Source: Takakia lepidozioides
Taxonomy: Eukaryota > Plantae > Bryophyta
Assembly (NCBI GenBank): GCA_030704615.1
Contig: CM060732.1
Coordinates: 45,818,001-45,882,000 of the forward strand
Reading direction: 5' to 3'
Length of the DNA: 64,000 bases
Positions 1 through 64,000 of the stretch are shown here, piece after piece (positions within the stretch are counted from its first letter, which is position 1; each line of letters begins with the position of its first letter). A program made the translations under genes and the position numbers. The notes beneath the pieces were generated by a model. The model worked only from the letters and a program-made list of their open reading frames with translations. It was not told where the DNA came from and searched no databases.

Positions 1-1587
1 GGTGTGCTTTGTATTCCGGTTTTATGGTCATGCGAAAGCATTGCTCAGTATGCTTAACACATCTAACATGCTTCACACTGCTGGTGATAAGCTGATCCTC
101 AAAATCTGGTACAGTCTTGCCTGCTGCAGGGATTAGGCACCTAAGGAGAGTTGTGGAGAGACACAAGTTACCATCCAATCTCTCCAATAATATAATTTTT
201 TAACTTCCAACCATAATACCAGTCAGGGCATGAGGACTACATAGTTCGACAGAGACTCCGTTCCCTTCGGCTGGCTGCATCACAACTTCTTTCTCCCCAC
301 TTCATACTGCAAACCCCTCCCCTCCAAACCCTTCCCCTCCATCCACTGTCAATTCTCTGTGCCAGGGTTACTAGATAACAACACATGAATACCAACCATT
401 GTTGCATTTTCCTTATTCTTGAGTTTGAAATCTTCCGGATCGTCGCACGCGGGCTTCGAGAGCTTGGGCAAGGCGAGGGACACGGAGGAGGGGTGAGAGA
501 CGAAATCGTGGCCCTCGAAATCCTACATCAGATCTCGGCCGTTCATCTCTGGACAGCTGACCGCAAATGCTCTAAAATTGTCCCCAAAGTTCCCACACCT
601 ACCCCGCTGTCTACTGACATGAAGCCCGGCTAGCCCGGGCTCCAGGGGGTCAAGCATTCAACTGCCCGCCCACTTGTAATAATGGGGGCAGGGGAAATGC
701 CAAATTTAGGCTCTATACAGCCTTGCCTTTCCTAACTGAGCGTTTGCCGCGATTTGTCTACGTTTCAGCTCCCGATGCGTCTGGTTTACTCAGCACTTGA
801 ACAATACCTGGTAAGTAGTTCTTATCTCTGACTCGGGTTTCCTGTTTTCTCTCATGTTTTCTTTCCATTTTGTCCCATAAGCTCTATGAGCTTTCCGCCG
901 ACGTTATAAAGAACCATTTCATTTCTCTTTCCTTCCATAGCTCCACCGAGTAGTTCATGCTAAACTACTTGCTAAACTACTTGCAGGTCTGATCGTGATG
1001 TGAATGTTGATTTTCTTATTTCTCGTTGCTCGCTGTGAGCTGCAAGCAGCTGGTGGCAGTGGACAGGGCCAACCTCCCGCGTGCTCCTACTATTGGCCAC
1101 AGTGCACCCATCTGCTCTGCTTACAGTCGGCCTGGTTTGAGGTAGGACAACGAGCCCTCGGGTTGCCCATTACATCACAACTCAACTCAATGTCTTTCTG
1201 CCTGCACACTTCTCCCTCCATACTGTAGATTGAGCTGCACTTCGGTTAGCTTTCTTCCAGGACTCATTTTCGTCAATAATGCATCATGGTAACGATGGTT
1301 ACGATGTCACTAGCGGAAACAGGAAGTTGCACTTCTGTGAGGTCCCCACAGCACTCGCACATGCAACATATATACCATGGATGCTCACAAAGTTCCATAG
1401 GTCGGTGTGAGCTATTGACTTCCATCTGAGGTTTGTGGATTCTTGCTAGCTTCTCCTGACTCGTGATCGGCAATGAATTTCTTACTCTTTGACTCTGGTT
1501 TCCTGTCCAGCTTGCACCCAAGCTCACTAAATCCACAAACTTTCGAGGGCTGGAGCGAGAGTCCCGGTGAAGTCGACATTATTTAAA

Positions 1588-2185
1588 ATGGAAGTGGCAG
1601 TCACTGTCCTATCAAAAACCATGGTGGTTCCCACGCCACGTCCTCACGAGAGCCGGTAGTTGCAGCGGCTCCCACTTTACCAGCTTCGATCTCCGCATGC
1701 TAAAACTTCCCCCTATCAGACGCATGATCCTGTTCGAAGCAAGCGCTCAAGAAGACCTCATTGTGGAGCAATTCAATGAAAGACTAAGGGGGAGTCTCTC
1801 AAGAGCGCTGGCAGACTACTACCCATTTGCAGGTACATCATCCACCCTTCAGTAGCACCGGTGCCATGGCGACTATATGCGATTATCAAAGTCTGTCATG
1901 CCAGCTTTGGTATCTAGGCTTGGGGGAACTAGATAACGACGGAGGGACACCCTGACATGCCATGCAGGCCGGTTTGTGCAAGATGAAGACGGGCAGACAG
2001 CCGTGGATTGCAACGACGCAGCGGTGGAGTTTGTCGAGGCTTCAGCTCCCATCACTATGCGGGAGCTACGTAATCACAAGCTCCTCAGGTTTTACAGTGG
2101 CAGGATCATAGATCCAGTCGTCAATCTTTACAAGACACTTTCTACAAACATACGCATTAGCATTCAGAGTCCGCCACAGTACTGA
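1588..2185 (+). pseudogene. BAHD acyltransferase (Transferase family) N-terminal relic
   Basis: ATG 1588 gives MEVAVTVLSKTMVVPTP, with an in-frame TAG at 1657 and frameshifts after it. It continues ...ERLRGSLSRALADYYPFAG | GT-AG intron 1833-1967 | RFVQDEDGQTAVDCNDAAVEFVEA, which matches the BAHD 'SLS.AL..YYP.AGR...DCND.GVEFVEA' signature. No HXXXD or DFGWG half follows. Confidence 0.8.
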
Positions 2186-2400
2186 TGCCCAAATCCACCA
2201 TGCAGCCAAAATGCCCAATGGCAGGGGTGAGGCTCATGGAATCAAAGTAGTGATGGTCTTCATCTACTAGACCAACATGATTAATGCATCCCAAATTTTG
2301 CATACATATCGACAAGTGTATTCCTGAGAAGGATATCTGGCACAATCTCAGCTGTAATGACCTGTTTGCCCTTTTCAAGAGCTCCAACGTTGGCACATGT
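2183..2400 (-). pseudogene. PLS-PPR fragment (L2/S2 motif region), paralog of the neighbouring PPR genes
   Basis: Translates to HVGLVDEDHHYFDSMSLTPAIGHFGCMVDLG. The DNA resembles 8760-8870, and agagctccaacgttggcacatg (~2379-2399) recurs at ~9450-9471. Confidence 0.8.
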
Positions 2401-2843
2401 ACTCAGCCTGCAAATGAACGAGATTGCATTGCGACATAATATTAAGAGAATACTGGGGTGATCATAGCAACAACTCTCTCAAAGCTACATCTATAATTCA
2501 AAGAAGACACATGATATAATGAACCATCACAACCCAAAAACGGGCTTTCTTGCGATAATATGATTACTTTCTGGTTTCTTAATTGCAGACTAACTGGATT
2601 ATTATGGCCCATCTTAATCGAAGTTGGTATTGCCCACGTTCACAACCACGCCTACATGCAAGTGTGATCCCTGAAACTCTTGTACGTTACATAGGAGTGG
2701 CAATCCCAAAATCCGTGTTTTACAGTATCCTGTGATGACAATCTCAAGGGTATCACAGCCAAAGGAGGAGCAATAAAGAACTAGATTTTCCTCTCTTTAT
2801 TCACATATGCCATAGTTTGGTTTAATTGTGTCGATCCACTGTT

Positions 2844-5474
2844 TCACCAGTAATCACCACAAGAACAAACCCCATCTTCAAAGTGGTGGAAGTGGTTAGA
2901 TTCCCGAACAACTATTGCTCGGCTAACAATCTTTGAGATGAACTTGGTGGCGGTGTGGCAGTCACCACACATCCTAAGATTTTTTATGACACGGAGAGGC
3001 ATCCCAGGGGCTGTGCTGATCAGCCCAAAACCGATGGCCAGCTTCTCACTGTGGTGGCAAAGAGAAAATCCTTTTTGCTCCTCCCCCACATCATGCAATA
3101 CAAAGCGCGTGTCAGATACATACCCTGCCTCCTTCATCTCCCCAGACAATCTTCTCAACTCAGCATGGATTTCCTCAATTTTAGGATGCAATTTGTCATC
3201 TACAACAAAGGTGTGCACCCTGTTGCCAACCTCAATGCAGCAGCGACCTGGCTCCTTTCTAACCCCTCTGACCTTCATCATTTTTCTCACCTTTGCAGTA
3301 TCGTCCCACCTGCCAGCTGTGGCATAGATGTTTGATAGCAACACATAAGTTGCGGCGTCCTGTTCATCACACTTTAGAATAGATGTTGCCGCACGTTCAG
3401 CCATCTCCACATTGCGATGAATTCTACAGGCACCAAGCAAGGCCCTCCACACGACAGCATTTGGTTTCATTGGCATTTTGTTAATGAAGCCCTCTGCCTC
3501 ATCCAATTGCCCCGCACGGCCAAGAAGGTCCACCATGCAGCCAAAGTGCTCCACTGCTGGAGCGATGCCATGATCTTGACTAAGGGAGTTGAAGTAGTAT
3601 CTGCCTTCATCCACTAGGCCAGCATGCCTACATGCAGAGAGAATACCTATAAAAGTGATGCTGTCCAGCTTCAAGCCTGCCACTTGCATTTGTTCCACCA
3701 GTTGCAGGGCCTCCATATCACAACCATGCTGGGCATATCCTGTGATCATTGCATTCCACGACCACAGATCTCGTTCAGCCATATTGTCGAACACTCCCTT
3801 TGCATCTTCGATGCTCCCGCCTTTGGCATACATGTCCACAAGGGTATTATTCAAAATGATATCTGATACAATTCCAGCTTTGATGATGTCACCATGGACC
3901 TCCTTGCCTTTTTCCAGGGCTGCCAGGCTTGCACACGCATTGCAAACACAAACGAACGTGACCCGGTCTGGTTCTACCCCTTCCCGCATCATTTGTTCAT
4001 AGGTCTCCAAAGCCTCCATCCCGCACCCATGCTGGGTATATGCTGCGATCATAGCAGTCCACGACCACACACCTCGTTCGGCCATATTGTTGAACACTCC
4101 CTTTGCATCCTCGATGCTCCCACCTTTGGCATACATGTCCACCAGGGCAGTATTCAGAATGACATCTGGTACAATGCCAGCTTTGATGATGTCACCATGG
4201 ACCTCGTTGCACTTTTCCAGGGTTGCCAGGCTTGCGCACGCATTGCAAATGCAAACAAATGTGACCCGATCTGGCTTCACCCCTTCCTGCATCATTTGCT
4301 CATAGGTCTCCAAAGCTTCCATCCCGCACCCAAGCTGGGCATATCCTGCGATCATCGAGTTCCACGATACCACATTTCGTTCAGCCATATTGTCGAACAC
4401 TGCCTTTGCAGCTTTGATGCTCCCGCCTTTGGCATACATGTCCACCAAGGTAGTGTTCAGAATGACATCTGGGACAATTCCAGCTTTGATGATGGCACCA
4501 TGGACCTCTTTGCCCTTTTCCAGGGCTGCCAGGCTTGCACATGCATTACAAACACAAATGAACGTGACCCGGTCTGGTTTCACCCCTTCCCACATCATTT
4601 GCTCATAGGTCTCCAAAGCTTCCATCTCACACCCATGTTGGGCATATCCTGTGATCATTGTGTTCCAGGACACCACATCTCGTTCAGCCATATTGTCGAA
4701 CACTCCCTTTGCATCCTCAACACTCCCACCTTTGGCATACATGTTCATCAGGGCATTGTTCAGAATGACATCTGGTATAATTCCAGCTTCAATGATGTCA
4801 CCATGTATCTCCTTGCCGTTTTCCAGGGCGGCCAGGCTTGCACATGCATTGCAAACGCAAACAAACGTGATGTGGTTGGGTTTCACCCCTTCCTGCATCA
4901 TTTCCTCATATGTCTCCAAGGCATTCTTACCACACCCATGCTTGGTAAATCCTGCCATCATTATATTCCACGTGATCAAACCTCGTTCAGGCATTTCCTT
5001 GAACACTTGGTGTGCATCCACAATGCTCCCACATTTAACATACATGTTCACCAGGGTGTTGTTTAGAAAAACATTTGGCTTGAATCCACTTTGCACAATG
5101 TGAGCGTGCACCTGCTTTCCTGCTTCCAGGCCTTTCATCTTGATGCACATATGCAAGAGACATACGTACGTATCTGAATCTGCTGAAATGCCTCCTTGGT
5201 TCAAAATCTGTAAAGCCTCCTTGAGGTGCCCTGCCTCACATAGTGACCTGACATGCCCAGAAGAGGTTTTGTGGACTCTCTCTCTTGGTCCTCTTTTGGA
5301 AGCTGTGGTCATAGTGGAGGTGGCTGTTTTTATCAACTGTTCCACTGCTGCTGCTTCCAGTTGACCATCTACGCATGCAGGTTTCTCGTGGCTATCAATT
5401 GACAGGGAACCATAGGTACTCTTGTGCTTGAAAACCGCTCCTCTCTGATGAATCTGGACCCACACTCCATCCAT
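2844..5474 (-). CDS. PLS-class PPR protein with E1/E2 and DYW deaminase domain (organellar C-to-U editing factor), single exon, 876 aa
   Basis: Five 101-aa P-L-S type triplets, E motifs, PG box (KEPGRCCIEV), HSEKLA...CGDCH zinc ligands and terminal CSCGDYW. Confidence 0.96.
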   Translation of the reverse strand: MDGVWVQIHQRGAVFKHKSTYGSLSIDSHEKPACVDGQLEAAAVEQLIKTATSTMTTASKRGPRERVHKTSSGHVRSLCEAGHLKEALQILNQGGISADSDTYVCLLHMCIKMKGLEAGKQVHAHIVQSGFKPNVFLNNTLVNMYVKCGSIVDAHQVFKEMPERGLITWNIMMAGFTKHGCGKNALETYEEMMQEGVKPNHITFVCVCNACASLAALENGKEIHGDIIEAGIIPDVILNNALMNMYAKGGSVEDAKGVFDNMAERDVVSWNTMITGYAQHGCEMEALETYEQMMWEGVKPDRVTFICVCNACASLAALEKGKEVHGAIIKAGIVPDVILNTTLVDMYAKGGSIKAAKAVFDNMAERNVVSWNSMIAGYAQLGCGMEALETYEQMMQEGVKPDRVTFVCICNACASLATLEKCNEVHGDIIKAGIVPDVILNTALVDMYAKGGSIEDAKGVFNNMAERGVWSWTAMIAAYTQHGCGMEALETYEQMMREGVEPDRVTFVCVCNACASLAALEKGKEVHGDIIKAGIVSDIILNNTLVDMYAKGGSIEDAKGVFDNMAERDLWSWNAMITGYAQHGCDMEALQLVEQMQVAGLKLDSITFIGILSACRHAGLVDEGRYYFNSLSQDHGIAPAVEHFGCMVDLLGRAGQLDEAEGFINKMPMKPNAVVWRALLGACRIHRNVEMAERAATSILKCDEQDAATYVLLSNIYATAGRWDDTAKVRKMMKVRGVRKEPGRCCIEVGNRVHTFVVDDKLHPKIEEIHAELRRLSGEMKEAGYVSDTRFVLHDVGEEQKGFSLCHHSEKLAIGFGLISTAPGMPLRVIKNLRMCGDCHTATKFISKIVSRAIVVRESNHFHHFEDGVCSCGDYW
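3700..4900 (-). repeat. Intragenic 303-bp tandem repeat (PLS triplet array)
   Basis: Near-identical blocks at 303-nt spacing; for example the shadow ORFs start at 4087 and 4390. The 101-aa unit MYAKGGS..DAKGVFDNMAER... is repeated. Confidence 0.9.
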
Positions 5475-6759
5475 GCTCCTTCAGCTATCCTGCCTTGGCA
5501 CCAATCCTTGATGCTAGCAGCTGCCAATGGTAGCCTAAAAGTTTTTATAGCAACCACCCCAAAATACTTATTACACACCAGTTTCTATGCTGAATTGCTC
5601 CCAAGACTTGAAAATGACAAAGGATGACAATGTCCAAGAAAGCAATGCAATACACCTTGTTGTCTGCTTCTCTTTGTAATTTAACAGGCATTCACCTTTT
5701 TTCCTTGATTGTCCCACCATTGACTGGGTTCTGAAAAATATTCCTTCCAAAGTTCCTCCTCATCTCTGTTTTCTGTTTTGGGACAATTGCCTGTGCCACA
5801 TTGGCAGTAACATCTCAAAATCATCCAAACCACCATGGATCTACCCGACAAGCTAAGTTGCAGAATTCAACATGAACAAATAGGGGCGACTCTGGCCTAT
5901 GTGTTGAAGAAGAAGGTGCCCTCACCACGTTGTCCTTGACCTTGTGTCATGAATGTAGCTAGCTTTTCTTTCACCCAAGGAGGATTCAACCAAAGCACCT
6001 CTTGTGTGCGCTGCTTGTGTCTGTAGTCGGGGGATCTGCGGTTGGTCTGTGAGAACCACCACGGTGCAGCTGAGCAGCCATAGATTCAAACACAGCCTCC
6101 TAAGACAAGCTGACCCACCCAAGTACCTTGAAAATACCAGGAAAAAGAACAAATCATGATACTGATAGGAAGAGCCCACTTTTGCAGAACAGACAAACTT
6201 CCTCACATCGTACGTTAAGAAAGCCACACCTTGCAATTGCGGTTGTCCCGACATTGTGATGCAGCTCCACAGCCCAGCCCCTTAATCCGCTGCATGACGC
6301 GAGGCCTCTCGCATGACCGAAACAGGAAAACAGGGCCTTGGGTATGGAGTCTGTATGCGCGGTCAGGAGAACGCCGGAAGACACTGCCATCCCCTCCTGT
6401 GAGCGAGAAAGAGGCAGAAGATATTTTGGTCCCTGTACTCCCAAGACCGGAACAAGGAACGAGAGCAATAGCAGGCTCCTCTACACATGGAAAACAATCG
6501 TCCAGCTTCAAGGATCACGCATAGCTGTGAACCATCATTTGCTACTGCATTTCTTACGTCTCTTTCCTTCTGTCTTTTCCAAGCAGATATCATCTCTCGT
6601 CCCCAAATGCCACCTAAAAGCAAAGCTTCGCAGCCTTCCTAGTTTCTGTGATTCTGCTGGTGGGATTATCTCATGACTATCCTATTTCAGCTTTAACCCC
6701 TCTGAAGTCAATATGACACAACCCCGCACCCACTCTCGTTGGAATTTGGGTGAAATGAG

Positions 6760-8070
6760 TTGACTGATTAGGATTCTCCGCAGGTCTCTTAACCTACAGC
6801 AGCTACCTTTGAAGGTTGGAAGCCGGCTACTCTTCTCATGTGGAAGACGCGTAGGCAAGAGCTGAAGGAGGAGTCATCTTACTGCTGATCTATGGCTACA
6901 AGCAAGGGACATCATTCATGCTCTTTAAACACTTTAATGTGCTGCTTCGTACCGCAACACAAATAGTGGACTTATTACATGGACTGGACTTACTTCTACT
7001 TTGAATTGTGATTACTTGTGCAAGCCAAGGGCTTCTATGCATGCCGCTGTTTGAGTACTTAGAGCTCTAGTTTTGGTTCAGATTTGGCTTCGTATACTGT
7101 TCTTCTCATACTAATGAAAATGAATTACACGCATGACTGGATCTCCTTTTCAGTTTTGTAGAGAGCTAGTACACGCATAACTGGTTATGGGCAAATGGTG
7201 ACAGGAGAGTTTTGATGTAATATAGGTTGAGAAGAATTGACAGTTGAGAAGAATGGTGTGCAGTGTGCACCCCTATTGGGTGAGTGCATATGTGCATACT
7301 CCATACCCCTCTCACCCAATTGAGGAGATGACCGCCATTGGATTTGGTTGCGGGCTCTCTCTCTCTTACCTTGCATGTGGCTAAGTTTTTTGTAACAACA
7401 CTCAACAATTGCCTCATCCCTTTCATTCTCTCTCTATCCTTGAATGTGGCAAGGAGATTTGCCAGTGCCCGAAGGTTCCGAGTGAACAAATAGTACATTG
7501 ATGGCAAACGAATCCATGATATCTGTACTAGGCCCTGTAGTAGCAGCAGACTGGAGTATATAGGTATATCTTGTACATGATCGGATCAATGTACATTGCT
7601 CTCTTGGCTGGTGTACTGTATTCAATGCCTTCGGCTGAATTAGGAAACCTGAAAATGAGAGGCTTGAGGATGTTTCTCTCTCACCTTGCATGTGGCTAAG
7701 GTCTTTGTAACAGCATTCAAGAATTGTCTGATTCCGTTATTCTGTCCAGAACGGAATGGGAAAACGGGATGACTCATTAGGGTTCTCCTTAAGTCTTAAC
7801 CTAAAGCAGCTGTGAGGTTAGAAAGCCTGGCCACTCTTCTCATTTGGAAGAGGAGCAGGCACAAGCTGAAAGAGCTGACTAACCCCTACTGCGGAACTAT
7901 GGCTACAAGCAAGGTATCCATTCAGAATCCTTTAAACACTTGGAAGGGCTGCTTAGTATGGCAACTATGAGGAACTTACATGGCCTTGACTTAGCTCAAA
8001 TCTGAAATGTATAGATACTTTTGCAAACCAAAGGCCTCCATTTGTCTGCTTGCTTGACTACTTGGCTCTA
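6760..8070. repeat. Diverged local duplications between the two PPR genes (~6760-7070 vs ~7770-8070; ~7355-7425 vs ~7675-7745)
   Basis: Colinear shared words tcttaaccta.agcagct, actcttctcat.tggaaga, ctatggctacaagcaagg and ctttaaacactt in the first pair; accttgcatgtggctaag in the second pair. Confidence 0.75.
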
Positions 8071-8199
8071 GTAACACCTCCCTTTTGCAAATGCACATGA
8101 TCACTCAGCAGTTGTAGTTGTAGAGGCTTTCCCCTCTATTCTTTGTACAGATTTACCACCTTTCGATCCTTGTGTGAGGCACATACTTCATGCCCGTTG

Positions 8200-8599
8200 A
8201 TTGTTTCATGAATACTCCCAGAGATAACTTTGGTGGCAGTGGCACCACATATCAAAAGGTGGTTGATGTTGCATATACGCGGCGGCCAGCTTCTCACTGT
8301 GGTGGCAAAGAGCACATTTTTGGCTCCTCCACATCATACAACACAGCTCATGCCTTTGGCATATGTCCCACCACTCAGACAGTCTCTCCAGCTCAGCATG
8401 GATTTCCTCATTTGTGGATTTCCTCATTTCGATCCTTCATCAGTGTATGTCTGCACCCAGTTGCCCACCTCATTGCAGCAGCTCCCTGTCTCCTTTCTAA
8501 CGTATGTTCATTGTTTCTCACATTTTCTTTATCATCCCACCTGCCAGCCGCTGCATAGATGGTCATATGCAGCACATAAGTTGCAACACACATTGGATG
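8200..8599 (-). pseudogene. Decayed E2/DYW tail of the second PPR gene
   Basis: In frame after the TAG at 8600-8602: ATYVLHMTIYAAAGRWDD. Then, with frameshifts and deletions, VRKETGSCCNEVGN, EEIHAELERLS and LCHHSEKLA. The CxxC motif and DYW end are lost. Confidence 0.88.
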
Positions 8600-10912
8600 C
8601 TACTTGAGACGAAAGTTTGCCACATGCTCTGCGAGCTCCACATTGCCATGTATTCTGCAGGCACCAAGCAAGGCACCCCACACTGAAGCATCTGGTTTGA
8701 TGGGCATTTTGTTGATGAAGTCTTCTGCCTCACTCAACTGCCCTGCACGGCCAAGCAGGTCCACCATGCACCCAAAATGCTCCATTGCAGGGGTGAGGGC
8801 ATAATCATGGCTCATGATATCAAAGTAGTGATGGCCTTCATTCACTAGACCCACATGACTACATGCAGAAAGAAGAGATATAAAGGTGCAACCATCCGGA
8901 TTCAGGCCTTCCAGTTGCATTTGTTCAAACAGTAGGATAGCCTCCCTACCACAGCCATGTTGACCATATCCTGCAATTATGGCGTTCCATGAGACCACAT
9001 TTCGTTTGGCCATATTGTCGAACACTTGTAGTGCATCCTTTACACTCCCACATTTGGCATACATGTCCACAAGGGTATTCTCCAGAACAATGTCTGGTAT
9101 GATCCTAGAATTGATAATGTCAGCATGGACTTCTTGACCCTTTTCCAGGGCTCCCAGGGTGGCATACACATTAAGAACACAAATAAATGTGACCTTGTCA
9201 GGCATCACCTCTTCCTCTCTCATTTGCTCATAAATGTTCAGAGCCTGCCAACTAGAACCATCCTGAGCATATCCTGTGATCATGGCATTCCATGAGACCA
9301 CATCTCGTTTAGCCATATTGTCAAACACTTGCTGCGCATCCCTTATGCTCCCACATTTTGCATACATGTCAACAAGTGTATTCCCAAGAATAATATCTGG
9401 CACAATTCCAGCTTTAATAATGTCAGCATGCACCTGCTTGCCCCTTACAAGAGCTCCAACGTTGGCACATGCATTCAGAATGCAAACGAATGTGACCATG
9501 TTGGGTATCACCCCTTCCCTTTGCATTTGCTCATAGGTCTCAAAAGCCTCCTGACTATAACCATGATGAGCATATCCTGTGATCATGGCATTCCATGAGA
9601 CCACATCTTGTTCAGCCATCTTGCCAAAAACTTGTTGCGCATCCTTCATGCTCCCACATTTGGCATACATGTCAGCAAGGGCAGTCTCCAAATTAATATT
9701 TGACACAATTCCAGCATTGATAATGTCAGAATGAACCCTCTTGCCCTTGTCCACGGCTCTGACACTGCCACATGCATTGAGGATGCAAATGTAGGTGACC
9801 CGATCTGGCATCATACCTTCCTGTTGCATTTTCTCGTATAACTTAAAAGCCTCACTACCACACCCATGCTGAGCATATCCTGCAATCATGCTGTTCCATG
9901 AGACCACATCTCGTTGAGCCATATTGTCAAACACTTGGCGTGCATCCTTCGTACTCCCACATTTTCCATACATGTCGACAACAGTATTCTCCAGAATTAT
10001 ATGTGGTGCAATTCCAGCTTGCCTGATGTCAGCATGGACTTTTTGGCCCTTTTCCAGAGCTCCGAGGCTGGCACATGCATTGAGAACACAAATGAATGTG
10101 ACTATACTTGGTGTCACCCCATCTTGTTGCATTTGTTCATAGAGCTTGAGAGCCTCCCTACCACACCCATGCTGAGTATAACCTGTGATCATGGTATTCC
10201 ATGAGACCACATTTCGATGAGCCATATTGTCAAATACTTGACGTGCATCCTTTAAACTCCCACATTTGGCATACATGTCAGCAAGGGCAGTCTCCAGATT
10301 GATATCTGGCGCAATTCCACCTTTGACAATGTCAGCATGAACCTCTTTGCCCTTCTCCAGGGCTCCTAAGCTGGCACACGCATTCAGAATGCAAATGAAT
10401 GTAACCTTGTTGGGTATCACCCCTTGCAATTGCATTTGTCTAAAGATCTCAAAAGCCTCCCTACCACACCCATGTTTGGCATATCCTGCTATCATTATAT
10501 TCCACGTAAAAGAATTTCGTTCGAGCATTTTTTCAAACACTTGTCGTGCATCCACCAAACTCCCACACTTGGCATACATGTTGACAAGAGTATTGAGTAA
10601 AAAGATGTTTGGCTTGAATCTATTTTGGATTATGAGGCTATGCACTTGCTTTCCTTTTGCTAGGTCTTTCGAATTTATGCACTCCTGCAACACAGAAACA
10701 TAAGTATTGCAGTCTGCCCGAATGCCTAGGAGGTCCACAATGTGCAGTGCCTCTTTCAGCCGTTCTGCCTTGCATTTTGTCGTCACATCCCCACCAGTGA
10801 CAGAAGAGGTCTTGTTGACTTCCTCCCTTGGTCCTCTTTCAAAGGTAGTAGATATGGTACAGGTGCTACCCCTGCCGCCACTCTGACGTCCAACAAACAA
10901 CTGTGTCTGCAA
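8600..10912 (-). CDS. PLS-class PPR protein, C-terminally truncated by a premature stop near the end of E1; true start uncertain
   Basis: 770-codon open frame with six PLS triplets (MY[A/G]KCGS...), L2/S2 and E1 (WGALLGACRIHGNVELAE), then TAG. The ORF track starts at TTG, so an upstream exon is possible. Confidence 0.85.
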   Translation of the reverse strand: MQTQLFVGRQSGGRGSTCTISTTFERGPREEVNKTSSVTGGDVTTKCKAERLKEALHIVDLLGIRADCNTYVSVLQECINSKDLAKGKQVHSLIIQNRFKPNIFLLNTLVNMYAKCGSLVDARQVFEKMLERNSFTWNIMIAGYAKHGCGREAFEIFRQMQLQGVIPNKVTFICILNACASLGALEKGKEVHADIVKGGIAPDINLETALADMYAKCGSLKDARQVFDNMAHRNVVSWNTMITGYTQHGCGREALKLYEQMQQDGVTPSIVTFICVLNACASLGALEKGQKVHADIRQAGIAPHIILENTVVDMYGKCGSTKDARQVFDNMAQRDVVSWNSMIAGYAQHGCGSEAFKLYEKMQQEGMMPDRVTYICILNACGSVRAVDKGKRVHSDIINAGIVSNINLETALADMYAKCGSMKDAQQVFGKMAEQDVVSWNAMITGYAHHGYSQEAFETYEQMQREGVIPNMVTFVCILNACANVGALVRGKQVHADIIKAGIVPDIILGNTLVDMYAKCGSIRDAQQVFDNMAKRDVVSWNAMITGYAQDGSSWQALNIYEQMREEEVMPDKVTFICVLNVYATLGALEKGQEVHADIINSRIIPDIVLENTLVDMYAKCGSVKDALQVFDNMAKRNVVSWNAIIAGYGQHGCGREAILLFEQMQLEGLNPDGCTFISLLSACSHVGLVNEGHHYFDIMSHDYALTPAMEHFGCMVDLLGRAGQLSEAEDFINKMPIKPDASVWGALLGACRIHGNVELAEHVANFRLK

Positions 10913-12821
10913 TCCTACTATCCTGCAGCACTCAAAACCCTTAGTTAGAGCCCTTAGTTAGAGCCTTTACCCGCTAACTTACAGTTTGAGTCTGCAAATT
11001 CACAGGACATATCTCAAATTTCCTAAATAATTCAGAGGAAGATCACGAGGACATGAGGACATGCTCCTCGCTATATGTTAGCAGGTTACAAAACTACCAC
11101 ACTCATTATCTTCTGTGGATAAACTGTAGCAAAGTCTCTGTTTGATTTGGAACCCCCAAATCAAAACAAACATAATACCCGCTGTATTGTCGGACTGGAG
11201 CTTCATGCTGTACAATGGGATTGAAACCGTCCCCAGATTGTCCTCGACCTTGTATCATAGCAGCCAAATCTGCTTTCACCCAAGGAGGGATCCACCAACC
11301 CTCCAGCCAAAGGACCTCCTTTGTGCGATTATGTCTCAAGTGTGGGGATCTTGGACTTACCTACAAAAATTACCAGTGGGCACATCTCAACCACAACAGC
11401 TACAACAATAAACCTCCAAGCATCTTTCAAATCATAGGAAACCATCGTGGACAACGTTTTCATGCCCTAATAACTGGCGAGAACTCATTTTGCCTCGAGG
11501 ACACCAGATTTCATTAATTTAAGCAACTACTGATGAAATCCACTCGATCATGGTAGCTTCAAGAACTTCTTTAAAACTTCTGCACGTTCTAAATGAAGAT
11601 AGTCTCACCTCTCAAACCTTTTGTCGCCTCACCCTGAAGAAACTCCTGCCAGAGCTCTTCTATGCTCATTGCTTGACCTCCATGGAAGAACTGCAGGAAC
11701 ATCACAATTGCCAGCTTCTGAAGTCACTGTTGAGGAGTGCTGGTGCTCGACAATCGATCCGCAGAGGCTTGTAATGCAAGTGTCGTCCTGACAAATGCTT
11801 CTACAGGAAAGTAGCCTCCCCCTTTCTCCCCTCCCCCTCTCTCCCCTCCCCCTTTATAGATGTGTGTCTGTGCCCCTTGAGAAACTCAAGTACCAATCAC
11901 AGCCACATAGGCCACATCTAGGTTGGATTGGGAGCTGGAGCTGTAGTGCTGGAATAAATATAACGGATACCAGCCCTACCAGCCCTACCATCAAATCCTC
12001 ATATCCCTGAAACCAAATTGGCATTGGCTGTGTCCCGCGAGCTCTAGAGCATCACCGGCAGAGTCAACACACCGTAGAGGGTACAAACCCACAACGGGAT
12101 CCCGAAGGACTGACATCCCGCAGGCATCATGCCCTGGAATGGGTAGATCTCCCTGTCCATTCTGTACCCTCAGTCTGAATCGCAACCGTGGCTCTGCACT
12201 GCTCAGACCACGGAAATGTTCGTTACATCTCGGGTAATAAGTAGCTCTCTCCATTAAGCGGTACCCCAAAACATAAGCTGATCTCTTCACACTCGCTGCA
12301 AGATTTTCGTGGGCCATCCGCAACACTCTCATTCAGAATCTGCCCCTCCCAGCCCCTTCACGCTTCTACAGTGCAGACCGAGGACGATTTGGAACCACGG
12401 GTCCCACGGGTCTGTACACTTGCACCTCGCCACGTGTTCACAATATCTGAATTTTGGTCCACTCTTTTTCCACTTAAAAGACGCCACGTGGCGAGAGCAT
12501 TGGCATGAAAAGGTTTGAAAAGGTTTGACGAGGGTTAGGTGAGGTTTGACCGCGGTTAGTCGTCCCCTGAGTGTTTGCTTTGTGTGCGTGCGTGTGCAGA
12601 GCGCACTGTGAGTAGCTCATCAACGGAATCGCTTTGACTGCCTCCAATCCTCTTGTTTCTTCCGCGTCTACCACCACAAGAACGGAATGAATTGCGGTGG
12701 GATGAGTTTGGTGGAGTCTGGTTTGAGAAGGAGAGGGCCAGAAGCGTGTCGGGTAGCTCGTTGGTTGGGAATGATTCTACTGTGTTGCATGTTTTCTAAG
12801 ACTTGCGCTTAAGAAGGTCTG

Positions 12822-13290
12822 CAATGTTGAATGGAGAGCTTTTTCGGTCACTCTGTCCTCAGAAGGTAACGTTCGGCATTGAGTGTTGGATTGTATCTTA
12901 CAATTCGAGGAGGCTATCCGTTTGGTTGAGATTGCTCTGTGTTATTCTTCAGGTCTACCCTTGACGAGAAGTTAATTAGGCGTCCAATCTTGAATGGAGA
13001 GGTTTTCGATCACTCTGTCGTTAGGAGGTAAGAGATCCTGAAAGCTGTCGGCATTGAGTGTTGGTTTGGTTGAGGTTGCTCTGTGTTATTCTTCAGGTCT
13101 ACCCTTGACGAGAAGTTAATTAGGCGTCCAATGTTGAATGGAGAGATTTTCGATCACTCTGTCGTTAGAAGGTAAGAGATGCTGAAAGCTGTCGGCATTG
13201 AGTGTTGGATTGTATCTTACAATTCGAGCAACTTGTCCGTTTGGTTGAGAGTGCTCTGTGTTACTCTGCAGGTCTACAGTTGAGGAGAAG
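12822..13290 (+). repeat. Three tandem ~145-165 bp units upstream of the CASP-like CDS, each with a splice donor and acceptor
   Basis: caat.ttgaatggagag recurs at ~12822, ~12985 and ~13128. AG|GTAA donors lie at 12866, 13028 and 13172; tt[c/g]cAG|GT-type acceptors end at 12952, 13096 and 13271. Confidence 0.85.
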
Positions 13291-13836
13291 TGACGTATGA
13301 TTCCATAACTCTCCAGCTTCACGATCCGTGGCAGTAGAGGATCCTTTAGGCTGGTTTTTGCTGCTTGCGGTGGAATGCTTCTAATGTTCACAACGCGCGT
13401 CCTCCAATCTGAGCTTGATTCACATTGTTCCAACTGAAGGATCGGTTCGGTCTAGTGTCCTGATCTGAAGAGGATATCTGGTCAACTTCTGGGACAAGAA
13501 ACTTCTCCTTGTCAGATTTTTCTGTCTGAAGCAGTGAGTCTGGTGCTTATCTCTTGTAAGGAGCGGCCGGGAGAGCGATATCTGTTCTCATGAATATTCA
13601 TGAGTTCACGAGGGAGGATGGACTCTATGTCAAATTATTGATCAACATTCCTGACTAGCTTTTACAGCAGACCTGAATAAAAATGCAAAAGCTTCTCAGT
13701 TATCTGAACCAAGCGTAGGTGAATGGTTACGCTTTATGAGTAGTCGAGGTGGTGTACAGGAAATTGGACAGACAAAGCATGAATACTGAAGATACGTGGA
13801 CAGGTTGAATCTGGTTATCAAATAGCAGCAAGTTAG

Positions 13837-16204
13837 ATGGACGCAAGCAACCCGGCGGTTCATCCAGTAGGTGTGCCTCCTATTTTTCATGGACCTCCAA
13901 TGGCCAGGATGAAGGATTTTCCAGGCTTTGCAGGCACGCCGGGAGGATTGGCGCTTCGATTAGGCCAATTTTGCTTTGCTCTCGTTGCCTTCTGTATTAT
14001 GGTCACCATTTCGGGCTTCTCCTCAGTGACAGCTTTTTGGTAGGACTCCTCACCCCAGGTTCCATGGGGTCCTGCCACTTCCCTACTATTCTCATATACC
14101 ATATTTTCATTGTGATTACTGGTTTGTGCCAGGTTCAAGTTGTAACTCATTTGTTGCCATTGCCTTCAACTATGATCTGAGATCCTAAATCCTTCGCCTT
14201 AAATTTCTTCAGACTCAGTAAATTGTTGATATGGTGTACTTTACTAACCGAAGCAGGATTAATTCAAAGCAATTTTGAACTCACCATAATTATATTCAAT
14301 GATATTCAAAGGGATCAAGTTAGGCTTCACCTTCAGCTACCTCATTGTAAGGTCTTATTCGTTGACTAATAGCTTCTGCTCAATCCTAGCAACAAGTCTA
14401 TGAGATTGAGTGTATGAATATCCTCAGCTGAAAGAGCAACTTCTGCAAGCAGAATTAATTGGCAAGGCTAGGAGCGGTTAATTCTCTTCAGTTTGGACTC
14501 TCACGCTGGTTTCCAGGAGTCAACCAGAGTGGACCTTTTTCAGGACTACAGCACAGCAGTCCAAGCTGGTTACAAAATTGGAGGAGCAACCTTGGTCCCT
14601 TGTGCACAGATGAATTTAAATGACAAAATGCCAAAAAGCATGAGTCCCTAGCAACCAGAAGCACCCACCTGACAAAGCTTGGTTCCACTTTATTGCATGC
14701 AGGAAAACCAAGAATGACTGACATCTATCGGATTGGGGTTTCCATTGGATGCAGCTTTCTTGTTGCAGCTATGGTGTTTCAATGCATCTGGAGTGCATCA
14801 CTAGCAGTCCTGGATGCTTATGCCTTGCTGACAGGACGTTGTCTTCGGAACACTCTCCTAGTCAACCTATTTGTTGTGGGTGACTGGGTAAGCAAGTCGT
14901 AAACTCTGAGTAGAGTCAGTGCCATTTTGTCTCGTCCATGGAATGTGGAATGTATACTTCTTCAGTGAGCAGTCATCTCCCTTTTCCTCTCCATAGCAAG
15001 AATGTGCTGGCCATCTTCATACTTGTTTCAATCCCCACGCAAAGGGGAACACTGAACCACAGCAGGTACCCCAAAATGCATTGCTGATGTCAACTGCTGG
15101 ATCCCTTCATTCAACAAGTGATGGAAGTTTATGCATTTGTTAACCAACCACTTTTTATGGGCAAAATTACAGACCTAATGTAGCTGTTTTGGCTTGCACT
15201 AATTGGTAAGGTAAGCTTCTATGGTTCCACCTGATTTTTTAACAGCTAACGGATTGGCTATGCCATACATAGGGTGTAAAATTAAATCCCAACCCAGGGG
15301 CTTTACTTTCACCATTACATCCGTGTACCCGAGTTGAGTGCATAATGCCTTTATGTGAGGAAATTGAACCTTTCTGGTGTCGGTTGTGGGATATTCTACC
15401 CATTAAGATACAGCAACTCTTTGCAAATTTGCCACAACACTTGCCCACATAGATTGTGGTGACAGAGAATATGTGGACTCACCGGGTGGTGTTGACATCA
15501 TACAGTGCCCCAGGCTGATTCCAGCACTTCCTCTGTTGCCTAGATAGGTGTGGCTATGATTTCTTTGCCAGTCACACAACAGGGAGGAAAGAATGTACTC
15601 ATAAGACGTTGCCGTAGCCTTGTGTCCATAGACCCTGTTTGGGTTGACCAAAAGGGAACAGACACTACCGTTGTGAGGGGCTCACTCCAACAGGGAGGAA
15701 AGAGTGAGAGGCAGAGAGAATCCTGCAGCAATGTGTCCAAAGATGGGTGTCTTTATGTGACAAGGCCATGTAAGCTTTTTCCCAGCCGTTTATATGGTCA
15801 AGCTGCTTTCATCTCTATGGAGTTTCTCACAGGTGGATGTGGGAGAGTGGTAACATAGTGATGAACTCAAGGGACCACATAGGCACTAAGACCCCTAGGG
15901 GCTCTTGAGCAGGGCCATCTGGAAGGCAGCACTTCTGATCTTTAAGTATGAATTTTAGGTGAATTGAATGTCAATCTCACTCTCTCTGACAGGGTTTGTC
16001 TGGTGCAAACAGGTCACCTCAACGATGACGTTTTCATCTGCATGTTCGTCCGCAGGCATCACCGTGCTTATAGGCAATGATTTGAATCAGTGTGATGCCA
16101 ATGACTGCAGCAGATTTGAGGCTGCTACAGCCATGGCATTCTTGAGTTGGATGTTGATCACTTTGTCCTTTTTCTTTTCTTTTTGGCTCTTGGCTACAAG
16201 GTAG
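13837..16204 (+). CDS. CASP-like protein (CASPL5 type), 3 exons: 13837-14039, 14755-14887, 16013-16204
   Basis: PAVHPV...[21 protein letters not shown]...FSSVTAFC/FLVAAM...[20 protein letters not shown]...[12 protein letters not shown], joined by phase-compatible GT-AG introns. Confidence 0.92.
15593..15687 (-). mobile_element. 95-bp 5'-truncated non-LTR (LINE/SINE-like) insertion in CASPL intron 2 with a 16-bp target-site duplication
   Basis: caacagggaggaaaga occurs at 15577-15592 and 15688-15703. The insert matches the 3' end of the LINE fragment at ~24022-24120 (tactcataagacgttg...ccgtagccttgtg). Confidence 0.8.
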
Positions 16205-17889
16205 TTAGGACAAAGGCCTCTTTCAAGCATTTATAAAGTAAGAACGGATCAACCTCGTACCACAAATTCTTCAGGCCCATGTCATTTTTCAGGCTGCTGT
16301 CTCTCAGTTAGCTTGTCTCTGTGGGTCAGACCCTGCCTCCCACTCCTTTCAGGATGATATATCCATCTGCTCCCTCCCTAGCCTACTCCCCAGCCTCTTT
16401 CCTACAATATTTTGTGGGGATTGGCAGTCAGTACATTCTTTCAATGAAGCTTGACCTTATATCTACCAGTTTGTACCTCCCTGTTTCTAATACTTCAGCC
16501 CCAGAAGACCAGTTGGGGGTCAAATTGGATTCCTGTCGTACAGGCCTTGCCCCTCTTTTCATGCCCAGATTTAGAAACTTTTACACTTGGGGGAACATGA
16601 TAATATCTGTCTGAATATGACAACTTAGGCCAGGTCAATAACCTGAGGTTTTACCCAGGTAGGGCTCTCAGACAACAATTTTTGTAGTCTTCATGAGTAG
16701 GAGACATCAAGCTGCTGCAGTCTTTCCTCTCAAATTGTGAACTGGAATTTCACATCTACTTGGTTTGTTCATTGCTTGGTTATGTACACAACAGCTTTGG
16801 CAGGTAACCCATGAGCTGCAGTGGGGTATGGTTGCAGCTACTACCACCTCTCTTGGTATACTAGCTTAGCCTCAAACTTTATATCCTAAATTGGTATTTC
16901 CTGTCTTTCTTGGATAGCTGTTCCTTGCCAGGCAGATTGAGGATTGGAACTCACCTAGCAGACAAGGAAAATCAAAGGTCTAAGAAAACCACCTTGGTTG
17001 TGCAAGACCCTCCCACCCTATGTACTCTAATTTAGAGTACATAAGGTTAGAAAGACACACTTCATGAGCCTGTACTGACACCCAGACTGTAGGTTATGGC
17101 AGATGGAGGGCGTTTTGAAGCATGTTACAACATGTCAGATGGGATGTTGAGGATCTTCCACAAAACTTGGATGTCAAAGAACCAGCTGAAATGTACCAGA
17201 GTTGGGATTTGGTTATCAATGAACCAGTCCATAACAATCTCAAAGAGTGTATAAGACCACCTCACAATCGGAATCCAATCAACCAGCTGAACTGCAGTTT
17301 GTTGCAGATCAATAACAAAACTGTCCAGACCACTCAACAACGCAATTGAGGTTTCAACTTCGAATTCACTAGTTCACTCAGTACAGCTTGTGTCTTCCTT
17401 CAGAGCTATTGAGTCATGCCTGCTTATAGGATGGGGTTCAGGGCCATCACAACAAAGTAACTTACTTACTGTGAGCCTTAATTTTGCTGCTGTTGATCAT
17501 TTTGCAATTCGGAGACAACCACTGGCCACAAAGGTGTAGGTGCAATAATGAGAAAACTATGTTTGGGCATAGCTATACAGCAGCCCTTTTTTGACAGTGG
17601 CACTAAACCAATCTCACCCACTCACCCACAAGTGACTCCACTGACAGTATCTTGCAGACCACTGACTTGGAGTAACCAAACAGATCGTACCTACCATGAA
17701 GAACACAAAGTGATCATGTTTCACTTCCTCTAAACTTTATCATTTCATTGTACGCCAAATTATGAACAGATGTACCTGGGCAAATAATCATAACAGAAGA
17801 GCCATAGTCTTCATGAGGGTCATATCTAACCGGCTGCAGCTCTAGGAAAGCCACCACAGTCCCCAATTCAACAACCTTACAAATGATCT

Positions 17890-20800
17890 CTAAGCATCCA
17901 AATCGTCAATTTCATCGGAGTCCTCATCCCAATCAAGAGACATGGACCTTGTTGCAGCAAGTAGCTCAGTCAGGCCCGTTAGATCTTCCAAATAGTTGGG
18001 GCGATTCAAAACTTCCAACACAAACTCCATGCCTCTCTGCCGGTACTCCGCAACCACCTGCCCATCCCATCCAGTCCCTGATCATCTGTTGATTCACTTC
18101 CATCTGAGCAAACCCTTCCCCTCCTTTCTCTATTTGCACTTTTTCTTTATAAGCAGTGCAACCGAACAAAGCCACATTCCACCATCTGTTTCCAGTTGTT
18201 TCCAGCAGGGCTGCCCTCATGCTTTCGAGTATAAAGTCAAGCCGACAGAGGATAATCCCTCAAATGATGCCGGGAAAATCAAAGCCTTAGTGAGAGTAGA
18301 GATGGGCGCTCAGCCCAGGCTTGAGAAAAGGGAGGGAGGCTTACAGTGGGAGAGCATGCAGTGCACTTGTCAAAGGCATGCCCCAAGACGACAAGTTGGG
18401 CAAAGTGGGCAACAAATCCCCTCACTTGATGGGGCAGTATGCCCAGTGGCTGCTCTGTGTTCTCAGTCACTGCAACTGCCTTGTCTCCTGGAGCATTCAC
18501 CCTGCAATTACAAGGAAGCTAATGAGGCTAACTTTCTTGCTTGATGACGATGAAAAGCTAAATGTGTGAAGTTTTCGATTAGTGGGAGACAACATCGTGC
18601 CCTCCTAAGATGATCAATTCCCTGTCTGAAAGATAATCACTGTAGCACCTTCTCCTCTCTGTTCTTGGACGTGTGAGGGCAATTTGGCCATAACAAAGGC
18701 AGCCTGAACTCTCTTTTTCTGATGAATGCTCTGAGAAGGCTGATGCAAGGTCAAGAAACTTCCAGCTGCAACTGCCAGGGTACTGTCACGGTGGTCCCGA
18801 AGCCCACTCTGGGAAACAGAGACTTATACTAACAGACTTTATCCTTTCCTTTCACATCTATATGCCCTCTCCTTAACATCTAATATGTCAGTGCAAGGGA
18901 GAGCATTGACAAATGGGTAATTATAGACAATGGGTCGTGTAAAACATCCATTTCACAGCTCTGAACTGTATGTTGTTGTTTTTCTTCTGGTTGCTGAAAC
19001 TATGCCACCGTCAATGGGTTGGCAACTCCTTGGGAGTTCAATTTGTTTGTGAAAGGTGTTAGAGCGTTATTGGTCGTCTAAGGTGGGAACTGGAGGGTTC
19101 CCCCTGCCCTTTCTTGTAGAAGGTAGGAAAGGAAACAGAGAGAACTCTCAAGCGATCTGATAGAATTGACCCAAAAGCTCCCTCACTCAAAGACACCCAG
19201 GCTCATACCCTAGAGGATGATGGAGGAGGGCCACTGCAAGCTCGACAGCCAGCGCAGCAGCGATGGGCGCCAAGCCTGGTCGTGTCACAGTGCACTGCTG
19301 ATCCAGCGTCCGATTTGCGGTGGACTGCCACCCATCCACCCCACAGAAGCCTCCTTCACACACGCACTGATGAAGCATAGTCACATGTGGCATGGATAAC
19401 CCAACAACTGTTTGATGAAACTCCCATCAAAGTCTTCATGCATGCACCGTGAAAGTAAGGTCTTGCATCCTGAGTGAAGGTGCCAAATGCGTGCAATTGC
19501 AAGAAGCAAAGTCGCGACTGAATATTGGCAGGGCCAAAGTAAGCAAGAAGAGAGGGAGGTGCACGTACATCCAAAGGGGCCACAACATCGTTGCAAAAAT
19601 AGCAACCCAATCTATGGCTGTCTGCATTGGCACTGCTCCCTGGGCCCATGTCAGGTCCAGCACCATGCCGCATCACTAGATATGTGTCAAATCCCAATGC
19701 TGCATTTATAACCACCTGCATATTTTGTGCTTGTCAGGTTTGAGTGGGCTTCCAAAGCCAGAGTAATTTCTGTCTGGGCACAACGAAGTTTGTGAAGAAA
19801 AGCTCTGAGGCTACCCCTCTAACTCAGCATAAAACTTCAGAAACAGCCTAGACCACTCACAGTACCTTGCTAGCATCAGCGCACAAAAGTGTGGGCAGCC
19901 ACCGGCTTTCACGAGTATCCATCAAAAGGAACACAATATCATGCTCATCCACCATTTCTTTTAACCGCCGGCAGTCCTCCAGCACCCCACTCACTTCTTC
20001 CGGACCCACGCTGTGGCCTGGCATGGGAATTGCCATCCGCACACCCACCGCGTCCTAAAAAACAAGCTATGTAGATGTAAGCTCAACGACATTCGCCTGG
20101 CCAGGACCAGAGGGAAGAAGAACAAAACTTATTACACAAGCAGGAGAAAGGAGAAAAAGTAGAAAAGAAAAGAATTCTTACATCCGCTAGGAGGCCAGGG
20201 AACCCAAGGGCCTCTGGACCAAAAGAAAGTTTAAAGGGAAAGCGATAGAGAGGGTGTGAGCAACTACCACACCAGGGAAGATACGTTTCAGACTTTCAGC
20301 TGCTGCATCAGCCTTGAACTTCCCTCCATTCAAACTATCCTCATGTGTGAAAAGTGACTGGCGAAGTGGGTTGGACATGGCCACTCGCCCGTAATCTACC
20401 AGCGTAATATGTCGCACCCCCCATGCCTTTATCCCCACCAATCAAACCACAAGACAGTATGAGATACAACTCTTTCCTTCTCACTCTCCCTCCCTCTACT
20501 TTGTAAGGAAATGCAATCTTACCAAACTTTATCGTCTGTAACAAAATACTTCCAAGCATAAATCTTGAGAAATAGATATTTAGAACCATTTTCAAATTAA
20601 GTGCTGAAAGTATCCTGTATTGTAAACAGAATGTACTGGTACGACTTTTGTTTGCTGTAGCCTCTGTATTGTAATAGAGAACATTAGTATGCTCCAGATG
20701 TTAATATTAAACCCTTGCCAGATCTCACTGAAGCAGAGTCTAAACAAGCAAACCACCAGTGAAGGCATGCTGGGACTTGCAGCAAAGCATGAAGTGGTAC

Positions 20801-23800
20801 CACGGCCTCCTTTCAGGAAAACATTCATAAGAGGCAGCAACAAAGCTTTGAACACAGTAATGTTTGTATGTTGTAAAAAGGGGTTTGACCCTAACCATGA
20901 GACCTCTTGCCACCTGACAGCCAAGAGTGCCTGCCCCCAAAAGCAGGCACTTTGTGGTCAACAAGCCGGGCAAATCAAGTGATGGCAACAACCGCCACCT
21001 CATCAGCTTCAAGTTCAGATCCGCTGCAGATGCTGCCAACCTGCCATGTCTAGCACTTTCTTCAATCAGGAACCCACCATTGGAACCAGACTACACATAG
21101 ACCAGAAAAAGCACCACACGCCCTCTCTATCCTTGCCCCCCTAGTTTGGTGGCTCAACATTGTATCAGACCCTACTAGGGGTAAACTACCGCAATATCTA
21201 TGTCAGTAAAGTCTTCCGTCCCACAAGGGTACACCAGAGCAGCCAATGCTTTACAGGGAACAGCCACGGGTGACTCCTTATCTCATCTTCACAGACAAAC
21301 ACCGATGCAGTACCGATCACAAACACGAGATGGCTAAAGGAGGTAGAACAGCATGCCTGGTAGGGTCCATAGAGGACGCCAGGGAAACACTCCGTGGTCC
21401 GTTGCGACCACGTGTGTTGCGCTCCCACCCAACTGCTGCCGGTACTTCTTCTGCCCCTTTCCATTCTGCACCAAGGAAGCTGCTCTTATTCTTTGGAAAT
21501 CAACAACACGCCCACATCTGCATCATATCTATAAGAGCGATCTTACTACTGCCAAAACAGACCAGAGGACAACACAACAAATCCATGCACATCCATATAG
21601 TGACATTTCCCATCCATGCATTGAATCACCGAGTAGCAACCTGGAAGAGCAGGCAACACAATGTCGAGGATTGGGCAATGCTGAAGATCCACTAGGCCTC
21701 GCTTTTCTCTATAGCACAAAACTTGCACACGTGTCAACCCCCAGCGCACGCTTGCCAATGCCAGTAAGTTACGAAGTGGCCACCCAGGGTTGGTTGCCAA
21801 GTTGCATGGATCATAGAATGCCAACAACACCTGCAACATTCCATTCATGAGACTCAAAGACCTATGCATGCTACATGATTTCGCCCATCTGAAATAAGCC
21901 TGCACCTGGTTTTCAGAAAGAATGAAATTCTTCAGACAAAGAATTCATCAGCTCTGGCATGTCCAGACACAATTCAGACATGTAAAAAAACTGACCTTCC
22001 CACCTTCTTGTTGGGTGTTGCTCCAGTCTCGCAAAGGCCGGGCGCTCACACTGCCATCGGGTATCCAATGGAGTAAAAAAGCAGTTGCACCTGCGACAGG
22101 GCCAAAGTTTTCCCCTCTCAAAACCACTCCTTTGCATGCCTGTTCCTCACTTTACCCAATAAATCCTGTTTGAGAAACGGAAAAGGCATATTGGCCCACC
22201 CAGCTCGATGGACACCCTGCTCAGGACCACTGCCCAAACTATGATCCGCGGCCCCAATCTGAGTGAGCCTCTCCAGATACATGATGCCCTAAACATACAC
22301 ATCTAATAGCCTTCAGCCCTACTCACCATGGACTAACTAATGCTGCTCATCGCGAAGGAAACGGTGGCACACTTGTCCTAAGTTCTTTGAAGCAACGCAG
22401 ACACAGTGGATTTTCGGAAGCGGCACACATGTGGCATGAATCAGGACCAGAATTTCCTTCGAAGAAACGGTAAGTACCTTGTTGCACATAATTTGGTCAC
22501 AAGTAAACTTCCTAGAGCTACTAGAAGAAAAGAAAAGAGAAGAAAGAAACAGGAACAGGTCAGACGTAATCAACCTAGCTGGAAGTGAGAACCCACATAC
22601 ATACTCAATCCTGAGATACAGGGTTTGCAGAGATACAAAGGTGTGGCTTACTTGCCCCTGTTGGCAATGCTCGCCACGCAGTGCACGCTGCCAAGACCCC
22701 TGCAGCCTGACAAACAAGAATATAAATAACTCTTTCTAAAAACTAGTTTTACATAGAGCAATGTTTGCTCCATGTGAAACTCATAAAAGGATAATCTGAG
22801 TCCTCGCAAACCCTTCATTCATGTAGAGATGGAGAACAAGAACTTTTGTAACAAATAGGTGAACAACAAGGATTCACCTCGTCTTTGCTGAGGACTTCGG
22901 AGGCGGGCTGAGCTGCAGATGCTGTTGCTGGCGGCATCATCACCAGCCCAGGAAAAGCAAACCAGTAATAGAAACTCCACTTCTTCAAGTCAGCATACGA
23001 GACTAACAAGAACCTGCTTAACAGGTTGCTGTTTTCCTCAGCCCTTCCTGAGCAGATATCGTCCCAAATCTGTAGAGAACATACGCAAGTAAACCAAGGA
23101 CAGATTTTTATTTTCTCAGGTTAAGGCAAACCATGGTAGGTGCGAGAAGAGATCATCATTCAAGGGATAATCAAGATGGTCTTTGAATTAGACTTCAAGC
23201 CCCAGGTTCTGATTTGTCCAATCAAAGTGACATACTCCATTCCATATGAAACAAAGACCACTGGTGCTAGAAATAGCAGCTATGCATTAGATAGAGTAGG
23301 CCTGGAATGCTAGGGAAACACCGAGGCTGCTCATTCATCCACCATTTCAGGCAGCTTTCTGGATTTTAATTCCCAGCAAATCCTTAAATTTGGAGCAGAA
23401 ATTATGTTGCTGTTCCGCTCACACATCCTCATTAGACCATTACAATTGTGAGACCAAAGTTTGCGAAGTATGAGACCGACCCACGCACGAGGGATGTCCC
23501 AGACAAGCTATCAAAATATAGCTGATGACTTCCAAAAGTTATTAAGTTGAAGACTACCAATCCAAATTTTGATGATGACATCTAAGAAGGTAGCCTGGAC
23601 AGAGAAAGAGAGTCGAACTCCAATCCACGACTTTCAAAACTCCATCACATAAATAGCATTCACAAGAGCACTATATTCTACCTATTCCATTCATGCACAA
23701 TATGCACACCTCTTCTGGCCACATGGATGAGAAATATTACCTGCTGAGCTGTTGCCTTCAGCAAGGACTGCCTATCAAGGGCATGGAAACTCTCGAGTGT

Positions 23801-24468
23801 GTTGGTATTGTGAAGAGATCCTGGAACAGGGAGCCGGTTTCGGTTGCCGGGGGCTTCAATTGGAGTGTCCGACACGCCACCAGGGTCAGGTGGGAGGGAT
23901 TCGGGTAAAAGTTGCAAAGGTGAAGGCAGCTGTGGATGGCCACATGGTGCAAAGAAGCCTGTTTGCCTCCCCCACACATCAGTATGTCTACGTCCTTGCC
24001 ATAAAGAGAGAGAGAGAGATTCTACTCATAAGACGTTGTTTGCCGTAGCCTTGTGGCCATTGACCCCGCGCCCAGTTTGAGCGGAAACAAAAGGGACAGA
24101 ACCTACCTCTGTCAGGGGCTGACGTTGGTAGTAAGACTTACCTTCATATATAGAATTAATCCGGGTTTTCCAGATATCCTCTAGAAATCCCTTCACACAA
24201 GCATCAATCTGCTGTGTGTGATTTGCCCAAAAACTAGGCCTCAGGAGGGCCTGGGCTTTTGGCTCAGCCTCGAGACTTTCAAAGTTGGTAAACAGAGGCA
24301 CAGGCACAATTCCCTTGATAGATTTGAAGAGAGCGTCTCTTTGGTGAGAGAACCCCGGACGGCGTATCAGAAAATGAATACTGTCTTCAGGTTGCCCACA
24401 CAACGGGCAATTGCACTCTCCCTTTCCTCTCTGCTTCTGTTTGCTGTTCAAAGGTAGGCTTCCTGCCC

Positions 24469-24503
<35 letters not shown>

Positions 24504-25197
24504 CTCCGACTGAAGCCGGCATAACTAACAGCCACTTTGCCTAACGGCTACCATTGCTATAAAAGATATGCAGAAGTATGTTCACCTTCATTATATTGAG
24601 CACAATTCTATAGCCTCTATAAGCTTTAGGTTCACAGCTTACCACCTTTGGCTGTGTGGTCTCCCATGAGTGGCAGTTCTGTTCAAAGGTCTCCGGCTCT
24701 GTACCACTATCTAATTCCACGGCATGGATTTTGAATGCGTATTCATCCAAATAATAGCTTTGCGCTCAATTTTGACAATCCATTTTACCAATTTCCTCCT
24801 CTGCTACGAGATCGGTAAAGAGAGAGATAGACAAAGGGTACTGTGGTGGTAATTGGTTGTAATTGGCAGAAAAATCCGTAGCCAAAAATGGTTCAACAAA
24901 GCGAAATCATCAGAGTTAGTTCTCAAAATTATCTTAGTCAGGATGCAATGACAAGGCGATTTGTTCAAAAATCGTACCGGAGAGGGAAACAGGATGTTCG
25001 GCCAATCGTTGTGTGTCCAGCTTGAAGGAGGCCAGACGGTGCCAGAAACCCTCGTCTGCTGCACCCTGCCATGGCGCAAATTGCAAAACAGCATCCCTCC
25101 CCGCTACTTGCACCCCCTCCCTCCCCCCGCTCTCCTTCACCGCATCATTCCCCGAATCCTGACCCGAATCCTCCACAAGAGGTGCAGTGATCCCCAT
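17890..25197 (-). CDS. ATG7: Ubiquitin-like modifier-activating enzyme ATG7, ~14 exons
   Basis: Exons encode [81 protein letters not shown]...[60 protein letters not shown] (catalytic Cys), [10 protein letters not shown] and [11 protein letters not shown]...LDA*. An alternative upstream ATG lies at 25278. Confidence 0.96.
24020..24468 (-). mobile_element. LINE ORF2 3' fragment (C-terminal zinc-knuckle region) in ATG7 intron 1, flanked by (GA)n
   Basis: [17 protein letters not shown]...FLEDIWKTR resembles the LINE CX2C...ED..HF...C knuckle, with the last Cys lost. (GA)n tracts lie at 24005-24019 and 24470-24499. Confidence 0.72.
24470..24499. repeat. (GA)n microsatellite
   Basis: Perfect AG dinucleotide run. 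Confidence 0.95.
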
Positions 25198-26515
25198 GGC
25201 GCATTCCCCCAGCCCTAATCTGCCCTCGCACGCTGCTGATTCAGTCTCGGCAGCGCAGACGAGCGACCCAGTCTGCATCAAAGCGCCCCGGGACCCTCAC
25301 GTATCTACTCTTCCATCTATTACTACGACTGCGTGTATTCATATATATATTGATACGAATATAGATACTAATACATAGTTTCATATACGTACCTATCCCA
25401 CGCAAACTAGGTAGGTTCGTAGCTAGGTCTGTATATGACCTACCTCTCCTGTGGTGTTTCCCTCCAAAACAAATGAAAAAATGGATATAAAGACTTTTTC
25501 AAAAAGACTATGTTCCAGATGACATTCCCCGTATCTTTCTGCAAAAGTGTTAGCCCGACAGAATTTTCATGGGAGCATATGTGGCTGTCATTCATGCAAC
25601 CGTTGCTGCAGTCTTACATATTTCCAGGCATGTATAGGGTACAATACTGATACCTACCAATTGCACTAGGTACCTTCTCATGTAGGTAAGAGGTATGTAC
25701 CTGCCTAGGTATGCGTACGAGATACGTGTACGGTGCAGTCGGTTGCGTGTACGTAATCATTGACGCACTGCCACAGTCGGGGGAAAGATCCATAGCGCTA
25801 CAGGATTCCCTCACGTTAGCTAACTGGTCGGGTTAGAGCTGCAGCGGGGCGGCGGTAGTAAACGAGGAATTCAGGAAAGCAGGCAGATAGTGGGAGCAGG
25901 GTGGCGAAGTGCATGCACGAAGAGAGGAGCAGAATGTGTGCTTTTGTGGCATTGGAGCGCTATCGCGGACGTGGCTACCACACATCCAGGCCCTCGCATC
26001 TCTTGCCTCGCCTCTAAATCCTCACCTGCCCCTGCACATCTTGTATCAATCCATCTGCGTTTCAGTGCTCTGCACTTTCTCTTCCTGTCCGACTTTCCAT
26101 TCTCCCACCCTGCCTGCAGAAGCTCGAAATTCGTTCTCACATCCACCTCCGAGTGCTGCGGGAATCGACTGAGCAGTGGGTCCAGGAGTATTGCCACAGC
26201 TTGCAAGCTGCTTTAGCCCTTCTAATTTGTTTGGTAGACTTTTGTGGACTTGCTTGAACTGTGGCACGGCGCTGAAATGTTTGGGCGGAGGTCGGAAGGG
26301 ATCTCTATTGGCTTACTCCACGATTGTATACACAAAGTGTTGTTGCAACTTCAGTCGTATCTTTTTCAGCATTAATCCAGAAGTTTTACAGACAGTGCTC
26401 AATTACCTGGAGTAGCCAAGATTTCGATCAGCACATTTCGTTTCCTCGTCTCTTTCTCTGCCACCCAAATTCTGTTGGGAGTACATTTTTAGGAAGTTGG
26501 GAGGAAGTAGAGACC

Positions 26516-27451
26516 ATGGCCGGTCATGAAGTGGTGGCTTTGTATGGCAACGGATCTTACCTGGAGAGCAAGAAGGGGTCCTCGTCTTATGCTGTAAAGG
26601 TAGGACTGGCGCAAATGCTGCGAGGTGGAGTGATAATGGACGTGGTGGATGCAGAGCAAGCCAGGATTGCAGAGGAAGCAGGGGCGACAGCGGTCATGGC
26701 GCTGGAGCGTGTGCCCGCGGACATCAGGGCGGAGGGTGGTGTGGCACGAATGAGCGACCCTGGCCTCATCAAGGAGATTAAGAGGGCTGTCACCATCCCT
26801 GTTATGGCCAAGGCAAGGATTGGTCATTTTGTAGAGGCACAGATCCTGGAGGCCATTGGGGTGGACTACATCGATGAGAGCGAGGTGTTGACACCAGCAG
26901 ACGATGTCAATCACATCAACAAGCATAATTTTCGTATTCCTTTTGTGTGCGGCTGCCGCAACCTGGGCGAGGCTCTCCGCCGTGTGGGGGAAGGAGCTGC
27001 CATGATCAGGACCAAAGGAGAAGCTGGGACCGGAAACGTGATAGAGGCAGTCCGACACATCAGGTCGGTGCTGGGAGAAATTCGAAGGTTGCAGTCGGTG
27101 GATGACGACGAGGTCTTTACGTTCGCCAAACAAATTTCTGCTCCTTATGAGCTTGTCAGGCAAACCAAGCAACTTGGCAGGCTGCCGGTCGTCAATTTTG
27201 CTGCTGGTGGTGTTGCAACACCAGCTGATGCAGCCCTGATGATGCAGCTCGGCTGCGATGGAGTGTTCGTTGGTTCGGGGATTTTCAAAAGTGGAGATCC
27301 TGCAAAGCGTGCTCGCGCCATAGTCCAGGCAGTCACGCATTACAACGACCCTCACATTCTGGCTGAGGTCAGTTGTGGGATTGGAGAAGCCATGGTCGGC
27401 ATCAATCTCGCTGACAAGAGAGTGGAGCGGTTCGCAGCGCGATCCGAGTGA
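26516..27451 (+). CDS. PDX1: Pyridoxal 5'-phosphate synthase subunit PDX1, intronless, 311 aa
   Basis: [40 protein letters not shown] and [19 protein letters not shown]...FVGSGIFKS; catalytic lysines present. ATG in accATGg context at 26516. Confidence 0.98.
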
Positions 27452-29229
27452 AGACCTGATCACTGCAGTCGAGCTCACGAGCCGCATACAACATTTTTAC
27501 TCTCTAGCAGAAAGCAGTTCCACATGGCATACAACCTACTTGGAGGTTTTAGCCAGCCTAGTATCTGCACTACATTATTTTATTCTTGTATTCTTTTATA
27601 GGCAAGCAGCCTGCCCTTTGGATACATGCAGAATTGTGGTTGGGCAAATATATTTTTTTCTCTCTAATAATCCTCAGTTATCTATTCTTATATGTAATGA
27701 CAGGGAAGGTATTTGGTGGTTCTTTTAAAGGTTCTTTGGCCTTTCCGAGCATCTGCCCATTCCTAACTAGACTGGTAACTTCATTTTTTCATCTCCGACG
27801 ATCATAGATAAGAACCACCAAATACGTGCCCTGTTATTTGGTGATACATTTGCGGAGATTGAAATAATCGGAGATGGAGGGCTTTGTGTGTTTTTTTCCA
27901 TAAACCGGGGACAAGGACGGTTCTGGAAACTGTATTTGGATATTTAGCCGTATTAAGAAATTCATATAACTGGAACTGGAGGTTATTAATGCTATGTATG
28001 AAGGATCCGGAACCACCAACTTCCTTTAACTTATGAAAGAAATCAAATAACTACCCAACATTGGTGAACTTGAAGGATACATGTCTCACCAGTGATTTTT
28101 TTCTTAAATTTGAAAAATAGCACGAGTGGCTACACGAAATAGCTATATATTCTGTTCATCCATTGGAAATTTGGATAGAATCATCCTCCTATGTACTTTC
28201 ATCCATTTATATCAACCACATTTGGCGAATTCATCCATTGTTTTTTTTCCTTGTAGAAGTTTGGCGATTTCATCCATGAAAAAATTGGGAATTTACGACA
28301 GAATATTCTATTTTAATGTCTTGAGGTCGCCAGGAAAAAAACACGGTGTCTCACTCACCTCCGCGCTTGGGATTCTAAGCTTTTTGGTGTCATCTGTTTT
28401 GAGTCGGCCTCTGACTGTCCACTGACTCACATGTTCATGGGCAAGGTGATCATCTCATCTCTCTCTCTTATATTTGGCCGAGCCGCCCACATGAAAGGAA
28501 AACCATTGCTGACTTTCACATTTCAACATTTAGGGAAAGTAGAACAATAGATGTAAGAACAAAAAGTTCTTCTTGCATGGAATACAAACGCATTAGGAAG
28601 CAGAGTCTTCCCTTATCAGCCTCTATGGCACTCATTCAGAGGTTATTTTTTCCTCTTTGTATTCCTCGGTCTTTTTGGGTCACTATCTACAAAGTTTCTG
28701 AGGCTACTCTTCCAAAAAACAAAAACAAAAAAAGAAATGCATGGAATGAAAATTCCATCTACACCTTATTCGAGTATATGTGCTAAGAATCAAAATCTTT
28801 TTTGCCGAAACAAAACCTTTTATAATAAAGTTAAACAGGGATACACTCCCCCTGTTGCCAAAATATATATACATATATATATATATAAAATCAAAATCCT
28901 TTGTGTAGTCTTAACAAACGATAAATGTTTGCACAAAAAGAAAACAGACCCCCTCAAAAAATAAATCAGAAAAAAGGAAATAAAAATGGACAGAGGAATG
29001 AATAAGTGGATGGCTTGCTGGATGGATAGTTTACATTTCATCTATAGTTCAGTTTTCATCCATAAAAGTTTCGACCAATAGTGAAGAGCAGAGTTAGGGC
29101 ATGCAGGCGACCCAATAAAAGAATTTGAGAACAAGTGGTGAGGAGAAAATTGAAAACAATAATATAAATGAAAATGAGTAGCGTCAGTGTGACGCAGGGT
29201 TCAAATTCACAGGCCACCAATTCAAACTC

Positions 29230-29344
29230 ACACACATACATATGTATATATATATGTGTATATGTATGTATAAACGCATTATGATGGTCAAGTGTAAGTA
29301 TATGTCGATGCTGGGGGTAGAGACTAGAGACAAGGGAAAGAGAC

Positions 29345-29374
<30 letters not shown>
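29230..29374. repeat. (CA/TA)n and (GA)n microsatellites upstream of the Aha1-like gene
   Basis: cacacatacatatgtatatatatat... at 29230-29272 and (GA)n at 29348-29374. Confidence 0.9.
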
Positions 29375-29375
<1 letters not shown>

Positions 29376-29404
29376 CGTGGGAGAGGGAGGGAGGTGCGAC
29401 GGCG

Positions 29405-30049
29405 ATGGAGGAAGAGCATGGCGCAGCGATGGCGGTGGAGGAAGAGGAAGGGGGAGGGATGGAGGAGGAGAGTAAGCAGGAGCGCAAGCAATCGTCCTAC
29501 ACCTACTGGGTGCGCAGTGTGATGGAGGGAGCAGCGCCGGCCGCGGTTCCCAGGAAGATGTCGGAGGTGGAGATAGCGAAGAAAGGGCCTGCGCATCTTG
29601 GATCGCTGTGGAACCAAGGCGGGACATGGGAAGAGACTTGCCTCAACGGCTGGGCATGGGGGAGGGTGAAGGAACTGATACAGAGTGTCGGGCCGGTGGA
29701 ATTTGCAGACGGCAAGGCTCACGTGATGGAGGTGTCAAGCTGCACGGGTGATGCAACCCTGGTGACTGTGAGGCAGAAGAAGCGCGTTGGATACTCTTTT
29801 GAGATTACGATGCAGTATAAGGGGGAGGTGCTGACGGATGGAGAGAAAGTAGATCTGGAGGGAACAATGAAGGTCCCAGAAGCTTGTTATGGCGAGTTGG
29901 ACGACATTCAGCTGGAGGTGTCTGTGAACCAATCACAGATTGCAGACTCCATGCAGAGGAGCAGGGTCTCGCAGGCGCTGGTGACGACGTTTCTACCAGC
30001 TATCCGAGGGAAGCTTGAGCAATTCGAGTCAGAGTTGAAGCAGAGGTGA
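29405..30049 (+). CDS. Activator of Hsp90 ATPase N-terminal (Aha1_N) domain protein, intronless, 214 aa
   Basis: SYTYWV...GSLWNQGGTWEE....WA..RVKEL...VSSCTGDATLVTVRQKKRVGYSFEI is the plant Aha1_N-only family signature. Confidence 0.88.
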   Translation: MEEEHGAAMAVEEEEGGGMEEESKQERKQSSYTYWVRSVMEGAAPAAVPRKMSEVEIAKKGPAHLGSLWNQGGTWEETCLNGWAWGRVKELIQSVGPVEFADGKAHVMEVSSCTGDATLVTVRQKKRVGYSFEITMQYKGEVLTDGEKVDLEGTMKVPEACYGELDDIQLEVSVNQSQIADSMQRSRVSQALVTTFLPAIRGKLEQFESELKQR

Positions 30050-32349
30050 TGGAACGTTAGGGTCTCAGCTGTAGAGACACGTTACGAGGCACTAACAGAA
30101 GAGTTGGCTTCTTTCGTGGTTCCTCACCTTCATTGCATCCACATTTTGTCCGTTGTGGTCTTCCTCTCCACTTTTACCTTGTTGCACGCCATTCAAACTG
30201 CCTGGTATGGTCATCATCTCTGCTTGCACGCTCACATTTGCGTGGCAGACAAGCATAGACAGACTCTGATTTGGCATCCGTGCTTTATAAGTTTATTTGT
30301 AGCCAGATGATTGACTGCATTTGGCTGTCAGTATCGGAATTGCTTTTCTCCAAGAGAAGAGCTAGGTTTAGCTGAGTCTGAAAGAAGTCCTTTTGACATT
30401 ATGACCCGTGTTATTGCCAAGGGCACATGGATATGAGATCCACATAACCCGGGGGGTAGGGTAGTGTTGGAAGCTTCATCATTTAGATGTGAGTCTGGTA
30501 CATTGGTAATCTTCTTCAAACCTGATTACTTGTGTATCTTAATTTATGAAAAGACTCAGCTTTAATGTAGTTCTCAAGAGTACTTTGGTGTAGATGTACG
30601 TATCCACTCCAGGTTTATATGCTGGTACTTCTTCACTGACCTACTCGAGCTTCACATTGAGCTCCAACTAGGGTTTTCTGGCTACCGTAGCATTATGGGT
30701 GGCTGGATTGCTCCCAGTTGATAAGTTTGTCAAACTCATGCGACATAGACATTCAAATGCCACTTGTCAGGCAATAAATGCTCAGATTAGAGTAGCTGAA
30801 AGTGATGGGGAGAAATGGTGCCTTTGCTTCTTATTCCTAGTTCCAAGCTGCCATACTGCGGAAAGACCTTGCCAATATAAAACCTTTGTATTTTCAGGTA
30901 TCCAGATTCCACGATTTGCCCTAGGGCTCGCTTGGAATCTAGATTCTGGCCACCTGCCCTGGGCAGGTTCAAATCCAAGATTGTTCTTTACAACAGGTTA
31001 AAACCTGGACTGAGAATGATCCAGTATCAGTCACATAAAGGACATGAGCAATAGTGAAATTATGCCCATGATTCCAAAGATCACAAAACTGGTTCCTCTT
31101 GTTGCCCCTCACAAGCATTGCAAATTGTTTCAGGTGTTTTACACTCTACCTCATCAACATATTTAATTGAACCTATTCCCTTTCAGTTGGCTGAAAGCTA
31201 ATGTTGCCTTGGCTTTCAGATTGGGCAGGCACCCTTGCCTCTCACTGGATATGAACAACCTTGCAATGACATCCAATCTACTGTGGCTGTCACATGGCAG
31301 GATGGTCCACTATCCTTTCCTTTCCTTTCCTGGTACTCTTTTTTTGCTGTGCTTTGGTCATGTCCTTCTCAGAATCAATGGCAGCTCATTCCCCTGCACG
31401 TCATCTTCCATGGCCCCTTTGAAATCTTGCAGTTGCTAAACCTACCTCGTGCTTTCTCTCAGTGACTGCCTCCCTATATTCTGCTGTGTTTTCCCTGGAT
31501 CATCTTTGTAGAAAAGGTGTGAGCAGACAACTTGAGCTCCCCATTTTCCATTCTGGTTGTAAGCATTGCCCAACCTAAGGCCCATTCACCTCGCTTTGAG
31601 AGGGGACTTCACCAGAAGGTTTATCTACCTGCAAGGAAGGACAGGATGCTTGCATTCGGTCCCTGACAAATACTTGCACTATCACACCTGCTCTATCCCA
31701 CAACACACAATGCAGAGTGATTTAACTCCGGAACAGTCAACAAAGGAAAAAACCGCTTACATTGTATGTTGGAGTTGTTGGGAACAAGTGATAGTCTGTA
31801 GAGCTGTGGGAGTGAGGAGGCCAGGAAAGGGCATCTCTTAAACCTGCTGTAACATCGCCTTCGTTACGGGAATGGAAGAGCAGTCATTCATCCGTGTGCC
31901 CATAGTCACAATATATCGTGGCTCGCTGCGCTTTGGCTCGTCAGACTTCTGGGTATCTGTCTTTTCTGTAGGCTCATCACCTTGTTTTGTAAGTTAGCAT
32001 TACATGTAGCGACAGGTCCCTGTGCGATCTCGCTCCACCTTTCCCAGTTTTGGATAGCATATTGTATTCGTTGGAAATGGTGGACTCCCCAGTAGGAGCA
32101 GAAGCCACCTCCGAAGCATCACAACAAACATTACTCCTCAGAAATTTCGCCTTGAGCAGTTGTGTATCTTCAGGCTGTGCTGGAAGCCTGCAGACTTCAA
32201 CGTCGCAGAGTTTGCTGTGCAGGTACAAGTCTGGAAACCTTTCTTTGGGGAAAAGTGATCATAGATCACATACAGAAGGCTGGTTGAAAGGAAAAACATT
32301 GAAGTCTTGTGAAGCTCTCTGTCGACAATAACCTGGCAGGGCCCCATCT

Positions 32350-33150
32350 GGGGTGTTTCTTTATTCTGTTGAATGAATTTTAGTTCCAGGGCTGTGGTGG
32401 TGAAGGCTTTTTGGTCTTGTTTTTGATGATAGGTTGTCCTGGCTGTTTTGGAAGAGATTGTTTTGTGAATGGGTGTGTTTGTTTGTCTAGACTACACGGC
32501 GGTTTTGGTCAAAGATCTAGACTCTGCCTGCCATTGGAGAAAGCAGCGATCAGCTTACCATCATTGATGGACGTGACGTTTTAAACTGACAGGCTGCTCC
32601 TCCAAAGATAAGGCAACATTCAAATGTTTGAATTTGGCAAGTGTCTCCACTGCAAACATAAGCGACTGGAAGTTGCAGGCTTGTCTAGGGTGTTTGGCTG
32701 TGGGGTTTGACAAGGTTTCTTGATTTGCAGAATGGATGGTGGCTCTAGGGCAGTGGTGGTTAGAAGGCTTTTTGTTTTGTTTTGAAGAGTGGTTGTCTAG
32801 GCTATTTTTGTTGTTTTTGAGTTTTTGTGAAGATGTTTGTTTGACTAGACCATTCGTCTTTTTTGGTGAAAGAGCTGCAGGGTGCCTGTCATGAGAGAAT
32901 GAGGCAATCAGCCTAACACATGCACCTATCAGGGATGGATGTGGTGCTTTATACTGAAGGCCTGTTTCTCCCAAGACAGGCAACTTGCAAATGTTTGACC
33001 TAGGCGAGTGTCTGGAATGCAAGGTGCATGTTGTCTGGGGTGTTTGACAGTTTTTTTACGTTGTCTTTGTAGGGCAGTGGTGGGTGGAAGACCTTTTTGT
33101 TTTGCTGAGCATCTGCACGAGTGCTTGTTTAGGTGGGTCTAGACTTCCAC
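32350..33150. repeat. Degenerate ~340-bp tandem repeat (about 2.5 units)
   Basis: gggtgttt...agggc.gtggtgg...gaag.c.ttttg...ctagac recurs from ~32350, ~32688 and ~33038. Confidence 0.65.
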
Positions 33151-34392
33151 AACTACACCAAAAGTGTGCCACCAAAACTTCTTGGCGACACTATGGTTGC
33201 ATTGAAAGAGATGGTTGTTGGATCTGTCACAGGAAACTGTAGTCTCAGTTGGAAGAGCAAGAGAATTGACCGACACCATTCAGTGCAGCTTTCGTGTCTA
33301 CAAAGATCTACTGACACTAGGGGGAAACTTCCATGTTGTACAACTCATCCTCTCCTACAGAGGTAGATCCAAGGTTGCAACAGTCCCAATATTCAAATGT
33401 TGCCGACATGGCACAAATGATATAATTCCTCATAACTGGAATTGCTGATAAAATTTGGGCCTGGGCTTCTCAAGGGTATATGGGAGCTAAGACAGAAAGT
33501 CTACAAGAACAAACAGTTGGATGACATTCAACACGGGTCGTCGGTAACTAATCTCGCTGCTCCAAACAATGACAGCATTCCTCCATGCTCCACAATCAGT
33601 ACAGTACCAGCGCTTCTGTCAAGATGGAAGGCTCATTTACAATGATCACATCCATACCCAGAATTTCCTAGCTCACCAGCTTACTCTATCTGGCTCCACT
33701 GTCTCAAGTCAATCAGAGGCGACCGTGTCGCGCACCTGCCCTTTTGCAGTCCAGTAGAATAGATCTCTCTTTCCCCCAACCAAGTAAGTGCAATGGGAGT
33801 CTTTTGAGTAACCTCACATAAGTACTGATTTTGTTCAAATCGCTTCCATTGCAAGAAAACCAAAGCAATTTTCAACAAAATGGAGGAGAGCCAACAGTAC
33901 ATCTAGCATGTACCATTATGACGGATTTGCTTCTCAATGGTAAACACGTAAACACACGTCTGTCGGCTGTTGCAGCCATCATCTGTACACCCTCCAGGAA
34001 AAGTCCCTCTACCCTCAACTCTTGACCTGGTCAAAACGTCACACACGAGGAATAAGCCATAGGGGAGCCAGAGTTCTCTCTCTCTCTCTTTATATTGGAG
34101 CTTTCCAATGTAAACCCCTTCTTATCCCAATACGCCTCTGTAAACTGTGATTTTAAGGAAAAAAGTTGATGGTCAACTGAACACGAAATACTTCATGAGA
34201 GTGTGTGAGTGAGATGACAAGAGTCTCACCCCAAACGCATCCCCAGTTGTGTGAACGACGAGCAGCGAGAGCTCCCTACTTCCTCCTCGCAGCACACTGC
34301 ACTGAAGCAATGCAGGGGGTGGTCAAACGTCTTTGTTTGGAGCCAACAAGAAATCAAACTAATCAGCGAGTGAAATTAAGTCGGTCTAAAAA

Positions 34393-35400
34393 TTAGAAAA
34401 CATTATGTACATATCGTGTCCTTTGCTTATTTCGGTGTTCATTACTTTGTATTAAGTCCCGTAGCCGGAGCATATTCGCATAGTTTGCAACCAATGTTGT
34501 GTGTCCGAAGTCGATTGCAGCGTTCACATCCATCAGTGCCACCTCCAAGTCTCCCAAGCGCCACTTGGCTGCTGCCCGCCAGTATAACGTAGATGGATGA
34601 GTAGGATGATTGGGTTGTAGCTGGATAGCCTTTTCCAAGTACTTCAGAGCTCTCTTATGCTCATGCAATATGAGCATGACCCATCCCTGCATTGCCAACG
34701 AAGGATAATCTTGGTTGGCCCTGCGCAAGCACTCAAGAGCTTCTTCAAAGTCACCCGAAACAAATCCCTTCTCTGACACAGCAGCGGATTATCCTGAAAT
34801 TCCTCGTTTGTACCCAAAATATGGATTTTTCATTTGCCAGCGATAGCTCACCAATCTCTTGCGAGTGGAATGATTGCTCCATCTGACGACGTATTTTCGT
34901 CTCCATCTCAATACACTTTTGAGTGTAGATAGCATTACTGGGCATCAACTTCTCCAGTGTATCGAGATTCTGTCTGGCATCATGGAACTCGTTTCCATCG
35001 CACAGTTGCTCACATCTCCCAATTATCATGTCACTAATGTAGGCACGACATTTCTCGGAGAGATTTTCAAAATCTACCAAGCTCGTACATCCACTGACAT
35101 CCAAAGTTGTGCGCAACCGTTGCAATTGCTCAAAAGATTGTGGCAAACTGACATGTAGTGGCAAATCTGAGATGTCCAATGTCGTCATACTTTCTAGCTG
35201 CCCGATGGATTCAGGCAACTCTCTCAATTTCCGTCTGAGTTGACAGAATATTGACGGTGGCAAATGCTCCAACTTCCTACAATCACGCAAGATGAGCACC
35301 TCCAGCCCCACCAACCTTGCAATGTTTGGAGCACGACGATTCCTCCAATTTGAATTTGTAGCACAAATTCATAATGAGCTCCTTCAACTTTGTCAAATCT
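34393..35400 (-). pseudogene. NLR-type LRR region joined, through a frameshift, to C-terminal TPR repeats; 5'-truncated
   Basis: LRRs LEVLILRDCRKLEHLP, LRELPESIGQLESMTTLDIS and LPQSFEQLQRL..LDVSGCTSL (34751-35314) overlap a second frame with TPRs GDFEEALECLRRA, ALKYLEKAIQLQP and YWRAAAKWRLGDLEVALMDVNAAI (34393-34779). No NB-ARC is visible. Confidence 0.75.
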
Positions 35401-35640
35401 CCAACGGGTAATTCTCAGCTACCTTACAGTTAAGGACGAGGGGTCTAGAAACCTGGCAAAGTGGTTTGATTCGGGTCAAAGGTTAGCAAAGCTTATTCAG
35501 AAGCTTTCCCGATGTCGGATATGCGCGTTTCCCGGATCTGGGAGCTGTGGATCTGTGGATGCGACAAGAGATGGGTCGGGGGTCTGCTGCTGCAGTTTTG
35601 GTTGAAGAGAATTGGGTGGGGTCTGGGGGAAGAATCGAAG

Positions 35641-37952
35641 ATGAAGCAAGCAGGTGTGATGGAGTGCAGAGCGCAGCTGTGGATGGTGGTGGCAGTGCTG
35701 TGTGCGCTACCTAGGGGGAGGTGCTGCAGCGCGGGGATTTGTGCAGGACGGAGGTAGTGCTTGTAAATCGCTGCAGGCTAGTGGGCTGCAGAAGAAAACG
35801 TTCTTGTCTCCCCCCATTGACGTTCCGTCCTGGGGACGTAAAGAACAAACACTTCGTGGTGGATGCTCCGAAGGGCCATCTGGGAATTAGGGACTTCTAT
35901 GCGGAGTTTGTGGACGAGAAGGGCGTGTCTGTGCCTCTGAGCGATGTGTACCTGCACCACTGGATCATGTACGAGTTCTCTGTACCGAGCAACGATGTAG
36001 ACACCCATAAGGAGATGCTACTGAAATCTATGGAGAAGAAGCACTCTTCGTCTCACTCCACCTCACACGCTGCCTCATTTGAAGGCTGCTGGCTCCGGCG
36101 TGAAGCTCTCAGCTGGACAGACGTTGATGCAGTACTTTGGTGTTGGTGCGGAGACCAGGCGCACCAAGTCAACTATCCCCGCGCCCTTTGCTAAAGAGAC
36201 TGCAGCTCCTTCCCTGCTTGCTGAGGGCTACGAGCCGATATGGATTCTTAATGTCCACGGCTTTGACACACGGGGCGCCGTCAACAAAATGGGGTGCACT
36301 GAGTGTCGGTTGCTTCTCTTCTACTCTTCTCTGAAATCTTTTACACCTATTTTGAGGAAGTTCTCCACAGAAAGACAGAATGTAAGGGCCTCGTCCCCGC
36401 CAGTCACTAAATGCCTCACAAATGGCTGCAGCCCGCCATGTTTACCTTAGCCCATAATTTCCATTGACATGGCCCTGAGCTATAGCGGACAACAATCCTT
36501 TGCAGGGAGCTGAGTGATAAATTATGGGCTGACGTTGGCGTCATTTTAAAAGCATGAGATGGATTCCAGTACTGCTCCTCCAGCCCCCTAGCTTGGGGCT
36601 GGTGGAAACACATGTGCTGTGAAACACTGTCTAGAGATAAAGGGCACGAGGAAAAGAGTGAGGCCTTACCAAACTATAATTCAAATTTGCTTATGACATC
36701 ACAAATAGCTCTCCGGAAGTAAAGACTATCAAAAGTAATCATGTGCCGTGTTAACCCTTACAAAGGAAGGTAGAAAATAGAGAAGAATCTAGGGGCCGGT
36801 GTACTGCCACAAGGTCTACAGTGCCTGAACGATCCAGTTGTGTTTATTTTTTTACCCGAATTAGAGGCTACAACAATTTGCAGTCAGCTACTGGATTTGG
36901 GGTGAGATATACTACCCGTCTCATTCCTTTATGATCAGCACATCACACAGTGATTGTGTACTGGGTACTTGCTATCTGTTGTATGGTTGTTCTCATTTGG
37001 GAGGACTTGTAGGTGTGATCTTTACAATGTGACTGTGGACCGCAAAGGAGATCCTTTAGCAGAAAGTTATCTGGGAGGCCTTGAGTGCTGCACAGATGGG
37101 AAGCGCTGTGCTGTGAAGGAGGGCTTTGAAGGTGATGAGCTTGAGATGACCATCTACCTACAGGTGAACTGCTTCACCCCTTACTGTTGTCACCTGGTTT
37201 TCAGTGAGCAGCTTCACTTGAAATTGGCAGAATTGGAAACCTTCAGCTGCAGATAGTACTCAGTGAGTTTTTTGAAGTCTGGGGCCTTGGGTACTGTGGC
37301 TGTCCATCTTTCTGTCCCGCATGCAGATAGACATTGAGGTGGCTTGTTGCTTTTCCCTTAATGCAAGTTTAGCTATTGTTGATCATGACGTGGTAATGAG
37401 TTGAGATGGTACGAGTATGTGCCTCATAAAGTCAGGTCTTCATTTCCTGACAAAATGTGGAAGTGCTGTATGGTGCAGTACACATGGGAATATGTTACCT
37501 GGGATGAGTGCGTTGAGCCCCTGTCAAAGGTGGTCATCGAGGTCACCAAATATATCGAGTACACTGTTGAGGGATGTGGCAACACTGATCCCTCTTCTCC
37601 GGAATGTATAGATACACGGGAGAGGATAATAGTTGCCCCCTTTGGAGGTGATGTGATCTTCGCAGTGTCGCACTTGCATCCTTCAGCCCTGGATTGTACT
37701 CTGTTTGGGGAAGATGGGCGTGTGATTTGCTACTCTCCTCCCATCTATGGTACTGGACAGGAGGCTGGCAATGAGATGGGCTATGTGGTTGGAATTGTGT
37801 CCTGCTACCCTGGGAGTGAAGTCTCAAAGATTGTGGAGGGAGAGCGTTTGCGACTTGAAGTCAAGTACAGCAAAGTAAGGGGTCCCCACAGTGGTGTGAT
37901 GGGCCTGATTGAAATCCAATTGGTTGCTGGGGGGACTGCTTCGGTTGTGTAA
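35641..37952 (+). pseudogene. Stress up-regulated Nod19 (SURNod19)-like gene, 3 exons (~35641-36308, ~37013-37163, ~37479-37952), with frameshifts in exon 1
   Basis: KTFLSPP / PGDVKNK...PKGHLGIRDFYAEFVDEKG.SVPLSDVYLHHW / QYFGVGAETRRT...LNVHGFDTRG...GCTECR|CDLYNVT...YLGGLECC...|YTWEYVTWD...VSHLH...PIYGTGQEAGNEMGYVVG...CYP...HSGVMGL. The exon-1 motifs lie in three different frames. Confidence 0.85.
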
Positions 37953-40150
37953 CTCCTCAGCCTTAACCCATACAGGACCACGGGGTGGTTGGAAAATCCT
38001 CGTGGACCGGACCCCCTTGTAGGTTTGGTACCATACTTCCAGATTGCGGACGAACCAAGCCTGTCTCCACTGTATGATTGGATGCCCACCTTCCTCCCTA
38101 ATCCAATGCGGAAGCAAAGAAGGGCAATCCACCCTTGGATCACTGGGATTATAAAGTTGGATGTTGGGCCAATGGTGAAATCAACATAGCTTGTCTCCCT
38201 CAAATTTTGTATGGCAAACCAAATCATGGAATCTTTTTCCAAGTGGAATCAGAAAGCAAGTACATAACTTAGTCAAGCATATCTGCACAAATTTTCAGCT
38301 GAATAGATGCAGATTCAATGGGACCTCCTTTGTACAGGATGGGATGGGGTGGGTGAGCTATGAACAATTTTGCAACCTTTGATAAAAGCATGCCAGAGGA
38401 TCTGAGAGAGGTGGATTGAATGGACAGAATCGGGGTACAAGGCAAACCAAGATGCACTAGAGATCTTGCCGATCACAATTCTTCTCTCTTTTTTGTTTCT
38501 CGCTCTTGGCGTGTTTTCTCGCACATTTTGAGAAGCTCCTCCAGGGTGCCTAGTGCCTACACCTGCGCTCTCACCTCCACCTCCGCGGCGACTCGCCTCT
38601 CAGAGGTATGCTGTATTGTTTGGAAGAGTTGGTAAGAGGCATTGAGGGGGCAGCTCAAGGAACTGCCGAGCAACATCTAGTGGAGGACTTGTGGGCCCCC
38701 TTCTTTCATTTCCTTCCAGATGATGACTTCATGCAGAATTCAAGAACAGTGCTGGTTTCTATACATGAATTCTCTTCTACCTTCCTCATTCTCCTTGTGT
38801 AACTTCAAAACCTTGGGAATCCACCATGACTCATGAGTAAGCAGCCCAAGATTCTTAACTTGAAAAGCGTACCGACGGAGATACATGGCTATGGTCTGGG
38901 AATGAAAGGTCACAGACACTATCAACAACTGATATGCGGGACCCTGTAATTTCAGTACGCATGGCAGTGAAACTGTGGGAGTTCCATGGCTGGACATGCC
39001 CGGCCAAGTCATACCCAAGCTCTGGAATCGATTTAGGTCTGGGCTAGAGCTCATTGCAGCCTTGCTCCCAGAAATTATTGGTCAATTAGATTTGGTTTGC
39101 ATTTCATCTGATTCGCACCATAACTATTGGGCTAAAACACTCTTAGACCCCCAAAATCATCTATCTAACTCCAGTTGTCATACTCCTTCCCCACACTAAG
39201 AGATCTCTCTTCGACCCAGTTCTACCTGTTCATATATACGCAGATTGTAGTTCAAGAATCAGTTACAAACCCATGATCCCTCCTGAAGTACCGATCTAGG
39301 TGCTTCAGAACTTTGTCAAAGAAAGCTCTAATCTAGGTAGATACAACCCCTGGTGAAGACCTTGCTCTCCAGTGAAGGGGGATCATCTCTCACTCATCTA
39401 GTCTTTGATAGGCAGGGCAACCCAGGCCAAAATTCTAATGGCAGGTCATCTACAGAAAGATCAAAAGAAGAGAGTCCAAAGTTTCTGCATGAAAATCCCC
39501 TCAGGCAAACTTGTACCATTAGGTTGCTAGGGTCTCGTGAAATAAGAACAGCGCAAGAGCCGTTCGTCTAGGATGGATCAACACGCTTGCAAATATTGTG
39601 AAGAAGACCAACAGATACACAGTACCTAGTAAAACTATTTCAAAATGTAGACCTGTCCATACTGACTTCGGCAAGCGGCAATCACGTACATCATTCTAGG
39701 ATCATTCTTCTGAACATTTGACACCACTTTAAAGATTTTGAACATGTTTCTGTTCTTACAAGTATGCCTGCAACGAGGAAGAAAGAAGGATCTAACATGC
39801 CAAGAAACTCGATTGACTTGGAACCTCGTATACAGGAAATGGAGCAGTTTTTGTTGACACGCTTGAAGCCACCAACACCACAAATTGCCGATGCTCCAGT
39901 CTATAGAGGCTTTGTCCACGCCTTGACTTATTTATCTGCAATTCAAAACAGTTTTAGAGGTTTTGCAGTCCTCATGAGCATAGCGATCTAGGCGTTGTGA
40001 GAAAATTTCACTGCATTACTGATCAATGATTGCCTCCGTCCCACTCCTGATGATTGCAGATCCTGAACGGGCAGAGGTGAGATCCAGAGTTTTCATACAT
40101 GGTCCGATTTACAAAAATCATGCAAACTTCAATCTGGGACTTTAAGCTCG

Positions 40151-41542
40151 TCAGGCTACAGCTAGCTGGACATTGGATTCCGGCATTATAGTCTCTGGCA
40201 AGGAGGCAAGTAGCATCCGCTGCACTGAGTCCACCTCCTTCAGCTTCCCTTCTACCTCTGTAATTCTCTCCTCGAGGTACTCTGTCCTTTCGTTGACGTT
40301 GGCCTCAACAGATTTCGCGACATCATCAGACCACATAACTCTCTTAATATACTGAACATGGCGGAACAGCTCTACTTCTTGAAACCAGAGGTCAGCGAAT
40401 TCGCAGTCTTTCCAGGCATCCAACCAGGGGCCTCCAGAGGTATAATGGATAGCTTTTGGGTGAGGAACCCCCCGTGGAACCTTATTGTGACCTACCAAAA
40501 AGTTCCAAGTGACGGGGATATATCCGATATCTTCATTGTTCAGCCACAAAAATCTGTGAAGGAAGCTTGCTGATTGAGAGTTTACAACATCTGGTGTTAA
40601 CGCCCGGTTCTTTGCATGCGAACAATTGTAGAGCACCATAGAGGACCAGTTTTTCCGAACGTAAGCAGTCTGGAGTGCGCCATCCTTCTTGGTGCCACTT
40701 GTGGGGATGTGGTTATGCGGTACGCACATGATGGCATAGCGTTCATCAATCAATTCCACCAGCTCTCTCACGTCTGCTGTGTAAAGGAAATCGCAATCCA
40801 CAAACATGGCCCAGCCTTGAAAGCCTGCAAGATAAGGGGTCAGAAACCGGGTGAATGAGAACTCTGTGCTCTCTGTTGCACATCGAGTTCGTGAATAGAG
40901 ATTCGCTTGTCTGAGCTGTGCCTGCTTAATAGGGATGATTTCCACAGGAATAGTGGCGTGCCTGAGAATCGAATGCCGGCAGATTTCATAAGCAAGGTCT
41001 TCTTTAGGGTCATATCCAACAAAGATCTTCAGTTTTGTCACGAGCTGCCCACCCTTGGTCGTAACTGGACCTCCCAGAACCGAAGTCGAGTAAGATGGAG
41101 GTGGACGGTAGGGCGAAGTAGCGGTAGTCGACAACTCGTCAGAAGGAGGGAGGGAAAGGGAATCTGAGGGAGTCACGCCACGGTCATTTAAATCGGGAAG
41201 AACTGGCGTGTTAGATGCTAAAGGAAACAAATCTGAGGGCAAAGAGAAAAGATATAACAGGCCAGATCCTACAAGACTTGCAGCAGCAATATTGGGAAGA
41301 CTAAAGTAGCTCCGCCTATGTCTGTCACAGTTGCATGAGCTTTTGGCACTGCTAGGATCTGCTGAAAAAGAATACGCAGGGGGCGGGAGGAATGAGCCTG
41401 GGGAAGTTGCAGGGAGAGTAGTACGACAGCTCAACGGACTCTTCACGTTCCTCAAGAAAGACCTGTCAATTACTACAACTCTACGAGCTTCTGGTCTTGC
41501 AATCCTCGAGAGCTGTCTGGAGCATTGCCGTAGATAGGCCAT
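40151..41542 (-). CDS. CDI-like nucleotide-diphospho-sugar glycosyltransferase with a long N-terminal extension and C-terminal coiled coil, intronless (start 41542 or 41740)
   Basis: KIFVGYDPKEDLAYEICRHSI, ESTEFSFTRFLTPYLAGFQGWAMFVDCDFLY (DxD), RKNWSSMVLYNCSH, FLHRFLWL, WNFLVGH and AIHYTSGGPW. Confidence 0.9.
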   Translation of the reverse strand: MAYLRQCSRQLSRIARPEARRVVVIDRSFLRNVKSPLSCRTTLPATSPGSFLPPPAYSFSADPSSAKSSCNCDRHRRSYFSLPNIAAASLVGSGLLYLFSLPSDLFPLASNTPVLPDLNDRGVTPSDSLSLPPSDELSTTATSPYRPPPSYSTSVLGGPVTTKGGQLVTKLKIFVGYDPKEDLAYEICRHSILRHATIPVEIIPIKQAQLRQANLYSRTRCATESTEFSFTRFLTPYLAGFQGWAMFVDCDFLYTADVRELVELIDERYAIMCVPHNHIPTSGTKKDGALQTAYVRKNWSSMVLYNCSHAKNRALTPDVVNSQSASFLHRFLWLNNEDIGYIPVTWNFLVGHNKVPRGVPHPKAIHYTSGGPWLDAWKDCEFADLWFQEVELFRHVQYIKRVMWSDDVAKSVEANVNERTEYLEERITEVEGKLKEVDSVQRMLLASLPETIMPESNVQLAVA

Positions 41543-42846
41543 TCTCCTCCACAACTTAACTATACGCTGTTCTTGCACACAAATGATGACAAAATCCTGA
41601 ACAAAAGTCACAAGAAAATCGGGAAGGAAAAACGCTACTGGATTCCGCACTGCAACTCTAAGCCGATCTCTTACAACACAATGTGCGTGCGGTATTGCTC
41701 GGGCACTGCATCGAAAGCAAGCCCCGCCATAGCCATGCACTGCACATGCCCGTTACCCGCCTGAGTACTTTCAAGAAGGCAGCCATGTTCCTTCCATGAT
41801 CGCACGGATGAAAACGACGACCAACTAACGAAAGTGGTCAGATCAATCGGTGCTATGGTCGACGGATGAACGAAATATTGCCAACCAAGGAATGAAATAC
41901 TATAAGACCCAAATATTTACCAACCAACGAATGTAGTAATACAGACACAGATGAACGAAATATTTACCAGTCAATGAATGAAATATTATCAGACATGGAT
42001 GAGCGGAGGATGAGCAGAGGATGTCCGAATTGGATGGATGTGGGTTCGTTAGTTGCCACTGTGCAGGGTCCAATCTGCCACGTAAGCTGACCACTTATCT
42101 GGGAAAAAAAATTTGGGTAAGTAGGACGACCGACGATAGGGGGTCGCTTGACTGGTCATAGACAGTCGCTACGTGCAGTGGCAGGGGAAGTGACCTGGAG
42201 GATCCCGTGCAGAAGGTGTTGCTCTCACTCTCTCTCTCTGTCTCACGCCACCGGTTTGCTGTCGGCGCAGAGTTGCAGGCAGAGATTCCGTTCTTTAGAG
42301 ACATTAATTTGCTGCAGGTTGGTTTGGAGGTTTCTGGGACGGATGGGCGGGCGCTTTGTCTTGATTCTCTCAGAGCGCTGTCTCTCTCGCGTCAAGTTGA
42401 TTCCTGGATCTAAACAATTTTCGTTTTGGTTATAGCAGGTTGTTAGTTGGGTTCTTTTGGGTTCTTTTCTGTTGAAATTCTTCGGTCCTGAATTTAATAG
42501 CAGGGGTGCCTCTCTCTCTCTCTCTGCCCCAAGGTCAGTGTACTCCGCGTAAAGGTTTTCTTCTGTTACTGGCTGGAGCTAGAGGTTTTTGGTAGAATTG
42601 ATTTGTTTGCCAGGGGAAAATCTGCTTTTTCAAGTGCAAGGGGTGATGTTTTTGTGAAGAGAATTCTGTAGGCTTGACAAGCAACAGGACTACTGAGGAG
42701 CAGTTTTGGGACAGAGATTCGGGGGAAAGTGTGAGGGCTACTGAATTCAGTTGAGGTTTTTTGTTCTATCGAGAGACAAAGAGGTGGCTTTCGAGTTGGT
42801 CACACAATTTTGAGCCAAACGAGGAAGTCGCTGGAAATCTGTGGAT

Positions 42847-45800
42847 ATGGCGCGGTCAGTAATTGGGGAAATGGCTGAATTGCATCCGATGGTGGGGGAT
42901 GAGGTGGCACAAAGGCGTATAGACAGGCTTGCATCTCATTTATGCGCCACAAGTCTTGTGAAAGAAGAGCAAATTTCCAGAGAACTATGCTCCAAGATTG
43001 TGGGAAAATACCCTGTCAGTGTGCCGGTGCTTACAGATCTCTTGGCAGGTAGCCTTGATTGTCATTCTGTCTGCACTTGGCTATGACAGCTTGAATCTTG
43101 ATATGATGTTTGGGCCTCAGATAAATTCTTGACTTTAAGTTCGGATGGGTTTTTCGATTCCAGGGAATTGGTTATCTTTGGATATAAGCCTGTCGGTCTT
43201 TCTTTTATTCTTCATTTCCAATGAAGATCAAGTGATGAGTTGAAATTGACCGGGTCTCCAGGGATTGTTAGGCATTGATTGAACAAGTGTGTTCTGCAAG
43301 TTCCTTTTACAATGCACACATGTGCTTCAAGGTCAATTGCAACGTTCTGAGAGTTTCAATTGCTGTGCCACTTAACCCACCCACTTCATCTCTTTCTATG
43401 TCGAGCCACTCCATGTTACACTCTTCTTTCTTCTCTTTCTCCCCTTCAGCCATTATATGCGGTTTCAATTGACGGTGCAAAATCTTACAGGTGGGTACCG
43501 GTCTGAGAGAGAAAGGATCTATCAATTTTTTGAACGTCACCCAGACCTTGAAACTCCTGTGGAGCTTCCAAAGGCTGAACATCGTGAGCTAGCTTACAAG
43601 CAGTTGCTGGCCCTGGTGAGGGAGGTGGGAGTGGATCCCATGAAGTACTTGATGGAGGATCCCGTACGGTATTTTGTGGTGACAGAGGCAGTGGGCTACA
43701 TCGATATATCGCTTGGAGTGAAATTTGGGGTGCAATTCAGGTACTTGGGATTTTTCTTCTCGTCTCCTTCTGCACCCACACAGTTTCATATTGATGGGGA
43801 GGGAAGATGCCGTTGCATGATGGAACGGGGAAGAGGTAGAGGGAAGTGGGTGAACACTGAAGGGAAAAGAAGAGAGTCCTCTGTTGTATGGAGGATGAGG
43901 AGAATAAACTGTGAGACGTGTTGAAGTAGTCAGTACACTGCTCATACTCAAGTGTACATGATAATTAACTTTGGCAAGGTGAAGTGCATGTAAGGAAACT
44001 GTTGCTAGGTGTCATAGCACAGTGCATCTGTGCTTATTCATGATAGTGCTTAAGGTATGGTGCAAAAGATTTAATCAACTTTGGTTGTTGCAATCTTAAG
44101 AAGACTTCTATTCAGCTCGATTGTGTGGTGTTTTGGCGGGCCAGTTTGTGGGGGGGCTCAGTAGTAAATTTGGGGACGCAGAAGCATCGTGACCAATACT
44201 TGGAAGGCATTTCCACGATGAAGTATCCTGGATGCTTTGCAATGACTGAGCTGCACCATGGTGTGTGCTTCTCTCTTTCACATTTGATAGATGCTTGTTG
44301 CAGCATATATCATTAGCATTTGAAACTAGGCTATTCATCTGCCTTGTGCTGGGCTTCTAACAGTCATCCATTCGGCAGACCTGGTGGGGAAGATATCTTG
44401 AGTAATTTCTTGATGACATTGAACAGAATGCATTGCCCCAGTTGGCCTTCACAGTTTCTGAGGGATATGAAATTGTTTGTCTTCCAGGGTCCAATGTGCA
44501 AGGCATCCAGACGACAGCAACCTTTGATCGCTTGACTGATGAATTTGTGATAAACACCCCCAATGAGGGGGCAACCAAATGGTGGATTGGAAATGCTGCT
44601 GTCCATGGAAAATTTGCCACAGTGTTTGCCCGGCTCTGCCTGCCCTCCCCGGACTCCCACCTTGACACTGACATGGGTGTCCATGCCTTCATAGTGCCCA
44701 TCCGCTCACTTGTAGACCACTCAGTTTTTCCTGGGGTCGAAATCCGTGATTGTGGTTACAAGGTGGGGTTGAATGGGGTTGATAATGGCGCCCTCCGCTT
44801 CCATGATGTCCGTGTACCAAGAGAGAATCTGCTGAACCGTTTCGGAGATGTGTCAAAAGATGGAGAATACACAAGTTCTCTACCAACCATCAATAAACGG
44901 TTTGCAGCAACACTGGGGGAGCTTGTGGGTGGTCGGGTCGGGTTGGCATATGGGTCGGTTGGAATATTGAAGGCAGCATCAACTATTGCAATCAGGTTAG
45001 AGATGAAATGCTGTTTGTTATGGAAACCGGAATAAGATGAATTTCATGGAAATATACCTGTGAGGCATGAAAATTTTGCTCATGTTACTCGTAATAGGCC
45101 TGCGGACCCCTGCATCAGTAATGAGAGAATGGGTGATGGTGTTGGCTGCTCCACAGATCTGAGCATATCTTTCGTCTAAATGCTGTGTTGGTCAGGGCAG
45201 CCTGTAGCTGTTTTCAACTTGGGTGATTGTGTTTCACTCAGTTGCAATGTCATCATGAAAAGAGTCTTTGTTTGTTGCAGATATTCATTGATACGGCAAC
45301 AATTTGGGCCCCCTAACCAGCCTGAGATCAGCATTCTGGATTATCAGTCACATCAGCAAAAGCTGATGCCCATGCTTTCTTCTGCCTATGCCTTTCACTT
45401 TGCAACCGAGTATCTGGTATTTCCCTTCTACACTGCACTTGTGACAGAGTTCCCACATTTTGGGAGCATTTTCTCTGCTCTTCCAAAATGGCTTAGGAGT
45501 AGATTTTGCATCTGATTTTCTGTCAATGAATGTAAATGTGATCTCAATTCCAAGTTGCGATTCTTGCAGCTACAAGGATGTCTGGTCAGTGGCTTAATGC
45601 TGTTTGCAACTGTCCCCAGCTACTTAGAAAGCTTTCACACATCGGAGGTTTCCTGGTTTTCCAGTATTCTATTTATCCCTGTAGCAGGCAGAGATATAGC
45701 TCCGCTTGGTGGATTTGTTCGGTTTTGAAGTATGACATGTCTGTTATGTCAGGTGCACCGATATGCAGAAATGAAGAAGACTCATGACGACGAGGTGGTG

Positions 45801-47682
45801 GCTGATGTCCACGCACTTTCTGCCGGGCTCAAGGCCTACATTACCTCCTACACTGCCAAAGCATTGAATACTTGTCGAGAGTCATGCGGTGGGCATGGCT
45901 ATGCAGCAGTGAATCGATTTGGGGGCCTTCGAAACGACCATGATATTTTTCAGACATTTGAGGGTGACAACACCGTTCTGCTGCAGCAGGTGTAGTGTCC
46001 ACTGCTGCTCAGACTTTCTTTCTGCATTAAGATCTAGTATCTTTATGACTTTCCTCTTTATTTGTGCGTATTTTGAATTCCTCAAACCCCCCCTTCACCA
46101 TTTCTCTTGCAACCTGCATACTGGAAGTGGCAGTGTAAATCAGTTCGTTGCCGGTACTGCAGGTGGCTGCAGATTTGCTGAAACAGTACAAGGCCAAGTT
46201 CAAAGGGGGAGCATTGAGTGTCACGTGGAACTACTTGAGGGACTCTATGGGCACCTACTTGTCTCAGACAAACCCTGTGTTGACACATAGGGAAGGGCAG
46301 GCACACCTCCGAGACCCCCGCTTTCAACTTGATGCATTTCAGGTATAATTGTGAATTCGTTCAAGGGTACTGTTTCAACCTCATGCTTTCAACTATGATG
46401 TCAATGCCAACCAATTCATCTACCCATGCCCTGCAACCATTGTTAGCTGTGTATAAGCAGTACAGTGATTTTATTTGGTTAGCCATACCATGAGCTGAGA
46501 CCGTAGTGCTGAGTCGTAGTTTGGAGACTGTACCCTCAAGGGTATGTCATGCGTCACAGCCTCCTTTACAGGAAAGGAAATGAACTCTGTCCCTCCCCTC
46601 TTTCACCAAAGACGATTGTGTTCAGGGCAACAGACACACTATTGATATCCTTGAGTATCTCTTTTGCTCTCTCAGCCACTGGTCATCAGTGACCTTCCCA
46701 TATTTGGGCTAATAAAGATGTTCTTCCTGTCTGTCTGCAGTATCGGACAGCAAGGTTGCTGCACACAGCAGCTCTGCGGTTAAGAAAGCACTCCAAGCGG
46801 CTGGGCAGCTTTGGGGCATGGAACCGCTGCCTGAATCATCTTCTGATCTTGGCAGAGTCCCATATTGAGTCGGTTATCCTGGCTAAATTCATCAGCGCAA
46901 TTGATCAGTGAGCTTCCAAAAAGTACCTGAAATATGTTGTTATTGTCTTGTATCTATTAAGTCCTCAGTTGTTGGTCTTTGCAAAGCTGTCTCCGAGCCC
47001 CCAGCCTAAGGCCTTGTAGTCTCTTTCACAACCTATTGAATAGAAGCACCCAGCTCTCACATCTCTTAGAACATGTCCAGAGTGAACCTATAATTTGACT
47101 GACAGGCTTGAAACGGGATTTACAGGTGTGAGGACAAACAGGCCCGCACTTTGTTGAACGTAGTGCGCGATTTATATGCACTAGATCGCATCTGGAAGGA
47201 CATCGGGACATACAGGAATGAGGACTATGTCGCTCCCAATAAGGCCAAGGTGGTGTTTCAAACTGTCCAAATTCATATTGCATGTACAACCCCTTGCTTG
47301 GAAGCATGCATCTGTTACATAGAGCTGAAGGCGAAGAAACTGAAGCAGAAATAAGCAGACAAGCAGTATCCATGTAAATAATTGTTGACTGCAGTATGGA
47401 AAGCCAGTAACAAGCTCCGAGCTCAGCAGATGGAGCAAACCCCATTCATTGTGTTATTTGGAGCTGCATTTTACCCAGTATAGCTGGACTTGCTAGCTAA
47501 TATTGCTTGATTTCATGTTCCAGGCAATACATCGGCTGGTGGAGTATTTATGCTTTGAAGTCCGAGGGTCAGCTGGTTTGCTTGTTGATGCCTTTGGAAT
47601 TCCGGACTCTCTATTGCGAGCCCCGATTGGTTTGCAATCTGGCCAGTACTCTGAGTACTCACATTATGTAGGATTCGAATAA
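42847..47682 (+). CDS. ACX2: Peroxisomal long-chain acyl-CoA oxidase 2, ~10 exons
   Basis: PTS2 RIDRLASHL; [10 protein letters not shown]|[12 protein letters not shown]; [11 protein letters not shown]|[13 protein letters not shown]; [12 protein letters not shown]; [12 protein letters not shown]; [10 protein letters not shown]; [13 protein letters not shown]; ends LRAPIG...YVGFE*. GT-AG introns. Confidence 0.94.
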
Positions 47683-48572
47683 GCAGCAGGCTCGTATGAT
47701 GTGTGGGGATGGAAAAGAGAGGGTGAGAGATAGAAAGAGAGAAGGGCTAGAATTTCAATGATAGTTGCACTCAAGTATGGGTTGCTATTTGAAAAAGGAG
47801 TAACAAACTAGTTTATAGAACAAACTCCTAACGGACTTCATAAGTCGTGTCATTCATTCTGCTGAGAAGTGAAAGCAACCAGTCTTCTTTGTAGTGTAAG
47901 GTTGGATGGCAAAGTATATACAGGACAGGATGGAGGAAAGGAGGGATGCTGAATGGCGCTTTGAAGCTCCAGTTGTTGACAAGCGAGAGAGTTGGCAGAA
48001 GAGAGGATTGTTCAGTGTGGAAGACTAAGCTCTCTTTCTCAGTGTCCATCCAGATCCACTTCAAAGTTACTACAAAACCTTACTTGTGGTTCCGGTCCCG
48101 GTGCTTACTTAGCATGGTTGGGAAGAGTCTAAAGTCTTAAGATTTAAACCTACTGCCTGTGCCCCACTGCTGGGGAAGGGGTAATCATAGGTAACGGTAG
48201 AGGAGAACCTATATACTGTAGATCTTATCCAGCTTTATTGATGTCCATACCCACAGACTTTTAATACGCAAAAGATTCATCTGAAATAAAGTGGTCAGTT
48301 GTCTCATGTAGTAGCATCTACAGTTGAGGGTGATTGTAAGAAATGTTGTGGATGTTTAGCTGAAAGCAAGCAACCAAGGCAAATGTTCAGTGATGGGAAT
48401 CAGTTGGTGATGGACTCTTTAGTGTGTTCCCAGAAATGCGAGGGTGAGACTTTGAGCTTTGACTATGAGCTTTCCGCGGACGTTATAAAGTACCATTTCA
48501 TTTCATTTCTCTCTGCCCCTCTATAATAGATTGAGCGTGCAGAGGGTCCTCAGATTGAAAGACTCAAACCTC

Positions 48573-49718
48573 TCACATGGGGATGGGTGTTGGTTTCAGA
48601 GTGATAGGAGCATCAGCATGTGAGCCAGAAACTAGAGCAGCCTCTACAATTGCCAAGTCTCTGAGTGCTTCCCTTGGCGAGCTTCTCAGATCAGCCTTTC
48701 CAATACTTCCTCCAGAAACTGCCTGTTGAACATCTGCTATGAACGCTTTCATCTCTGCTTCCAAGCCTGTAAAGGGGTGGAATTGTACACAGGGCTTACC
48801 TTCCAGGGGCCGAAGTGCTACACTGTAGCCAAGTCTGCCATCTTGGACTCCTCTCTCCACTTCAACAGTTCCTTCGGAGCACACAACACGCCAGCTCATT
48901 TTACTTGTCGAAGCGGCAAAAGAAATCACCATGGTGCCTGAACACCCATTCTCGAAGCTCATCAAGGTAGTCAAGGTGTCCGGCGCTGGGACATTGCTGT
49001 CTCTGTGAGTAGCAATTGCAGCCACGGATGTAATTTCACGACCTGTCATCACCCGCAGGGCCGCCACAAAATGAACACCGCAGTCCAAGATGAATCCACC
49101 CTTCAGTGCAGGATCACGTCGCCACTCGCAATGAAAATATTTGTTGGAAGTATTCATGGGGATTTCAATGGCCACCGTTGCCACCACCATTGTGCCCAGA
49201 TCTTGAACCAACTTATGCGCCTCATGAAAGGCAGGCTCAAACCGAAAATTCTCTGCAACAGCCCAGATGGGCGCCTCAATCTGGAGAGATGAGTAAGCTT
49301 CAAGTGCCTGAATTCCCTCCACCACCGATCCAGCAACAGGCTTCTCTTGCAGGACATGCTTTCCAGCTCGAATTGCCCTCAGAACAATGGCAGGCTGAGA
49401 GAGAATCGGGCACACCACAGCACAGCATTGCACCAAAGGGGATGCCAGAATTCGCTCCAGCCCCTCTTCACCCCACACTGCCTCTGCATTTACCGCAAAA
49501 TCTCTCACTCGCATGAACAATTGCAGGGCTGAATGCTCAGATCTACTCCACACGAAACGGAGAGAGATGATGTCATGGTATAACTTGAAGATGGGCACGT
49601 ACGCATCCCGTGCGAACACGCCACAGCCCAGCAACGCCAAGCCTGCCATCTTTCCTTCCTCTCTCGTCTCTCCCGCTCCCTCGCTTTCTTCTCCAGGAAC
49701 CAAGTGGTGGGTGGACAT
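48573..49718 (-). CDS. Gfo/Idh/MocA-family NAD(P)-dependent oxidoreductase, intronless (start may be 49649)
   Basis: LALLGCGVFA Rossmann motif, AGKHVLQEKPVA, WAVAENFRFEP and GGFILDCGVHFVA. Confidence 0.93.
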   Translation of the reverse strand: MSTHHLVPGEESEGAGETREEGKMAGLALLGCGVFARDAYVPIFKLYHDIISLRFVWSRSEHSALQLFMRVRDFAVNAEAVWGEEGLERILASPLVQCCAVVCPILSQPAIVLRAIRAGKHVLQEKPVAGSVVEGIQALEAYSSLQIEAPIWAVAENFRFEPAFHEAHKLVQDLGTMVVATVAIEIPMNTSNKYFHCEWRRDPALKGGFILDCGVHFVAALRVMTGREITSVAAIATHRDSNVPAPDTLTTLMSFENGCSGTMVISFAASTSKMSWRVVCSEGTVEVERGVQDGRLGYSVALRPLEGKPCVQFHPFTGLEAEMKAFIADVQQAVSGGSIGKADLRSSPREALRDLAIVEAALVSGSHADAPITLKPTPIPM

Positions 49719-49943
49719 AACAGTCTTCAGACTTCATACCACCCAAGGAAAAAATGAAGGCCAAACTGGAACTGCTACAATTCATGACTGGTGTGAAAAC
49801 AACATCTAATAACATCTAAGTGAAAATCCTGCATAGCTTTATAAAAAGACCCAAGTGGGGTGACTGTACAAATGGGTGTAACTGTCCCCAAGAGGAAACA
49901 ACCAAAGCTCGTAGAACTAGATATATTAACACAATGAAAGAAA

Positions 49944-50801
49944 TCAAACTATTCTAGTATCACCTACAGCCTGAAGAAGGTCAGACAACAGGAAAGAGGG
50001 TGGATCAGAGAGTGCGGGGAGGCGAGATGAAGCCGCCCCAGCAACCTCTGCCCAAAGTAAAATAGATTGAGCTTGAGCCTTTTGCAAAGCAACAGAAACT
50101 CGTTGTCTAAAGAAAGCTACAGGAACAGAGGCGTATGGGCTTCCAAGGCTTTTGTTTTCTGCTGCACGATGGGCGCATGTGCGAAGGAACTCGTTGAACT
50201 GATGATGCAAACAACCAAAGATCTCGATTGCCAAAGGAAGAAATGTGTATGTGGAATGACGTGCCCGATAGTCATGCTCATTTCCCTGCGCAGCTACTGA
50301 AGCGGCAACTCCCTATGATGAGGCTGTGCGGGGCAGGAGATCCGACCTAGTAAGATCAGCGATAACAATGTCCGCCAATGTACGTAGTCCGTCCTGTGAG
50401 AGAACAATGTCAACCCGTCGTCGAGTGGAATGGTGATTGTGGGTCGATGGGAGTATGTGCACTTGCTCTCGAATGACATGTATCCCAGCATCACGAGCAA
50501 CCGCAGCTGCTGCATCCCGAACGACGTCATGGGTCGCAGTGCTTTCTCCCCCGCAAGGGCAATGAAGGAGATGTACGCCGAGTGAATCAAGAGGATGGCG
50601 ACAAACACACTGATGTAGTCCTAACACAGAGGGATGCGGAAGACCAAGTCGAATTCGTAGGGAGGTGGTAAATTTAAATGAAGACATACGGAAGGGTGCA
50701 ATGGTTGGTCGTACCGTGAGCCACGCGCCTGCTCTGGGCCCTGCGCACGAGAGAAGACTGGCCCGATGTGCATCTGAAGGAGCGTCGGAAAGCATGCTGG
50801 C
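49944..50801 (-). mobile_element. 3' end of an RLE-type non-LTR retrotransposon (CRE-like), frameshifted and 5'-truncated
   Basis: AGAWL..P; LRIRLGLP; CVC...HLLHC..G....HDVVRD (CCHC knuckle); RRVDIV...LADIVIAD (restriction-like endonuclease); FPLAIEIFG; QRVSVALQKAQA. Confidence 0.8.
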
Positions 50802-52595
50802 TGTCAAGTTATTTTGCCACTAGTGTGAAACTAGCTAAATAGCTAGCTTTTACATATTGACATTTGGGATTGGCCCAAGTGTCAATCCACGGGTCAAGGC
50901 AAATTTAGGCCCTGGAGTGGTTATCTTCACGGCAAGCGCGGGAGGCTCATCTTTCTCGAGTTGAGCCTCACCGCGCCTAGCTATGGCGCCGTAGTGTGGA
51001 TTCCCCATGGCGTGGGGTGCACTTGGCTTGACTTGTATTTGAGTGATGAGGTTATATATGCATGAGTTTATGCTTCAGCTTTGTGAGCTCGTATGAGCTT
51101 GTGCTTGTATTCTTCTTCTTTATCACTCGAGAAAGATGAGCTCGTATCTATGAGTGCCAGATACGAGTTAGTTGTAGCACTTGTGGTTTTTGCTTGAGAA
51201 TGAGAGAAGGTTGTTATGCAAGGAGCACCGTGGAGCTCTTGGTTGTTAGAAGCGGAGGCGATGTGGGTTACGAGGTGGGTTTCAATCTCGAGCTTCAGCA
51301 TTGAGAGGGCTCTTGTCATGGCAAGAGCACGGCTGGAACAGGAGCTAAGAGGTGCGGCAAGGCCATGGAATGTGCACCTAGGTTTCAGAGCTTGGAAGAA
51401 GAACTCTTGCACCACAAGAGGAGTGTCTTGTGGCTGGAAATTTAAGCCTTAGGGTTTCAGGAGCTTGGCAAGGGCTGTGGAGTGCTTAGTCTTGTCTTAG
51501 AGAGCATCAAGGAGCTAAGGAGCCAAGATAGGGGGCTGATACCTCTTGTGTGAAGAGGTTGCATGTGTGGAGCATGTATTCATCTCATTGAAGCTTCCAT
51601 CTTCAAGCTTGGAGGGTAAGCAAGAAAGGAAGGAAGGGGCTGGTTTCCCTGTAGGGCATGTGTGGAGCATGCTTCCAGCCCGCTGAAGCTTTTCAGGTTG
51701 GTGGTTGCAAGAAAGAATGCAAAAGGGCTGATTCTCTGGTGGTGAGAGTGGGGCATGTGTGGAGCATGCCTTCAGTCCATTGGGCTTTTGTTTTCAAGCT
51801 TTAGAGAACTAGAAGAGAAGGTAAGGGGCTAATCTGCTCTTATGTGACAGTCCGACACTTGTAGAACGTGTTCTGAGTTGGGGTTTCAACTTCAAGCCTA
51901 GATAGAGCATGGCTCTTGAAGTGGCAGGTGTAGGGGGCTGGAATAGGCTCTAAAACAGATGCTATGGCCAAGGGAAACACTTGAATGAGTGCTCACAAGG
52001 GCTGGAAACCAGCAAGGCTTGGTTGTTTGCCATTGAGCTTAGTGGCGTGTTTGGGGAGTCTAAGTGAGAAAGAAGGCTTGGTTTGTGGCAACCATCTTCC
52101 TCATGGCTTAGGGCTACTATTGGTGGTGTGTGGGAGCCGAAAGAGCAAAAATACCTTGCTGATTTCTTCACAGCCGCCCAAGCTCGGTGCAAAGAAGCTA
52201 GAGTCCAGACTGGTGGGCTGTGCCTGTGCGGCGGCCGGCCAACTGTGGCTGTGACACTGTGGCTGTGCAGGCAGGCTTGCCCCCCCTGTGGGGCTGAGGG
52301 CTGTGACAGGCTGTGACTATGGGGTTGTGACGGGTTGTGATGGACTGTGACAGGCTGTGGCCTTTGGGGCTGTGACCCTGTGATCTTTCACTACAACAGA
52401 TGAGCGTTTTTATGACTTCACATATGACTATTTTTTCAGTCTTATATGCGTTCATGACTACATCACTCTGTAGTGAAAAAAACCCTGTCATAGCGATTAG
52501 TCTTTAAGACTGCGTTTTGCAAGTCATATCCATGACTGCTTGCGTGGCACCTGGAGTCCTGCTGCAGAGAGGGTTGCAGTCACAACTATATGACT

Positions 52596-53010
52596 AATAT
52601 ATGACTACATTGTCTGTTGAGCGCTGCCTACATGGAGAGGCTTCAGCGGGACACGTGCGCCACTGCGCAAGCGACACGTCATGCATTCGTCAGGGGATCA
52701 TATGACTATATGTCTGCAAAGTGATGCCTACATGGAGAGGCGACGGATGGACACGTGCGCCACTGCGAATTTGACATGTCACGACTTCTTGCCATGATCA
52801 TATGACTACATGTCTACACAGTGATGCCTACATGGAGAGGCGCTAGCAAGACACGTGTGCTATGGCAGATTTCACATGTGGTGACTACATGACTCGCTCA
52901 TATGACTACAGGGATGTCTACATGGAGAGATATTAGCGGGACACATGTTGCACTTGAGATGTGACATGTGGCACACAGACAAAATATATGACTAGCATAT
53001 ATGACTACGG
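52596..53010. repeat. CACTA subterminal ~100-bp tandem repeats (4 units)
   Basis: ctacatggagag at ~52628, 52728, 52828 and 52918, each unit with atatgacta and gacac.tg. Confidence 0.9.
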
Positions 53011-54520
53011 ATCTTTACACGTGGTGAAAATGGATAAAGAATGTCGTGTCATATACTGCCACGTAATTCTGGTTTGAGCAAGAGTGATGCCACGTGTCAT
53101 CAAGATTGTTTTCCGAAATAGTTTATATTTTTAATGTTCATATTTTAATTTTTAGTTTTCATTTAATATTTAAAAGAACAGGGAGATTGTGCCTTGGATT
53201 TTTTTTAATGGTATATTTTTAATATATTATTTTAAAATGAAAGTGAATTAAATGATTTAAAATCTTCATTACATGGTGAAATTCCAACATGAAAACAGAA
53301 TGGATCCCTCCTGCATATGGGTCCATGAGAAGTATCCCTCCAAGTTTTACTGATATTTTGGGTGCATAAGTAACCCAAGTATCTCTATAAGTAGCCATTG
53401 TAGCTTAGTACCAGGACGTTGGTTTCATGGGGCAAGGAATTTGAACACACCTGAAGTCTACATTGGCCTGACATCATGCCTTTGGCACTTTCAACTTGTC
53501 TAGTGGAAATCATTTGTGATTGTGCCTTGGCTGACCCTGCATTGTCCAACTTCCCTGTCTTGACAGACATACCCTATCTCTTCGTGATTTTACCAAAAAC
53601 ATACATAATTAGAATCATGGTCAGTGTGAAGAACTATAACTCACAGACGGAGAAGGTGTTCCGTGTAGATGATGGGCGTTTTGTCCTGCGACATGAGCAT
53701 GGGCATGTTCTCCTCGGCTTGCCGTGGCATCCGCCGACAACGCACTCGCCTCGCACTGGCGTGGGAGGAGTGGATCGTCCTCATCGTCCTCAGAAGAGCC
53801 CTCATGCAGAATCGTAGTCTTCATCGTCTTCAGTCTGGCACTTTGTCTTGCAGGACCTTGATCCCTACCTTTTTCCTTCGGAGCGCGTGGCTTGCGAGGG
53901 CGATTCGCTCCCGCAAGCCTGCACAAACACCTCCATGACCTCCCTCTCAAACAATCACAAAAAATATAAGCATACATACCCTAATACTCTTAAGCCTACG
54001 CTGAACCACAGCCGCACCCTACCAGGACGTAATGCCTGCCCACGAATGACGGCGGACATCTCCCGCCTAATGACACACCGTCCTCAAACCTAATCGTCAC
54101 TCACTGCATGTTGTTTGCCCTCTGTTTGTACAAGTCGCAGCTACTCGCCCCCATTTGTGCTATGAAGCTTATGATCGCTGTAGGAAGGTTAGAGGATAGG
54201 CAAATCGCAAGTTTAGTGGGTGGGTATCCAAAGTCAGGAACTAAACTCACCCATCTATCGACTGCTTGAACGTTTGCTTCCACCTCCTTTATGGCAGCAA
54301 TCCGGCGCTCTCGGAACTTCTCGTACTCAGTGAGAGGGACGGTCACTTCGAAGACCTTCCGCTTCACCATGGACACTCAGAAACGATACTTATAGTATAC
54401 TATAGATATAAAAAATAGCACATTGGCAGCTGGTGCAAAACTAGAGACAATGCACTGTGCGTAGCATGCAAAGAGGGAAGGGGGTGACGTTCAAAGCATG
54501 TACAGTGCAGGTGGCGCGGG

Positions 54521-55996
54521 ATGCGTAGGCGTAGAATAGATGACCGTCTATGGCGAATGGAAGAAGCTTATGCCACAAGGAATGGGCATACAAAAATGTT
54601 ATGCAACTGCAATGAGTGTCATGGAGGAAAAGTACTCTTGTTGGAAACAGTGAGGAATCATTACATGATACATGGGGGGATCCTCTTCTCCAACGCTGTT
54701 CTCTTCCGGTAAGATCGCCACTTTCCCTTCAGCACTTTAGTTTGAATTTTGAATACAACGATCCTCTTCTCCACATGTCGACATTTCGTTGGGTGATTGT
54801 AGTCAAGAAGTCATAAGAGATACAGACGTGAGTATGACTACGTCACTTCCGTTATCACTTTAATTAATGCACATGTCGTGTTTTCATTGGTCATGTGTAG
54901 TCATGTAGTCATATATGACTAGTAAGTGACTGCAACTATGACTTCAATGGTTACAAATGTCGTGTGTTTTGATTGGGGTTATATTCATAAGATACATACG
55001 TAAATATGACTGCATCACTGCACGTCACCGTGCCTCCTATGTCATAATATGAACAAGTGTCACATCATTGTTGGTCCACTCACAAGATGACTATTGGGAT
55101 GCAGGGATGTGAATATTCAGATGATGAAGACGAAGGCCCTGCGGCACAGCGGGAGCCCAATGTCACAGAGAACGCAGTGGTGGATGGAGGTAGAAATGCA
55201 GCGTGCATTGCAGGAAGCGCGTTTCTCTTTGCAAATGCAAACAGAGAGGTCCCCATTCATGGTGGAACCAATCACACATTTGCCAATCATGACGATGATC
55301 TCGACGATTCGGGAAACAATGAATTTGATGAGAATGCTCACCTGCACGTTGATCCCGAGTATGATAAAACTCTTCCGAGCGTCGCAATGTCCACTTTTTG
55401 AAGGGTGCTCCATCAGCCGGCTGCAAGCAACTTTGACGTTGCTGAACGCATGCACGACCACAAGTGCACCAATGCATTTGTGGATGAGCTTCTGGGATTG
55501 TTGCGTAAGAGTTTTGAGTAGGGGCGAGTCGCGTGGGTCGTCAACCTATGTCAATGAAGCAGGATGATGCTGGCTTCACACTTGTCAAATTTTAACCCGT
55601 ACGCTGCCACCTTCTGAGCAACCTTTTGTGTTTCCCTGGCCAGGTTGATCAAGTGTTTTTTTCTGATTGTGTGAGGAGCCAGGTGGGAAAGTCGTCCTGG
55701 AGAAGAGCCCCCGAGCACGTAGAGTGGTCTGCGACATCTCAATTGATATGATGATGTGGGGAAGTGGAAGGATCTGTTAGCCCCACAAAGACTAGAGAGA
55801 GACTGTGGTTACTAATGGCCCAACATGCAGCCGAGCGGATACCGACGTTACTCCAGAGCAGGTGGCCTCCTTGTACCTCCGAGCAACCCGTATACGTGGT
55901 GATGATGTTCAGCCAACCCTTGGAGAAGATGAAGTCTGTGATGAAGACAGTGATACATGTAGTGAGCCAGACATAGATGAGGATGATGAAGATTAG
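54521..55996 (+). pseudogene. Internally deleted CACTA TnpD transposase
   Basis: N-terminal LCNCNECHGG...VRNHYMIHG (transposase-associated domain) and PLFEGCSISRLQATLTLLN...NAFVDELLGLL join almost directly (~55515-55550) to the DUF4216-like KQDDAGFTLV..F...EQPFVFP.QVDQVFF...KVVLEKSPR and an acidic tail. The catalytic core is missing. Confidence 0.8.
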
Positions 55997-56355
55997 ATAT
56001 GCGCGATTTGTGCACTCCAGTTATAGACCATGCATGATAGTTTAAGGTGGTAACACTCCCTTCGCATTCCCATTAAGATATCATGCTTGGACACTGGATT
56101 TTATGATCAATTATGGAGTGTTTTCCTTTCAGCAACCTTTATTCATTTGTTGTTGCAATTGGCTTTGGACCAACCGTGCTCGTTACCATTGCCATGGGTT
56201 TTGCCTGCAATGTTTTCCATGGATGCACACGGATGTCGGCACACGCCACGAAAGGCCATCCAGACCATCCTCTGGAAATGCTCCAATGTTGTTTCAAACA
56301 TCTCCACATTGCAATGGATACAACACTGACATTAGATGAGTGAAAGTGAGACTAG

Positions 56356-57247
56356 ACCTCCAGCCAGCCGGCTTTCCCACATCAAATTGAAGGGGATCTG
56401 TAGATTATAGATAACGGCTGTTGCCTTCTCAATGTCTTTTCCATGACCTCTGCAATGAACTGGGGTATAAGATCCTTCAAATCACAAGTTTGAGCATCAC
56501 GCACAAGCCACTTACGGGGATAGAGTTTCCAATGCGAACCATTGGTCTTTTATTAGAGTTTCCAATGCGAACATTGTCTTTATTGATTAGCATGGTTGTG
56601 AAATACATGGACCACAATGTCAAGTTCGGGAATGACATATAGTACGCTTAATGTATATGTAAGCAGGGTCAAACTATGTACCAGTGATGTGGCTTGTTCG
56701 CCACTTAACCTGTTTGCCCATTCAGCCAGACTCCACATTGTCATGGATTTTGCATGCTGGATTGTGAGGCCATCCACACCGTCTCTGGAAATGCTATCAT
56801 GGGGTTTCAGCTATGTCCACATTTCCTGGATTATGCCTGCACGAAGCAAGGCCAACTGCATTCAGCACCCTCCACTTATTATAGTATTGCAGCAACATTC
56901 AAAGCACTTCAATTTGTATCCATCGAAAACATCTAGGCTGGAAAAGACATTGTTGCAGCAGAACTTAGGAAAGTACTTCTCCCTTCCACTACACATATGA
57001 AAGAAAGAAGCCAACCAACAGCATACCAGCCAAGAAAATATGAAACCAGCCAAGAAAAGAGCCAATATATGCAGTGAAGGTCGACCTAAATGAAACTTAT
57101 CCAACACTTACATTAGAGGAGGGAAGCTAAGTCATACCTCCATAAGCTTGCCCACATCAAATTTGGGAGCTTTCAGAATTTCTCCTTTTCTGGTTGAATG
57201 AACTTGGCTACAAGATCCTTCAAATCGCAAGTTGAGCTTCACACACA
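56356..57247 (-). pseudogene. RPS3A: Two captured fragments of 40S ribosomal protein S3a/eS1 (56356-56504 and 57137-57247)
   Basis: Copy 1: VRDAQTCDLKDLIPQFIAEV / GKDIEKATAVIYNLQ. Copy 2: TCDLKDLVAKFI / KILKAPKFDVGKLME|gtatga. Both match the eS1 C-terminal consensus. Confidence 0.85.
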
Positions 57248-57371
57248 ATGAACTTGCAGGATTGAGTTCCAATGCGAACCAGGAGTCTTATAATTGATAG
57301 CTTGTTGTAAAACACATGGACCAACAATGACAGTCTCTGGATGACATATAGTACAGTAATGACATATAGTA

Positions 57372-58062
57372 CAGCATCCGCTTCCAGTTGACCATCTAAC
57401 CATGTAGGTTTCTTGTACCATCCTTCCACAAGGAATCATAGGTAATGTGGAGCTTGAAATCCAGCCCCTTTGGATGAATAGACCCCACACTCTATCCCTG
57501 CTCCTTCAGCTATCCATGCCTCTAATAGCCTACAATTCTACCAGCAAACACCCCAACCATACTGGTGTGGAGTTCTTCCCCAAAACACCAACCCTACTTA
57601 TCACAATCTGAAATGCATATGCTTCTCTCTGTAGGTCCAACAGGCATTCGCCTTTTTGTCTCCATTGTCCCACATTGGGGTCGGAAAGTGTTTACCCAAA
57701 GCTTCTCCTCACCTCTATTATATGTTTGGATACTTCCCTGCTGCCACACTGGCGTAACTTGCCAAAGTCACTCCAAACCACCACAGATGTACCCAACGAC
57801 CTAACTTACAGAATTCAATATGCTTTGCGGCGAGTCTGATGAGAGGGCAACACAGGCTGAAATAGTTGAAGAAAAGGTGCCCTACCACATTGTCCTTGAC
57901 CTGTCCTGACCCATGGAGGATTTGACCGATGACCTCTTGTGTGTGTTTGCTTGTGTCTATAGTCAGGTAATGTTGGATTGGTCTGTCAGATCGAACCACT
58001 ACGGCGTAGATGAGTAGTCAGAGATTGAAACACGCTGCTAAGACCAAGCTGACTCTCCCAAG
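57372..58062 (-). repeat. Diverged copy of the 5' coding and upstream region of the PPR-DYW gene (~5345-6125) inside the CACTA element
   Basis: Colinear matches gcttccagttgaccatcta, tgctccttcagctatcc, aacaggcattc.ccttttt, cagaattcaa, aaggtgccct and caagctgac. Peptide KPTWLDGQLEADAV matches PPR KPACVDGQLEAAAV. Confidence 0.88.
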
Positions 58063-59645
58063 AACGGCGAGCTCGCTTGTCCTCGTCTCGTCTCCTCCTC
58101 CTCTTCTCCTTCGTGCATCATTTGCTCAACGCCTCCATCCCACGCCCCGCATATCCTGCTATCATCGCGTTCCATCCCTCAGCTATGTGGTGTGGCGCAG
58201 GAGACAAAAAGACGCCAAGTCCCAGCCCTCCTTTCTGTTCACGATTACACTAATGGGCAACCTTATTAGCAAATTTTTTAACTTTTTTAAACCTAATGGG
58301 CAACCTTATTTGCATTATATGTGCCTTCAAAATGACACGTATAGTGATGTAGTCGTATAAATAGAGCTCTGAAACCATCTTCAGTCATGGAGTCATAAGA
58401 TTCCATGAAACGTCGTCCACGTGTAGTCAAACATATCACACTAGTCATATAAACCATCCTTGTCATCATGGTCAACAATGTTTGACCAATGCTCCCTAAC
58501 TTTCCGGAGTCATGTAGTGATATCCATTACTACAAAGTCATAAAACTAAAACTGTAATGCATTTCAGCGCTCTGTAGTCATGTACCTAGTGCAGTTTTTA
58601 TGACTCCGCCAAACCCGTAGTCCTAAAAACGCTCATCTCTTGTAGTGTTTGTAGGGCTGTGACAGGCTGTGCCTGTGGCCTTTGGGGTTGTAATGGGCTA
58701 TGATAGGCTGTGACATGTGGCCTTTGGGGCTGTGACAGGCTGCGGCCTATGGGGCTGTGACCCTGTGACCTGTGTAGGGCTGTGACAGGCTGTGGCATGT
58801 GTGGGGCTGTGACGGCTGTGACCAGTGAGCTGTGTGGGCCTGTGCTGGTCTGTGGTGGCCCGTGTTGACCTGTGGACGGCCTATGCTGACTCGTGGAGGC
58901 ACTGGTGGACTGCCTAAGGACTGGCATGTGGTCTTCAAGGCCGAATTTTGAAGCTCGTGGAGGGCGGTTTGAGGAGTATCTTCATGATATTCCCATGGTC
59001 ATGCAAGTGAGGGAAGAGAGGAGAGGAAGAGTATTGGGATGAGGGCATGCTGGGGTTAGGCATTGCTTTAGCTTCTCTTCCTCGTAGTTTCCACCCTGTC
59101 ATTAGGCCAAGACATTTTCGTAGGTGGAGGCAAGAGTCAGTCCGGGTTTGGGCCGGGGTGTCCTTGCAGGAGCAACACCGTGGAGTTGTTTTTGGTGTGG
59201 GGGAGTTGTCGTTATGATTTCTTGTGTTTGGATCACCTCCATACCTGCATGCTTGACTGTGCGCCATGCTAGTTTTGTGTGGGCGCTTGTTTTTATAGGT
59301 GATTGGTCCGGATTTGATCATTGGCCAGTCCTAGAGCATGCTGTCGATGGTGAGGCTGGGGTGATGACCAGCCTGACCATCATTGTTTCTCCTGTGGTGA
59401 GGTTGGAGGTGATGACCAGCCAACCATAGGAGTGCTTGCGGTGGATGCAGGTACAGGTGTAGGCTATATTAGGAACTTAGTATTCCAAACCATAAGCCGC
59501 AACAGGTTCTCTACCCGGTTACCTTGTGGAGAGGGGGTTAGGGATATGTTCATGACCGGTTGAGTGTCAACACGGAGGTGCCATTAGTTGCTGGGACAGT
59601 GCCGGTTCGAGCACTAGCGATACTAGTGGGTACACGAGACGAGGT

Positions 59646-61040
59646 GTGCGGTTTAGGCCACCTTCACCTCCTGTGTCTTCTACGGAAGGTTATGATTCAG
59701 ATTGTGAATCAGGAGGACTCATACCGGCGGTGCAAGTTGTTTCCTTGCCATTGTTGTGGGACACAATGGAGGAGATGTATGGAGCTACCAAGGGGCCACG
59801 AAGATACTCTGGGGCGGTGGGCACCAGCGAGTTGGATGATTGTATCCAAGAGTTTGATAGTTGGTGTGATTTGCAGCAAATGCGCAATCCACAACTATTT
59901 ACGCCTTTCATGGCATTGAAGGGGCTGTTTCAGCACCTTGAGGGGCCGCCTATGGATGATTACCATGAGTTCAGGCGGGGGCATGAGGTTGAGATCGAGG
60001 AGTGGAGGATGTACTGGTCACCCGACTATGTCTCCATCACTAGGGGCACTAGAGCCACGAGGGCAGTGGCTACACCTGCCGCTGTACCGACAGCTTCAGC
60101 AAGCAGCAGTGGGACTAGTAGGACTGGTGGTACCGTAGCTACGACGTCCACCCAAGCCACTACCGCACCAGCACTAGTACCCGTACCTGCCTTCAACCCT
60201 GTTGTGGAGTTCTTCGAAGAGTTGAGAGGGAACTACCAAGGGGTGAGGACAGAGAAGTTGCGGAGTTTGCAAGAGTTCCAACGGAAGCCGACCAAGAGCT
60301 TGAGGGAGGCTTTTACTCGCATGAGGCGCTTGATAAATGTAACCCAAGGGGTTACAGAAGCTCAGGCAGTCCAATTCTGGTATGGGATATTGGGCAAGGA
60401 GTTGAGGAGAAGGGTGCGGGATGCAACTCTCCTATAAGCGGCCCAACCCACCTTAGCAAATGTGTTTTTGCTGGCAGAGCGGATAGAGCTCAACATGGTG
60501 GAGGAACGAGTGGTCATGGTGGGATTTGCTAAGGAGACACCACGGGGTAGTGGTGCTCCTAGCCAACCACTACCTCAACGTGCTCAAGGCAACAAGGGGG
60601 CTCAGGTGAAGCTCAGGGAAGGGCAGAGAGGACCTCAGATGCAGGGGTCTCTCCCTTCATTTGCTGGCCAACAACGGGCGGATGTGGTTTGCTGGACTTG
60701 TGGAGGACCCCATGTCAAGAAGGATTGCCCAGAGGGAGGCAAAGGGCTGGCACATGCACAGCCTGCACAGTTGTAGTGTGGGCATTGTGGCAAGTACGGG
60801 CATGGAGAAGCCCAGTGCTATAGTTTACATCCTGAGTTGCGCCCAGGCCAATTCCAAGGGAACAATGGTGGCCGGGGGCAAGGTGGAGCAGCCCAAAGAG
60901 GACGAGGTGGCCAGGCACGGGGTGTAGGCCAAGGGCAAGCTCAACATAGCCATGGACGCGGAGGTCAAGGTGTTGACCAAGGCATGACCAACCGGCTTCA
61001 ACAGCTAGAGCAGAGGCTCGCTGCCATGGCTACAGCTCAG
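59646..61040 (+). pseudogene. Retrotransposon Gag with two zinc knuckles (in-frame stops at 60435 and 60774)
   Basis: One frame throughout. Capsid-like FFEELRGNY...LQEFQRKPTKSLREAFTRMRRL; knuckles CWTCGGPHVKKDC and CGHCGKYGHGEAQC; G/R/Q-rich tail. Confidence 0.85.
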
Positions 61041-61679
61041 GTGGTACGGCTCCAAGGCCGGATGGTCCACCTCCTGCTCCTGAGGGAGGAGATATGGGAG
61101 GCATGGGATTCATGTGCGGAGCAGCACTACCACTAGTGTAGGTGGAGTCTGCTGCAGCCGTGACTCGAGGAACAGCACGAGTTCCTGAGCCACAAGGTGC
61201 AAAAGTGGAGTTGGATCCACAGCGTGGGGAGGCAGGCCATCAGGCTAGGCTCCCTCAGTCATTCACATTGGTAGAGATAGCGTCGACGCCATCCATGGCA
61301 CCTAGTTCTCGCCCAACTCTTACCGAAGCGGAGGTTACTATGCCATTGGGGAGAGCTACACGGGTAGCACCACTACCTAGTGTTGTCAAGGCTACGACAG
61401 CTAGTGTGCTGCTGGGAGTGGCCACATCTGTGTGTCAGGCTCCATTGTTCTCGGCTACCATGATTGCGACGTCGGGGGTAAGACCAACTGAGGTGTTCAG
61501 GCTGGCAGCTACACTCTGTGAGAGTGGGGAGGTTACTTCATCTTCTGCGGAGATAGTGGGAGGTGTAGTGCCGGAGGGATCCTCGGATTTGAGGGTCAAG
61601 ACTGCCACGGCGACGCCATGGCAAGCTGCAGCTGCCAGGTTGATGGAGCTGCCAGCTAGGCCAACCATTGAGCGCGCCA

Positions 61680-62140
61680 TGGTGACACCTGGAGTTGTCA
61701 TGTTAGACAACCGGGATGACATTTTCTGTTTGAGTGGACCGGCAGGCAAGAGGTACCGGCCACTGTGGGTCTTGTTGGACTCGGGAGCTCAGCCATTGAT
61801 GTTGGGCAGAGTTGCTATTGCAGGCTTGGTCCTCACGGAGGCGGATATGGAGCCTTGTCATTTCCAGATACAGATGTCTCTGGGAGGATCGGAGCAGGCT
61901 CGGGGCATGACACGGCGTGAGTTGGCTATCAGACTACGGCCGGATCACCCTATAGATGGCTCAGTGATGCGAGCCAAGGCCATTGTGACAGACGCGGTCT
62001 CGTACGATGTCCTGGTTGGTGGGGCAGTGTTGTACCCCATGGGCTTCACCCTGGATTTTTGGGAGGAGTCAGCTTCCTATAGGCCTGGATGGCAGTCAGG
62101 GGAGGGCTGGCATATGCAGCTCCCTGTGACGTTCATAGAA
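61680..62140 (+). pseudogene. Retropepsin-type aspartic protease domain
   Basis: VLLDSGAQ (catalytic DSG at 61778) and the C-terminal YDVLVGGAVLYPMGFTLDF motif. Confidence 0.85.
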
Positions 62141-62488
62141 TGAGTTGCGGTTGCCCAGCGAGGCAAGATGCCGACACTAGCAGCATTCACAGCGGCAGTG
62201 AGTTGGCCTAGAGAGTTGCTTGAGGGCAACGCTCATTCAGAGGAGGTGCCACCTCCGGGAGAGCAGGATGACATGTATGGTATGGCGGAGTTGCCTACCA
62301 TGGTTGCTCAAACTCCATTGTGGGGCACGAGCAAGGATTTGCAGCGGGATGCTGATCGACGGGTGCAACAAGCCTGGGTGGAGGCTTTTGTACCGTCAGG
62401 AGAGGAGGAGAGTGCGGGGATTGCACCAGGACCACCTCAGTTGTCTCCATTGGACACCATACCTATTGTGTGGCAGTATCCGGATGAA

Positions 62489-63440
62489 GGCATTTGTCTT
62501 CTGGACTTGTTTGGCGGGATCAGCACCGGATTGGTTGCTGTGTTACAAACAGGTGTACGAGTTCGGCGTTACCTGTATGTGGAGAGGGATGAGACTGCAC
62601 GACACGTCTCACTCCGTCATATTGCTCAGTTGGTGCAGCAGTACCCTAAGTTGTTGCCGGTATCTGCGGTTCGTGGATATCAGCAGGCCTTGCCAACAGA
62701 CATCTCTTTGTTGGGGGCGTAGGATTTGGAGCGGGTTGGCTTCATTGATTTGGTAGTGGCAGGTTGGCCTTGCCAAGGGTATTCATCAGCCGGGCATGGC
62801 AATGGATTGCGAGACTCGAGGTCGGGTCTGTTTTGGGATATGGTGCGGGTTTTGCGCCACTTACAGCTTCATCAGGCTGTATCTCCAGCATACATCTTGG
62901 AGAATGTGCCACTGATGGGCGATTCTCGGGCCAGGGTGATGGCCAGTGTGCATCAAGTCCGGTCGTGGCTTGGGTCAGCAGTGTTGCAGGATGCAGCTGC
63001 AGTGGGGTCACGGGCTCATCGTCCACGGTTATGGTGGACTAACTTGATGCCACCCCCACTGCTTAAGCGTGCATTTGATGGGGTGCAGCGGCCAGCACAC
63101 CTCACAGTGGATAGCATTTTGGACACAGTGAGGCAGTCTCAGCGTGTGAGACACGATGACCATTTGCCTTTGGCAGTGGTCAACAAGGTGGGTCAACCAC
63201 GAGCAGCACTCCCTACACTGCTCAGCTTCCCATGATCGCATGTTTTCCGGGATGGACCTGGCCTCCTGTGGGATGCTCAGTTGCAGCAATTAGTGGAGCC
63301 TAATGCCGACGAGCGAGAGTGGGCTATGAGTTTTTCCACTGGGACCACGGCGGTGCCTTCTCTTTCTGAGGCATCACGTCGTCAGGTGTTGGGGCAAGCA
63401 ATGGATCTAATTGCTTGACCTGGATTATCAGCTTGGCTAT
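62489..63440 (+). pseudogene. C5-cytosine DNA methyltransferase domain (DNMT3-like) within the retroelement polyprotein
   Basis: Motifs I LLDLFGG, II YVERD, III DI, IV AGWPCQGYS (catalytic Cys 62771), V RSGLF, VI ILENV, VII DAA, VIII AHRPRLWWTN, IX EPNADERE..M and X LGQAMD. Same frame as the protease. Stops at 62720 and 63233; 1-bp deletion near 63410. Confidence 0.93.
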
Positions 63441-63490
63441 GGCTGAGCAACGAAGAGTGCGGAGTGCACTTCCCTTGACGGTCTCTCTGC

Positions 63491-64000
63491 CAGGGATGCC
63501 TCGGCGTGAGCCTGGTCACGTGAGCGCGTGAGCGCGACTGCGCTCACGCCACGTCACCTTGCGCAAATGCCACGTCACGGGGCTCAGTCCACGTCATCAC
63601 ACGTGGAGGCCGAGTCACCACGCACCCAGAAAGAAGTGGAGTGTATTCCCGCGGATTGGCACCCTTTACCGCGGAAACAAGCTGGACGACATAATAAAAG
63701 GCATTGAATAAATGATGGATGAATGTACAGTTGGATGATAAACAGATGGATGAGTTTGAAAAATCTATGTAGATGGATGAATGACGGATGGATAAGAGTA
63801 AAATGGATGAATGTATAATGGATGTTGAGCAATGACAAAAATTCATGACAGGAAGATGCATGACCAAATCTTTTGACGAATGCACAAAGTATATGAAATG
63901 AGTGTGGAAGGTTTGTGGGGTGGATTAAAGAGTACAGAGGATGAATGTACAATGGATGTTGTACAAAGGAAGCTTTCATGAATGGAGCACGCATGAATAC
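63491..64000. mobile_element. Probable start of a further inserted element (hAT-like terminus) with GTGAGC/CACGTC motifs and a (GGAT/GAAT)-rich tract
   Basis: Coding character ends at CAGGGATG (63491), which resembles the Ac/Ds-type TIR start. Clustered short motifs follow, then low-complexity tggatgaatg repeats from ~63700. The other end is outside the window. Confidence 0.4.

Follow-up and report, generated by a model that had tools for sequence, protein, structure and literature searches.

The questions raised by this locus are what kind of element carries a cytosine methyltransferase (MTase) in its polyprotein in an apparent land-plant genome, and what that enzyme may do for it. In the window, that is, the whole 64,000 nt stretch of DNA analysed, positions 59766–63491 translate (with X at stops) into a Gag that bears two zinc knuckles, followed by a DSG protease (PR) and a DNMT3-like C5-methyltransferase. 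The reading that is somewhat favoured here is a decayed bryophyte Ty3/Gypsy copy with a first ORF for Gag-protease-MTase, likely amber readthrough to RT-RNase H-integrase-PHD, and an MTase likely methylating the element's own new DNA in the particle. It draws on the observed domain order, a conserved stop, purifying selection, the repeat layout, target duplications and a self-complementary primer site.

The window copy is, by its sequence, dead and decayed. A preliminary description had counted six stops and two frameshifts, and exactly these were recovered: in-frame stops at 60435, 60774, 61139, 62141, 62720 and 63233, and frame changes near 61040–61046 and near 63408. The Gag-PR-DNMT order proposed at the same time is borne out by read-through translation and by alignment of the whole stretch to Marchantia Mp_4g09160 (P0004), with 53% identity in Gag and 57% in PR-MTase. 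An open frame 5′ of ATG 59766 (GYTR-G-RF) is common to one relative, L015. The element extends far 5′ of the start given previously (59556), likely to about 50824 (Table 1), and its likely leader is split by a 6.3 kb CACTA element, 27 of whose 29 terminal bases are inverted-identical; in a self-BLAST, 52297–52386 matches 58653–58821, the GCTGTGAC-rich repeat on both sides of the insertion. Mapped sequence records rise steeply from about 58600–58800 and stay high until about 63575. Protein homology to relatives stops at about 63491, with another repeat beyond, and 29 records depart from the window sequence at 63491. A protein search with 75 relatives found no RT, RNase H (RH) or integrase in the window; because this 3′ half is missing, the stop, the B repeat and the target duplication described below are those of relatives.

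Table 1. Features of the element and its surroundings in the window
Feature	Position	Strand	Remarks
Likely 5′ terminal repeat A	50824..51125	+	Starts TGTG, ends TCA; position and ends by inspection
17-nt stretch within repeat A, complement of primer-binding site; predicted RNA 5′ end (self-primer)	50945..50961	+	Perfect 17-nt complement
Predicted primer-binding site, directly behind repeat A	51125..51141	+	
Likely leader, first part	51142..52388	+	GCTGTGAC-rich repeat on both flanks of CACTA insertion
CACTA-type DNA transposon in leader, foreign to retroelement	52389..58647	.	CACTACAA termini; TTT each side
Leader, second part	58648..59555	+	Rise in mapped records from about 58600–58800
Gag with two zinc knuckles	59556..61045	+	Stops 60435, 60774; ATG 59766 = first residue of Marchantia P0004
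Conserved Gag-to-protease segment	61046..61681	+	Stop 61139; aligns to P0004 437–605
Aspartic protease	61682..62137	+	DSG at 61778; 56% identical to P0004 606–760
DNMT3-like C5 cytosine methyltransferase	62477..63468	+	Catalytic Cys codon 62771; ENV 62900; stops 62720, 63233; frame change near 63408
Unrelated repeat interrupting/truncating element	63492..64000	.	Without match to 81 loci

The Retrotrans_gag match of the window protein (E 0.002) is below the Pfam cut-off; its zinc knuckles read C-x2-C-x3-H-x4-C (60687–60734) and C-x2-C-x4-H-x4-C (60777–60818). No Pfam match to a protease was found for the window protein at E 1, and the protease is called from its DSG motif and from relatives, which match Asp_protease_2 / gag-asp_proteas. 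The MTase matches PF00145 with 49 bits (cut-off 22) and, as described previously, has motifs I–X in order with PC and ENV kept: DLFGG (62504), PCQ (62768–62776), ENV (62900), SRAHRPRLWWTN, an altered motif IX and LGQAMD. The suggested likeness to the DNMT3 family also holds, with PDB sequence matches led by DNMT3A (E 1e-7), then DRM (2e-5) and M.HhaI (3e-4), and with DNMT3A/B/C in all 33 rows listed for the predicted structure of one relative's MTase (pLDDT 78). Fold and motif order are shared with the host DNMT3 of mosses (PpDNMT3b, available part of PMC6453930) and with mammalian DNMT3A/B; identity to the latter is about 20%, with PCN there and PCQ in the element enzyme, which unlike these host enzymes is part of a Gag-protease polyprotein. 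A stand-alone host DNMT3 gene was rejected on this ground. No close prokaryotic source of the MTase was found, phage records matching at 25–27% identity (best E 2e-9); viral contigs gave one weak match (L081).

The window carries PLS-DYW PPR genes and a host oxidoreductase gene that is sister to moss sequences (support 98/96), which upholds the land-plant host put forward originally; the genome is likely that of a moss. The absence of RT from the window is the one point in favour of a retrocopy of host DNMT3, or a nested insertion, in a single Gypsy copy, or of an algal or contaminant contig. These moss-type host genes speak against such an origin, as do the same fusion in liverworts, peat moss and algae and the 41,790 records of one sequencing run that map onto 6.5 kb, where host copies are observed as mapped contigs and summed depth does not equal copy number. 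The multi-lineage fusion, the loci that continue into RT and the moss-grouping host gene have already refuted this origin, and its probability is close to nil. A multi-copy family rather than a one-off retrocopy is indicated by the repeated protease-MTase link and the many mapped records.

The protease-MTase order is common to relatives in Marchantia, Calypogeia, Sphagnum, Closterium and Klebsormidium. The MTase had been placed where RT would normally follow the protease; in relatives it does lie between the two, with RT following in 48 of 80 fetched loci (40 of 61 distinct), and the PR-DNMT-RT-RH-INT arrangement that was to be looked for elsewhere does occur, the full order Gag>PR>MTase>RT>RH>INT>PHD being present in 10 of the 80 (9 distinct). 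Since loci were fetched by MTase patterns, MTase-less sister elements are not countable, and a count of 597 clusters at E 1e-30 is inflated because the profile took in part of the integrase. Relatives thus have the Ty3/Gypsy order Gag-PR-RT-RH-INT, whereas the window holds only Gag-PR-MTase. Their integrase has HHCC and D,D35E (L008, L018, L020, L059 and L062), and its profile has Ty3 Gag-Pol as best PDB match. A PHD finger ends the polyprotein both in the bryophyte type and in a green-algal sister group, in which the MTase lies between RNase H and integrase.

The polyprotein described originally needs one amendment: the MTase does follow the protease, but in the bryophyte loci the first ORF closes with it, and a conserved stop precedes RT. 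An in-frame stop followed by CAR-YY separates MTase and RT in 40 of 43 loci (34 distinct; TAG in 28, TAA in 12), and first ORFs of Marchantia, Calypogeia and other relatives end 70–99 residues past motif X. The stop is absent from the aligned place in three of the 43, and P0228 has PR-MTase-RT-RH-INT in one frame. CAR-YYA is a plant-virus readthrough signal (PMC2754532, PMC2194720); a literature search found no paper linking CARYYA to retrotransposons. The stop and CAR-YY in 40 of 43 loci make it likely that MTase output matches that of Gag and that RT synthesis depends on readthrough. Because the full CAR-YYA is present in only 2 of the 40 contexts and most read CAA-CCC and then ATG, reinitiation, splicing and an internal promoter remain alternatives, for which Tca2 is a precedent.

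Between the window and the peat-moss-type MTase (nine loci), pN is 0.217 and pS 0.718 (pN/pS 0.30), with dN 0.26 and dS about 2.4, near saturation; constraint on the MTase in this comparison equals that on Gag and exceeds that on PR. Among close peat-moss-type copies, dN/dS is highest in the MTase (0.63; Gag 0.41, PR 0.58, RT 0.46), and peat-moss-type copies have most stops per 100 aa in this domain (1.32 versus 0.86 in RT). These high values are mostly post-insertion decay. Purifying selection on the MTase is present, and weaker (0.63) among the close decayed copies. Instead of methylating DNA, the domain might serve the particle as a module for nucleic-acid binding or protection, or as an RNA methylase. 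An abundance like that of Gag would fit a structural function, and in the available text of PMC5890265 the isolated domain of the Klebsormidium element, KnitGypsy-Dnmt3, gave no methylation in yeast, a result its authors call inconclusive. However, the related SymbioDIRS-Dnmt3 domains methylate CG in yeast according to the same text, PCQ and ENV/ENM persist in 28 and 39 of 42 mostly decayed copies (pattern search), and both PCQ and ENV are kept in 17 of 17 first-ORF proteins checked, which makes a purely binding or RNA-directed role unlikely.

Ordinary paired LTRs, as expected initially, are not what relatives have: these elements start with A and close on the 3′ side with either B-A-B or a single B, and B and A together bear the marks of one LTR. 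The A-B-A-B layout is complete in L059; 3′ B-A-B ends occur in L041, L062 and L063/L064, and B-A runs to the contig end in L002. A-coding-B copies (eight loci) outnumber B-A-B copies, and the permutation A-B-A-coding-B was not seen among the fetched loci. Termini are of the Ty3/Gypsy kind (TGTC...GACA), and the 4-bp target duplication is exact in three of the four elements with both ends, with one mismatch in the fourth; the termini of a divergent subfamily (L063/L064, L069) are too decayed to yield one. The A-coding-B-A-B repeats and 4-bp duplications, together with a DDE integrase, imply from their arrangement that integration would use a palindrome within the LTR, with a circle as the likely substrate. 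For DIRS elements a circular intermediate is the working model. A DIRS/PAT/Ngaro tyrosine-recombinase element was rejected here, given the DDE integrase and the 4-bp duplication. Circles would be dispensable if integrase trimmed linear cDNA at internal palindromes to give A-coding-B, with B-A-B arising from tandem or recombined products. A-coding-B is indeed the commoner class, yet without redundant termini such a copy could not be replicated again, L059 has a single duplication around its full A...B-A-B unit, in L059, L041 and L062 the sequence at A|B looks like two ends joined bluntly, and the same layout is reported in Klebsormidium (figure legends of PMC5890265). Integration without circles is accordingly regarded as very improbable.

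The 17-nt self-complement of the window exceeds the longest found in 2000 shuffles (12). It lies at the aligned positions of the relatives' repeat A, and the same arrangement with other sequence occurs in L059 and L055. Among 11 peat-moss-type loci the duplex is 17 nt in two, 10–12 nt in five and 8 nt or absent in four; in L064 it is only 10 nt. No alignment of the window 5′ repeat to relatives scored above the best of 200 shuffles (score/shuffle maximum: L059 87/88, L018 89/94, L064 71/86).

In the cycle proposed from these features, the RNA would likely start inside repeat A and prime itself on the 17-nt site behind A. Most ribosomes would stop after the MTase, which would be packaged at Gag-like numbers and freed by the protease. 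Reverse transcription would yield a conventional linear DNA whose LTR is B+A (B preceded by a polypurine tract, A followed by the primer site, TG...CA at the termini). The ends of this DNA would join into a two-LTR circle, consistent with the CA-AT-TG joint seen at A|B. The integrase may then cut the circle where B meets A, in the palindrome GACA-NN-TGTC, which would yield A-coding-B-A-B and a 4-bp duplication; A-coding-B copies may arise from circles with one LTR or through recombination between B repeats at a later stage. With its cDNA methylated, a new copy would arrive pre-marked, and the PHD finger would likely read chromatin at the target. Alternatively, the integrase PHD finger could guide the MTase to host chromatin at or near the target, or to other elements in trans. 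The terminal PHD finger of both architectures and the green-algal MTase directly before the integrase agree with this, as does moss host DNMT3b, which methylates CHH in heterochromatin and CG de novo (available part of PMC6453930). In bryophytes, however, a stop and RT-RH lie between MTase and integrase-PHD, so that the MTase and the PHD finger would not remain linked; a host-chromatin target is thus improbable, and methylation of the element's own DNA is preferred.

The element belongs to the Klebsormidium Gypsy-Dnmt3 lineage (PMC5890265), here in land plants. The lineage itself is already known; a literature search found no published account of land-plant members. The preliminary description had mentioned a DNMT-bearing retrotransposon in Klebsormidium, which corresponds to KnitGypsy-Dnmt3 of Klebsormidium nitens (de Mendoza et al. 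2018). The window MTase falls in a bryophyte clade (99/99). In an unrooted 34-row tree, a split supported at 99/96 puts it on the PR-MTase side together with Klebsormidium KFL_013780020 and Closterium; grouping with KFL_013780020 has support 97 in a 157-row MTase tree. KFL_013780020, assumed to be one of the copies in PMC5890265, likewise has the order Gag-PR-MTase, with an MTase 36.5% identical to that of the window. The 150 best matches contained no sequence identified as host DNMT3, so the MTase trees are without host DNMT3; the RT tree holds relatives only. As far as the available text and figure legends of PMC5890265 go, KnitGypsy-Dnmt3 shares the Gypsy domains, a non-rearranged DNMT3-like MTase (here with catalytic residues, in a Gypsy polyprotein), DIRS-like A-coding-B-A-B repeats and purifying selection on the MTase. 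Its host is an alga rather than a land plant, and its authors place DNMT and RT in one ORF, whereas the bryophyte loci have both in the same frame with a conserved stop between. Target duplication, self-priming and a terminal PHD finger, all described here, are absent from that text.

Other systems share single traits. SymbioDIRS-Dnmt3 and PAT/Ngaro-type DIRS elements have A-coding-B-A-B repeats and, in SymbioDIRS-Dnmt3, a DNMT3-like domain (available text of PMC5890265), but use a tyrosine recombinase in place of the HHCC/DD35E integrase, protease and 4-bp duplications found here. Tf1/Sushi and plant Tcn1 chromoviruses are alike in predicted self-priming and occurrence in mosses, but have a chromodomain (PMC6317226, available part) where the bryophyte elements have a PHD finger; the MTase and the split repeats are further differences. 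EpiLTRs / DAM-LTRs also pair methyltransferases with a chromatin reader; in the portion available, their DNMT is sister to DNMT4, their reader is a chromodomain, and they are described as distinct from streptophyte Gypsy-DNMT3 (bioRxiv 10.64898/2026.05.21.726589). Added here are the stop before RT, A-coding-B-A-B with a DDE integrase, the family-variable 17-nt self-priming duplex and the green-algal sister group.

A wider proposal is put forward tentatively: a green-plant-wide Gypsy group, recently alive in Marchantia, might merge retroviral and DIRS-like cycles, with self-priming, a cDNA circle, DDE integration at an LTR palindrome, amber readthrough giving a capsid-level DNMT3-like enzyme, and new copies pre-methylated. 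Transposon-encoded DNA methylases were held to be absent from land plants such as tracheophytes in a 2019 opinion paper (PMC6338049), and the sole described Gypsy case is an alga; the family described here occurs in mosses and liverworts. Judging by the repeat layout, the DDE integrase would use an internal site on a circle, unlike accepted LTR-element integration, and the split layout would hide such elements from standard paired-LTR finders. As at least five Marchantia polymorpha first ORFs, 95–98% identical, are annotated as hypothetical genes, inventories of DNMTs in bryophytes include enzymes that belong to elements. Because Marchantia has genetics and methylomes, the role of a retrotransposon's own methyltransferase, a question left in 2018, becomes directly testable.

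The window very probably holds a dead copy of a real, widespread retroelement family, of the identity and lineage given here. With stops read as X, its plus strand encodes Gag with two zinc knuckles, a DSG protease (PR) and a C5-methyltransferase (MTase) with motifs in canonical order, as in the preliminary description, and the damage equals the six stops and two frame changes counted there. A Pfam search of the window protein bore this out in part: the MTase was matched at 49 bits against a cut-off of 22, neither Gag nor the first knuckle reached the cut-off, and the protease was unmatched. The Marchantia gene model Mp_4g09160 (P0004, 1278 aa) aligns to the window along residues 1–415 and 437–1219 at 53–62 % identity; thus the fusion is real and the window copy has decayed. 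Records from the runs of the host differ from one another at both frameshift positions; 29 of them diverge from the window at 63491, the point at which protein homology stops as well. The DNMT3-like character of the MTase likewise stands: DNMT3A was the top PDB entry in a sequence search, and a structure search with the modelled MTase domain of a relative (P0016, mean pLDDT 77.8) gave DNMT3A/B/C in 33 of the 33 rows listed.

The family is multi-copy rather than a one-off. Records of one run falling on 57500–64000 number 41,790, most 90–99 % alike, a figure that is not a copy number and that indicates a large family. Named homologues come from Marchantia, Calypogeia, Sphagnum, Closterium, Klebsormidium, Chromochloris and Enallax. 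Relatives' loci were the best 80 of 164 confirmed in a metagenome scan (61 distinct groups after collapsing), the main type grouping with Sphagnum proteins. RT follows the MTase in 48 of these best 80, which places the MTase between protease and RT as had been supposed; 10 of the 80 carry the complete order Gag, PR, MTase, RT, RH, INT and PHD, the others being mostly short or cut. HHCC and D,D35E are kept in the relatives' integrase. Four of 15 listed cluster members (Mp_Vg00370, Mp_Vg00540, Mp_Vg00480 and Mp_Vg00690) lie on the Marchantia V sex chromosome.

Between the window and 9–10 loci of the main, peat-moss type, pN/pS was 0.32 for Gag, 0.41 for PR and 0.30 for the MTase, with dS near saturation. 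Among close copies dN/dS was 0.41 (Gag), 0.58 (PR), 0.63 (MTase) and 0.46 (RT), and the MTase had the most stops. This high MTase dN/dS and stop load are read as decay after insertion and do not favour the main reading.

The land-plant host proposed earlier is upheld by the PLS-class/DYW PPR genes, by further plant genes in the window, and by an oxidoreductase to which moss proteins are closest (Physcomitrium 65 %, Marchantia paleacea 61 %, algae 51 % or less). In a 31-row tree the sister of the oxidoreductase is a set of seven moss-type rows (98/96), both within a moss–liverwort clade (98/92); from this single gene's tree, the host is likely an early-branching moss.

Features of the window and its retroelement leader
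Feature	Position	Strand	Remarks
PLS-class PPR genes (two)	2844–5480 and 8600–10957	-	tandem, intronless; first with E, E+ and DYW domains
Repeats shared with CACTA element	5353–6126
Oxidoreductase gene	48576–49649
Non-LTR element, 3′ part	49944–50819	-	directly adjoins likely 5′ end of retroelement; motifs CPCG...H and RRVDIV, which we take to mark a restriction-like endonuclease family
17-nt duplex	50945–50961 with 51125–51141
CACTA element	52389–58647		complete ends, TTT duplication; nested in retroelement leader
Subterminal repeats of CACTA element	52599–52910		100 bp
Leader segment skipped in two contigs	59006–59451		423 or 444 bases, one contig each; GT..AG ends; possibly an intron in the leader, absent from some DNA copies

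Ordinary paired LTRs, as first assumed, were not borne out; relatives carry one repeat type (A) at the 5′ end and B-A-B, or a lone second type (B), at the 3′ end. Locus L059 reads A (339 bp), coding region, polypurine tract, B (113 bp), A, B. A 3′ B-A-B is also present in L041, L062 and L063/L064, B-A reaches the contig end in L002, and a single terminal B is found in L003, L006, L018, L020, L025, L028, L048 and L051. Repeat A starts with TGTCATG and repeat B ends with CACGACA; the 4-bp flanking duplication is exact in L059, L018 and L038 and has one mismatch in L025. B and A together have the hallmarks of a single ordinary LTR, with a purine tract in front, TG at the start, CA at the end and a primer site behind. 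At the B/A joint the sequence is palindromic around a central 2 bp; the A/B joint reads CA-AT-TG. The simplest account of this layout would be a two-LTR circle opened at the B/A joint, and integration through an internal site is moderately favoured. Circle junctions that form a palindrome can serve as integrase substrates, and IS3/IS30 transposases work through circles of this kind. Copies with an internal segment inverted, or with two halves head to head (L077–L080, L069, L022/L038), could have arisen by autointegration.

In L059 and L055 the primer site is perfectly complementary over 17 nt to a stretch within A; in the nine remaining loci the complement is shorter or missing. The window's 17-nt duplex differs in sequence and occupies the same aligned positions as in the relatives (maximum in 2000 shuffles, 12), which puts the element's 5′ end near 50824 and the CACTA element within its leader. 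The accessible text of PMC6317226 describes self-priming in Tf1/Sushi and in plant Tcn1.

An in-frame stop lies at one common position between MTase and RT in L015 and L002. Across 43 alignable loci it is TAG in 28 and TAA in 12, with CAR-YY after all 40 and the full CAR-YYA in 2 of these; it is missing at the aligned place in three, all divergent, one of which has stops a few codons off. First ORFs of Marchantia, Calypogeia and other relatives end 70–99 residues past motif X, where that motif was found. In tobacco mosaic virus, a CAR-YYA placed behind UAG directs readthrough, according to the available portions of PMC2754532 and PMC2194720. Readthrough would make the RT part and leave the MTase at Gag-level abundance, and this route to RT is considered probable. 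The ATG two codons past the stop in the main type, together with the Tca2 case, leaves other routes open; a one-frame relative (P0228) is without the stop.

The best 150 matches (147 new) from a profile search against 1.84 billion representatives have MTases that split by architecture, PR-MTase(-RT) versus RH-MTase-INT-PHD. The former group together with bryophytes, Closterium and K. nitens KFL_013780020. In a tree of 34 hand-picked family members, unrooted and without host DNMT3 like all the MTase trees, the split was supported at 99/96, with the window inside a bryophyte clade (99/99). Marchantia grouped with Sphagnum (99/92) instead of with the liverwort Calypogeia; horizontal transfer and old parallel lineages are suggested alternatives.

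The sister group is large; its members carry the DNMT3-like domain behind RNase H and ahead of integrase, and a PHD finger comes next. P0061 and P0062 (Enallax), P0073 (Chromochloris) and the majority of the 147 new representatives belong to it; both named sources are chlorophytes. No report of it was found among the publications searched. Behind the PHD finger, P0061 (2820–2990) and 29 of the 147 carry a C-terminal segment with DP(W/F)xGxG and (V/I)TSPW(F/Y), presumably resembling an adenine methyltransferase and giving no Pfam match. P0061-type elements may be DNMT3 + DAM + PHD elements, unlike published EpiLTRs.

The A-coding-B-A-B repeats of the bryophyte elements are shared with the Klebsormidium nitens element KnitGypsy-Dnmt3, where they are called DIRS-type in the accessible part of PMC5890265; its text and three supplement files, as searched, do not mention Marchantia. 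The available text of PMC6338049 says that land plants such as tracheophytes lack transposon-encoded methylases. The word 'streptophytes' in the portions seen of PMC12344493 and a 2026 preprint may extend to land-plant members shown in their trees or supplements. No bryophyte Gypsy-MTase family is reported in the accessible text of PMC9985172, PMC12885004, PMC9940879, PMC8557442 and PMC6453930, and literature searches, which missed most subscription papers, found none in land plants. The land-plant range is an extension of the known KnitGypsy-Dnmt3 lineage. For that element, the available text of PMC5890265 proposes cDNA methylation and records no activity of the domain in yeast; that the MTase methylates the element's own cDNA is given an even chance here. 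With the stop, the termini and the young copies in Marchantia, what a retrotransposon's own methyltransferase does becomes a testable question.
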